Below, one piece after another: positions 1 through 64,000 of a stretch of 64,000 nt of DNA. The stretch spans positions 25,916,001-25,980,000 of the forward strand of contig NC_043003.1 in assembly GCF_006345805.1 (NCBI RefSeq), written 5' to 3'. The notes under the pieces were generated by a model, which was given only the letters and a program-made list of their open reading frames with translations, did not search any database and was not told where the DNA came from. The DNA is from Octopus sinensis (taxonomy: Eukaryota). Positions within the stretch are counted from its first letter, which is position 1; every line of letters starts with the position of its first letter. Made by a program: the position numbers and the translations under genes.

Positions 1-140
1 CAACTGAATTTATTCACATGGCTTTGGTCATCCTGTGCCTTATAGTAGAAGATGCTTCCTCAAGGTGCCAAGCAGTGAGACTGAACCTGAAACCACATCT
101 TTGGGAAGTGAACTTCTTAACAACACAGACATATAAAAGA

Positions 141-500
141 CTAGCAGTATCGCCCGGCGTTGCTCGGGTTTGTTTCGACCCGCTGGAATTGTAATTTTGA
201 AAAGTAAAAATTTTGTGAACATTTTTCTGGTTGAAATATACCGAAAAGTGGCGACACAGCAGTGAAAAATGTCGTAAAAAAATAGGGATTTTCATAGAAA
301 AAAGCAGCTTTTTGATGTAAATAATTTTTGGTGTTAACATGGTCCGATTTGAATTTTATGTTCTACAGAAGGAAGAGCAACCCTTCTTCTATCATACTCT
401 CAATTTTGGTCAACTTGCGCCGCAGGGTCTCGGAGGAGATAGTGTTAGTTGAAGGTTACCAAACGTGGCGCACACAGACAACTTCAGCTTTATATAGAGA
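141..500 (-). mobile_element. Short non-autonomous Helitron
   Basis: Minus strand reads A|TCTCTATATAAAGCTGAAG...CCCGAGCAACGCCGGG hairpin...CTAG|T. Homologous to 17869-18259. Confidence 0.8.
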
Positions 501-1786
501 TAACACACACACATTAATACACATACATAGACACACACACACATGGATGTATATATGTACATCTGTCCACTTCTTGCAATATTTTTATCCTTCACTTACT
601 ACACACACACACACACACTTACACACACACAAAGACACACACATGCACACACACACACACACACACACGCACACACACACACCTTCTTAGCTTACAATTT
701 CTTTCTGTCAACAATTGACAACAGAAGTACGCTTGCCAATTAATACTACCAAAATTTAACGACAGAAAGTAAATTAAAAACCAATTTACCTTTTCTGTAT
801 TGTTATGGCAATCCGACCGTCGGTGTGTTTTTGCAAATGTGTTCAAATGAGAAGTGAGTTGTGTTTGGCGCCTTTTTTACTAATAACAAACACACACGTG
901 TGTGTGTGTTTGAGTGTTTGTATGTAGTTGTTTGAAACGTTTGTGTTTGTCACTGTCATATATGTATGTGTATGCGTGTGTGTGAGGAATGGCAAACCAG
1001 ATAGATAGCGCGCGAAGTTGTTTTGAAGTTCGCGCTCCGCTTGTGTGTGTGTGTGTGTGTGTGCGCGTGCTTTAGGTACACAGCACAGCATTACTCTCTC
1101 TGTCTCTTTACACACACTAACAAAAGCACTTCACTTACACACCACACTTTCTGTGTCGCACACCCCATCAAACACACACACACACACACACACTCACGCA
1201 CGCACACATGTACATCAATGCTTTCGGAGTGAAATGTTAAAATATTGAGTTTTCTCGAATTTTGTCTTAATTGGGGGTGAAATTGAAAGAAATTTTGTAT
1301 GGCATGACCGAATGGAAGTACTTGTAAAAATCATAGGTAAACTGTAATTGAAGAAATTGTGTGAGGAGTAAATCGTTATGTATTTATTTGTTTCTGTTTG
1401 CTGTTTTTTTTTTTTTGAGTAGTGGTTTAAGGTACACTTCTCTCGTTTTATAGAAATAGTTTCACTTTAATCGTTGCACACTTGCAAAGAGAAAGGAGTA
1501 GAAATTAGGGTGATAGCGTGAGTGAAGCAGATCGCTCCGTTTTTGTGTGTGTGTGTGCATGTGCTGTAGCCCACACTAAGAAAAGCACTTGACTTACACA
1601 CCACAATGTGAGTTTTCTCTAAATGTTGCTTAATTGGGGTTGAAATTTAAAAAACCGGACCTGGCACGACCCGATACATTCTACTCTTAAAAATGCTAGG
1701 TAAATTGTAATTGAAGAAATCCTATATTGTAGATTTCTATAAGAGACAAAGGGAGGCAGATAAAATCTGCCTTTTATAATAAGAGA
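501..1786 (-). mobile_element. Second Helitron 5' end and body abutting the short copy
   Basis: Minus strand begins A|TCTCTTATTATAAAAGGCAGATTTTATCTGCC. Internal partial duplication (~1113-1350 vs ~1572-1720). CpGs retained. Confidence 0.6.
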
Positions 1787-1900
1787 TAAATGGATCTAAT
1801 AGCTTTTCATAATTATTCCAATTTTTCATGAGGAAGTGCAAAATTCTTGTACCACAAATTTTTTTCTCTGTATGTTTAACCTAACATTTTCAAAGTTCAT

Positions 1901-2310
1901 GCAGGAGTGGCTGTGTGGTAAGTAGCTTGCCTACCAACCACATGGTTCTGGGTTCAGTCCCACTGCGTGGCATCTTGGGCAAGTGTCTTCTGCTATAGCC
2001 TCGGGCCGACCAATGCCTTGTGAGTGGATTTGGTAGACGGAAACTGAAAGAAGCCTGTCGTATATATGTATATATATGTATGTATGTGTATGTATATGTT
2101 TGTGTGTCTGTGTTTGTCCCTCTAGCATTGCTTGACAACCGATGCTGGTGTGTTTATGTCCTCGTCACTTAGCGGTTCGGCAAAAGAGACCGATAGAATA
2201 ACTACTGGGCTTACAAAGAATAAGTCCCTGGGTCGATTTGCTCGACTAAAGGCGGTGCTCCAGCATGGCCGCAGTCAAATGACTGAAACAAGTAAAAGAG
2301 AGTAAAGAGT
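1901..2310 (+). mobile_element. tRNA-derived SINE family B with internal (TA)n/(TG)n tract
   Basis: A/B-box head gcaggagtggctgtgtggtaag...ggttcagtccc. Other copies: 43990-44400 (+), 29170-29580 (-), 30560-30950 (-), 35465-35820 (-), 23135-24345 (+), 50410-50630 (3' half), 62890-63050 (-). Confidence 0.85.
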
Positions 2311-2878
2311 TTGTTTTATATTATTGTTTTATAATTCTGCAAATTTTTGTAACTCAAATTTAATTGTCTCTTCACATTTAAGCAACATACACTATAGAAT
2401 GAAATCAAAAACTTGATGCAATTAGTGAAAGAATGACAATATTTGACTAAGTATGAATAAAGACCAAAGATAAGAAATAAGAGAAAATTTAAGACAAAGC
2501 CAACAGATAAGAGAAGACCAATATAACTAAGTACCAGCTTGTAGGATACCTAAAAAAATCAAATAAAAAATTATTAGATAAGAAGAGGGAAGATGAGCTG
2601 TGGATAGCAGGCTGATTGTATGTGATATCATGTGAGTGAGAGAGAGAAATATGATGAAATAATGGTTTCACATTTTGGTACAAAGCCAGTAATTCAGGAG
2701 AGGGGATAAGTTGATTACATCGACCCCAGTGTTCGACTGGTACTTATTTTATCAATCCTGAAAAGATGCGAGGAAAAGTTGATCTTGGTGGAATTTGAAC
2801 TCAGAACTTAAAGACTGATGAAATGCTGCTTAACATTTTGTCCAATTTGCTAACGACTCTGCCAGCTTGCCACCTTAA

Positions 2879-3100
2879 CCCTTTTGTTACCATATTCATT
2901 TTGAGATGGTCTGTGTTTCTTTCAATTAATTTTAAATATAACAAAGAATTTAGTAAAATAACTTAGTTATCATTAAGCTAGTGTTAGGAACATAAATTGT
3001 GACTAAGGTTTGGTGGAAGATTTTAATTCAAAACTTATGAAAACAAGACATTTGTACTACAGAGCCAGAGGCCGTTTCAGCCGGGTTGGTATCAAAAGGG
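2879..3100. mobile_element. piggyBac-type MITE family 1
   Basis: TTAA|CCCTTTTGTTACCA...TGGTATCAAAAGGG|TTAA. Confidence 0.85.
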
Positions 3101-4087
3101 TTAAAGTATGATGAAATAATCCTTTCTGCTTAAGGCACAAGGCTTGAAATTTTAGGGGTTGGGAACTAATTGATCCCATTGACTCCAGTGTTTTCACTGA
3201 TACTTAATTTATCGACCCTGAAGGGATGAAAGGCAAAGTCAACCTTGGTGGAATTTGAACTCAGAACATACTCACACACAAATGCTGATGTTTGAAAAGG
3301 AAACTTTTTGCTGGTGGAGTAATACGATTTTTGCTCTCATGACTGGACTGAGGCTACGTTGTTTTCTCATTATTAATCAATTGTATATTAACGTTAAATT
3401 ATAACACTATATAGTGCAGTTAAGCTAGTTGTGTGACCACCCATTTTGGCAAAAAAATTTGCACACATTACATAGTCTTAAACTAATTTTGCCGGTAAAT
3501 TTGAAACGTTTATATTAATTTAGCATTAGAATTCTTCAAGTTGTTTTAAAATAGTTATTGTCTGTATCATTTGAAAGAGAAATAAATTCTGCATAAGGTG
3601 TAAAAGATAAAAATAATTTGTATGGTATTAGTAACAAAATATTTTGTAAGAAATAGAACTTTTATCATTGGTCTTAAATTTATTTTTGCCAGTGGAGCTT
3701 TGAAAAAATAACTGTTAAAATCGAACTGCACTTTTCAAAACTTGCACTAAAAATAAGGAAGAAGTAAAATTACTACCTGCTTTTATAGCAAGTTGATGCA
3801 GGTAGGTTATCCTCCCCCCCCTCGACTTTTAGTTCATGCAATTGAAAAACCTACATTATTTATGGGATGACCCAATATATAATATATATGTATGTATATA
3901 TTAGGAATAGGTTATTAGTGACATCAAAGTTTTGGTTTTGTTGCCTTCACCAGACTGTCTGTCAACATTTTCCTTGTAAAAATAAATTTAATTACTCTAG
4001 TTATATGTATTTAGTGATCCTTCAATTAATATTTGACTATTTTTATCTATAATTCCATTTAAATTCCAACATACTTACATATACATC

Positions 4088-4128
<41 letters not shown>

Positions 4129-4599
4129 ATGCATGTATGTATGTATGTATGAGAGAGAGAGATTAACTAAGCATTGGAAAAAATATTACAGTCTTTTAAC
4201 GGGTTTTCTTTCTGTTTGGACTTGGGAGTTTGGAGAATATACTGGCAATCATAAACTGTAACTAATTGGACAACTGATTAGCATAACGAGAAAGACCAAC
4301 ATTGATATTCATGACGATGATGATGATGTTTGAGTGAAGGAAAATAAAGACAGACAAGGATTCTTTGAAATATGTTTAAATGCAGGTATTTAAAAATATA
4401 TATGGTTAGCTGTAACCAATAATATAGGTTGAGTGAGAATGTGAGTGGACTAAGACAGATATAGGGGTCTGATTGGGTGGATGGGATGAGGTGGTGTTGT
4501 GTGGGGTACATGGAGAGAGTGACAAGTTGAGTGAAGACTTGCAGAGTTCTTTTGTCAGAGTTGACGTGTGGAATGTGAGTAAAAAAAAAAAGGTAAAGA

Positions 4600-5040
4600 T
4601 ACCTTCTTTAGTCATACCGATTCATAAGGGCATCCTCCGTGTCCGATGGCATCACTTTGTCTCCAACAATTTGGTGCGACACCAGTGCAAACTCACCTCC
4701 TTCTGACAATTCATCTTAACAAGACGTCTGCGTTGGCTGGGTCATGCCCTCCGTCGTCAACCAGAATTCATCTATGAAGCAATTGCCCCAGCTCCCCTTC
4801 AGGGTTGGCGAAAGCAATGTGGTGGACAATGAAAAACCTGACTGATGACAGTCAAGGCTGATCTGGAACCCAACCTAGGCCCTCATGTCGCTGCTAGAAT
4901 AGGGAGTGGTTGGAGATCATGCGGTCGTGAGCCTCAAATCGCCAGGCCTGGTCGGCATTTGTGAGAGATGCAGCATTGAGGATGAATGAAGCCAGCTCAA
5001 CCCACCCCGGGTGAATACTGTCTAAAACAAAAACAAAAAA
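4600..5040 (+). mobile_element. RTE-clade LINE 3' fragment
   Basis: RRLRWLGHALRR remnant followed by an A-rich repeat tail. Confidence 0.7.
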
Positions 5041-6075
5041 AAAAAGGGTCAACTGCCTGGTTTTATGGTATGTATATTCGTTACCTAGTTGGGGTACTGA
5101 TCCATCACAGGATTAGTCATTTTTGCCAGGTGAGTGGACTGGAGAAATGTGAAATGAAGTGTTTGCTCAAGAACACAACACATCGTGTGGTCCAGGAATG
5201 AAAACCACAATCTCACAATCATGAGTTCAACGCCTTAACCACTATGCCACATACTTTCACTGGAATGTGAGTGTGTGGTTTGCAAGTGTAAAACAGAATG
5301 AATGTACAGAGAATTTGAATGTGTCAGGAATATTCATGTGTGAAAGTGTATATGTGATTGGGCATGAAAGATGAATTAAGTGTAAGAGAATGTGTAGTTG
5401 TGTACCTGTGAGGATAGAGAAAGAGTATATGTATATTTCAGAATAGGTGTGGGTTCTTTTTCTTCTCTTTTTTTATGGTGTTTAGTCAAAGGAAGATGAG
5501 TAAGGCCTATAACCATTCCTGAGCTTATGGAACTATTAAGTTTAAGCCTTTAGCATTCAGTTTACTCTGTCAAATGTAATGCTTGTTTCGCCAGATTGCT
5601 TTGAATAATCATGCATTATCTTATAGCTTCAAGATTTCAATGATGAGATAGTATATTTTTAGAATGTCATTGTAGGGTGAGAGGCTGGATCTGGCCAGTT
5701 TAAACATAAAACAGGTAGAAAGTTTTGGTTCGATATGGCCAGTGTAACTGCTAGAAGGTTGAAAGAGGGGACTTTTAACGAAGTGGACTTCCAAGAACCA
5801 GGCAGTGAGTTAAACCATGTGATAGATCAAGTCTACAATATAAGCTTTGCATATGAGAGTAAAGACTGTGTACATGAGAGTATGTTGTGCCTTTGTTAGT
5901 GTGAATATCTGTAAAGGAATGTACAGGTATAAAACATAATATGCACATGGAAGACAAAGAGAGAGTGGATGTGTGTATTTGTGCATAGTGAGGAGTGTTT
6001 GAGTAGGCACATGAATATGAATGTGTAGATGGCTGTATATCTAGACACAAGTGTTTATGTTAGCTAGATATCTTG

Positions 6076-6142
<67 letters not shown>

Positions 6143-6449
6143 GTATGTATGCATAGCTAGCAGCAGAACTGTGCAACTGTCAAAGGGCAGAGGAGATAAA
6201 TTGAAGATATCTTCTACAGTATTCATAAATGGTATTTGTTTATCAATGTTTATTAAATTAATTTAAACACATTAGTACAATATAGATCGATATAAATTTT
6301 ATAGGAATCTCTATGATATGGTGAATAATAATATATTTGGTTTTTGTGGGCACCAGTTTAATAATTTTTAGTCCACTCAGCATGGACATAGATACATATA
6401 TTCAGAAGTAGAGATTAGATAAATAATACATATAAATGATACACACATA

Positions 6450-6498
<49 letters not shown>

Positions 6499-7767
6499 TT
6501 GGAAATGGATGTCGCATTCAATTAAATAATATATTATACATACATATATATATATATATATATACATACACACACACATGCATATATGGGTACAGGACAT
6601 CAACAACAGTGCATATAACATGAAAGCTTGGTTAACTATTCTTGTCTTTCTTCTTTTCTCCATACTGTCACTCTATTAGCATATATATACATTTTGCCTG
6701 GCCTTCTAAATTTTTTATCTTTGACACTGTATACATAAATTTCGTTCATTTATTTCATTCTGAGCACTGTATACAATAATTTCATTATTATTTAAGTTCA
6801 TTTTCTTTTCTCATAGTTAACCCCTTTCTTTATTCTTTTATTTTAACACACTATTTTTTCTCATTTTATCCCCATTTCAATTCATGCCAGTTTCTGTTGC
6901 TTTGCTGATTATTTTATACCTAATCTTATCATGTATTTTATTTATCCACATTTTTTAATTTAATTATTTACTCATCCTACCTACCATATCTCAGTTTAAT
7001 GCATTTACTACCTGTGATTCTTTTCTTTTATTCTTTTGGTGTCCTTTCTTATTTTATTTTACGTCAAACTGTTTGACATTTGTCTTCATCTTCCTATGTC
7101 TTCGGTATTTTTATCCCCTTAGGTAATATTTCTAACATCACATTCTTTTTTTACATTCACCTAGCATTTCATTGTATTATTATGTAACATATTTAGCCTT
7201 CCTACACGCAAATTTCTCTATATTTGTTTACAAACACTATAAATTTTGAAAATTTTCTCATCTCTTGATACTTTTTAACAATGGGCCTTTAAAAATCTTT
7301 ACCACCTATTGTGTGTGTGTGTAATTTGTTTGTAGTGATCAAATAAATAATTTGTTTATAGTGCCACACATTAGCTCACTCTCCTCATCAAATCAACATT
7401 GTCTGAACAGGTGCTTGGTGTACCACATGTCAGGTGCTGAAGTAATTGCAAGGCAAAATAAGATGAAGTGTTTTGCTCAAGAATGCAATGCACCACCTGG
7501 TCTAGAAACAGAAACACGATCTAGCAATTCTGAGTGCAACACCCTAACCACTTGTGTATATATACACGTATGAAATATGTGTCTTGGAATGGTATTCACC
7601 TTTAATTAACAATCAAGTCAAGGGTGCTTTAATTGCATCATTTGAATTGTTTGGCTGTTAGTCTTGCTCACCACCACCAGGTGTCATCGTTAAGCAACAA
7701 ACATGCGTGAATGTGTTTGTAGTGTTTGTAGGCATATATATTCTTGTATACATGTGTATACACACAT

Positions 7768-7800
<33 letters not shown>

Positions 7801-8414
7801 CACTCATGTGTGTGTATATTTATATATACATATATAGGGGAGGAAAAGTGAAGAATGTAAAAAGTTCTATTGAGCTGTCTAGAAATTAATTGCTTTTCTT
7901 TTGTCACATGCACTTCTCCATCTGTCTTGTTATTGGGTCAGACTGTCAAACCAAATTGTAAGGAACACCTCACTATTGTAAGGAACACTTCACTAACTTC
8001 CTTTATCAAAGAATGACCAAGCAGTTGGATACAGCAGAAGGGGGAGGCGTGCTTGGAAAGATTGAAAGAAATGTTGAATGGTCTTTCATTACGCTCTCCT
8101 AACACATAAATGAAAAAAATAAAAACCCTCATCACTTTCAGTCAATATTGCAGTCACTTTGTGGCTGTACAATCTGCTAGAAATAACAGCCAAATAACCC
8201 TCAAAATATACCTTTCCAAGTAAGGTAACATTTCCACATGGCCAGACATGCTTTCATGCAAGATGGAGATAGTAATGTGCATGCGTGCGCGCACACACAC
8301 ACACTCTTCGCTATCGACACCAGTGCTCTGCAACCAGTATGCCATGGCACACTGGTGTGCCATGAGACGATGCTTGGTGTGCTGCAATGTAACTTGAACA
8401 TAATTTTTTCCCCT

Positions 8415-8751
8415 ATATTTCATTTTTGGATTTGGTTTGCAAGATTCTTTATATGAGTTCGTGTGTTGAAGCATATTCTGTTGTGTCTGGGGAGAGTCAT
8501 TTTCTATTTGTGCCTCATAACATAACACACACACCGGTAAAATTTCCACTTATTTCTTATTTTTATTTTCCTAAAATTTTCATTGCATCTTGCAACCTTT
8601 TCGATAGTTTTGAGTCAAGACTATTGAAAAGGTGAGTGTGTTACGTTATAAGGCATAAATAGAAAATTATTCTCCCCAGACATAACAGAATATGCTTCAA
8701 CACACGAACTCATATAAAGAATCTTGCAAACCAAATCCAAAAACGAAATAT
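8415..8751. repeat. Foldback element with ~116-bp arms
   Basis: 8415-8530 is the near-perfect reverse complement of 8636-8751. Confidence 0.9.
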
Positions 8752-8786
8752 TGCAAACTGCTGTTTATATTAATAATACATATGTA

Positions 8787-9000
8787 TAAGGCGGTGAGCT
8801 GGCAGAAATGTTAGCATGCCGGGTGAAATGCTTAGCGGTATTTCATCTATCTTTACATTCTCAGTTCAAATTCTGCTGAGGTCGACTTTGCCTTTCATCC
8901 TTTCAGGGTCAATAAATTAAGTACCAGTTGTGTATTGGGGTCGATCTAATCGACTGCCCCACTCCCCAAAAATGTCAGGCCTTGTGCCTTGAGTAGAAAG
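8787..9000 (+). mobile_element. tRNA-derived SINE family A
   Basis: aaggcggtgagctggcagaa...gagttcaaatt...gtcgactttgcctttcatcctttc..gtcgataaattaagtaccag. About 20 copies in the window on both strands (e.g. 14595-14800, 18280-18490, 28358-28580, 40810-41035, 62260-62460). Confidence 0.85.
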
Positions 9001-9009
9001 GAATAATAC

Positions 9010-9041
<32 letters not shown>

Positions 9042-10719
9042 CATCATCATCATCATCATCGTTTACCGTCCATCTTCCATGCATGTATGGGTAGAACAGT
9101 CAAGAGCCAGCTAGGTAGAAAAACTACCCTAGGCTACTGTGTCTGTTTATGGCTGGATACCCTTCCTAACACCAACCACTCCACAAAATGAACTCAGTGC
9201 TTTTTACATTACACTTGCACAGGCGAGGTTAGTTTTGGCATGATTTTTACAGTTGGATGCCCTTCCAAATGCCGACTACTTTACAGAGTGGACTGGATGC
9301 TTTTAACGTGACATCAGCGCTGGTAGGGTAACCAAGTAACTCAAAAGACAAGGAATTATGAGAGGGGCAGGGCATTTGAGGACGAAAGATTAGAGTGTGA
9401 CAGAGACAGAGAGACAGAAGCAGGTATCTTGCCACAACAGAGGGGGCATTAGAGGAAGTGATGCAGTATCAGATGATGAAAGGTAACAGAGAAATAGAGA
9501 GGCAGAAGTAGGTGTCTTGCTATAAAGGAGGTACATAGTTATCCAGTGAGAGAGAAGAGATAGAGAGTGAGAGAGATACAAGAAAGAGGTCAGAAACAAG
9601 TGTGCTGATGTAAAGGAGATACTTGGTTACCTAGCCAGAGGAAAAACAAGAGGAGAGAGAGTGATCAAAGGGAAACAGAGAGAGAATTTCTTTATTAACC
9701 ATAAGGTTGAGAAAAAGAGAGGACAATACAAGGACAGACAAAACAAACATTGGGGTCCAGGTATCGAATGAGACAAAATGTATGAATAAACAAACAATTA
9801 AATGAGAATGAGTAATTTACAAAAAATGAAGCGGAGGACGCGGTTAACCACATGCTCACACTAAAGACTTAGCTTTCTCCTTTTTATATTCTCATTTAAA
9901 CAGGTTCTTTCACTCACAACATACTTGCTATAGACTTCCCTCTTTTACGAAACACACTTTGCGACAGGCATTTCTTCTCCACCCTTAGAGTAGGAAACAG
10001 CAAAAGTGTAAAAGAGAGCAGAAGAGATATGGTGTAGTGCTAGGGTATACTAACAAGTAACAAGGATCTGAGCATAGAACCTGGGTAGAAAAATAGGTTG
10101 TGTGTGTGTGGGGGGGGACTAGCAGTATAGTGAGCAGGGCAGTGAGGGCAAGAAAGGGGAAAATAATTATGAAGAGGAAATGCGGGGAAAAGAAAGATGC
10201 AGTTAGAAGAGGAGCTGTTTTTTGATTTCTTAGGGTAGATTGGGTGAAAAGTGTGTTGTTACAGGTCTAAAATCTAAATCTGACCCTCAAAAATGACTGG
10301 CCTTGTACTTGAATTCAAAACAGCTATCTTGAAATTTGAGCTCTGGAGTCAAGGGCATTCATTTTAGAGATATCAGTATGGATCAAAGTAGAGAGAAAAT
10401 TGAGATAAATGAAGTGGAGTGTCAGCTTGCAAAGTGTTGAGGGTGACTCGAGTCTTACAATCCCATAATTCTTTCTGTGTAGTTATGTTCTGTTTTTCTA
10501 TTTTTACTGCTGTTATATTTTTCCATTCATTTATGATTTTTTTTTTTAATATTTAATATTTTTGTGTTCTTTTAGCTTCATTTGTTTAAACACTTTTTTG
10601 CTGTTTTGTCTTGTTAAACATTTTAAAAAATGTTTGTTTTGGTGCCTTATTGACAAATACAGAATTACTACTACTACTCCTAATGATGATTATGATGATA
10701 ATCATGTTCTTATGGCTTC

Positions 10720-11015
10720 TAATCTTAACTGATTGGAAGTGTTATCATGTACATGTTTTGTCTTGGTATAAAAGATGGGCTACAGCAAATATTCTGCTCA
10801 ACACGACAAATTTGCTTGTCAGTTGTTTGACCATAACCATTTGAGCATGTCCCTTTGTGGCTGACAATATGTGCTTCCCTGATCACGAGCAGAAGTCGTG
10901 AAGAAGCATCATAGCCATGTTTTGAGAGGAATTCTTTGGGGTTTGAATAATTCACCTCTGGAAACATGGGTGTTTCGTTCATCATCCTTAAACAACTCTC
11001 ATTCAGGGACCTTTA
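10720..11015. repeat. Dispersed ~300-bp repeat (second copy 45410-45745)
   Basis: Shared ctgattggaagtgttatcatgtac...cttattcagggacctt. Confidence 0.75.
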
Positions 11016-12517
11016 TTATTACTTCATCAGCGTGATTCACAAACTTTAAGTTAGTCGATCAACATCACAGGACTGCTTGATCAGGGTTGATCAGGGCCTG
11101 TGTTCCAGTAACAATAATGAGGAGGATTTCTTATACAAATATGAAAATGTGGATTAAAAGCAGATGAGATATTGGGAAGGTGTGCTATTCAACCTTTAAC
11201 CTGGAAGAACTAATGATGTGGCTATGTCGAGCTGTCTTAGATAATGAAATGAGCTGGTTGATCTAGATAACGTTGATCTGTTTATTAATTATATCATTAG
11301 AAGATAATGTACAGTTGTATTATCAATTTGAGCATATTACTGTTTAATTTATCTATTTCATATTAAAGACCATTAGTTCACTTGGTAGATAAACCTATGC
11401 ACACCCACCTCACAACTAGTAGTACACCATTTCACTGTGACCTCCCACTTTTTCTACAGTTACTTGAATAGTTTATTTCACTGAAATTTTCATATCTATG
11501 CAATGTCTTTTGCTAATGTTACTAAAACATCTCCAATTCTCTGAACTTGCAATATTTATTCCCACCTGTGTGTTTCATGCTTGCATGGGGTGGATGAGTC
11601 TTTTCTCACAGTGTCTTGCCATTTGTTGCACTCTTTTGTCATCTTCTTTGTGAGTCTCAGCTTGTTGAGATCAACTTTTACCATTTTCTTCCATGTTCCT
11701 TCCACTTGGATTTCCTTTACTTAATGTTTCCTTTACTTAGCTTTCACCCTCCATAAACTTGTATGGGTACATGCTACATCAGATTCCAATTACACCCAAT
11801 CTATCTCTGGCTGCCATTCGTCATGCACATTACACATCCACTGGAGCTTAACACTAAATATATATATATTTTTTTGCACATTTTCTGGATTAACTGCTCA
11901 TATTTCACTGCTGTGCATCATTGCAATTCACACAAACCTGGAAACACTGTTCAGTAGAAATAAAAGAAATCAAATCTAAGACCATGGTTTTCTTTAACAA
12001 AAAATAGTGTCAAACAGTTTTAAATGTAAAAACGAAGCTGAAATTATTTAAGAAACCGGAAAAAAGAAAAGCCTGATCTAAAAAACTTTGAACAGGATAT
12101 TCTGAAACCTGATAGTTTGGATTAGGCTTTCATTTTCAGCAATGATTGAATTGTAAATAGTAACCAGAAAATCCCAGCCTTACCAATTATTGTAAAACAT
12201 AATATTTAAAACATGGCACTCACAATACATCATCATCGCCATTGTTTAATGTCCACTTATCTATGCTTGCATATGTCAGACAGAATTTGTTGAGGCAGAT
12301 TTTCTATGACTGAATGCTCTTCCTGGCGACCACCCTTGCCTATTTCAAAGCAAAATAATATTTCTCCATGGCCATGCATGATTTTTCATAGAAGACTGGA
12401 AATTGACCCTGAAAAGATGAAAGGCAAAGTCCACCTTGGCAAAGTCCATCATTTGTATGACAGTGACACCTCATTTACAATCATCACTTAATAACAACAG
12501 TACACACAACACAAATA

Positions 12518-13684
12518 CAGGGTGTTCCAAAATTAAGGCAACTGAAATTTTGGGCTCCAATAACTAACAATAAATGTGATAAGATATGAAAATTATACAT
12601 CATTATAAAAGCTTCGTGTGTAAGTAATTCCACAACAGCCAAAAAGCTTAAAATTAACCAAGCAACTGTCTGGAAAATTGCCAAGAAATTTCAAGAGACT
12701 GGTTCCTCTGGTGATCGACCTGGATGTGGCCAAAAAAGAAGTGTCTGGACTCCTCAGCTTATGAAAGTACCAGAGAAAAATATACAGCAGAATCCTCATC
12801 ATTCCGTCAGAAAACTGACTACCACGGCAAAAATAAGCCGAACATCGATGCATCGAATGCTGAAGGAGGATCTCAGGAACCACCCCTACAAGGTGATCTG
12901 TCATGTGCACATGCAAGTTTATAAGGCCATGAGACTGGAGAGAAGTCACCTTATCCTGCATCAGATTGCTGAAGGCATGCTGCCCAACCTGGTGTTCGCT
13001 GATGAAAAGAAATTTGACATCGAGCAGATAGTAAATCACCAGAATGACCAACTTTGAAGTGTATCTGTCTCCATGGAGGGTAGACTCGTAAATCGATGTC
13101 AAAATCCACAGGCACTTATGGTTTGGGCAGCTAAGACAGCCACTGGATGGCCTCCCTTCGTTTTTGTGCCCTCAGGTGTTAAAATTAACACCCAGTGATA
13201 CATTAGCAACATTCTGGAAGTTGAACTGCTTTCATGGGTGAATGAGCACTTTCAAGATGCACATTTTAGCTTCCAACAGGACTCAGTGCCATCCTACAGC
13301 TCCAAACAGACACAACACTGGAGTCAGAGAAACATTCTGTTGTTCATAGGCAAAAATGTATGACCCTCAAGAAGCCCCGATCTCAACCCATTGGATTTTT
13401 CTGTTTTGTCCATTTGGAGATGAGGATCTTGAACACTTCTCATGCTTTGCTTGATGCTCTGAAGGCAAAACTGCACCAGGAATAGGCTTTGATCCAGCAA
13501 GAAAAGCTGCGTGCCACATGTGAAGCATTCGGATCTAGACTTAAAGCCATGATTTGAAACAGAGGTGGTCATATTGAATAAATGTGGTAGTGTCATAATT
13601 GTGTTTCCTTTACCATTGCATATAACTATATTTTGCTTTGGCAAAATTGAAAAAAGTTGATTGCCTTAATTTTGGGGCACCCTG
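12518..13684 (+). mobile_element. Tc1/mariner superfamily, DD37D (maT/Bmmar1-like) transposon, decayed transposase
   Basis: TA|CAGGGTGTTCCAAAATTAAGGCAA...TTGCCTTAATTTTGGGGCACCCTG|TA. FADEKKF motif. FQQD (13280) to LNPLD (13394) has 37 intervening residues. In-frame stops present. Confidence 0.92.
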
Positions 13685-14894
13685 TATACATACACATATT
13701 GTAAACAAACTCGTAAGCACTGAGTGACTCAGTATTCTACAGAAAACAAAGGAATTCTCAAATGCAGGATAGCTGTGAAGACAGCTTAAAAAATCGGGTA
13801 AAGTGGCCAGTAAGCCTCCACAGGGAATCAAGCCCTGCACCGCTCAAATTCTGGCTTTTAATGGGTATTTACCCAATTTTTTTTGCTGTCTACATTTAAG
13901 AATTCCTTTATTTTCTGTACAATTTACATACATACTATTTATGTCACTATAAAAAGGAACCATATTATGAGTGTGTATTTTATTAATGTCTATTGTGGTG
14001 TGTGTGTGTGTGATGGAGGGGGCACTGCCACTTTCTCACCCCACCACCATATACATGTGATTGTATGTATACACCAAAATACATACTAATACACTCACAT
14101 GCTCCATTTCATACCCTCTGTTTCTCTTGTTTGTGACAGTTCACAGAACACTGGATCTACATATTTACAAACATATATAGCTCTGGGTTTCCTGCCTTTC
14201 ATCAGTGCAACCCATTTTCACATATCTGTAATCAAGGGTGAACCCTTTCATATATTTATCATTATCATCATCATCAGTTTTTCCATGCTGGTATGGGTAG
14301 GATGGTTTGACAGGAACTGGCTTTATACATATAAAATAATTTTCCTAAAAATATAAGTAATGTTGGGTTCAGATTTTGGCACAAGGCCAGCAATTTGGGT
14401 GGGGGAGTGGGTAAATCAATTTCATTATTCTCAGTACTTGATTGTTATTTATTTAATTGACCCTGAAAGGATGAAAGGCAAAGTCCACCTTGGCAGAATA
14501 TGAACTTGGCATACTCAGCATTTTGCCCAGTGTTGCTAACAATTATGCCAGCTCTCTACCTTAAAAATATAATATTTGATACATTTAAAGTGGCAAGCTG
14601 GCAGAATCATTAGCACACTGGGCAATAATGCTTAGCGGTATTTAATCTGTCTTTATGTTCAGTGTTCAAATTCTACCAAGATCAACTTTGTGCTTTGTCC
14701 TTTTGGGGTTGATAAAATAAGTACCAGTTGAACACTGGGGGCGATGTAATCAACTTACCCCCTCCCCTGAAATTGCTGGCCTTGTGCCAAAATTTGAAGC
14801 CAATATTTGGTGCATTTCTCAGGGAAATATTCCGCCTCAGCTTTTATTTCCAGGATATGCTGTGCAGTGGCCCTAATGCCTGTGGCATACTGTA

Positions 14895-15107
14895 CAAGGG
14901 GGTGCTGAAAAGTTTGTTTTAAGGGTATCATGAAAAGCCTGGCTGGAGGCCCAAACTTCCAAGTTCTTTTACAGGACTTAGAAAAACTAAAGGACTGCTG
15001 CAATAAGTGTGTGAATCTGAGAGAGGAATGTTAAATAAAATCATAATTAACTGATCCCCCCTGTATTTTCCTTTATCTAAAGCTAGGAACTTTTCAACAC
15101 CCCCTTG
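14895..15107. mobile_element. Internally deleted mariner (MITE)
   Basis: TA target duplication. TIR CAAGGGGGTGCTGAAAAGTT / AACTTTTCAACACCCCCTTG. Confidence 0.8.
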
Positions 15108-15433
15108 TATAACATATTCATGAACATTTTACGATCCATCAGGTATTCTAAAAGTAAGTCTTTGTCTTTGCAGTGACCTTTTCAAGATTATTCTGCAACT
15201 CATTTCGGGTTGTAAAACTGGTTACAAGCTCAACCTCCACTATTATAGACAGAAATGTATGTAGGGCTGTGTATGTATATATATATATGCGCATGTGACT
15301 TTTCTGTAATGAGTTTCTGTGGGGAATTTTTTCCACTTAGTATATGCATATGTGATTTGTATTATCCTTTTTCTTTTTAACCTTCTGGTTTATGTTTGTG
15401 ATGACTTTGTGTGTATATACATGTGTGTGTATG

Positions 15434-15474
<41 letters not shown>

Positions 15475-16491
15475 ACACACACCTACACATACACATAGGA
15501 GTTAAATTTCTTGTGTAGTATATGAGTGTGTGTATGTGTCCTTACCTGTCCAGCTTATTTTATTGTTTATGTTACCTCACAGGTAATGGATTAGTGATGT
15601 TCATTGTTTACCCCCTCCTTCCAATCCCCTCTTTCATCCTCCGCCTTTCTCTCCCTCAGACACACACACACTCATTAGTTACCGTTTACTTCAAACATTA
15701 CCATTATTACCACCATTGCTTCAGCTATTGCCGGCAGTGTTGTGTACATAACACTAAATATTTACTCCTCCTCCTTCTCCCCTTCCTCATCTTCTCCCTG
15801 CTCTTAATCTCTTCTTGCTTTCTCCCTCCATCCCTCCCTCCCTCACCACCATCACACTATTATCATCCACCTCTTTATTGACTTGGAATTTTCTTGAAAG
15901 TACTTGCTTTCCAATCAAAATAACTGGTCAGGAACAAGTCTGAACTTGGAGATGATACCAGCAACAGCAACAATTCATAACCATCATCATCGTCATTGTT
16001 TTAACATCTACTTTTCTGTGCTTGCATGGGTTAGATGGAATTCATTGGAGCAGATTTTCCATGGCAAGATGCCCTTCCTGTTACCAACCATCACCTGCAT
16101 CCAAGCAAAGCAATATTTCCCCACAGCCAGACATTTTCTAAACATTGTAAGACAGTGATGCTTATTTTAAAACTATCGCACAATATCAAGACATAGAGAC
16201 ACAAGCACACATGAATGCACACAAACACACACACAAATATATACATACATGTGCATATATATATATAAGAAAATTTAGAAAATGGAGATGTAGCATTAAT
16301 ATAATTTATTATCTGCAAAAATCCGACATATTCTCTTACAGCTGTTTGAATTTAGCCTAAAAGATTAAATTACAATAATCAAATCATTGTATTAGGCAAA
16401 ATCTCATTAGAGGGGTAGAAAAGATATACTGTTAGGTTATTCAGTATTGTTTTGAAATCATCTCAGTAAACTATATATATATATAGTTCAC

Positions 16492-16526
<35 letters not shown>

Positions 16527-17034
16527 ATATATATATGTGTGTGTGTGTGTGTATATATATGTGTGTGTATATATATATATTCTGAATTTTTATGCTTTCC
16601 ACGCATCTTCAATTGAATCTCCTGTGAGTCTATATGGTATCCCCTGATGACAGTATAAACTAATCTTGAGTAAGGTATCTTTGGCCCAACGAGTAGCTAG
16701 TGGATTACCCCTTGTTTGGATAATTACTACTTCCGAGGTTTTGCTAGCTATGAAACATGTAGTCTGGATTTTATCTATTCCATTCCCTAATTTTGGATTT
16801 CTGTTCGCATACACTGCAACCCCTGCTGCTAACCATGAACTATAAAACAATTTTTTTCAGCTTATCAAACTTCAATATAGGAAAAATTTACAACCTTCTA
16901 CATCAATAAACCACTATTGTTCCTGAAAGTTGTTTTTTATATTTTAATATCTTCCTACACCTTGATCCTTGGGTCTTACCTTTACATATTACTGTTGGTC
17001 TTGTACCTAAATCAGAAATTATTATTATTATTAA

Positions 17035-17865
17035 GGTGGTGAGCTGGCTGAATCATTAGCGTGCTGGGCAAAATGCTTAGCAGTATTTTGTCTGCTGCTA
17101 TGTTCCGCGTTCAAATTTCACGAAGGTTGACTTTGCCTTTCATCCTTTCGGGGTTGATGGATTAAGTACCAGTTGAGTACTGAGGTCAATGTAATTGACT
17201 ATCTCCCTTCCCCCAATTTCAAGCCTTGTGTCTATAGTAGAAAGGATTATTATTATTATTAATAATACTCGTTAGCATACTGGGCTAAATGCTTAGTGGT
17301 ATTTTGCCTGTCACTACATTATGAGTTCAAATTCCACCGAGGTCGACTTTACCTTTCATCCTTTCAGAGTCAATAAATTAAGTACCAGCTGAACACTGGG
17401 GTCGATGTAATTGACACATCTCCTCCCCCAAAATGGCTGCCCTTGTGGCAAAATTTGAAATCATTATTTTTATTATTATTGTACAAGTATTGGCTGTACA
17501 TATTCCAAAACTGGAATGATACATAGAAGGTTAGCATGGCTCCTGCACAAAGATGACACACAAATTCATGAAGCATTCCATATTTCTATGAGTTCAAATC
17601 TCACCGAGGTCAACTTTGCCTTTCATCCTTTCAGGGTCAATAAAATAAGAACCAGTTGAGTACTGGGGTTGATGTAATCAACTTACTCCCTCTCCAGGTA
17701 TTGCTGGCTTTGTGCCAAAATTTGAAACCATTATTGCTAGAATGGTTAGTATGCCAGGCAAGTACTTAGCAGTATTTTGTCCGTCTTTATGTTCTGTTGA
17801 ACACTGGGGTCAATGAAATCAACACATCCCCACCTCCCCCTAGCTGTCCTTGTGGCAAAAATTTG
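17035..17865 (+). repeat. Head-to-tail cluster of family A SINEs enclosing the U6 retrocopy
   Basis: Four same-strand copies or part-copies separated by (ATT)n tails. Confidence 0.8.
17481..17587 (+). pseudogene. U6: U6 snRNA retrocopy, near full length
   Basis: ggctgtacatattccaaaactggaatgatacatagaaggttagcatggctcctgcacaaagatgacacacaaattcatgaagcattccatatttct aligns with canonical U6. ACAGAGA box mutated to ACATAGA. CpGs decayed to TG/CA. The upstream flank is a SINE tail rather than a U6 promoter. Confidence 0.92.
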
Positions 17866-17868
17866 AAA

Positions 17869-18259
17869 TCTATATATATAAAGCTGAAGTTGTCTGTGTA
17901 TGGCAGGTTTGGTAGCCTTCAACTAACACTATCTCCTCAGAGACCTTGCGGCACAAGTTGACCAAAATTGAGAGTATGATAGAAGAAGGCTTGCTCTTCC
18001 TTCTGTAGAAGAAAAAATTCAAATCAGACCATGTTAAAACCAAAAATTATTTACATCAAAAAGGTGCTTTTTTTTCTATGAGAATCCCTATTTTTTACAA
18101 TTTTTTTACTGCTGTGTTGCCATTTTTCTGTGTATTTCAACCAGAAAAATGTTCACTTAAAGAGAATAACAAGCTACATAATGCAAAATTTTTACTTTTC
18201 AAAAGTTCCAATTCTAAAGGGTCAAAACAAATCCGAGCAATGCTGGGCAATACTGCTAG
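17869..18259 (+). mobile_element. Short non-autonomous Helitron
   Basis: A|TC start, subterminal ccgagcaatgctggg hairpin, CTAG|T end. Confidence 0.8.
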
Positions 18260-20038
18260 TTATTATTATTATTAAAAGGGCAGCGAGCTAGCAGAATCAG
18301 TAGCATGTCAGGCAAAATGCTTAGCAGAATTTCATCTGTCTTTACTTTCAGAGTTCAAATTCCGTCGAGGTCAACTTTGCCTTTCATCCTTTCAGGATTG
18401 ATAAATTAAGTACCAGTCAAGTACTGGGGTCAATGTTATCGACTCATCCCCTCCCCCAAAATTTCAGGTCTTGTTCCTATAGTAGAAAGGATTTGTAACA
18501 AGAGGAAGATTAGAAAGACACTACCACATTGGCTAGGATTGTGTGTATGTAAGGTTTCAGATATAAGTGTTTACATGGATGTAAAGTTAAATATCAGAAG
18601 ACAATGTTTTTTTATGTGAATGAACATGACAATTTATTCTATGGTCACACATAAAGTAGTAGGTACATCAGTGGTAAGTATGTCAACACTATTTTGTTGT
18701 GGTGGCATAGCACATTTGTGCTACGTCCAAAACATTCAATCACTGTTGGCTGTGGAAGGATACACATGACCCAGTGGTGAAGCGCAAGTTTTGAAAGGCA
18801 ATAATCAGTTCCTGAGAAGGCACCGAGATGTAAACACATCAGTTGTTCGTCCAGATGACAAAACATTGCTGAATTAATCCTGATCAGAAAGCAGCATTCA
18901 TACAACCATGGGACTTCTACCGCGCCTCACAACCACTACAAAACTCATTAGCTATTTTAGATTTGCACTTATACATTAATTTCACAAGCAAGCTGTTCCA
19001 TTGATCGAATCAATTGGAACCTTTGTTACTGTAACCGACAGAATACCATTTTTTTTTTGTTTTTGTTTTCTGAATCTGTGCTGCTGTTACTCATACAAAT
19101 AAAGGCCACCAACATGACTAGTAATGAACAACTCACTCAAACTACATATGAAAAAAAAGGGAAAAGGAGTTAGAGGTGGAGTAATAGGATGGGGTGAGGG
19201 CAATGGCTATAACCAGTGTAGTCCTTTATACACTGGTGAGACTGATGTGGCCTATATCTAGCCTGAATGGAAACCTGTAGGTCAATATCCAATGTGGATT
19301 TCCTGGCTCAGTAATAAAGTATGTACTAATCAAGTACATTATTATTGGCTATATTGTTTAATGCTCTCAGTTCAGATCCTGCCCCACATTCACCTTGCTT
19401 TTAATCTTTCTTGGGTCAATAAAATATACCACCTGTGGCATACAGGTAAATACTGGATCAGTATGATCAACAATACTGCCTGGGTGCTAGCATGGCTCAG
19501 GCTGACTGATATTTTGTGAGTAGGCTTGCTAAATAGAAAATGTGAAAACTCTGTTGTGTGGGTGTATGCATCATCATCATCATCTTCGTCATCGTTGTTT
19601 AATGTCTGCTTTCTATGCTGATGGTTTGTCTGAGGGCTGGCAAGCCAGAAGGCTGCACCAGTCTCCAATCTGACCTGGCAATGTTTCTACACCTGGATGC
19701 CCTTCCTAACGCCAACCGCTCCAAGAGTATAGTGGGTGCGTTTTACGTGCCATCGGCACAAAAGCCAGTCAGATGGTACTGGCATTGGCCATGCTTGAAT
19801 GGTGCTTTTTATGTGCCACTGGCATGGGAGTCAGTCAGGTGGAACTGGCAACAACCATGTTCAAATGGTGCTTTTTACATGTCATCAGAACGGGACCAGT
19901 CGGCAGGCACTGGCATCAACCAGGCTTAAATGGTGTTTTTTACGTGCCACTGGCATGGGAGCCAGTCAGGCAGTAATGGCAATGATCATGCTTGAATGGT
20001 GCTTTTTACATGCCACCGGCACAACAACTTCACTTGCC

Positions 20039-20330
20039 TCAACAGGTCTTCGCAAATGCAGGTTTCCTGAAGTTAGTATTACAGATCATAAGATCATTTG
20101 CATCACAGAACTCCATCAGCCTGGTTTCCTCCTCATTGTGGGAGCCAAATCCGTAGCCATCATGTACACCATGGAAGCTTACTAGATGTTGTCCAACATG
20201 CCAATTGAAGTCACCAGCTACAAAGAGAAGGACCGTGTCATTTGTCGACAAGCTAGTTTGCAAGCGGGTGTCATAAAAACAGACTTTCTTTTAATCAGTT
20301 AGCGTTGGTTGAGGGACATAAGCCGAGATA
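20039..20330 (-). mobile_element. RTE-clade LINE, APE endonuclease fragment
   Basis: VAGDFNWHVG...YGFGSHNEE..RLMEFCDANDLMICNTNF. Confidence 0.85.
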
Positions 20331-21189
20331 ATGGTTGCTAAACCATGTTGCAGCGCTAGTCTGAAAAATTATCATCATTTTGATGTCCATTTTTCCATGC
20401 TTGTATGAATCAGACAATTTGTTGAAACAGATTTTTTACAGCCAGATGCTCTTCCTGTCACCAACTCTTACTTGTTTCCAAAAGAGGTAACATTTCCCCA
20501 AGGCCAGACATGTTTTTATGGAAGATTGGAAACAAATGATACCACTTGTATGATGGCGACACTCAATGTTACAGAAAGACAGTAACACACACACACGAAG
20601 GGCTTCTTTCAGTTTCTGTCTACCAGATCCACTCCCAAGGCTTTGGTCAGCCTGTGTCTATAGTAGAAGACACTTGACCAAGGTGTTACACAGTGGAACT
20701 GAACCTGACACTCTGCATGCATAAGAATAGCACTCCATGTGTTTGCTTTAATACTGTTATTGCAAAATTGGTGTGTTTGCATTCTCCAGTAAGCAAAAGT
20801 CCTACACTTTCAGCTTTCAACATGTGTTGGCCAGTGGAATTAAAAAAGAAAAAAAGAATACCCAATCTTTCTTGAAAATTAGATAAGTGTTTGCAACTGG
20901 AAGAGAATCCAACTATAGAAAATCTGCCTCAACAAGTTTCATCTAACTCAGTGGTTCTCAACCAAACCCTTGAGGTTCCATATAAAATATTGTTGTTAAA
21001 ATTGATGTGCAATAAATTGGTTCTGCTTCTACATTACACAACATATTTTAACAATTGTTTTATACACTTCCTTATGATATTTCATATATGATACAATTTT
21101 TTAAACATTGAATGGTTTTAAGAGAGTCCGTCTGAGTAAAATAGGAGTTAAAAGGGTTCACAAGGAAGAAATGGTTGAGAAACACTGAT

Positions 21190-21540
21190 CTAACTAGTGA
21201 AGAATTCCAGGTAGGGGTATGTGTCCACCAAAGATCAGTCTTCAGCCCCCTCTTATTCATCATCGTCCTTTAAGCAATAATAGAGGAGTTCAAGACATGT
21301 TGCCCCTGGGAGCTCCTCTATGCTGATGACGTTGCTCTAATTGCTGAGTTTCAGGTGTGGAAGCAAGGTCTAGAATCAAAGGGCCTTAGAGTCAATCTAG
21401 CAAAAACCAAAGTCTTAGTATGTAGTAAGGCAGACAAACTACAAATCTCTTCAGGTAAATGGTCCTACTCAATCTGTAGGAAAGATGTATGCAAAAACTT
21501 CATAAGATGTACTTGGTGTAAGCTATGGACACACTGATGT
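21190..21540 (+). mobile_element. RTE-clade LINE, reverse transcriptase fragment
   Basis: LLYADDVALIAE and WKQGLESKGLRVNLAKTKV. Confidence 0.85.
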
Positions 21541-23305
21541 AACTCATGCCAACATGGAAAAATGGGTAAAGCTGGACAAACTGCTTATTCCCATACACCT
21601 TAAGGTGATGTTGTGCTTGTGTTTGAAATCATTTTAACTAATGATATAATTATGATTATGCAGTTGGTGGTTGGCAGAACTGGTTGACCATTGACAAAAT
21701 ACTTTGTGGTATTACTTCCCTTTACATTCTGAGTTGAAATCCTGCTTAGGTTAACTTTGTTTATCTTCCTTTTGAAAAAGATTGCGTAAATACCAGTTAA
21801 TAAAATAAGCAAGCTCTATGAGAAAGACAAGTATCCATGGTCTTTTCAGGCCTTCCAAGTCTGGTAAATTTGATACTATTAATGTTCCTGTTGACATTGC
21901 AGCTCAACCGCTGCAAGAAAGACATATGCAAGAAGGGTCCATGTTCTGTGGAGGAGGGATTGGCTGTAGGGGTTAGTAGAAGGCCTGTTGGGCATAATAT
22001 GAGTGATTAGGGGAAGAGAGATGAATGAGTTGAGAGTGTCTGAGTGAAGGTTATATTGTATGAGACTAGTTCACTCAGATGTGCAGGAGCCAGTAGTAGT
22101 AGAAAAGGCCAAGAGAAGAGCTGGGATGTCTATAGGTCAGTGGGTAGAATGTGTCCACGAAAGGCAATGCTCTAGCATGGCCACTGTTCAGTGACTGAAA
22201 CCAGTAAAAGAATAGTAAAAAATAGGAGAATGTGTTGCCATACTTAGGCTTAGGTCTGATATCGGCTATAGGACTCACAAAGCTGGAGGTTAACCCAATT
22301 TATACAGTGTATAAGTGATTACAACATTCCCCTCTGGATGGGACGCTGATCCATCACCAGGTTAACTTCCGAACTGTTGCTGGCATCCATTTACTACTGA
22401 GTGGACAGGAGCAACAGAAAAAAAAAAGTGTTTTGCTCAAGAACACAATACACCACCTGGTCCAGGAATTGAAACCACAATCTTACGGTTGTTAGTGCAA
22501 CACCCTAATCACTAGGCCATGTACCTTGCTCATCAAGTCTAAGCTATTGTATGGTGGCTGGCTTGTCCAAAAAAATTGACCAACTGATGCTTCTTTTTTG
22601 AATACTAAATTATTTTGTCAGGCTGCAGAAACAGAACAGAAAAGAAATGCCTTTTTAGCATGTTCCCCCCCATCCTCTTTTATATTTCCTTCACTCTTCT
22701 TGTTCACAACATAATGATTGAATTTCTCTGTCCTTCAAGAAACAATGAAAATATATTTAAGTTGAAATTCTAACCTGTTATTGGAATCACCATTGTAAAG
22801 ACCTCACAGAAAGGCAACAACTATTTAAAATCGCTGTTGGTATACAGTTGGCATGTATGAGATTATTAAATATATCCTTTCTCTCCTGCCCACTCTTCCA
22901 CACACACACACACACACACACAGTCTCTATTCACCATTTCAACAATTATCTCTTTCCCTCCACTCTCTCTCTCTCCCAAACAACAGGTGATATGGGTGGG
23001 TAAGGGCTGGAATGAAGAATGTCTTTTTTTTTTCTCTTTTTTCCAAAAGCAGTTGTTTTGTTGAGACAGCTGACAGCTCTCACTTGCGATATTTTCTTCA
23101 TATTATTCCAGTTGCAAGAAAAGAAAAGAAGAAATAACTGGTTGAGAAGATTACTTCCCGACCATATGGTCTTGGGTTCAAACCCACTGCATGGCACTTT
23201 GGGCAAATGTCTTCCACTATAGCCCCAGGCTAACCAAAGCATTGCGAATGGATTTGGTAGATGGAAACATATACACATACATATACAAACATATATATTT
23301 GTGTC

Positions 23306-23324
<19 letters not shown>

Positions 23325-23363
<39 letters not shown>

Positions 23364-24099
23364 AGTATATATATGTGTGTGTGAGTATATATATGTGTGT
23401 GTGTGTGATATATATGTGTGTGTGAGTATATATGTGTGTGAGTATATATATGTGTGTGTGTGAGTATATATATGTGTGTGTGTGTGAGTATATATATGTG
23501 TGTGTGAGTATATATATGTGTGTGTGTGTGTGATATATATATGTGTGTGTGTGTGTGTGTGAGTATATATATGTGTGTGTGTGTGTGTGAGTATATGTGT
23601 GTGTGAGTATATATATGTGTGTGTGTGTGTGTGAGTATATGTGTGTGTGTGTGTGTGAGTATATATATGTGGTGTGTGTGTGTGAGTATATATAGTGTGT
23701 GTGTGTGTGATATATATATGTGTGTGTGTGTGTGTGTGAGTATATATGTGTGTGTGTGTGTGTGTGAGTATATATATGTGTGTGTGTGTGTGTGTGAGTA
23801 TATATATGTGTGTGTGTGTGTGAGTATATATATGTGTGTGTGTGTGAGTATATATATGTGTGTGTGTGTGTGTGAGTATATATATGTGTGTGTGTGTGTG
23901 AGAGTATATATATGTGTGTGTGTGTGTGTGTGAGTATATAGATATGTGTGTGTGTGTGAGTATATAGATATGTGTGTGTGTGTGTGAGTATATAGATATG
24001 TGTGTGTGTGTGTGAGTATATAGATATGTGTGTGTGTGTGAGTATATAGATATGTGTGTGTGTGTGAGTGTATATATATTGTGAGTATGTGTAAGTATA

Positions 24100-24138
<39 letters not shown>

Positions 24139-24140
24139 TT
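23325..24140. repeat. Higher-order compound microsatellite, unit ~GAG(TA)3-5(TG)n
   Basis: About 30 units, nested inside a family B SINE. Confidence 0.95.
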
Positions 24141-24449
24141 ATGTGTGTGTCTTTGTGTTGTTTGTCCCACACCACTGCTTGACAAGTGGTGTTGGTTGGC
24201 TTACATCCCTAGAAATTGATAGAATAAGTACCAAACTTTAAAAAAAGGTATGTACTTGGGTTGATTTGTTCACGTAAACCCTTCAAGGCAGTACCCCAGA
24301 ATGGCCACAGTCCAATGGCTGAATCAGATAAAAGATAATGAAAGGGAAGCTGAATTGACACAAAAAAATCCAAATACTCAGTATTCAGCAACAGGATTTT
24401 GGAATGCTAATAATAAGAAAATGAAAAGATGTTCTGTGTCCTTTAAAAC

Positions 24450-24662
24450 TTTAACATTTAGATCAATCTGTCAAATGCCAAGCTTATTCATTCACATTAT
24501 TTTGAATTAATCACACATTGTCTCGAAGCCTCGAGATTATGATGATGTGATTATTTTTAGAATGACATTGTAGGATTGGTGTGAGAGGCCAGATCTGACC
24601 AGTTTCAACATTAAATGAGTAGGATATCTGGGGTGGATATGGCTGGTTTGAATGCTAAGGTG
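24450..24662. mobile_element. piggyBac-type MITE family 2 (other copies ~5546-5760, ~25440-25648)
   Basis: Shared body (..gaatgacattgtagg..gagaggctggatctggccagttt..aatgctaaag) ending before TTAA. Termini are degenerate. Confidence 0.6.
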
Positions 24663-25094
24663 TTAATCAAAGTATCAACCCTCACAAATAATAATGGTTC
24701 TATATAAAAAAAAAAGTGGAAAAATATCCAAATATAAAGAAATAGTGCCGGCATGACTGCTTTTTACATAACACCAACACGTGACTATTACAGGCATATC
24801 TTCTTCACCAAGGTGAGTGGGGGCAGCCTAGACACTTCTGCTGTGGAAGATGGGTCTTCTTGAGTACAGTAAGGTACCAGGTATTTCAGTCCTTTGTCAT
24901 CTCATCCGAAAGGTTCAGCATCACGCATACAAATACATACATGCATACACTCATAGAGTTCCACACAGTTTTTACCTACCCAATTCATTCACAAAGCATT
25001 GGTCAGCCCAGCACTATAGTGGAAGACACTTGCCCAAGATGCCATGCAGTGAGACTATACCCAAAGCCATGTAGATCCACAGTTAGCTTCTTAA

Positions 25095-25315
25095 CCCTTT
25101 TGTTACCATATTTCTGTTGAGATGCTCTGTGTTTCTTTCAATTAATTCTAAATATAACAAAGAATTTAGTAAAATAACTTAGTTATCATTAAGCTAGTGT
25201 TAGGAATATAAATTGTGACTAAGGTTTGATGGAAGATTTTAATTCAAAACTTATGCAAACAAGGCATTTGTACTCAGTGCCAGAGCCGGTTTCAGCCGGG
25301 TTGGTAACGAAAGGG
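25095..25315. mobile_element. piggyBac-type MITE family 1
   Basis: TTAA flanks, CCC...GGG termini, body matches 2879-3100. Confidence 0.85.
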
Positions 25316-25680
25316 TTAATCACACGGCTTTGCCTGTGCTTTTATAATAAAATATATAAAGAAAAATCAACACATTGGCTCCTCCCAACACTATTTTACC
25401 TCTTCCCACCACCCTCATTACCTTTATGTTTGTCTGTTGTTGGTAACCCCTGTCAAATGTAGTGTTTATATATTCACGTTATTTTGAATTACACATGCAT
25501 TGTCCCATAGCTTTGAGACTTCAGTGATGTGATTATTTAGTTTTCAAATGATATTGTAGTATAGGTGTGAGAGGCTGGATCTGGCCAGTTTGAATATAGA
25601 ACAGGAAGAATATTTGGGCCGGATATAGCCAGTTCAAATGCTAAAAGGTTAATCAATGAAATTGTTTCCTTTTGTTTCAG

Positions 25681-25962
25681 TGCACCTGAGTTGACTGCCG
25701 AAACTGGGAGAATGTTTAAGTATGGCCAATTTGAAAACGAAGACGTTTCAGTCAGTGCGCCAGGCGGAGATCAAGCAGCAACATTGTCCATTGATATTCA
25801 AGACACACAGATCTCCACTTCCTCTTCCCTTCATGTCGGATTCAAAAATGGTAAAGATGAACTGAATATTAAATCGACTTCACAACCTTTGAATGCCTCA
25901 TCAACAAAGTTCATGCCTGATCCTGCTGGGTGCAAGGCAAGCACTCCAAAATCAACTTTAGA
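25681..25962 (+). CDS. VSP: VSP coding exon 1 (N-terminal cytoplasmic region [11 protein letters not shown]...STL; ATG at 25712)
   Basis: Acceptor ttcctttgtttcag, donor GA|gtaagt. Open frame in non-repetitive sequence. Phase 2 end fits the next exon. No homology anchor, so less certain than the later exons. Confidence 0.75.
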
Positions 25963-26755
25963 GTAAGTATACCAGTGCATTGATCTCTCTCTCTCTCCCT
26001 CTCTCTCTCTCTCTCTCACATCTTCTCTCTCTCCATGAAACATATCATCATCATCATCACTTTGATATCCACTTTGCCATGTTTGCATGGGTTAGACAGA
26101 GTTTATTGAGGCAGATTTTCCATGGCCAGATGCCCTTCCTGTTGCCAACCCTTATCTGTTTCCAAGCAAGGTAGTGTTTCCCCGTGGCCAGACATGTTTT
26201 TGCAGAATATTGGAAATGAATGACATTGCTTGTATGACAGTGACAGCCATTTACAACTATCACATAATGTGAAGACATTGAGACGCAGATTCACACACAC
26301 ACACGCGTGATGTGCTTCTTTCAGTTTCCATCTACCAAATCCACTCATAAGACTGCTTCTTTTCTTTTGATAGCATCAAAATCTCACTCAAATTACATTG
26401 TATCATCTTAAATAGGGAATGGGCACATCAGATAATGCAGTCTTAGATATACTGTGACTAAATAAAGATGGGATGGTTAAAGCAGGAATATCTTTGATTA
26501 TAAGTCTGCTGGATCAGAATTGACCTGGGATTAAACACCACCAGCACCACCACCATATATATACATATATAATGATGCCTCTGTAAGGTTACTTGATATG
26601 CTAAAAATATCTGTCAAATTTCGTTCAAATCACACCCTGCAGCCTTAGAAATAAAGAAGACATGTCATCTATGATATAATTTTAGATGATGATGATGATG
26701 AAGTAGTAGTAGTAGTAGTAGAAGAAGAAGAAGTAGTAGTAGAAGAAGAAGAAGA

Positions 26756-26789
<34 letters not shown>

Positions 26790-29700
26790 CTCCTCCTCCT
26801 TGTTTGGATATCACGTACTGATTGCAAAACAGAACATTACCGTCAGACAAGCAGTGCTGTTCATTTGGAATTTTTCATTAAAACATGTCTGGCGATTGTG
26901 CTGTTCATGTCTGAAGGATTAGAGAAGATATTAAATATTACATTACTTGGGAACAGGTAAACATGGGAAACTAACAGAGCATTCAGCTTTGGAAAATCTG
27001 CTTCAGTGAATTTTGTTTGACTTTCTCTCGTCTCTTCGTGTGTCTCTTTCACATAATCACACATATGTGACAAACTTCTGTAGTTTCTGTCTGCCCAGTT
27101 CTACTCACGACACACACTTGCCTTACCCAACTATTTTGTGTCTTATAAAGGCCTATGGTAGGGTGGTTAGAGTGTTTGGTCTTTAAATTGTTAGGTCGTA
27201 GGTTCAATTCTCAAACTAGATAGTGCATTGTATCATTGTATTTCATATTGCTCCAGTTCACTCAGCTAAAAATGAGTACCAGTGGTAACTAAGAGTTAAC
27301 CATACAATGAACTAGCATCCTACATAGGGGAAAGTTATGCACTCTCAATCACTTAATGCTGCAGAAACTGGGTCAAAATCAAGTCTAACGAACCTATAGG
27401 CTTGGGACAGTCTTTAACTTACCCTTTTGTTATCATGTTTCTATTATTGAAATACACTGATTTTGTGTCAGTTAATTCTGAAAATGAAGAATTTAGTAAA
27501 ATAACTTTGTTAGTGTTTGGAACATAAATCAACATGAAATTTTGATGGATCATTTTAATTTAGATTATGTTAAAACCTGAAGAATGTATCATAGAGTCAG
27601 GAGCACTCTCGGGTGGGTTGGTATCAGAAAAGTTAATTTTATTGCTTCCAGACACTTATTATTGATGCTGTCACTAAGGCGTTGAGCTGGCAGAAATGTT
27701 AGCACACCGGACGAAATGCTTAGCAGTATTTCATCTGCCGTTACGTTCTGAGTTCAAATTCCGTCGAGGTCGACTTTGCCTTTCATCCTTTCGGGGTCAA
27801 TAAATTAAGTACCAGTTATTCACTGGGGTTGATGCCGGGCGAAATGCTTAGCGGTATTTTGTCTACTGGGGTCGATGTAATCGACTTAATACCTATGTCT
27901 GTCCTTGTTTGTCCCCTCTGTGTTTAGCCCCTTGTGGGTAATAAAGAAATAAGTATTTTGTCTGCTGTTACATTCTGAGTTCAAATTCCGTCGAGGTCAA
28001 CTTTGCCTTTCATCCTTTCAAGGTCAATAAATTAAGTACCAGTTACGCACTGGGGTTGATGTAATCGACTTAAACCGTTTGTCTGTCCTTGTTTGTCCCC
28101 TCTATGTTTAGCCCCTTGTGGGTAGTAAAGAAATAAGAATTGTTAGCACATTACTTGGTGGTATTCTGTCCATCTTTACATTTTGGGCTCAAATCCTTCC
28201 AGGGTCGACTTTGCCTTTCATCCTTTCAGGGTCGATAAAATAAGTACCAGTTGAGTACTGGGGTTGACGTAATTGACTAGCCCCTCCCCTCGAATTTCAG
28301 GCCTTGTGCCTATAGTAGAAAGGATTATTGATGTCACTGGTATTATTTGTATTTCTTAAGGCGGGCAAGCTGGCAGAAGTGTTAGCACACTGGATGAAAC
28401 GTTTAGCTGCATTTCTTTTGGCTTTATGTTCCAAGTTCAAATTCCACCAAGTTGACATAGCCTTTAATTTTTTCATAGTTGAAAAAAAAAAAAATAAACA
28501 TCAGTCAAGCACTGGGATTGATGTAATCAACTTAACTCTTTCCCCTAAAATTGCTGGCCTTGTGCCAAAATTTGAAACTATTATTTGCATTTCCGTTCTT
28601 CTGTTTTAACAGAGCCATGCAGTTGAGGGTACAGCGAGTCGTCCAGCACATTGTATTTCGCATCTTCACACTGATATTGATCCTCACTGATTTTATACTT
28701 GTCATCGTTGACTTGTCCATCTACGAATGTGATACAAATAACGGGCTAGAAATAACGTCACATATCATCATTACATATTTCATGCTTGAAGTTGGTGCAC
28801 GGATATTCTATAAAGGGTTTGTATATGATGTTTTTTTTTTTTACCTCATCAAATTTAGATAACTGCTTTGTCTTTTACTTGTTTCAGTCTTTGGACTGTA
28901 GCCATGGTGTGGCATCACATTGAAGAATTTTTTGTCAAATGAGTGGTTGTTTTTTTTTCCACAGCCACAACTTTAAGTGATACAAATAAGAAGCTAAGAT
29001 AGCCTTTTAATATATATATATATAAGTATGAGAGGTATTGGTATCCAGAAGACCCAAGGTGGCAGGTAACACTATGTAAGTGCTATGAAAGGACCATAGT
29101 TAGGCTCTTGGTTTGATAATGAAACGGGGGAGGAGTCTAATGTGGGTCTTGTATGAGCGCGTATATCTCTTTTATCTCTTTTACTTGTTTCAGTCATTTG
29201 ACTGCGGCCATGCTGGAGCACCACCTTTAGTCGAGCAAATCAACCCCAGGACTTATTCTTTGTAAGCTTAGTACTTATTCTATCAGCTTCTTTTGCCGAA
29301 CTGCTAAGTTATGGGGATATTAACACACCAGCATCGGTTGTCAAGCAATGTGGGGGGGGGACAAGCACAAACACACAAATATATACACACATACATATAT
29401 ATGTATATGTATATATATATATCTGATGGGCTTCTTTCAGTTTCCATCTACCAAATCCACTCACAAGGCTTTGGTTGGCCTGAGGCTATAGTAGAAGAAA
29501 CTTGCCCAAGTTGCCACACAATGGGAATGAACCTGGAACCATGTGGTTGGTAAGAAGCTACTTACCACATAGCCATTCCTAAATAAAATGAGCCAATAAG
29601 GGCTGTGTGGAATTTTCAGGATATTTATTAAGAGAAAAATAATCTTACAGCTGTTTCTGGGATATTAGGGATGTCCCTTCATCAGAAAAAATGTGGGATG

Positions 29701-30947
29701 GTTAAACTCTAATATTTTCCTCTATTTAAGCTTCTCACATCGTCTCTGATGAAGGGATATCCCTAATATCCCAGAAACAGCTGTGAGACTATCTTTCTCT
29801 TTACAAATGTCTTGAAAATTCCACACAGCCTTAGCTTTGTTGTCTCATTTTATTTAACACACATACACACACACACACATAGATCCAAACAGTTTGATTC
29901 AAACTCCTTTGTACTATTATATCATATAAGATAGAAATGTTTCTGTCTCTGTTGCCATTGAAATAGTTGTTTCTTGTAAAGTTCCACCCTTGTGGCAAAT
30001 AATAAAAGACAGCACATCATCATCATCATAATGATTAAAGTTCTTGTTTTTCTCTCTTTCTTTCTATTTTTGCACTTTTTCCATGAAGGCGAAGATTTTT
30101 CTATAACTGGATAGATATCGTGGACATGGTGGTGGTTGTTGCATCCTTCTTCACCGATATGATATTTGCCAGTATTTATGGAATAAACTCCTGTGGAAAA
30201 ATTATGAAGAAAGACCACCACAGTTACGTCAAGTATGTAATGCACACACACACACACACATACCCCACTCGCACACACTGTCAGTAGTTCATGTATCCGA
30301 AAAAGAAACACACTCTGAAACATTAGAGCAGTAGTATATTCAGAAGGTTGTTTGTTATGGTCAGTCATATAGTGACCGTTGGTTTTACACCTACAAAGTG
30401 CTTAGGTCTATAGGCAACTCATCAGACTCAAAACAAGTCACCCATACAGATTAAATGCTTTATAGATGCGAAACCAATGGTCACTCTCTGACCAGCCATG
30501 ACAAACCACCTTCTAAATATATACATACATACATATACATATACATATATATATATAATTCTTTTTATTCTTTTACTTATTTCAGTCATTTTGACTGTAG
30601 CCATGCTGGAGCACTGCCTTTAGTCAAACAAATTGACACCAGGACTTATTCTTTGTATGCCTAGTACTTATTCTATCAGCTTCTTTTGCCGAACCACTAA
30701 GTTACAGTGGATGTAAACACACTAACATTGGTTGTCAAGCGATGGTGGGGGTACAAACACAGACGCACAAACATATACATATATATATGATGGGCTTCTT
30801 TCAGTTTTCATCTACCAAATCCACTCACAAGGTTTTGGTTGGCCCGAGGCTATAGTAGAAGACACTTGCCCAAGGTGCCATGCAGTGGGACTGAACCCGG
30901 AACCATGTGGTTGGGGAGCAAGCTTCTTACCATACAGCCACTCCTGC

Positions 30948-30990
<43 letters not shown>

Positions 30991-31212
30991 TTAAGTCTAT
31001 GTCCCATCATAGAGTGACCAATGGTTTTGCATCCACAAAGGCCTTAACCTTGTCAGACTCTTAAAGCTGAAGACAAGTCTTCAAGTTTAGAGTCTGATGA
31101 GACTCTGTAGATGTGAAACCATTGGTTACTACCAGACATAGACTTAACTCCTTGTGAATACATTACTGCCCTATGTTTTAGAGTGCGTTTCTTTTTCGGA
31201 TATATGATACAT

Positions 31213-31281
<69 letters not shown>

Positions 31282-34200
31282 CCACCCTCCCTCATAATTT
31301 TTATGTCCACTTTTCTATGCTTGCACCTAATTATTCTTTAATCATTTCCTCTCTAACATTTTCTGTTGCCAGACTTCTTGTTGCTGGACGTGTTGTGAGA
31401 ATTTTCCGTATTTTGAGGATTCTTTACTTCATGTATATTCAGCATCGACATTTGACATCTGCCTCTCGTAAAATAGTCTCACAAAACAAACGCCGTTACC
31501 AGAGAGATGGTTTTGATTTGGATCTTTGTTACATCACAGGTAATGCTGATTAAATTTAAATCTTTACCACAACACAGTTAAACCTAATTAAATTTACATT
31601 CTACATTATAGATAAGGCAAATTAAAGTTAGGCCTTTGCTACAACACAGGTAAAACTAATTAAATTACACTCTATATGACAGGTAAAGCTGATTAAATTT
31701 AGGTCTTTGTTCCTTTATAGGTATTTACAACAATCAAATAATTTGTAGTTTTTTTTTTTTTTACTTGTTTAAATTATTTAAAAGTCTGTAAGGTTCTTTG
31801 AAAATTAATCAGCTCTCTTTTGATTTATTGGGCATTTTAGAATTTAAAATGCCATTAAATTTAACTGAGATCTTCTGAATTTACAGAGGTCATTTTAAGT
31901 TTTGGGGCCTCTTAAAACTGTTTTCGGCCCTTAGATTTAATGGATCTCTCTTTTTTATCTTATGTTTTGAATTAGCAAAATCATAGGTGCTCCCAAAACA
32001 TATTGGCCCAGGGACCCCACTAGGTCTATGTCTGGCTCTGAGTTCCAGGTCATGGTGTTAGAATATGTGACATATCAAGCCTACCACCCAAGAACAGGCA
32101 CAATTCATTCAACAGGCTGTATAATTTAACATAACATGACAATCAATGAAGACAGAGAGCTTCCTACAAGGTGAATTTTATTTATTTATGCACCCTTTTC
32201 AAGCCTAGCCAGGCTCATGGGCCTGGTTTTCTGGTTTCTGTGGCGTATGTGTTCCCCCCAGCTGGACGGAATGCCAGTCCATCGCAGTAAGAAAAGGGTC
32301 CAAGGCTGAAACATGTCAAATGCTCGTGGGTGCAAATGAATCAAGTGTCATCTAATAAGGAAATAATATAATTATATTAGAATACATTAGAACAATCAAA
32401 TATAGCAAAGGTAGTAGAAAATAGAGAGAGAAAGGGCCTGAGAAGTGAAGTCATATACTGCATTATTATAACCCTATGTAATAGGCCTGAAAATAGGGAC
32501 AGAGATGAGGTCATACACTGTGTTATTATTGCCTAACATTATAGGTTTGAGTCAGTTATGGAGGGTGCTTAAAGCTGCAAATTATGGCTGCTAAGTGATT
32601 TTCACCATTTGGCTGATGCCAGCGCCACCTTGACTGGCGTTCGTGCCGGTGGCATGTAAAAAGCGCCAACTGATCATGGATGTTGCCAGCCTCCTCTGGC
32701 CCCTGTGCCGGTGACACATAAAAAGCATCCACTACACTCACGGAGTGGTTGGCATTAGGAAGGGCATCCAGCTGTAGAAACACTGCCAGATCAGACTGGA
32801 GCCTGGTGCAGCCTCCTGGCTTCCCAGACCCCGATCGAACTGTCCAACCTATGCTAGCATGGAAAATGGACATTAAACGATGATGATGAATTTGAGGGGC
32901 AGAACAGCTGTAAAATACAGTAAATGTAACATTGTTGATATAGAACCTAGGGGAAGGGTAGTGGGTTGTTGTTAGAAACTAGGGACTGTATATTTACATA
33001 ACTGGTTTAAAGTATGCAAATACACGATGAAGTGTAAATTGTATGATACCATGAATTTGACACTGTAATAAGTTTTATTATAATAGATTACACAATGATG
33101 ATGTAATCTGATACAATCCGCCTTTCAATAATGCAAAAGCTACCAATATCTATTATAAACTGTTCCATATATTAGAAAAGAAATTTCCCTTCTAATTGGT
33201 ACAACCATATATTCTCCAGAAGAAGAATTAGTTTCATACTCTAACCCTCCCTAATCTAGGTACTATAACGGTGGGTTTAAATAACTGGAGATTTACACTA
33301 GCTCGTAATATTAGACTAATAGTGGAACATGGAAATGCGATGGACTAGCAAAAATACTACTACTTCAAATAGTCACACTTATAGCACCAGTGGTAGAAAT
33401 GAGGTTAGATGTAATACTAGTAGTGGAAAGTAGACTGTTTCGACCTACAAGCTACAACAAAATAGTGTTACCATGCTCAAGCACACATACGAATGAGGAT
33501 CATGGTTTAAATACAGCTGATTTGACCATTGGCCTTCCTATGCCTGACCTTATACTACCAACAGATGCAATGCCAGACAGTAAAAGCACTCTAATATAGG
33601 TTACGAAACATACAAATGTTGCTTATTTTGAAAGAGTGAATCATGAGAATAATATAGGACGTGATTCACTAACAGATATTACTACCACCCTTGATCTGAA
33701 TGAGACTTATGTACACCATGATTTGTTGCTATGTAATAACCTTGGTATCAATCCTCTGAATTATTTAGTGTCTCCTAATTTGCCCTCTAACTGCAATAAT
33801 GGCTGTAGTAATTTTAGGAATAACATTTCCTATAATAGTAATCATAACAGGGTAGTTGATGACCTTGGCATAGGTAGTAATAATAATGGCATGAGGAAGG
33901 GAAAAAACAACAACAATAACATCATCATCTTCATCATCATCATCGTTTAATGCTGACATGGGCTGGATGGTTTGACTGAGGACTGGCAAGTCAGGAGGTG
34001 ACACCAGGCGCCAATCTGATCTGGCAAGGTTTCTACAGCTGGATGCCCTTTCTAATGGTGTAGTTTTATGTACTGTGAAAGTCTCAGCTATGTATATGAG
34101 TGCGCAATTAAGTGGAAGTAGATGCGTATGTGGACATGCTTATGAGAGTGTATTGATATGATTAAATGTATGTGTATGTATATATGCATTTAGATATATA

Positions 34201-35659
34201 CACATAGATATATGTATATGTGATTATTATTGTCTGCATAAGTATGGATACATGCATGTGTATATATGGGCATAAGTAGAGTTATTTATTTATATGTCTG
34301 TGTGGGTGTCTTCTTCACAAATGTATGTATGTGTGTGTGTGTGTGTAGTAATCTGGTTTCTCCCACACTACTTTTCCCTTTTATTACTCTTGTGTCTAAA
34401 GACCCTTTACTAGGTCAAACGAGATCATGCACTATCTTCCCTGCTCTCTCTTAGCTTCAGTCTTTCTCCCTCCACCTCCCTATACTTCTCCCTCCTCCTA
34501 CCTATACTTCTCCCTCCCCTCCATTTCCCTCCCTAATCCCGACCCTTTAATGAGTTGCTCTTTATAAACTTTATGCTACCTAAACTATTTGCTCTCTAAC
34601 CGAATTTGAGTCGGTAGATTTAAACGACACTACGTACTTGTTCTAAATGTCTAATTCTTACTTGTATTTACTTGATGATTAGGGGTCTTTTTTGCATGAT
34701 GTAACACTTCTGCTCATCAATAAAAAAACACACCCGAAACAGCTGTAGTAAACTACAATCCATCTGTTGTTATTTGTTTATCCTTCATGTCACTCAGAAC
34801 CTGCAATTTGTTTGAATCTAAAGTCTATAGACAGCAGTGCAATAGGTGCAGTGAGTTCGCCCATGTGTGACTTTGATGATTCATTGTGTATTCAGTCAGC
34901 TGTTTGTGAATGCCTGCATGACTAAAGTACAAATTCATGTTTACTTTAGTAAGTATGTATTTGTCCTTAAATATTGTTTCTACATGATAATGCTATCACA
35001 GACCTGACCTTGTTGCATTCACAATTTAAATACCTGAGTTTCTTGAATCCTGGGAATTCTATATATATTGCATTGGTTCCTGATAAACTCTTGTTTATCC
35101 TGTTGCTATCTGCACTCAACATGCATGGTGTACCTACACACTAATACCCAGGGATAATACAGGTAACGGATACCGATAGTATATACGGATATTTTATCTA
35201 CTATTACTATAACTGCTAACTCTGTTTACATATATACAAATAAAGAGATGTGTGTATTTTTCCTTTGTTAACAATTAACATGGAAAAAATAAATAGTTAC
35301 CAGGGTAGCAAAAAAAATCTCACAAGTAAAAAGGGTGTAACTACTTGTTTTTAAAGGTACAAACCCCGGGTTTACATGAAATGTTTTGTATAATATATAT
35401 AAATAAATAAATGGAGTTAAACATCTCTTGAATAACACGTGCGTTTAACTCCGTTTATATATATATATTCTTTTACTTGTTTGTTGTTTGACTGTGGCCA
35501 TGCCAGAGCATTGCCTTTAGTCAAACAAATCGATCTCAGGGCTTATTCTTTTTAAGTCTAGTACTTACTCTATCAGCCTCTTTTGCTGAACTGCTAAGTT
35601 ACGCGAGCATAAACACACTAACATTGGCTGTCAAGTGATGGTGGGGGAACAGACACACG

Positions 35660-35691
<32 letters not shown>

Positions 35692-35825
35692 CACACACAA
35701 CGGGCTTCTTTCAGTTTCCGTCTACCAAATCTGCTCACAAGGCTTTGGTTCACCTGAGGCTATAGTAGGAAACAATTGCCCAAGGTGCCATGCAGTGGGA
35801 CTGAACCTAGAACCATGTGGTATAC

Positions 35826-35874
<49 letters not shown>

Positions 35875-36335
35875 CATCATCATCATCGTTTAACGTCCGT
35901 TCTCCATGTTAGCATGGGTTGGACGGTTCGACTGGGGATCTGGGAAGCCAGAAGGCTGCACCAGGCTCCGGTCTTATCTGGCAACGTTTCTACAGCTGGT
36001 TGCCCTTCCTAACGCCAACCACTCCGTGAGTGTAGTGGGTGCTTTTTACGTGCCACCTGCACTGGTGCCAGGCGAGGCTGGCATCGGCCACGGTCGGATT
36101 ATATATATATATATATATAGTCAAATTGAACAATAAAAATAACAAAACAATAACAGGACATACATAATGGAATGTATTAGCTTGATGCTCAGTAAAGGGG
36201 GGAAAAAATAGTGGGGTTATTTACATTTCAAGCATGGCTTTTTGTCAGAAAGAGGAGAAAAGTCCTGAGAAGGAAAAAAAATTCAAGAAAATTACGTGTG
36301 TGGCTACATGGCTGAAGTGACTCTCTCTCACACTT

Positions 36336-36366
<31 letters not shown>

Positions 36367-38476
36367 AACATGTATGTATGCAGGTATGTATGTATAAAGA
36401 AAGGTTAGAGATTGGGGTAATGGTCCTTTGAAAACATCAAAGGACAGTGTTGGATGTATTGCCAAGAGATGTGATGTTTATGTCAAGGGAATATGGTGGG
36501 ATGGAGTGAGGCAAGATGGGGATTGTTTAAGCTTTTTTTAGTGTCTTAAATATATGTTTGTGATCTTATTTAGTTTCTCCAGTGTTACCATTTTTACCAT
36601 GAATAATTGAATATTTTGGTTTGTGTTTGGATTTGTTGAAGTCCTAGATATTGTGGAAGTATACGTATATATATTGCTGTTTGATTTTTAGCCCCAGGTT
36701 AGTAGATTGATGATTAAAGGCATTCCATTCATTATCATCCCATATTTTTGTCTGTGTAGGACTACATTTTCTGGTGTGCTCTTCTATTTTTATACCAGTA
36801 ACTTATGATTTGAGGGAAGTTGTTGGCTATTTGTAGCAGGATGGGTGACCATGTAGAGAGTCTTCTATTAGTTCTATGTGTGTGTATATGTTGTCTGTTC
36901 TTGTGAATTTCAATTATTTTTTCTCTTTTATCTGTTACCATCTGAGAAGCAAGATATCTATGTCTGCTCTCATCTACATAGGCACTTAAAACATTTAGTG
37001 AAGGCATGGTACATATTGCCAAGTCGTACTTACTTATGAGAGATGGCAATGCTGTTTGATTGGCAGGTTTGATCTGTGAGAAGAAAAAAAAATTGTTGGT
37101 ATTGTATGCATAAAACTAACAGAAAGAAAAATATTTGATAGAAATTATATATATATATATATATGCTGGCAGAAACATTACCATGCCAGACAAAATGCTT
37201 AGCAACATTTCTTCCAACTTTACATTCTGAGTTCAAATGCCACCAACGTTGATAAAACAAGTACCGGTTGAGCACTTCTTCTTCTTAATCCTTTTTGCCC
37301 CTTGTGGAGCATAGGGCCTCAACAGTTGTTTTCCACTTTTTGCGGTCATTGGTGTGTTTCTTGGCTGCTTCCCATGTCAGGCCAGTGGTCCTGAGCTAAT
37401 CCAAAGTGTTCCGTTTCCATGTCTGCTTCAGGCGTCTTCGATTCCTTTTCCCCTGTGGGTTCCAGTCAAGTGCTTGTCATGTCACATTTGAGGGTTCTTT
37501 CCGCAGTGTGTGTCCGATTCATCTCCATTTCCTTTGTCTGATACTTATTTTATGAAGCCCAAAAGAATGAAAGGCAAAGATGACTTCAGCAGAATTTGAA
37601 CCCAGAATGTAAAGACAAACAAACTACTGTTAAGCATTTTGCCCAGCATACTAATTCAGCCAGCTCACCACCTTACTAATGATAATAATAGTAATGATGA
37701 TGAGTGCTATTAGGAAACACAGATGTAAAACAAAAAGAACACAATAAAAAAGTGAATAATTTTAATTATTACTAATTTGTTAATTATTTTTTTTATTTAG
37801 AGCGAGTTATCGCCATGTCATTCCCTTCCACTGGTTTAATGGCATTCTATCGAAACCCTATACATGTAAGTGCTTTTATTTCAACCATAACTCTAGTACT
37901 GAATTTTTAAATGTACAACATCTGTTATTGATAATTCTCGATGCTTCAGATGTGATGTTCTTATTGGAAGATAGCAACAATATATTATAATATAGAATTA
38001 ATGATATTTGAAAGTGTGTATGTATATATATATATATATGTGATGTTTATAATATTACCATGAGAACTCAAAATGAAAGCAAAAGTGTGTGTTTGAAGCA
38101 GCTGTTTTCATATGTGTTATTCACAAAGGCTTTTAAATGAAAGAACAAAAGGTTAAGTGTTTCCTTCAAGCTTTTATTTCATATTTCAAAAAGTATTCAG
38201 ACAGTGAATGTTCAAAAGATAACCAGGTTCAGTTTATCAGCTGATGACTGGAAACGGGCAAGTCCAATTTCTGGAAATTGGAGCCTTTCAGTTATAATGT
38301 GTGTTTGTGTGTGTCCGAGTTTGTATGGTTTTGTGTAGAAGAATATATTAGTCAATGAAATTCCAACTTTGTCTGTTTTATTTACAATTTTTACAATTTT
38401 ACAACAAACTAGTACTTTTATGTATTACGCAATCATCAGGTTTATGCAGTGACAATTGTGTTCCACAATTGACAAC

Positions 38477-38534
<58 letters not shown>

Positions 38535-40022
38535 TACACATATATTTATTATCATCATTTAATGTCCAATTTCCATGCTTGCATGAATCGAAAGGAGTTT
38601 GTTGAAGCAGGTTTTCCATGCCTGGATACCCTTCCTGTTACCAGCCCACACCTGTTTCCATGGCCAGACATGTTTTTTATTTTAGTAGTTTTGACTAGTT
38701 TGGCATTTATGTGTAATAATGCCCTCTATAAAATAAAAATGAATACATTTAAAGGAAAAAAAAAATTGATGGATTTTTTTTCTCTTATGAGGTTTTTCAC
38801 GCTAACTACTTGATAAATTTTTATAAAGATTTTATCCTATTTTAAAATTATAATATATATATATATATATTATATATATATATATATACATCATATAATT
38901 AAGGGCTAAAGAGGGTTATTCTAAAGCCAAATACACTGTTTTATCCACTTATAATCCGCTTGTTACAGGAAAATTGAAACTGAAAACGGGCAACTAACCT
39001 TTAGAAAATTTAAATTTCGTTATCTCTATATTGAATCAATTTCGGACTTAATCTTATAAAAAGATATATTCCTTCTTCAGTAGAACTTTCGATGGGGATA
39101 TAAATAAAATACTCACGTATGATCATGGAAAAAGAATTTTTATTTTTAGATATAAGTGATGTACTCAAGTGTTTATGTTTTTAGCTTGCGCTTTTTCCAT
39201 GATCATACGTGAGTAGTATTTTATTTATATCCCATCGAAAGTTCTACTGAAGAAGGAATATATCTTTTTATAAGATTAAGTCCGAAATTGATTCAATATA
39301 GAGATAACGAAATTTAAATTTTCTAAAGGTTAGTTGCCCGTTTTCAGTTTCAATTTTCCTGTAACAAGCGGATTATAAGTGGATAAAACAGTGTATTTGG
39401 CTTTAGAATAACCCTCTTTAGCCCTTAATTATATGATGTATATTGCAACCGTAACGGTTTTTTTAAATATACTGCCCACGCTTCCTGATGAATTCCTTGC
39501 TGTAGAGTAAGGGACTTCATCCTATATTGCTTAGTAGTAAACTCGATGCTTGCTACAGGAGGACTGGTAACCATTACAATTGTAGCGGCGAAAGGTCTGG
39601 ACGTTGTTTTCTGAGGCTGACCAAAGAATTTTTATTTTTAGATATAAGTGATGTACTCAAGTGTAGTTATGTTTTTAGCTTGCGCTTTTTCCATGATCAT
39701 ACGTGAGTATTTTATTTATATCCCATCGAAAGTTCTACTGAAGAAGGAATATATCTTTTTATAAGATTAAGTCCGAAATTGATTCAATATAGAGATAACG
39801 AAATTTAAATTTTCTAAAGGTTAGTTGCCCGTTTTCAGTTTCAATTTTCCTGTAACAAGCGGATTATAAGTGGATAAAACAGTGTATTTGGCTTTAGAAT
39901 AACCCTCTTTAGCCCTTAATTATATGATGTATATTGCAACCGTAACGGTTTTTTAAAAATATACTGCCCACGCTTCCTGATGAATTCCTTTGCTGTAGAG
40001 TAAGGGACTTCATCCTATATTG

Positions 40023-40061
<39 letters not shown>

Positions 40062-43000
40062 GAAAGAAAGAATGGAGTCGAACGAAGATTTTAACAAAAT
40101 TCCTTTACTCTCGTTCGACTTCATTCTTTCATTTATTCATATAAAAAAAACACACAAATTACCACACAAGAACACGGGGTTTCTGCCCTTGGCATGTAAC
40201 TTCATCTGTGTTTTCTGACATGAATTTGCTACCCAGGTATCGATTAACCGAATTATCAATACTAGGATAATTCATTCACCTAATTATATATATATATATA
40301 TACTATTCTTATACAAGAATGTTGTTGACAGTGACTTCAAAGTCTCGGCCATCTAAGCCATTGTCAGACTGCCAGTGATGGCTTTAGTCGGTTGTAGTCA
40401 CTGTCAATAACTTTCTTGTATAAGAATGATAAATTTGTACTCCAAAAAAGTATAGAGTAACCCATCAGATTAATGTAAAATTATTTTTATTATAACTGAA
40501 CACAAACAAACAATATATATCATCATCATCATTGTTTAATATCTTCCTTCCTTGCTGTCATGGATTGGACAGTTTGATGGGAGCTGGCCAGGCGGGTGCC
40601 AGCACCATGCCTCTGTGCCTGTTTTGGCATGGTTTTTATGGGTGGATGCCCTTCCTAACACCAACCACTCCATAGAGTGGGTTGAGTGCTTTTTACATGG
40701 CACTCACACAGGTGAGTTCAGTTTTGGCATGGTTTTTACAGCTGGATACTTTTCAAATGTCAGCCACTTTAGAATATGAACTGTTAGAGTCACCAAGTGA
40801 CTTTGCAAATATTTAATTCTTTATTGCCCACAAGAGGCTAAACATAGATGGGACAGACAAAGGGACTAAGTCGATTACATCGACTCCAGTCTGTAACTGG
40901 TACTTATTTAATCGACCCCGAAAGGATAGAAGGCAAAGTCGACCTCGGCAGAATTTGAACTCAGAACGTAGCGGCAGACAAAATACTGCTAAGCATTTTG
41001 CTTCACGTGCTAATGATTCAGCCAGCTCGCCACCTTAATATTGGTGCCGAGGTGGCCTTGTGGTTAAGAAGCTTGCTTTGTAAACCTGTGGTCTTGGGTT
41101 CAGTCCCACTGCACAGCACCTTCTATTATAGTTCCAGACTAACCAAAGCCTTGTGAGATCTACTCACTTCTGGGAGCCAATCACTTATCATCATATGACT
41201 TCCAGTGGGCAGTGACACCATTATACCATCATTACTATTAATCATTACTATAGTCATCATCATCATTATATCATATCTCTGTATAATTCTTTTTGATTCC
41301 AGGAAGTGGTCAGGTTTTTTGAAACGAAACATAAAAACCATTACAAGATCTACAACTTGTGTAGTAAGTAAACCAGAAAATTTAATATGTCACTTTTCAG
41401 AATGTAAAATACTCACTATACCTTCATGTTCATGCTGGCTTCTATTGAATAATAATAATGATAATAATAATAATAACAACAACAATAATAAGACACATAG
41501 CCACATGTTTTGTCAGACTCATAGCCACATATTTTGTATGTGCACTGGTTTCATTTATTTTACGAAAGATTTTTTTCTTCACAACCCAGTGTCAAATGCA
41601 ACATGTCATACAATATAGGTGATTTAAAAAAAAAAATACTATATAAAAATTTTAGCTTTGTATTTTCCTATGTCACATTGTGAATGTTGTAAAAGCCAGT
41701 CATTTTAAAAACTGCTTTGGTGCAATACTCTTTATAAATAGAAGTCTAGTATTCTAACATGAGTGAAGGTTCATGACTTAGTGGTTAGGGCATTCAGCTT
41801 ACAATTGTAAGGTTGTGAGCTTGATTCCTAGCAACGAATTGTGTCCTTGAGCAAGACACTTTATTCCACCTTGCTCCAGTCCGCTCTGCTGGCAAAAACA
41901 AGTAGTACCTGTAATACAAAGGAACCCACCTTGTCACATTCTGTGTCATGCTGAATTTCCCTGAGAACTATGTTAAGGGCACATGTGTCTGTGGAGTGCT
42001 CCACCACCTGTACACTACTTTCAAAAGCTGGCTGTTTTGTTGATCAGGTCAATTCGAACACTCATTGTCATAACCCAATAGAGTGCCAGTTAGAGATTGA
42101 TTCTAATATATATTAATCCTCTCCAGATCTTACATTTCCTATTCATTCAACTAATTTTCAGGTGAACGCGATTATGATGAAAGTCTCTTCCATAACAGAG
42201 TTGAACGAATTTGCATCGATGACCACAACGTGCCATCACTGAAGTAAGTTTATATGTTTCCTTGCTGTATTACATCTTCTAATAGAATCTGCATAATGGT
42301 GAGCCAACGAGGGTAGCCTCTATGTAGTCATATGACTAACTAGAAATAGCAGCCCAATTTCCATTAATCCTTTTGTGACCATATTTCTTATTTATTTATT
42401 GCCCACAAGGGGCTAAACATAGAGGGGACCAACAAGGACAGAAAAAGGTATTTAGTCGATTAGATCAACCCCAGTGAGTAACTGGTACTTAATTTATCGA
42501 CCCCAAAAGGATGAAAGGCAAAGCCAACCTCAGTGGAACTTGAACTCAGAATGTAACGGGAGATGAAATGCCGCTAAGCATTTCACCTGGCGTGCTAATG
42601 TTTCTGCCAGCTTGCCGTCTTGTGACCATATTTCTATTAAAATAAACTACTTTTGCTTCAATTCATTTTGAAAATGATAAAGAATTTAGTAAAATAACTT
42701 AATTTAAGTTCTACACACCAGAATAATAACTAACAAGAAATTTTGATGGATCACTTTAAAATAAAAAAATTGTTATAGAACCAGAGGTGGTCTAAGATGA
42801 GTTGGTATCAAAAGCGTTAAGTTGCACCATACCATCTTATAAAGAGAAGGATACATCGTCGTCATCATTATCATTTAACATCCTTTTTTCCATGCTGCCA
42901 TGGGTTGGATGATTTGACAGGAACAGACAAGCCAGATACATCCATAAATAACTTCAATATGATGGAACAGCTGATATGTTTTTGAATCCTGAGTTTGCTC

Positions 43001-46000
43001 AATCAGGGTTTTGGGTTTATGATTCAAAGGTTCAATTCCTAGACCAGGCAGTACATTGTACCTTTCAGCAACAACATTTTTCACATTACTCCTCTTCTCT
43101 CAGCTGGAGCTAAACAACAACAATGACATGCATTATGGGATACCAGTAATGAAGGTCTACATGGGCACTTACCCTGTTAGAAAAAGAAGTCAAATCTACC
43201 TCAAATTACTTCCTACCATATTAAAAAAAAATGAAGAAACCTGTTTTATGGTGTTGTCATTGATATAATATGTCTCAAAATAAAAAGGGATGGTAAACGT
43301 GGACAAAAATAGGAAAGTGAATTATAAATAATTGTTGAAGGTATGAGTAGTTAAAGGTATCAGGCTCGTGGTCATAAATTCGTGGGTTCAATTTTGCTCT
43401 CTGACAGGTTTATGATTGAGCCTGTGGCAGTGGAGACCTCCAGCATTCTCGGTTCCCCTGGACCATATCTCTGCTCACCTCTATTGGGGAGAGATGGCTA
43501 TCCACAGGTGCGAGCCACATGAGTTGGAGTGACTGTTCCAGTGCATCTCCTTCACCATCCTCTGGGGCAACGCCTTTTCTGTTTTGTCTGCTGGGACTAC
43601 AAGGTGGTCTGAATTACAGGAAATCGAGAGACTGCCTTGAAGAATTGTGTTTTAGTGTAGAAATGCGAAAAACATCCCATACACGTTACATTTTATTATC
43701 CTTCATAAGAATCACACTTAAAATATGATTCTTGGACAGGCTGGTGAATTATATTCTTGAATCAAGCCCTTCATTTCATGTTTTTTGTACACTCGACAGA
43801 AAAATTAGTCCCAACATTGAGGGCTTACCTAGTAATAGACTGGCATCCCATTCAGAGAGGGAGAGGTCTTGAAGAGAAAATTTAGCGACTGCTTGATCTT
43901 CTATTTCTGCTGAAGATAGGTCAGTATAATAGAACCAGTTGCACCATTAGCCTTGATTTAATGATTATAAATAACAAATAATCCTTATAGGTGCAGGAGT
44001 GGCTGTGTGGTAAGTAGCTTGCTTATGAACCACATGGTTCCGGGTTCAGTCCCACTGCGTGACACCTTTGCAAGTGTCTTCTACTATTATAGCCTTGGGC
44101 TGACCAAAGCCTTGTGAGTGGATTTGGTAGACGGAAACTGAAAGAAGCCCGTCGTATATGTGTATACATACATATATATATATGTGTGTGTATGTGTGTG
44201 TTTGTCCCCCCCCAACATCGCTTGACAACCGATGCTGGTGTGGTTACATCCCCATAACTTAGTGGTTCAGCAAAAGAGAATGATAGAATAAGTAGTAGGC
44301 TTACAAAGAATAAGTCCTGGGGTCGAATTGCTCGACTAAAGGCGGTGCTCCAGCATGGCCGCAGTCAAATGACTGAAACAAGTAAAAGAGAGTAAGAGTA
44401 ATTGGGAAATATTGGGAACAAAGAGGGGGTGGGGAGAATGCACCTTTATTTCGGCTTATAATTGCTTTTCAAATATTTTCCTTTTTATTTTTGGCAGGAA
44501 AATGGTCGAATTTTGTTCTGATGTACGAGAATGGATGGCAGCAGACAAGAATAATATCATTGCTGTTCACTGTAAAGGTGGTAAAGGACGAACAGGAACC
44601 ATCATCTGTGTGTGGCTTATAGACTGTGGACTGTTTCAGGAAGCAAAGGTTAGTGTCTTGTACTTCATTTGTGTGTTGTGTGTAGACTGAGTTCAAGGAA
44701 AGACGCAGTTTCCACGACTTTTGCTGCGGATTCTTCTCCAAGATCGATGTGTATGGTTTTAATCTATACGTTCTTTGGTGAATGTTTGCTGGAAAATCGT
44801 AGATGGGGGAAGGAATTGAGGTGTCTGGTTTGAATGCTTGGAACAGAACAAACTCCGTTAAATCATCCAGGAACTTTTAGGCCTATTGTATAAGGGAAGG
44901 AACTGGGTTAGATCTGAATGCTTAAAACAAGTCTGTTACACACCAAAGCAAACTAATGTTAACCAGGGTAACGTATTAAGCCCATAATTTCAAGGGAGAG
45001 AACTGGATTTGGCTCTGATAGTTTGCAAACAGAGTGACTTCGGCTGAAGACATCCAGGGACCTGTGATGATTTATGTAGCGGTAGGCTTACAAGGGAGAT
45101 AACTGCATCTTGCCTAAATGTTAGTCACAGAAAACTCCACTCAAGGCATCGTAGGGTGGACTTATCATCCACTCCGTCCAAAATAAGAAAGAATGGCACC
45201 AGCACTGAGAGGGTGTCCTACTGGAAAGGAGAAAGAATTTGATCTCAAGCACAGTGCATCTCATAATAAGGCTTAGGTTCACCAGAGTAAGGTCAGGTTT
45301 GATAGTCCATCTAATACACTGATACTTTAGATGACAGAGACCCAAATTCTGACGTTCTTATTTGATATTTCGATATTTTATAGAAATAGCAAATAATAAT
45401 AATAATAATAAAGCCCTGATGCAGTGGCTTCTGATCCTAACTGATTGGAAGTGTTATCATGTACATTGTTTTGTCTTGGTATAAAAGATGGGCTACAGCA
45501 AATATTCTGCTTAATACCACAGATTTGTTTGTCAGTTGCTTGACCTTAACCAGTTGAGCATGTCCCTTAGTGGCTGACGATTTGTGCATCTCTGATCACG
45601 AGCAGACGTAGTGGGGGAGCATCATAGCCATGGGTTGAGAGGGATTCTTTGGTGTTTGAATAATTCACTTTTGGAAGCCTGGGTGTTTTGTTCAACATCC
45701 TTAAACAACCCTTATTCAGGGACCTTTCGAGCGGGATGGGTTACTCGACCTGGGAAGCAAGTTTTTTACCACACAGCTATGCCTGTTTGGTTTTCCCCTT
45801 GTGGTTAGGGCGTTGCATTCACAATCTTATGATCTTGACTAGGTGATGTTTTGAGTCCATGAACAAAACACTTCAGTTTCACATTACTCCAGTCTGCTCA
45901 ACTGTAAATGGGTTCCAACAATAGCTGGGAAATAAACCATGCGATCGACCAGCATTGTGGGAGTGTTGTACTCTTAGTCTTTTATTTGCCATGAAACCAG

Positions 46001-47318
46001 GTTAAACTCTCTCATGAGTTTTAGGGCTCATGAAGGGCCTATGCTTAAGTCCTGGTAACCTCTCTGTACAATACCTTCTCAACTTCACATTGCTCTTGTT
46101 TGATATTTCAGTGCTATATATTTCTTTCCTGTGTGATATTTTCATTGTTTAATATTTTCTCTGCCAGACATCCTCTCATTTCAGTATCTTTTCTAAATAA
46201 CATTTTTCTGATGCTTCTCAGGATGTTTTAGAATATTTTGGAGACAGACGCACAGATCTTAGTGTTGGTAAAATGTTTCAAGGTGTACAAACGCCAAGTC
46301 AGGTTAGTATATTTATTGATGTATTCACACACACGCATGCCCAACTTCCATTCTCTAGTTCTCTCTATCTCTCTGCATAGACTATCACATTGTGCTTGTT
46401 ATTACTACACATATCTATAATATAAAATCCATTCTGTCTGTCTGTGTGTGTGTGTGTCTTCTAGGATCTCGGACATCCTCCATCCGATTGTGTTCAAATT
46501 TGATATGTAGATACCAACAATATCAGGGCGTGTATAAGTCTTGAAAAAACTACAAAAATCGATTCCAGGTGAGAATGTGATCGATAAAGCTGAATAAAAT
46601 CGTTTTTCTTTGGAATAGAAAAAAAGTCTATCTTTATTTCTTCTTTTGCTGGTGTCTCAAATTTAGGTTAAATCAGTGTTTCTTGAAAGGGAGGCCTATA
46701 GGGAGGTCGGACAAGTTGTTTTGAGAAAATTTGGTTTAAATGTTCGACAACTCAGCACTGTCCATTGGACAGTGGGAGGGGGTGCGTTTTGCTCGTATAC
46801 ATATATTTATACATATTTACCAACTTTTATACACATATATACACTTACTGCACAATATTCACAAACATCTTCTTTGGCTGCTCTTGTTCAATAATCATCT
46901 CTGGCAGCCTTGCATGTGGGTTACAAGACCTGTTCTTGATCTGCAGTAGTGATGACATTTGTTGCAGATGAAGCTACTTGACACAATGGAGAAGTGATGC
47001 CTCTGCCTCTCATGTGCTCTTTTGTATTCTCTCTGCTGTTTCTCCTCAATGGCTGAGATTACAAGCTTCAGTGATTGGTACCATTCATCGTGCTGCAGGA
47101 CATTGTCCTCCTGGGTGTCTGGGGAGATGTCAGAGTTCTTCAAGTCTCCTCAAAACATCCCTGACATGTTTGTCACTTAAATGTGACTAACCTTAAGGGT
47201 GGATGCTACTGTAGCTTGTAGCCCCAGGAGGACACCTCCTCCAGCTGGCTATTGACACACTTTCTGTGCCCTATCAGTATTTGCAAAGAGAAGTCAAGGA
47301 TTTAGGTGGAAAATATAC

Positions 47319-47350
<32 letters not shown>

Positions 47351-48053
47351 CAGACATACACACACACATATGTATGCTTTTGGATGTATGCAACAGGTGT
47401 CCCATAATGAAAACAGCTTACCCTTTTATCTCAAGAAACATAAAGATACAATACATCACCTGTAATAATCTTTAATAAAAGAATGGAAGGTCACAGCTTG
47501 ATTTATTTTATCATAGTTTTGTTCAATGAAAGCTTCTTTTCCTCTCTGCGAGTTTATTTAACATTTTGGTAAATTTTGCTGAATACTTATCTCTGCATTT
47601 TCAATAGATGTTCCATAGTTTGTGGGGTCTGTGGTGGTTGTTATTTGAACTAGATGTAACTGGTTATTTATGATATCTTTTTTTGTGGATTGTATAATAT
47701 ACAAACAATTTCAGCATGGAAGATGTTTGTAAGCCATTTAAAAACACACAAAAAAAATGTTAGATTCATTTCAGCATTTAAATTTAATTTGTGTCAAAAT
47801 ATTTTCATCGCTTTGAAGCTGCAACCTGTTCACTGTCAAAACTTCGTGAGATGCAGCACAAAGTTTCATCAGTAAACAGGTCGTCGCTTCAAAGCGACGA
47901 AAATATTTTGACACAAATGAAATTTAAATGTTGAAGTGGAACTAATGGTTTTTGTGCATTCTTAAATAGCTTACATACATCTTCCATGCTGCAATTATTT
48001 TTATTTCAGCACATAATCTCAGATCAAGTCATTTGCTATGCAAGTACATCTGT

Positions 48054-48128
<75 letters not shown>

Positions 48129-51100
48129 ATTTTATTTAAATCATCATCATCATCGTTTAACGTCCTTTTTCCATGCTAGCATGGGTTGGACAGTTCAATC
48201 GGAATCTGGGAAGCCAGGAAGCTGCACCAGGCTCCAGTCTGATCTGGCAGTGTTTCTACAGCTGGGTGCCCTTCCTAATGCCAACCACTCCTTGAGTGTA
48301 GTGGGTGCCTTTTATGCACCACCAGCACAGGGGCCAGAGGAGGCTGGCAAATGGTCACAATCAGTTGGTGCTTTTTACGTGTCATCAACACAGATGCCAG
48401 TCAGGCAGCGCTGGCACTCTGAGAGTGTAGTGGGTGCTTTTATGTGCCACCGACACAAGGGCCAGTCAGGCGGTACTGGCAATGGCCATGCTCAAATGGT
48501 GCTTTTTATGTGCCACCTGCACAGGAGCCAGTCCAGCGGCACTGGCAATGACCTTGCTCGAATGTTTTTCATGTGCCACCAGCACAAGTGCCAGTAAGGC
48601 GATGCAGGTAATGATCACACTCAAATGGTGTTTTTTACGTGCCATTGGCATGGAGGCCAACTTGTTGCTCTGGCAACGATCTCCCTTGTGTGGTACTCTT
48701 AGCGCTCCACTAGCATGGATGCCAGTCATCGAATTTGATTTCGATTTCAGTATGTATTATTATATTTGTTTTATTTAATTTTTATTGTTAAAATAAAACT
48801 TTAATAATAATATATTTAAATGCATGTTAATTTTAAATACTAAATATTTACTATTGATTTGCTGTATATCATTTTAGATAATTGAGTAAATACTGGTCAA
48901 ATAAGTGTTCCATAGTCACACATGGGAAGATGGTTGTTTGGAGAGCTTGTGTTCCTTATAGTTAGTTGTGTGTCACTATGACTGATCTGGGGCCAAACAG
49001 CAATAATGATCACAAGTACCCTCATTGAAAATCCCCATACCTATGTAAATAGTCATGTATATACGTACACACACGCACAAACACATATACACTTGTTGAT
49101 GCTGTTTATCCCTTATTGAGCTGACCTATGATTAAAATGCATTCTAGCCACCATAATCTCGTCTTTTTCCAGACATAGTCTATCTAGGAATACATTATCA
49201 AATATGTTCCCTCTTTTTAAGATGGTTGGGAGTGATTTGAGGTAAATTGGTTGCTATTTCTTCCATGTTGAGTGAGCTTTTAAGAGCTCCTTCATATATC
49301 GTAAATCCTCAAGTATAATCAGCACTTTTTTCCCAAAATTTAAAGGTCAAAATGCCTAGTGCGTACTATATACTAGGTTGAAAATGAAAATTATTTTCTA
49401 AGCAATGTCCGAGTCTCTATTTGTATTCTGGCAATGTTTATTCAGACACATTTTGTGATGTCGGGCACGAAAATACATTAAGCTAAGCCTGAAAGCAATG
49501 AAGTCATAAAAGAATCATCCATAACTTGCAGTAAGCAACATTTATTAAAATAAAAGTATTCAGAACACAGAATAACATGTAACAAAAACAATTTGCAAAC
49601 ATATTTACATTCCCATATAACAGTTAAGAACATCACCATTATTGTATTACGCATGCGCAGAAGTGTTTGTTCAACTAGGTGCTGCTGGCTTAATTACGCA
49701 CAACTCAAGTTAGAGAAGGGGTGCGTATTATACACAAGGTTTAGGTTTTTCAGAAGTACAGCCCCCTAAAAATCCCCTGCATATTATACTCAAGGGCGGA
49801 CTATACTCGAGGATTTACGGTACACATTTTTATATATGCCATATTACTTTCCCTCACATCTACTCTAGTGTTATCTCTTTCTATCTCTGTGTCTCTCACT
49901 CGCACTTTCTCTCTCTCTCTCTCTCTCTCATGAAACTATTCTCTGTCTCTATTACAGAGCCGGTATGTCGGTTATTTTGAAAAAATGAAACAGGATTACA
50001 ATGGAAAATTGCCTGAGAAGAAAGAATTGAATCTGATCTCAATAAAAATCACCGCAATTAAAGGTATGTGCAGTAGTGCAACAGAAGTTGCATCAATGCG
50101 TTGGTGGTCATTGATGCAATAGGAGTTGCATCAGTGTGTGGGTGTGTGCAGCAGTGTTTAGTGTTGGCTTAGTGATGCAAGGGAAGTATTGGTGAGCAGC
50201 ATTGCAATGGAAATGTTAGTATGTAGTATTGCAACATAGATGCATTTATGCAGCTGTACATGCGTTGATATGCATTACTGCAACAGGCCTGTGGATATGT
50301 AATAGTGTGACTAAATATTAGTGTATCATATATATATATTTATTTCACCACCTATATTATTGTTATTCATTTTACTAATGATAATAATATCTACATAAAT
50401 ATTTTTGAATATTTATTCATTTAGTGTGTTTGTGTCTGTGTTTGTCCCCTCCAACATCGCTTGACAACCGATGCTGGTGTGTTTATGTCCCTGTAACTTA
50501 GCGATTCGGCGAAAGAGTCTGATAGAATAAGTACTAAGCTTACAAAGAATAAGTCCTGGGGTCGATTTGCTCGACTAAAGGCTGTGCTCCAGCATGGCCA
50601 CAGTCAAATGACTGAAACAAGTAAAAGAGTTAATGTCTGTTTATTTCTACCTTAGAAACTTGGGTTGCTGACACAGCCAAATTAATTATGATAGGTGTCA
50701 AAATTCTTCTATTTGGTTGATGGCTGATAAGGTACTGAGCATGATAGCATCTATTAAGTGTGTATTGCTATTACATTAAAGGAGTTGCTCTCAAACTACC
50801 CTGCTTCATTCATTGTAGTCACTGTGCTGTCATTCTTTAGCCTCAGGTCTGTCAGGATCAATCGGACCTATGATCAAAGGCATTCCGGTCATGACTGTCT
50901 AGTCTTTTCTCAGATATCTTACATATAATTACTCAATGTGCTCTGTCCTTTTTTAAGATGACAGGTTGTGATTTGAGGGAGACTTGGCTACTGATTCAAG
51001 CAAGTCTAGCAATAGCATAGAGATTCCTTCACTCATAATCACCATCTGCTGCTGGAGTCCCAAACCACTGAATCATGGACCAGTACCAGACGGCATAGAA

Positions 51101-51302
51101 AGAATAACTTTATATTCCATTGTCATCTTTCTTGTGCCTGATTTATGCCTTTTCTCTTATATAAAATCTGTTCTATCTGTGTGTGTGTCTTCTTGGATCT
51201 TGAGCATCCTCCATCCGATTGCACTCAAATTGATATGTAGATACCGATGGTATCGGGGCATGTATAAGTCTTGAAAAAATTACAAAAATCGATTCCAGGT
51301 GA

Positions 51303-51336
<34 letters not shown>

Positions 51337-54300
51337 TGTGTACAGTGCTCAGGTGCACTACAACTCATCTAAAGTGTATATATAATCAGGTGTAGTTTCG
51401 ACGGATTTCGGGAAGCATGAGGGCCTTAAAGGATGTAGTGTCATGGCAGTCAACAACTGATGCAGGCAGTTTGCGATAGATAAAGCCGTTTTTGTCCTGC
51501 TTTTCTTCCGTCAACCTGTACATAATGGCACCTTCCATTTTTTTGTTGTTTTTGTACTGCTTAAGGGCACGTTTCTTTCCTGCCAAGCTTACTGTTTAAA
51601 CCATGTTTGTGTTCTCCCAGTCAGCAGCCTTATCATTACTGGTACTTTAAACTCTTCGGTTGCATATTTGTGTGAATAAAATCGTTTTTCTTTGGAATAG
51701 TAAAAAAGTCTATCTTTATTTCTTCTTTTGCTGGTGTCTCAAATTTAGGTTAAATCAGTGTTTCTCAAAGGGGAGACCTATGGGACGGTCGGACAATTCG
51801 TTTTGAGAAAATTTGGTTTAAATGTTTGACAACTCAGCACCATCCATTGGATGGGGGATTGTTTTGCTTGTATATATATAAACTGCAAATCAAAAGTATG
51901 CTTTATTTGTTGTTCTAGGTGTTGGCAATGGTGACGGTAGTGACCTCAGTATAGAGATACGTACCGCTGAAAACCTCATCTATGAGTGCCACTTAGGGGC
52001 AAGTATTAACTGTCAGGTGAGTGAGAGATTTATTTCTCAGTAGACTTGATATATCTCAACAGAAAATAATTTCAAACATGATATTCTTCAACAAAAAATA
52101 TGTTAGTATATAAAACTGCTTTCTGCAGTTAACAGTAATGAAATTTCGATTGGCTATGTCTGATTTCTGCAGTAAAGGGAAAACACCTGTTACAATTGTT
52201 TCAGTTGATCTCTACTTTAAACACACATTACTCATAAATATCTATGAGATAATTTACATAATAATGAAATTATTGTATACAGTGCTCAGGTGCACTACAA
52301 CTTGTCAAAAGTGCATATAAAGCATATGCAGTAATGTACAAATGTCTGGAAAGTGAGCAGTGTATGAATCAGATACATGCTTGCGTGTGTATGGAGAGGA
52401 GAAAATCAGGTGAATCTCAGAAAGCATTTGTTGGTGAATCTCAGAAAGCATGGAAGTTTTGAAGGATGCAGTGCTCCGACAATTAACAACTGATGCCGGC
52501 AGTTTGCACCATACTTCAGCAAGTCTTAGCGTGAAAAAATGTTTCCAAAAGTCATGGGAGCTGTGCTGTTTTCTGACTTTGTAAACATGTCCATGGGTGT
52601 TAGACAGGTGGAGTTTGAAAAAGACTTGTGTAATTTAAAAGCAGTTGAAGTACTTTGTAACACCATCTTCTTTAGACCTGATAGCTTTGTTGATTTATAT
52701 ATATATGTGTGTGCGTGTACATTGATGTTGTTGCAGTTGATTGAGATGCATTTCTATCAACAGGTGATTAAATACACAGACAGTGACAGTATCATGATCA
52801 ACCTGCACCAATGTCCAGTTCTGGTCAATGATATAAAAGTTAAATTCAATTCTACAAATGTAAGTAGACTCCTCAGAGCCCTTCCCCTCACATTCTACTC
52901 TTTTGGTTTTTCTTTCTACCTTTTTCCTGCCTTCATTCTGTCCTTCTCACTCTCACTTCTTATTGTGTTCTTAGAAAAGACATAATGTGTTGTATGATGC
53001 TACACAGTTGTTGCTATTATATTAAAAGACTTTGCCCTCAAATTACCCTGCTTCATTCATTGTGTTATGCTCTCTAATCACTGTGTTGTCATTCTTTAGC
53101 CCCAGGTCTGTCAGGATCAAGCAGACCTATGATCAAAGGCATTCCAGTTATGACTGTCCAGTCTTTTCTTGGATATCTTACATATAATTACTCAATGTGC
53201 TCTGTCCTTTTTTAAGATGACAGGTTGTGATTTGAGGGAGACTTGGTTACTAATTCAAGCAAGTCTAGCAATAGCATAGAGATTCCCCTACTCATAATCA
53301 CCATCTGCTGCTGGGGTCCCAAATCACTGGGCCACAAACCAGTACCAGTCTGCATAGAAAAAATAAATGTTTAAATTTTGTTTTATTAACTATCGCAGTC
53401 TGCAGGTTGATTTTTTGCATTAGTTATGTAATATATGTTATATATATATATATATAATAATTATATTATATATTTCACCAATGAAGGAGTCATACCCAAT
53501 GACTGGTGTAGCAGCACGACAGTCAACTGCTACAAAGGTAAAAGTGATGCATTAGATACAAATAATTACAGAGGTATCAAGTTGTTGGATCAGGTAATGA
53601 AAGTCACAGAGAGGGTCATAGCCCAATTAATTAAGGAGAGAGTCAGTCTAGAAGAGATGCAGATTGGGTTTGTGCCAAGGAAAAGCACCACTGATGCTAT
53701 ATTTCTGGTAAGGCAGATGCTGGAGAAATATATAGCCAAAGATAAACCTCTGTACTTGGCATTTCAGAATTTTAAGATCATATTGTTTAGTTCCAAGTCA
53801 TCTTTGACTGAGCAGATGTATGATGAAAATAGTTCGAGTTATGACCTGCACTCCACTCTTCTTTGGTCAGACTATGTAAACTAATCATCCCCTCTCTCTC
53901 ATTTTAAGGGTGTAATTAAAAGGAGATTTAGCTGTTATTTCTAGCAAGCTAAGCAACCACATAGTGCCCTTTTTTTTTTACCAAAGGATTCCTAATTGTG
54001 TTTGAGTAAAAAATGATTTGGACATAAATATGGCATAAATTTATAAAGTTACATTCAATTCTGGAAGAGGAATAGTTTTATTGAGAAATACACTTGGCTA
54101 CAAACCAAAGAGATATAGGAGTGAGGTTCAAATCTCACTCACCTGATAACTTTTTTTTTTATTTGTCTTTCTTGTAATATTCTCCTCCATTTTCATATTT
54201 ACATTTAATACATGCAAATTTATTCATTTTCCTTTTCTGTTTCAGAAAAAACTTCCAAAGGGATATGATAATTGTCCGTTTTATTTCTGGTTTCACACAT

Positions 54301-55594
54301 CATTCATTGAAGATCACAGGTAAATGTGTGTGTGTGTGTGTGTTTGTGTCCTCTTTGTCTTTGTTCAGGCACTATGCAAAAATAAGGTCACCATTCAAAT
54401 AATCTGTCACTGTTTACATTCTGCTACAAAAAAACATATTCCTGACATTGGGCTGTTCAACAGTTGAAGGACTCACAGAAACATTTACTTACTTGGAAAC
54501 AAGTGAAGGTTGGTGACAGGAAGAGTATCTGACCATCTGCCAGGTTTTTCTGACATCACTGACTGTTTAGCCAGTGCTAAGTTATATCAGTTCAGCTGAT
54601 TTTCAGTCAGATATTTGGCATTTGTCTGGCTGTCACTGATAATCTGTAATACGGTGAAATCATGCCAGTGCTGACAACATACAATGTTGTCAGTGCTTTT
54701 AACCCTTTCGTTACCAACCTGGCTGAAACCGGCTCTGGCTCTGAGTACAAATGTTTTGTTTTCATAAGTTCTGAATTAAAATCTTCCACTAAACCTTAGT
54801 CACAATTTATGTTCCTGACACTAGCTGAATGATACCTAAGTTGTTTTACTAAATTCTTTATTATATTTAAAGTAATTGAAAGAAACACAGAGCATCTCAA
54901 AATAAATACAGTAATGAAAGGGTTAAATATTTGTTGCCTTCAAGAGATGATTTCTTGGATATTTACCGCAGTCCTAGGTGTTATGAACAATGCATCAAAT
55001 TATAATAATAATGAAATTATTGTATACAGTGCTCAGGTGCTCCACAACTTGTCAAAAGTGCGTATAAAGCATATGCAGTAATGTACAAATGTCTGGGAAG
55101 TGAACAGTGTATGAGTCAGATACATGCTTGCGCGTGTATGGAGAGGAGAAAATCAGGTGTAGTGTTGGCGAATCTCAGAAAGCATGGAAGTTTTGAAGGA
55201 TGCAGTGCTCCGACAACTAACAACTGATGCCGACAGTTTGTACCATACTTCAGCAACTCTTAGCATGAAAAAATGTTTCTGAAAGTCATGGGAGCTGTGC
55301 TGTTTTCTGTCTTTGTAAACATGTCCACAGGTGTTAGACAGGTGGAGTTTGAAAAGGTGCTCAGAGTTGTTGGATGTGCTAATTAATTCTACCTCAGTAT
55401 GTTTCATGTGATAGTTGCTAGCAAGAAAATATGGATGTTCAAAATGATGATCAACTGCATGTCACTACCTTTCTTTCTTTTCCAGTTTATATTTGTCTCG
55501 AGATGAAATTGATAACCCACACAAACCAAAATTATGGAATATTTACAGAGAGAATTTTGCTATTATAGCTTCATTTGAAGACGTTAAGGATTGA
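25712..55594 (+). CDS. VSP: Voltage-sensing phosphatase (VSP/TPTE family; voltage sensor + PTEN-like phosphatase + C2), 14 coding exons, ~562 aa
   Basis: join(25712-25962,28613-28816,30089-30232,31373-31539,37801-37865,41303-41363,42162-42243,44498-44648,46222-46302,49958-50063,51919-52016,52764-52859,54246-54319,55486-55594). All introns are GT-AG, phases match, total 1689 nt with no internal stop. Motifs: S4 RxxRxxRxxR, [48 protein letters not shown]. Confidence 0.96.
26688..26800. repeat. Compound trinucleotide microsatellite (GAT)(GTA)(GAA)(TTA)(CCT)
   Basis: Read directly from the sequence. Confidence 0.9.
27675..28580 (+). repeat. Head-to-tail cluster of family A SINEs upstream of exon 2
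   Basis: Five same-strand copies or part-copies. The last ends ~30 nt before the acceptor. Confidence 0.8.
28613..28816 (+). CDS. VSP: VSP exon 2 (S0, S1, S2: [10 protein letters not shown]...[14 protein letters not shown])
   Basis: ctgttttaacag acceptor, GG|gtttgt donor. S1 Asp and S2 YFMLE match VSP voltage sensors. Confidence 0.92.
29742..29789 (+). ncRNA. Minimal type I hammerhead ribozyme relic (right arm of inverted repeat 29580-29856)
   Basis: GTCT-CTGATGA-A-GGGATAT/ATATCCC-A-GAAA-C-AGCT-G-TG-AGAC. The cleavage triplet is GUG. The minus-strand mate at 29642-29689 has GUA. Confidence 0.7.
30089..30232 (+). CDS. VSP: VSP exon 3 (S3 and S3-S4 loop: [17 protein letters not shown]...DHHSYV)
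   Basis: tttttccatgaag acceptor, AA|gtatgt donor, phase 2-2. Not in the ORF track. FF..W.D..D S3 motif present. Confidence 0.9.
31089..31130 (+). ncRNA. Minimal hammerhead ribozyme candidate, second family
   Basis: AGAGT-CTGATGA-GACTCTGTAGATGT-GAAA-C-CATTG-G-TT-ACT. Core intact, helices I and II weak. Related pieces at 30370-30429 (-), 30461-30487 (+), 31011-31062 (-). Confidence 0.55.
31373..31539 (+). CDS. VSP: VSP exon 4 (S4 and linker: [15 protein letters not shown]...[20 protein letters not shown])
   Basis: ttctgttgccag acceptor, G|gtaatg donor. Four periodic Arg and the phosphoinositide-binding motif. Confidence 0.96.
34667..34752 (+). ncRNA. Degenerate hammerhead ribozyme with long helix II
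   Basis: TTTAC-TTGATGA...ACACCC-GAAA-C-AGCT-G-TA-GTAAA. Helix I 5 bp, C3 changed to U. Confidence 0.5.
37276..37545 (-). mobile_element. RTE-clade LINE 3' end
   Basis: IGHTLRK...[13 protein letters not shown] remnant with a (GAA)n tail. Confidence 0.75.
37801..37865 (+). CDS. VSP: VSP exon 5 ([22 protein letters not shown])
   Basis: ttttttatttag acceptor, gtaagt donor. PTEN-family IAMSFP and YRNP motifs. Confidence 0.95.
38884..40026. repeat. Inverted plus tandem duplication flanked by (TA)n
   Basis: Arms 38884-39134 / 39191-39443. Direct copies 39131-39533 / 39623-40026. Confidence 0.95.
40304..40428. repeat. Small MITE-like inverted repeat
   Basis: attcttatacaagaatgttgttgacagtgact / agtcactgtcaataactttcttgtataagaat. 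Confidence 0.75.
41303..41363 (+). CDS. VSP: VSP exon 6 ([20 protein letters not shown])
   Basis: ttttgattccag acceptor, A|gtaagt donor. YNLC motif. Confidence 0.95.
42162..42243 (+). CDS. VSP: VSP exon 7 ([27 protein letters not shown])
   Basis: ctaattttcag acceptor, AA|gtaagt donor. DDHNVP (WPD-equivalent) loop. Confidence 0.95.
42367..42818. mobile_element. Older family 1 MITE split by a SINE (42389-42619, minus strand)
   Basis: 16-bp duplication TTGTGACCATATTTCT at 42373-42388 and 42620-42635 flanks the SINE. Confidence 0.75.
43990..44400 (+). mobile_element. SINE family B, full length, just upstream of the catalytic exon
   Basis: Close match to 1901-2310. Confidence 0.85.
44498..44648 (+). 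CDS. VSP: VSP exon 8 (catalytic P-loop HCKGGKGR at 44568-44591)
   Basis: ttatttttggcag acceptor, gttagt donor. The GG (not AG) in the CX5R motif is VSP-type rather than PTEN-type. Confidence 0.97.
44690..45340 (-). mobile_element. Highly decayed CR1/L2-like RT fragment
   Basis: [11 protein letters not shown] resembles the LFADD motif. Many stops. Confidence 0.4.
46222..46302 (+). CDS. VSP: VSP exon 9 ([27 protein letters not shown], gating/TI loop)
   Basis: atgcttctcag acceptor, CAG|gttagt donor, phase 0-0. Confidence 0.95.
46414..46795 (+). mobile_element. Helitron-like element (second family), intron 9
   Basis: A|TCTATAATATAAAA start, CTCG|T end. Second copy at 51153-51870. Confidence 0.5.
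46880..47260 (-). mobile_element. RTE-like LINE C-terminal fragment with C2H2-type motif
   Basis: [23 protein letters not shown]. Confidence 0.65.
47707..47996. repeat. Near-complete ~290-bp imperfect palindrome (MITE-like)
   Basis: Arms pair almost to the centre (~47855). Confidence 0.85.
48140..48740 (-). mobile_element. Retroposon 3' tail family ending in (GAT)n, with internal ~65-bp tandem array
   Basis: catcatcatcgtttaacgtcc..ccatgctagcatgggttggac motif. Other copies at ~9040, 19560, 26040, 32556-32890 (opposite strand), 33930, 35875, 40520, 56110, 61450. Confidence 0.75.
49299..49820. mobile_element. pogo/Tigger-like MITE
   Basis: TA flanks. TIR TCGTAAATCCTCAAGTATA / TATACTCGAGGATTTACGG. 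Confidence 0.7.
49958..50063 (+). CDS. VSP: VSP exon 10 ([19 protein letters not shown]...ITAIK)
   Basis: tctctattacag acceptor, G|gtatgt donor. RYVGYF motif. Confidence 0.95.
51153..51870 (+). mobile_element. Helitron-like element interrupted by a CR1-type LINE 3' fragment (~51303-51672)
   Basis: Matches 46414-46795 on both sides of an insertion that has an (AAT)n tail and a [11 protein letters not shown] remnant on the minus strand. Confidence 0.55.
51919..52016 (+). CDS. VSP: VSP exon 11 (C2: [14 protein letters not shown]...NCQ)
   Basis: ttgttgttctag acceptor, CAG|gtgagt donor. GVG.G.GSDL motif. Confidence 0.94.
52764..52859 (+). CDS. VSP: VSP exon 12 (C2: VIKYTDSD...[16 protein letters not shown])
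   Basis: tttctatcaacag acceptor, gtaagt donor. CPVL..DIKV.F motif. Confidence 0.93.
53480..53764 (+). mobile_element. RTE-clade LINE RT-proximal fragment, uninterrupted frame
   Basis: [30 protein letters not shown]...[23 protein letters not shown]. Confidence 0.9.
54246..54319 (+). CDS. VSP: VSP exon 13 ([24 protein letters not shown])
   Basis: ttttctgtttcag acceptor, AG|gtaaat donor. Contains the Tyr equivalent to Ci-VSP Y522. Confidence 0.95.
54703..54922. mobile_element. piggyBac-type MITE family 1 (opposite orientation)
   Basis: TTAA flanks. Reverse complement of the 2879 copy. Confidence 0.85.
55005..55405 (-). mobile_element. CR1-type LINE 3' fragment (sister copy ~52258-52730)
   Basis: CGHVYK..K......KHFF.LRVA.VW.KL.ASVV motif and an (AAT)n tail. 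Confidence 0.8.
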
Positions 55595-55595
55595 G
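55486..55595 (+). CDS. VSP: VSP exon 14 ([24 protein letters not shown]...KD*; stop 55592-55594, donor at 55596)
   Basis: ttctttcttttccag acceptor. R.E.DNPHK motif. TGAG|gtaagt. Confidence 0.94.
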
Positions 55596-56496
55596 GTAAG
55601 TCGTTATTCAGCTAATCAATCAGGTCTTCTTTTTTCCTTATTCCTCCTGCTCTTGTCTTTTTACTTCTTCTTGCTTTCCTCCTCATTCTATCTTTTTATT
55701 TTTCATTTTTTACATAAGTATGGTGTGGATGGAAGAATTGGTAGGTTATTAGTAAAAATGCTTTGTGGTATTTAGTTACATCTTATATCTATGTCCAGAT
55801 TTCATTTTAGTGGATAAAATAAGTAAGCCAAGTATTGGGGTTGATGAAACTGACTTGCTCTCTCCCTCTAAGATTGCTAGCCTTGTGCCAAAATTAGAAA
55901 CCATTAAAGGTAGCAAGCTGGAAAAATTATTAGCACATTAGACAAAATGCCTAACACTATTTCTTCTGACTCATTATGTTCTGAGTTCAAATTCTGCTGA
56001 GTCAACGCAGCTTCAGTAATGGACAGTCAACGACTATTGAAGAGGTTGCAAGACGCAATGAAAATTTTAGAAAAAAATAAGTAAATGAGTGGAAATTGAA
56101 CCAGTGTGTATCATCATCATCATCATCATTTAACGTCCGCTTTCCATGCTGGCATGGGTTGGACGGTTCAACTGGGGTCTGGGAAGCCAGAAGGCTGCAC
56201 CAGGCCCAGTTTGATCTGGCAGTGTTTCTACAGCTGGATGCCCTTCCTAACGCCAACCACTCCGTGAGTGAAGTAATAAGGCTCTGAAGGAGAATGACTC
56301 TCCCCAAACACAATAAAATGGGTTAAATGGTTTGACTAGAACTGATAAGTCGGAGAGCTGCACCAAATTCCAGTCTGATTTGGCATGGTTTCTATAGCTA
56401 CATGCCCTTCCTAACACCAACCATGCCAAGAGTGTAATGGGTGCTTTTTACTTGCCAGTAGCACGGGTGCCAGTTACATGACACCACAGATGTTAA

Positions 56497-56717
56497 CCCT
56501 TTCGTTACTGTATTTATTTTGAGATGCTCAGTGTTTCTTTCAATTACTTTAAATATAACAAAGAATTTAGTAAAATAACTTAGTTATCATTCAGCTAGTG
56601 TTAAGAACATAAATTGTGACTAAGGTTTGGTGGAAAGTTTTAATTAAAACCTTATGAAAACAAGACATTTGTACAACAGAGCCAGAGCTGGTTTCAGCTG
56701 GGTTGGTAACAAAAGGG
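56497..56717. mobile_element. piggyBac-type MITE family 1
   Basis: TTAA flanks, CCC...GGG termini. Confidence 0.85.
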
Positions 56718-57119
56718 TTAAAGGATAATGAGGTTTTGTGTAAAGTTTATGCTGTGAATGTGTTGTGTTATATTGTTTAAACTTGGTGCAGCAATGCATT
56801 GTTGAGTGCAGAGAGCAAGATGAGGTAAGACAGACATCTCGGTCATCTTTTGCATCAAATCTTCATCCCCCTGCTCTCTTGACCTGGTTTTGTCTTACCA
56901 CTGGATTGAAGACTGTTACAGTGCACAACTCCAGTCACAGCACAAGTCATCAGGGATGGCATCTTTGTTGCTCCGATGGATGAACATGTTTACTGTTGAT
57001 TCTATGTAGTTTGTATTTTATTTTCATTGGATGATAAATTGTATAGGAGATGTCATGTGCTGAGAGTTTATTCTAAGTCTTAATTATTAAAAAAAAATTT
57101 TTTTTCCCTTCTTTGTTAG

Positions 57120-60100
57120 TTGAACGAACATTCCAGATGAAACCGAAGTTGTTAAATGAACAAACAACCATAAAACAAAACCAAGACCATCCCGTTTTCG
57201 CTATTCATTGAAGTATGTATCTGCTGTCATGTTATGACTCGGAACGTCCCCCCACTCCCCCTAACAACAACAACCTTGTCTAAGCCTCATTTACGAGTCA
57301 TTTAGTGAAATGCCTTGCTATCATGGAATGGTGAAGGGTTGTATCCAATGAAGTTTATTCCCTCCTACCACAACATTTTTATCATGCAAAACATGAAACA
57401 TTTATCAAGAACTGTTACGCCAATGAAATATTGAAATTTTGATCACCCGTGGTTAATCATTTCCCTTTCTTCATAAAGACTGTGCCAAACTCAACAGGTG
57501 GGGGGTGGGGATTCTGTAAAATAACACCATTTAAATTAAACTTAGTATACATAAAACTTCGTACTTGATGTGGTGGTGATATTACGACAATCATAACCTG
57601 CTCTCCTGTTTTCTAGAAAATCTTATACTCAGTTCATTTCAAACGTGTATGAAATTTGAAAATCATTTCAGTTATAACAAATTTCAGCCATATTCAAACA
57701 GATATCATTGTGTGGAAACAGTAAACTCTAAAACCTTGTAACATTTAATCTGCCTAATTTAGTTATTCAGAGAAAGATTTTAAAACCTGTTAATTTTGGT
57801 ACATTGAATTATGAAAATGCTCCAACTCTGCCTTCCTCTACATTGAACCACTCAAATTATATATCGTTAGGTATTTAATTAACATTCCTAACCTTTCACT
57901 TTGCTCGTATTCAGGGAAACCTTTAGACCAATGGTTAAAAACCATTTTTTGCCTATGGGCCTCTTTGATTCCTGTTTTACTCAGGTTTGTGGCATGAAGG
58001 TGGGACCTTCATAGCCATTTGATGTCAAAAAAATGTTTTTGATTAAATATTATTAAGAATTGTAGAAAAAATGTTTAAATATTATAATTACCCATAAAAT
58101 TTATATACCAAAATCTTATATGAACCTCGTCCCCAGGGCCATGCCCTCCCCCCTACCATTGAGAACCACTGCTTTAGATGATGCTAAGCTATCAGTTTAA
58201 TTGTATAGGGAGGAATAGCTAACCCACTAATTGTGGTAGGTGTTAGTTAACCCTTAATGTGTGGCATCAATCTAACTACTCTAAAGGACTCATTGAAACC
58301 GTGTTAAGCTTTCATTTCAAATGTGTTAGAAAAAATACTTAAGACCATTAAGTTATCAATCTTTCCTATGACAAGTTAATCTAGATAACCATACTGGGAT
58401 ATTCCTTTTGTCTAAGATATTTGTTTAGTTATACTAGGAATAGGTTAACCCTCTTAAGCTATCGATTTATTTTCACTTGGAAATATATACATCTACCAAA
58501 ACTAAGTGTCCTATGGAATTATCTAAAGAAATAGTGAAATTTGTTGATGTAGTTATTTAACAGAAAATATTGGCCCTTCTCTTCAGCATGGATTTCTTTA
58601 TTTTTTAAGCTCATCTCTAATATTTTTTGTACTTTTTTTTTCAACCAAAAACAAAAATGGGATGGGGGTAAAGAGAGGCTTTGGGTTTACATGTTTTCAA
58701 TATCAGGGATTCACAATCTGCAAAAATTGTCTTTTAAATTTGAAAAATAAAATATTTTTTTTTAAAATCAGAAACTAATTGGAGGGTTAGAACAATGTAT
58801 GCCTACAGTATTTTCTCCACCCCCATTTTTTTTTGTTTGTATTTGGAGTGTATAAAATGCATTTCATTTGTATCTAAAAGGAGCATTAGTTGTTTCACTT
58901 TCTGATATTTTAAATGTTTCCATTTCAATTTATTTACAAGGAAAATGTAAACAAAATTCATACACACATTCAAAAAGTACAAGCATTAATCTCTCAACCA
59001 TTACCAGCTTCTGATCTAAAAGAAAAATTTTTTTTTTCTTTTAATTCAAAAAAGAAAAAAATTATAGATTCTGAATGTCTGAACTAAAATCCAAAACCAT
59101 TTGAAAAATTTTTATTTTTGAAGGCATAATGAAAAATTTTGAATAAAAGTGGGTGTAAAAAAAGTCCACACTTAAATGAATAAGTACCAAAATATATAAT
59201 GTGTGTCTTTGACTCTACTAGTGCTAATATTTCTAAGAAGTTTCAAATATGTTTTCACACTAGCTACCTACTCTCCCCTATTCTGTCTGCCTGCTTCTTT
59301 GGCTTTCTTAAATTTTTCTTACATAGGAACTCTTATGTAGACACATACAAATGTTTCTATTAATATTCAATTCAGATAAACTCTGTTTATAAGATAAATG
59401 GATATTATTTGTAAAGAAGTGTGTAATTCATAAGTATGGAAGCATCTATCTGCTGCAAATATAGGTTTGTTAAATATGGAAATTCTCAACTGCTAAAATA
59501 AATACAAATGCATAAAGAAACTTCTTTCTGAATAGTTTAAAATATATTACAAAATAGTCTTATTATTTACAGTTGACAGATATTTGTCCTCGTCTTGTTT
59601 GTTGTTAACAACAAACAAGATGAAAAATATCCGTCAAATGTAAATAATGTACATAATTCCTCATCGCTTAAATATAGAACAGAATTAGTCTTGTCTCTGG
59701 GATCTAGGTTCAAGTCTCACTGCACTTGATGTTTGCCAGTAATATACTGGAGGAACGAGTTAGTCCACACAAATTGGCCTTGTTGCACCACCTGTGCAGG
59801 AAATTATTATTTGTGTAAGTTCTTGGGGTGGGGATAATCTTTTCTGAAAGCAAACAAAATGGGTGAAACTTCTAGAAAGCTTAGATTTCCAAATTTACAA
59901 ACTGGCTTCAATCCTGAATGAAAGCTATAAATGTCATTTCACTTATTGAAAGGTATGAGTACCACTACATCATTATTTTCTCTCCTTAAAATTTAGGAAT
60001 TTATACACCACTTAAAAATAAAATCTAATATTTATCAATAATCCCCGTCCCAAAAAATAAATAAAAAATGGAAATTAAATGCAAATTTTTAAAAAAAACT

Positions 60101-60600
60101 TGCTATTTCATAAAACAGATTTTAACCAAATTTTTTAAGAAATGGAAGAATTTTTCAGAAATACAGAAATAAATGTTTTTTTTAAGAAAAATATATTTCA
60201 AAGTTTTATTTTGTGAAAAAAAAGGAAAAAAAACAGCTACGCCCCACCCTCATCTTGTTTCTCTTCCACCCACTTTTCCATATCATTTATACTCCCTGCC
60301 CACCACCTCTGAGTTTTTTTGGTTTTCTTTTTATTCTACTGAAGAAAAAAAAGTTGTATTAAAAAACAAAAAGATTAAAAAAAAAAAGAAGAATTTGAAA
60401 ATAATTCCAATTCTGAATTTGTTTAATATTTTTATCAAACAAATCTAATATTAGGGCAATCGGATAACATCTATCGTAATTATATTTTGACTAGAGGTCC
60501 ACTGGCCCCTTCTGTTTGTACTCTTGTTGTGATGTAATTAATCCCACAAAACAAAATCATTAGAAAAATATTCAATCAACAATAAAAATTAAAGAAAAAC
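57120..60600 (+). other. Putative VSP 3' UTR exon(s); 3' boundary approximate
   Basis: Strong polypyrimidine acceptor (tttttttcccttctttgttag, AG 57118-57119). About 3.5 kb that is unusually poor in SINEs and microsatellites. Several AATAAA (e.g. ~60056, ~60581). Confidence 0.55.
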
Positions 60601-62862
60601 GAGACAAAAAAAATTTGTATATAATTGCAACATTGGTGTTCTTGTTATTATTCAAAATTGGTTCAAGATTCTTGTTTTCAAGATGGCAAAGGCTATTCAT
60701 GCTTCCTCCTCCTTCAGGGACATCAACTCTTGGCCTGATGACTGAAATCAAGTAGATGCTTTTTCAACCATGTTTAACATTTTAGGAAGAAACCAAACTC
60801 TAGCTCTGAATGGAAAAGCTTGAGAACAATCCTCTAATCAACATGGGTAATCCTCCTCCCCACCACTCAGGCTGAAGATGTCCCTCCTGGTTCGTAAACA
60901 TCATGGCTTCAATGGAAGACACTCAACCACCTGAGAATGCGATGATCAACATTGCTATGATCAGATAGGGTTACAAGTGTAGTCCAGCCACCTGTGAATC
61001 ACTGGCACTCCATCAGTTACAACAATGAGGGTTCCAGATTATCTGATCAATAGAACAGCCTGGTCAAGAAATTAATGTGCAAGTGGTTGAACATTCCACA
61101 GACACGCATGCCCTTGATATAGTTCTTGGGGAGATTCAGCATGACACAATGCGACAAGGCTGACCCTTTGAAATGCAGGTTCTGCTCATTTTTGCCAGCT
61201 GAGTTGACTAGAGCAACATGAAATAAAGTGTCTTGATCAGACATAACCACTGCCAGCAATTGAACTCATGATCTTGTGATACTGAGCTGAATACTCTACA
61301 ACCCAACTCCTGCAACACAAATGACTGTACAAAGTTCACTAAAAATGCAGAGAACTTTATAAAGGAATGGGGAATTGTTAAACAATGATTATATCTTAAA
61401 GAGTTAAGAAGATGAAATTGATTAGAGTGTGTGGGGGAAGTGTTGCATTGTTGTCATCATCATCATTTAGCATCTGCTTTCCATGCTGGCATGGGTTGGA
61501 TGGTTTGACTGAAGCTGGTAAGCTGCACCAGGTTCCAATCTGATTTGGCATGGTTTCTATGGCTGGATGCCCTTCCTTTATAGTCCCAAAAAATGGTGAG
61601 CTTGTATAGATTTAATAGAACACAGGAAAAACGCTTTGCAGAATTTGTTCCAGCTATTTGCATTCTGATTTCAAATCTTGCTGAGGTCAGCTTTATCGAG
61701 AGGTAGGCCCTGAAATGGCACGCATTCTCTCCCGATGACCCCATACACTTGCTGGCTTCCGGTATGCAGAGTTCTTGACTGGTAGCACTTGCATGTGCAA
61801 GTTGTTTGCAAGACATCTAAATTAAACATTCTATGAAAATTTCATGTTAGTTTATATTCCAAACACCAGTTTTATAATGACAAAATTGTTAATAAATTCT
61901 TCATTATTTTGAGTATTAATTGAAGCAAAGGCAATATCTGTTAACAGAAATATGGTAATAAAAGGGTTAAATAAAGTCCCTATCAATTACTTGAGGTCCG
62001 TTTTTATTGTTGGTTGCTTATCTGCCTTATGAGAGATGGAGGACTTCTAATACAGACTAAAAATTAATAAAACAGCTGAATGTTGCCTGTGATATACAAG
62101 CATTTGGCTAGGAAAAGCTGTGTCACTTCTACCTATCAATACACAAATAGGAATTTACTACGTGCCTGAGAACATAACGCGCCTGAACAAATACTTAAAG
62201 GTATATTTTTTCTGATGCTCTAATAAGTCTGTCATCTCACCAATTTAAATAATTGTATAAAATTTTGGCATAAGGCAGGTAATTTTAAAGGTGAGAAGTT
62301 TAGTTGATTACATAGACCCTTGTACGTGACTGGTACTTTATCAACCCTGGAAAGATGAAAAGTGAAGCTGACCTCAGTAGGATTTGAACTCAGAACATAA
62401 TTGGAAGAAATACCACTACGCATTTTGTCTGACACATTAAGAATTCTGCCAGCTTGCCACTGTCCATGAAAATTTTTCCCCATGTATTGTTTTCTTGTTT
62501 TCTGAAACAAACAAACAAAAATAAAAGCCTTTTGCATATAAATAAGTCAGGAATACTAGGAACAGTGTTAGTAAAAATCATCTTAATTTGTAATTAACAA
62601 GAGCACTCAGACAACACAAAGCTCTGCCAAGGCAACACCAACATCCTCTCAACAATTAGAGATGATTTTTAAATCGAGAATATCTGAAATAAACTCAACT
62701 GCTCTCATAAACGAGAATACTAAAAATTAACCTGACTACTCCCAAAAATGAATTTAAAAAACAGGAAAAATAATCCAGAATCCTTGTCTGGTACTGGATC
62801 GATCCCAAAATCGAATCACTTCATGCCAGTTTTGAAGACAAACATACATACGTGTGTGTGTG

Positions 62863-62897
<35 letters not shown>

Positions 62898-64000
62898 CAA
62901 GGTTCTTTCAGTTTCCGTCTACCAAATCCACTCACAAGGCTTTGATCAACCCGAAGCTATAGTAGAAGACACTTGCCCAAGATGCCATGCAGTGGGACTG
63001 AACACGGAACCATGTGGTTGGTGAGCAAGCTATTTACCACACAGCCACTCCATATACAAACACACACTTGCATGACACACACATCTGCATGTATATATAA
63101 GTGTGTGTGTGTGTGTGTGTGTGTCTACACACACACACATACATCGATAAATGTATGCATTTACAAACAGGATAAAATTAAATATTTTGTACAAGAAGTA
63201 GAGTTAATAGTTTTTATAAAACTACATATTAATCAGTGTGTGTGTGTATATATATATATATCTGTACACACATGCATATATATGTGTGTGTGTGTATGTA
63301 AAAGAAAATTATGGCTTTTACTTTTTTAAGCAATATTATTTGATTATTTCATGATTTCAATAAAGAAAATATATTTTCAGTCAACAGACAGAAATTTATT
63401 GAAATTGAATTTTTATTCAATTTCTCACTTGTTTCCTTTTCCTCTTCCAAAGCTTTCCTACATTTTTAAAAAATGTATAGTTTTTTCTCTTTTTAATTTC
63501 TTTTTTTGTCAAGTCTGTGTTTTTAAATATATTTGCAGATTGTGTACATCAGATTATTTATTCAGCTCAGCAGCTGTTTACAATATCAGTGAATGTATTA
63601 TTCATTGCTTCCCATCTTGAAGGTAACATATCTCATCTGGGCATGTGACTCACTGAACTTGGCAGGATCTGAGCTCAGAATGTAGAATGTATTTAATGGC
63701 CAGTTGTTCCAATGCTTGAAGCAGTGGAGAAGTCAAAGTTGAGCTTTGTGTGAGAAAAAACCCACAAATAGAGAGGTGAGAGTTGAACTAAAGACTGGAA
63801 AGTGTTTTAGTCTAGTGTAACCATTACAATATTCCTTAGTTAGGCACAGTGCTACAAATGTATGGAGAGGATGAACAAAATATAGGTGTGTTTGTGCAAA
63901 GGTATTAGTAGTATCAAGTGAAATAAGCTCATAACTAAGATCCACCCTGCAGCCTTAGCTCTTGGAGTTTACCTTCGTTTATATGGTTTTAACCAGTTAT

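What the first reader, a model, noticed from the sequence alone, without database searches (positions are those of the whole stretch)
46288..46290. Natural Glu-to-Gln change at the VSP 'glutamate switch'
Seen: the gating loop reads FQGVQTPSQ (CAA, residue 398), exactly 48 residues after the catalytic Cys350. Ci-VSP C363 to E411 has the same spacing. The rest of the active site is canonical ([15 protein letters not shown], Tyr509 = Y522). Established: Ci-VSP E411 is the gating-loop residue that competes with substrate, and its substitution alters voltage coupling and phosphoinositide preference. PTEN has Thr there, and the chordate VSPs I recall have GVET. Inference: this enzyme may have a different substrate profile (more 3-phosphatase or PI(3,5)P2 activity) or leakier basal activity. 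A-to-I editing cannot restore Glu from CAA, but it could give Arg.
Basis: partly seen in the sequence, partly recalled or inferred. Interest (0 to 1): 0.75.

Follow-up and report, generated by a model that had tools for sequence, protein, structure and literature searches.

The report
Octopus voltage-sensing phosphatase: Gln at "glutamate switch"
The octopus voltage-sensing lipid phosphatase really does carry glutamine where the well-studied sea-squirt enzyme has its "gating" glutamate, but the same glutamine occurs in all squid, cuttlefish and octopus copies sampled and in corals, a sponge, a comb jelly and choanoflagellates, and the equivalent lab mutant is reported as well tolerated, so it is most likely a mild natural variant.

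Summary
The window is Octopus sinensis DNA carrying a 14-exon VSP/TPTE2-like gene (25712-55594, + strand). My gene model is identical to RefSeq XP_029639154.1. Codon CAA at 46288-46290 encodes Gln398. It lies 48 residues after the catalytic Cys350 and aligns with Ci-VSP Glu411.

- **Gln is not an oddity of this gene.** It is present in every coleoid cephalopod VSP sampled: three Octopus species, Argonauta, and Sepia-like and squid-like transcripts. The codon varies synonymously (CAA or CAG).
- **Gln recurs elsewhere.** It is found in anthozoan corals and anemones, a sea spider, a sponge, a ctenophore, three choanoflagellates and marine protists.
- **All other molluscs have Glu.** So do the annelids, the brachiopod, most arthropods and the chordates sampled. 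On a 140-sequence tree the column flips between Glu and Gln at least 7 times. Cephalopods nest inside Glu-type molluscs, so theirs is a secondary Glu-to-Gln change.
- **The lab mutant is mild.** Reviews report that Ci-VSP E411Q showed no significant change in activity or specificity in vitro, and that hydrophilic substitutions are tolerated.
- **A structural parallel exists.** Glu411 superposes on the Q-loop Gln262 of PTP1B, and octopus QTPSQ matches that pattern.

Most likely this is a canonical voltage-activated phosphoinositide phosphatase with at most a quantitative shift in gating. Interest is modest.

The parts
25712..55594 (+). Coding span of the Octopus sinensis VSP (TPTE2-like) gene, isoform X3, 562 aa. 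The 14 coding exons are 25712-25962, 28613-28816, 30089-30232, 31373-31539, 37801-37865, 41303-41363, 42162-42243, 44498-44648, 46222-46302, 49958-50063, 51919-52016, 52764-52859, 54246-54319 and 55486-55594.
   Evidence: All internal boundaries are AG/GT. The translation is identical to P0123 = XP_029639154.1.
46222..46302 (+). Exon 9, residues 376-402. It encodes the whole gating (TI) loop.
46246..46293 (+). Gating loop [16 protein letters not shown], residues 384-399, equivalent to Ci-VSP 397-412.
   Evidence: phmmer alignment to Ci-VSP chains; coordinates.
46288..46290 (+). Codon CAA = Gln398, the homologue of Ci-VSP Glu411.
46300..46302 (+). Codon for Gln402 (= Ci-VSP Gln415), the second Gln of the QTxxQ pattern.
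   Evidence: role taken from PMC4322731.
44568..44591 (+). P-loop HCKGGKGR, residues 349-356. The catalytic Cys350 codon is 44571-44573. Gly352 is the VSP-type residue where PTEN has Ala126.
42218..42229 (+). DDHN, residues 317-320. Asp318 = Ci-VSP Asp331, the general acid.
54264..54266 (+). Tyr509 = Ci-VSP Tyr522, the C2-domain CBR3 residue that reaches the active site.
   Evidence: Alignment index.
31373..31539 (+). Exon 4. It encodes S4 with four Arg at every third position ([13 protein letters not shown]) and the phosphoinositide-binding linker NKRRY (31485-31499).
   Evidence: aligned to 9c49 and 4g7v.

Best explanation
Gln398 is a genuine, lineage-fixed and selectively maintained substitution in the voltage-sensing phosphatase of coleoid cephalopods. 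It arose by a single G-to-C change (GAR to CAR) after cephalopods split from other molluscs. It returns the site to a state that is widespread in non-bilaterian and unicellular relatives.

The enzyme is otherwise a canonical VSP. It has a four-helix voltage sensor with an arginine-repeat S4, a basic NKRRY linker, a Cys-X5-Arg phosphatase with the VSP-type Gly, an intact gating loop including the Asp that pairs with the linker, and a PTEN-type C2 domain.

Inferred mechanism: depolarisation moves S4, the linker pulls on the gating loop, and the active site becomes accessible to PI(3,4,5)P3 and PI(4,5)P2. The Glx side chain at 398 keeps its length and hydrogen-bonding ability. It can therefore still help Gln402 and Asp318 position the hydrolytic water, as Gln262 and Gln266 do in PTP1B. 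It lacks the negative charge, so it should mimic substrate phosphate less well in the occluded state.

The expected consequence is quantitative at most: a modest change in basal activity or in the voltage-activity relation, not a new substrate specificity.

Shown here: the sequence, the homology, the phylogenetic distribution and the conservation. Inferred: everything about catalysis and gating.
For: **Identity and model.** The model is 100% identical to the RefSeq protein. PDB matches have E = 1e-116 to 1e-110. Pfam PTEN_C2 scores 1.4e-27.

**Conservation in cephalopods.** All five cephalopod clusters, and every informative member of them, read FQGVQTPSQ. The codon is CAA in Octopus, another octopod and Sepia-like cDNA, but CAG in squid-like cDNA. 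The amino acid, not the codon, is what is kept.

**Phylogeny.** The cephalopod clade (100*) nests inside a starred mollusc clade whose 67 other members all have Glu. There are at least 7 E/Q changes on the tree, and a single all-Gln clade is rejected with p-AU 3e-83.

**Natural Gln elsewhere.** Anthozoans and Pycnogonum; Sycon, Bolinopsis and three choanoflagellates.

**Site constraint.** All 135 VSP-type rows used for the tree have Glu or Gln at this column. The other residues seen in VSP-type representatives (Ser, Gly, Ala) were in sequences left out of that set.

**No co-adapted remodelling.** The only other cephalopod-specific change at a column at least 85% conserved is V377.

**Literature.** E411Q, E411A and E411T showed no significant change in vitro, and hydrophilic residues are tolerated in oocytes (PMC6182344). 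Glu411 superposes on PTP1B Gln262 and Gln415 on Gln266 (PMC4322731).
Against: - No functional data exist for any natural Gln-type VSP that I could find.
- The Ci-VSP mutant data are described as inconsistent between laboratories. I could not read the primary papers, so the size of E411Q's effect on voltage coupling in full-length protein is unknown to me.
- The gated-access model gives Glu411 a central role (PMC11289409), so loss of charge could matter more in the intact protein than in the isolated domain.
- Strict fixation of Gln over the whole coleoid radiation could reflect adaptive tuning rather than near-neutrality.
Confidence: 0.65

Rival explanations
1. One reading: Gln398 substantially re-tunes the enzyme, giving a different phosphoinositide preference (more 3-phosphatase or PI(3,5)P2 activity) or a leaky, weakly voltage-gated phosphatase in cephalopods.
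For: Glu411 is the proposed gate that occludes the active site (PMC11289409; PMC9245683). E411T changes relative activities in oocytes (PMC4322731). Gln is strictly fixed in coleoids despite synonymous turnover, which is compatible with adaptive value.
Against: E411Q itself is reported as not significantly different in vitro and as tolerated in cells. The specificity determinants Gly352 and Thr399 are VSP-type, not PTEN-type. Glu and Gln interchange at least 7 times across VSP evolution, even within corals, which argues for near-equivalence.
Confidence: 0.17
2. The CAA codon is a substrate for cephalopod A-to-I RNA editing. A fraction of transcripts would encode Arg398 (CGA), giving a regulated charge reversal at the gate.
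For: Codon logic only: CAA or CAG with the middle A edited reads as Arg. Coleoids recode extensively (general knowledge). Sepia-like transcript variants of this gene differ only by A/G-type changes at four other positions.
Against: All assembled cephalopod transcripts read CAA or CAG. No cluster member has Arg at this site. The exon plus flanks folds no better than shuffles (z = +0.74). This is a limited test, because only 271 nt were folded and no reads were examined.
Confidence: 0.05
3. Cephalopod Gln is a retained ancestral state, either through a hidden Gln-type paralogue lost elsewhere or because Glu arose many times independently, rather than a secondary change.
For: Gln is the state in choanoflagellates, a sponge, a ctenophore and anthozoans.
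Against: Cephalopods nest within Glu-type molluscs with starred support. Chiton, gastropods, bivalves, a brachiopod, annelids and a nemertean all have Glu. Forcing all Gln-type sequences into one clade costs 596 log-likelihood units, p-AU 3e-83.
Confidence: 0.03
4. Sequencing or assembly error, or a private polymorphism of this individual.
For: None.
Against: The same residue appears in three Octopus genome annotations, in Argonauta, and in independent transcriptome assemblies.
Confidence: 0.01

Closest known systems
Ci-VSP (Ciona intestinalis voltage-sensing phosphatase; PDB 3awf, 3v0d-3v0h)
   Same: Same architecture. The P-loop [16 protein letters not shown] at the start of the gating loop, FQGV-x-T-x-SQ, Tyr522 and the C2 domain are all shared. 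The Cys-to-Glx spacing is the same, at 48. E about 1e-110.
   Different: Gln398 replaces Glu411. Pro400 replaces Ala413. The N-terminus is unrelated.
VSP chain of PDB 9c49 (deposited as TPTE2) and vertebrate TPTE/TPTE2
   Same: Best solved-structure match, E = 1.4e-116, aligned from S4 through C2. Orthologous family.
   Different: These proteins have Glu at the gate (FQGVETPSQ).
Non-cephalopod mollusc VSPs (for example Haliotis, Patella, Liolophura, Mercenaria; P0006-P0047)
   Same: 60-66% identical, and the nearest relatives on the tree. The gating loop is identical apart from the gate residue.
   Different: All have Glu. Bivalves carry extra paralogues that were not seen for cephalopods.
Anthozoan VSPs (Nematostella Nv-VSP, Exaiptasia, Porites, Montipora; P0081-P0101)
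   Same: They carry the same natural Gln at the gate (GVQTPSQ) with a canonical P-loop.
   Different: About 51% identical. They have Tyr rather than Phe four residues upstream (YQGVQ). Their Gln has an independent origin on the tree.
Classical protein-tyrosine phosphatase Q-loop (PTP1B Gln262/Gln266)
   Same: Ci-VSP Glu411 and Gln415 superpose on PTP1B Gln262 and Gln266 (PMC4322731). Octopus Q398-T-P-S-Q402 therefore restores a Gln-x3-Gln pair at those two positions. The fuller pattern Q-T-x-x-Q in PTP1B is from my own memory, not a tool result.
   Different: A different subfamily (PTEN-like lipid phosphatase). No role for Gln398 in water positioning has been shown.
PTEN
   Same: Homologous phosphatase and C2 core (E about 1e-40).
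   Different: PTEN has HCKAGKGR and Thr-Ile at the loop. It has no voltage sensor. The octopus protein is not PTEN-like at any specificity determinant.

Membership tests
Voltage-sensing phosphatase (VSP / TPTE family) | N-terminal four-helix voltage-sensor domain with an S4 carrying basic residues at every third position | tested here: met
   S4 reads [13 protein letters not shown], with four Arg at spacing 3. The S4-linker region aligns to the 9c49 chain and to the Ci-VSP VSD 4g7v.
Voltage-sensing phosphatase (VSP / TPTE family) | Basic phosphoinositide-binding linker (NKRRY) between S4 and the phosphatase | tested here: met
   NKRRY at residues 238-242, aligned with the same motif in Ci-VSP and 9c49.
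Voltage-sensing phosphatase (VSP / TPTE family) | Cys-X5-Arg P-loop of VSP type (HCKGGKGR, Gly where PTEN has Ala126) plus the general-acid Asp | tested here: met
   HCKGGKGR at 349-356 and DDHN at 317-320. PTEN-type representatives have HCKAGKGR.
Voltage-sensing phosphatase (VSP / TPTE family) | PTEN-type C2 domain with the CBR3 Tyr (Ci-VSP Y522) | tested here: met
   PF10409 PTEN_C2, E = 1.4e-27, residues 421-558. Tyr509 aligns with Y522.
Voltage-sensing phosphatase (VSP / TPTE family) | Orthology: groups with VSPs rather than PTEN on a tree | tested here: met
   Nested in the mollusc VSP clade (96*), with PTEN-like sequences as outgroup (99*).
Voltage-sensing phosphatase (VSP / TPTE family) | Glutamate at the gating-loop 'switch' (Ci-VSP E411) | tested here: not met
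   Gln398. This residue is not family-defining. Twenty-four of the 135 VSP-type sequences in my tree set carry Gln, including sponge, ctenophore, choanoflagellate and anthozoan proteins.
Voltage-sensing phosphatase (VSP / TPTE family) | Depolarisation-activated phosphoinositide 5-/3-phosphatase activity | not testable with these tools
   Needs expression and electrophysiology. I found no published data for any cephalopod VSP.
Classical PTP Q-loop (works-like comparison only) | Two Gln, four residues apart, that position the hydrolytic water for cysteinyl-phosphate hydrolysis | tested here: inconclusive
   The pattern Q398-x3-Q402 is present. Structural equivalence of these positions to PTP1B Q262 and Q266 comes from PMC4322731, not from a computation here. 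Pfam Y_phosphatase matches only residues 317-366 and does not reach the loop.

The most novel reading that the evidence does not exclude
The 'glutamate switch' is not a universal VSP feature. Gln, the classical PTP Q-loop residue, would be the original state in the holozoan ancestor, as seen in choanoflagellates, a sponge, a ctenophore and anthozoans. The charged Glu gate would then be a later acquisition, in bilaterians and independently in a jellyfish and a coral. Coleoid cephalopods reverted to Gln and have kept it under selection. If the charge matters for occluding the active site at rest, cephalopod and non-bilaterian VSPs would be natural variants with weaker auto-occlusion and a measurably different voltage-activity relation. 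That would give a ready-made comparative test of the gated-access model against the domain-displacement model of VSP coupling.
Probability: 0.2. Interest if true: 0.6.

Novelty: new member of a known kind. Interest (0 to 1): 0.3.

Why it matters
VSPs are the only known enzymes directly switched by membrane voltage, and how the sensor gates the active site is still debated (gated access through Glu411 versus displacement of the phosphatase domain). This survey shows that the gate residue is a natural Glu/Gln dimorphism. Every VSP-type sequence in the tree set has one or the other, it has flipped at least seven times, and Gln is fixed in coleoid cephalopods and common in early-branching lineages. 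That suggests the conserved requirement is a Glx-sized hydrogen-bonding side chain rather than the negative charge. It also identifies natural enzymes (octopus, Nematostella, Sycon, choanoflagellate) in which the role of the charge could be tested. For annotating this octopus gene the practical message is that it is an ordinary, intact VSP orthologue.

Tried and rejected
1. **Primary papers.** I could not read Liu et al. 2012 or Matsuda et al. 2011; they are not held under DOI or PMC id. The mutant data are therefore cited through PMC6182344 and PMC4322731.
2. **Octopus transcript.** A look-up of contigs encoding exactly the 562-aa octopus isoform found none. cDNA support therefore comes from other coleoids only.
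3. **Isoform X1 first exon.** The first coding exon of isoform X1 (MDEKALEP...) was not found in any frame of the window.
4. **Co-varying substitutions.** I looked for changes shared by Gln-type lineages. Only cephalopod V377 turned up, and it is not shared by other Gln lineages.
5. **Local RNA structure.** Structure that could support editing at the CAA was not significant.
6. **Literature.** Searches found no work on cephalopod, cnidarian or choanoflagellate VSP catalysis or on natural E/Q variation.
7. **Rejected readings.** Sequencing error, pseudogene (intact ORF, canonical splice sites, conserved across coleoids), PTEN-like re-specification (P-loop Gly and loop Thr are VSP-type) and a single origin of all Gln-type VSPs (AU test).
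8. **Not attempted.** I did not run structure prediction, because the tool gives no side-chain coordinates and the fold is not in doubt. I did not search for Nautilus, because any hits would be unnamed transcript assemblies that cannot be assigned to a species here.

Full report
**What is in the sequence.** The window is AT-rich, repeat-laden animal DNA. Around the reported coordinates lies a short exon, 46222-46302, bounded by AG and GT. It reads [27 protein letters not shown], and bases 46288-46290 are CAA.

Motif scans found DDHN at 42218 and HCKGGKGR at 44568 on the same strand. Open frames, a tblastn with the aligned part of PDB chain 9c49, and inspection of the splice junctions gave 14 coding exons from 25712 to 55594, all with AG/GT boundaries.

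The model is letter-for-letter identical to XP_029639154.1, 'TPTE2-like isoform X3' of Octopus sinensis. The longer isoform X1 (P0001) matched at 100% identity over the searched region (residues 86-562), so the window is O. sinensis DNA.

**Homology of the residue.** phmmer against all PDB chains gives E = 1.4e-116 to the 9c49 VSP and about 1e-110 to the Ci-VSP cytoplasmic region. PTEN scores about 1e-40. In those alignments octopus FQGVQTPSQ sits on Ci-VSP FQGVETASQ and on 9c49 FQGVETPSQ.

- From the chain indices, Gln398 = Glu411 and Tyr509 = Tyr522.
- By the constant offset of 13, Asp318 = Asp331, Gly352 = Gly365, Asp387 = Asp400, Thr399 = Thr412 and Gln402 = Gln415.
- Pfam finds the PTEN C2 domain (1.4e-27) and the phosphatase core.
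- S4 carries four Arg at every third position, and the linker has NKRRY.

Every defining VSP feature that sequence can show is present. The only departure is the gate residue.

Among the 120 best homologues, 102 have Glu and 18 have Gln, and 119 have the same spacing of 48 from the catalytic Cys.

The Gln carriers in that list are:
- all five cephalopod clusters: Octopus, a second octopod, Argonauta hians, a Sepia-like and a squid-like decapodiform;
- twelve anthozoan-type sequences: nine named (Nematostella, Exaiptasia, Actinostola, Oculina, Montipora, four from Porites) and three unnamed that fall in the coral clade on the tree;
- the sea spider Pycnogonum.

Members of the Octopus cluster from O. 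bimaculoides and O. vulgaris also have Gln.

A full HMMER scan of 1.84 billion 50%-identity representatives returned the 150 best hits. Among those with a VSP-type P-loop, 11 have Gln-Thr, 46 Glu-Thr and 9 Glu-Ser or Glu-Ala. A handful of divergent forms carry other residues, and PTEN-type proteins have Thr-Ile.

Cluster look-ups identified Gln-type representatives as the sponge Sycon ciliatum, the ctenophore Bolinopsis microptera, the choanoflagellates Hartaetosiga gracilis, Salpingoeca kvevrii and Craspedida sp. UC1, and marine-plankton sequences. Glu-type representatives include the jellyfish Rhopilema, crustaceans, the rotifer relative Seison and an Orbicella-like coral.

**Direction of change.** I built a maximum-likelihood tree of 140 sequences with PTEN-like outgroups.
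- It places the cephalopods as one clade (SH-aLRT 100).
- That clade sits inside a starred mollusc clade of 72 rows in which every non-cephalopod has Glu: chiton, gastropods and three bivalve paralogue groups. That mollusc clade in turn sits inside a starred Glu-type lophotrochozoan clade.
- The Glu/Gln character needs at least 7 changes.
- Forcing all Gln-type proteins into one clade costs 596 log-likelihood units (p-AU 3e-83).

The cephalopod Gln is therefore a secondary Glu-to-Gln change, a single G-to-C transversion at the first codon position. It is convergent with, or a reversion to, the state seen in choanoflagellates, a sponge, a ctenophore and anthozoans. The state at the root of VSPs is ambiguous, because divergent protist VSPs show both residues. 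Without Nautilus I cannot tell whether the change dates to the cephalopod stem or the coleoid stem.

**Is it maintained?** Transcript contigs recovered for three other coleoids encode Gln with CAA (Sepia-like L001-L003, octopod L004) or CAG (squid-like L005-L007). Synonymous turnover with an unchanged amino acid across the octopod-decapodiform split indicates purifying selection for Gln.

The only other position where all cephalopods differ from a residue at least 85% conserved in Glu-type VSPs is Val377, which is Ser elsewhere. Other Gln lineages do not share it. There is thus no sign of a co-adapted remodelling of the active site.

**What the literature says about the residue.**
- The gated-access model holds that Glu411 occludes the catalytic pocket at rest and swings away on depolarisation (PMC11289409; PMC9245683).
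- The mutants tell a mixed story. According to PMC6182344, Matsuda et al. 2011 found no significant difference in activity or specificity for E411A, E411Q or E411T with the isolated domain.
- The same review reports that Liu et al. 2012 found hydrophobic substitutions damaging, but Asn, Gln and Thr 'more tolerable'.
- PMC4322731 adds that E411T lowers PI(3,4)P2 activity. It also notes that Glu411 and Gln415 superpose on the Q-loop residues Gln262 and Gln266 of PTP1B, which position the hydrolytic water.
- Octopus Q398-T-P-S-Q402 therefore recreates a Gln pair at those two positions.

I could not read the two primary papers.

**Most likely mechanism.** The octopus protein is a normal depolarisation-activated phosphoinositide phosphatase. 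Gln398 keeps the side-chain length and the hydrogen-bonding capacity needed in the pocket. That property appears to be what is conserved, since all 135 VSP-type rows used for the tree have Glu or Gln there.

What Gln398 loses is the negative charge that could mimic substrate phosphate in the occluded state. I expect at most a quantitative effect on basal activity or on the voltage-activity relation, and not a new substrate profile. The determinants that separate VSP from PTEN, namely Gly352 in the P-loop and Thr399 in the loop, are VSP-type. These steps are inferred and nothing about activity is shown here. I put this at about 0.65.

**RNA editing.** I found no support for it, however.
- All transcript assemblies keep CAA or CAG.
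- No cluster member has Arg at the site.
- The exon with its intron flanks folds no better than shuffled sequence (z = +0.74).

This does not exclude low-level editing, because reads were not available.

**Comparison with what is known, and novelty.** The gene is an annotated orthologue of a well-known family. The natural Glu/Gln dimorphism of the 'glutamate switch', and its phylogenetic pattern, are not discussed in any paper I could search. That is a small comparative insight, not a new kind of system. I file the finding as a new member of a known kind with modest interest (0.3).

The most novel reading still open is that Gln is the original holozoan state and the charged gate a later acquisition. 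Gln-type VSPs would then have measurably weaker auto-occlusion. I give that about 0.2. It would be of fair interest to VSP biophysicists because it offers a natural test of the gated-access model.

Noticed in passing
window 17481-17587 (+): A full-length U6 spliceosomal snRNA match (Rfam RF00026, 87.1 bits against a gathering score of 44, model positions 1-105 of 105). It lies about 8 kb upstream of the first coding exon of the VSP isoform in the window. I did not examine whether it is a functional gene or a retro-copy.
   Followed up: no
window 38884-39443: A 560-bp stretch that is 92.6% identical to its own reverse complement, that is, a large palindrome or inverted duplication. It lies inside the intron between exons 5 and 6.
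   Followed up: no
window 23269-24157: A degenerate tandem array about 0.9 kb long, with 82-88% self-identity at many offsets. It is rich in TG/CA-type units and lies upstream of the first coding exon.
   Followed up: no
window, for example 29167-29580, 30566-30948, 35466-35828, 43992-44398, 50424-50629, 62867-63051: At least 25 dispersed segments of 150-450 bp are repeated 3-7 times within the window, mostly in VSP introns. They look like SINE-like interspersed repeats. No tRNA-like sequence was detected by ARAGORN.
   Followed up: partly
window 53432-53881 (+): A 150-aa open frame in the intron between exons 12 and 13 has a weak reverse-transcriptase match (PF00078 RVT_1, E = 5.5e-4, below the gathering score). 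It is probably a decayed LINE fragment.
   Followed up: partly
upstream of window 25672, or outside the window: RefSeq isoform X1 (P0001, 590 aa) begins with MDEKALEPSSKSNNDRND, spliced to an acceptor near 25680. That first coding exon could not be found in any frame of the window. It is either upstream of the window or split.
   Followed up: partly
L001-L003 and cluster 2 proteins P0004 / P0135 (Sepia-like VSP transcripts): Two full-length transcript-derived variants differ at only four residues: V358I, R361K, R431K and M574V. All are A/G-type codon differences. This is the signature expected of A-to-I recoding, but also of simple polymorphism or species differences. None is at the gate residue.
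   Followed up: no
window 46225-46227 (Val377): All five cephalopod VSPs have Val where 86% of Glu-type VSPs have Ser (by offset, Ci-VSP has Ala390). This is the only other cephalopod-specific change at a well-conserved column.
   Followed up: partly
window 30231-30232 + 31373 (Lys200, codon split across exons 3 and 4): By spacing from the S4 arginine ladder, the position six residues before the first periodic Arg is Lys in octopus. That position corresponds to Ci-VSP Arg217, whose neutralisation shifts voltage dependence according to PMC3440755. The correspondence rests on my own counting, not on an alignment.
   Followed up: no
P0083 (Orbicella-like coral) versus P0081, P0073 and P0074: A coral VSP with Glu is nested inside an otherwise all-Gln stony-coral clade, and the scyphozoan Rhopilema also has Glu. 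The Glu/Gln flip therefore runs in both directions within Cnidaria.
   Followed up: partly
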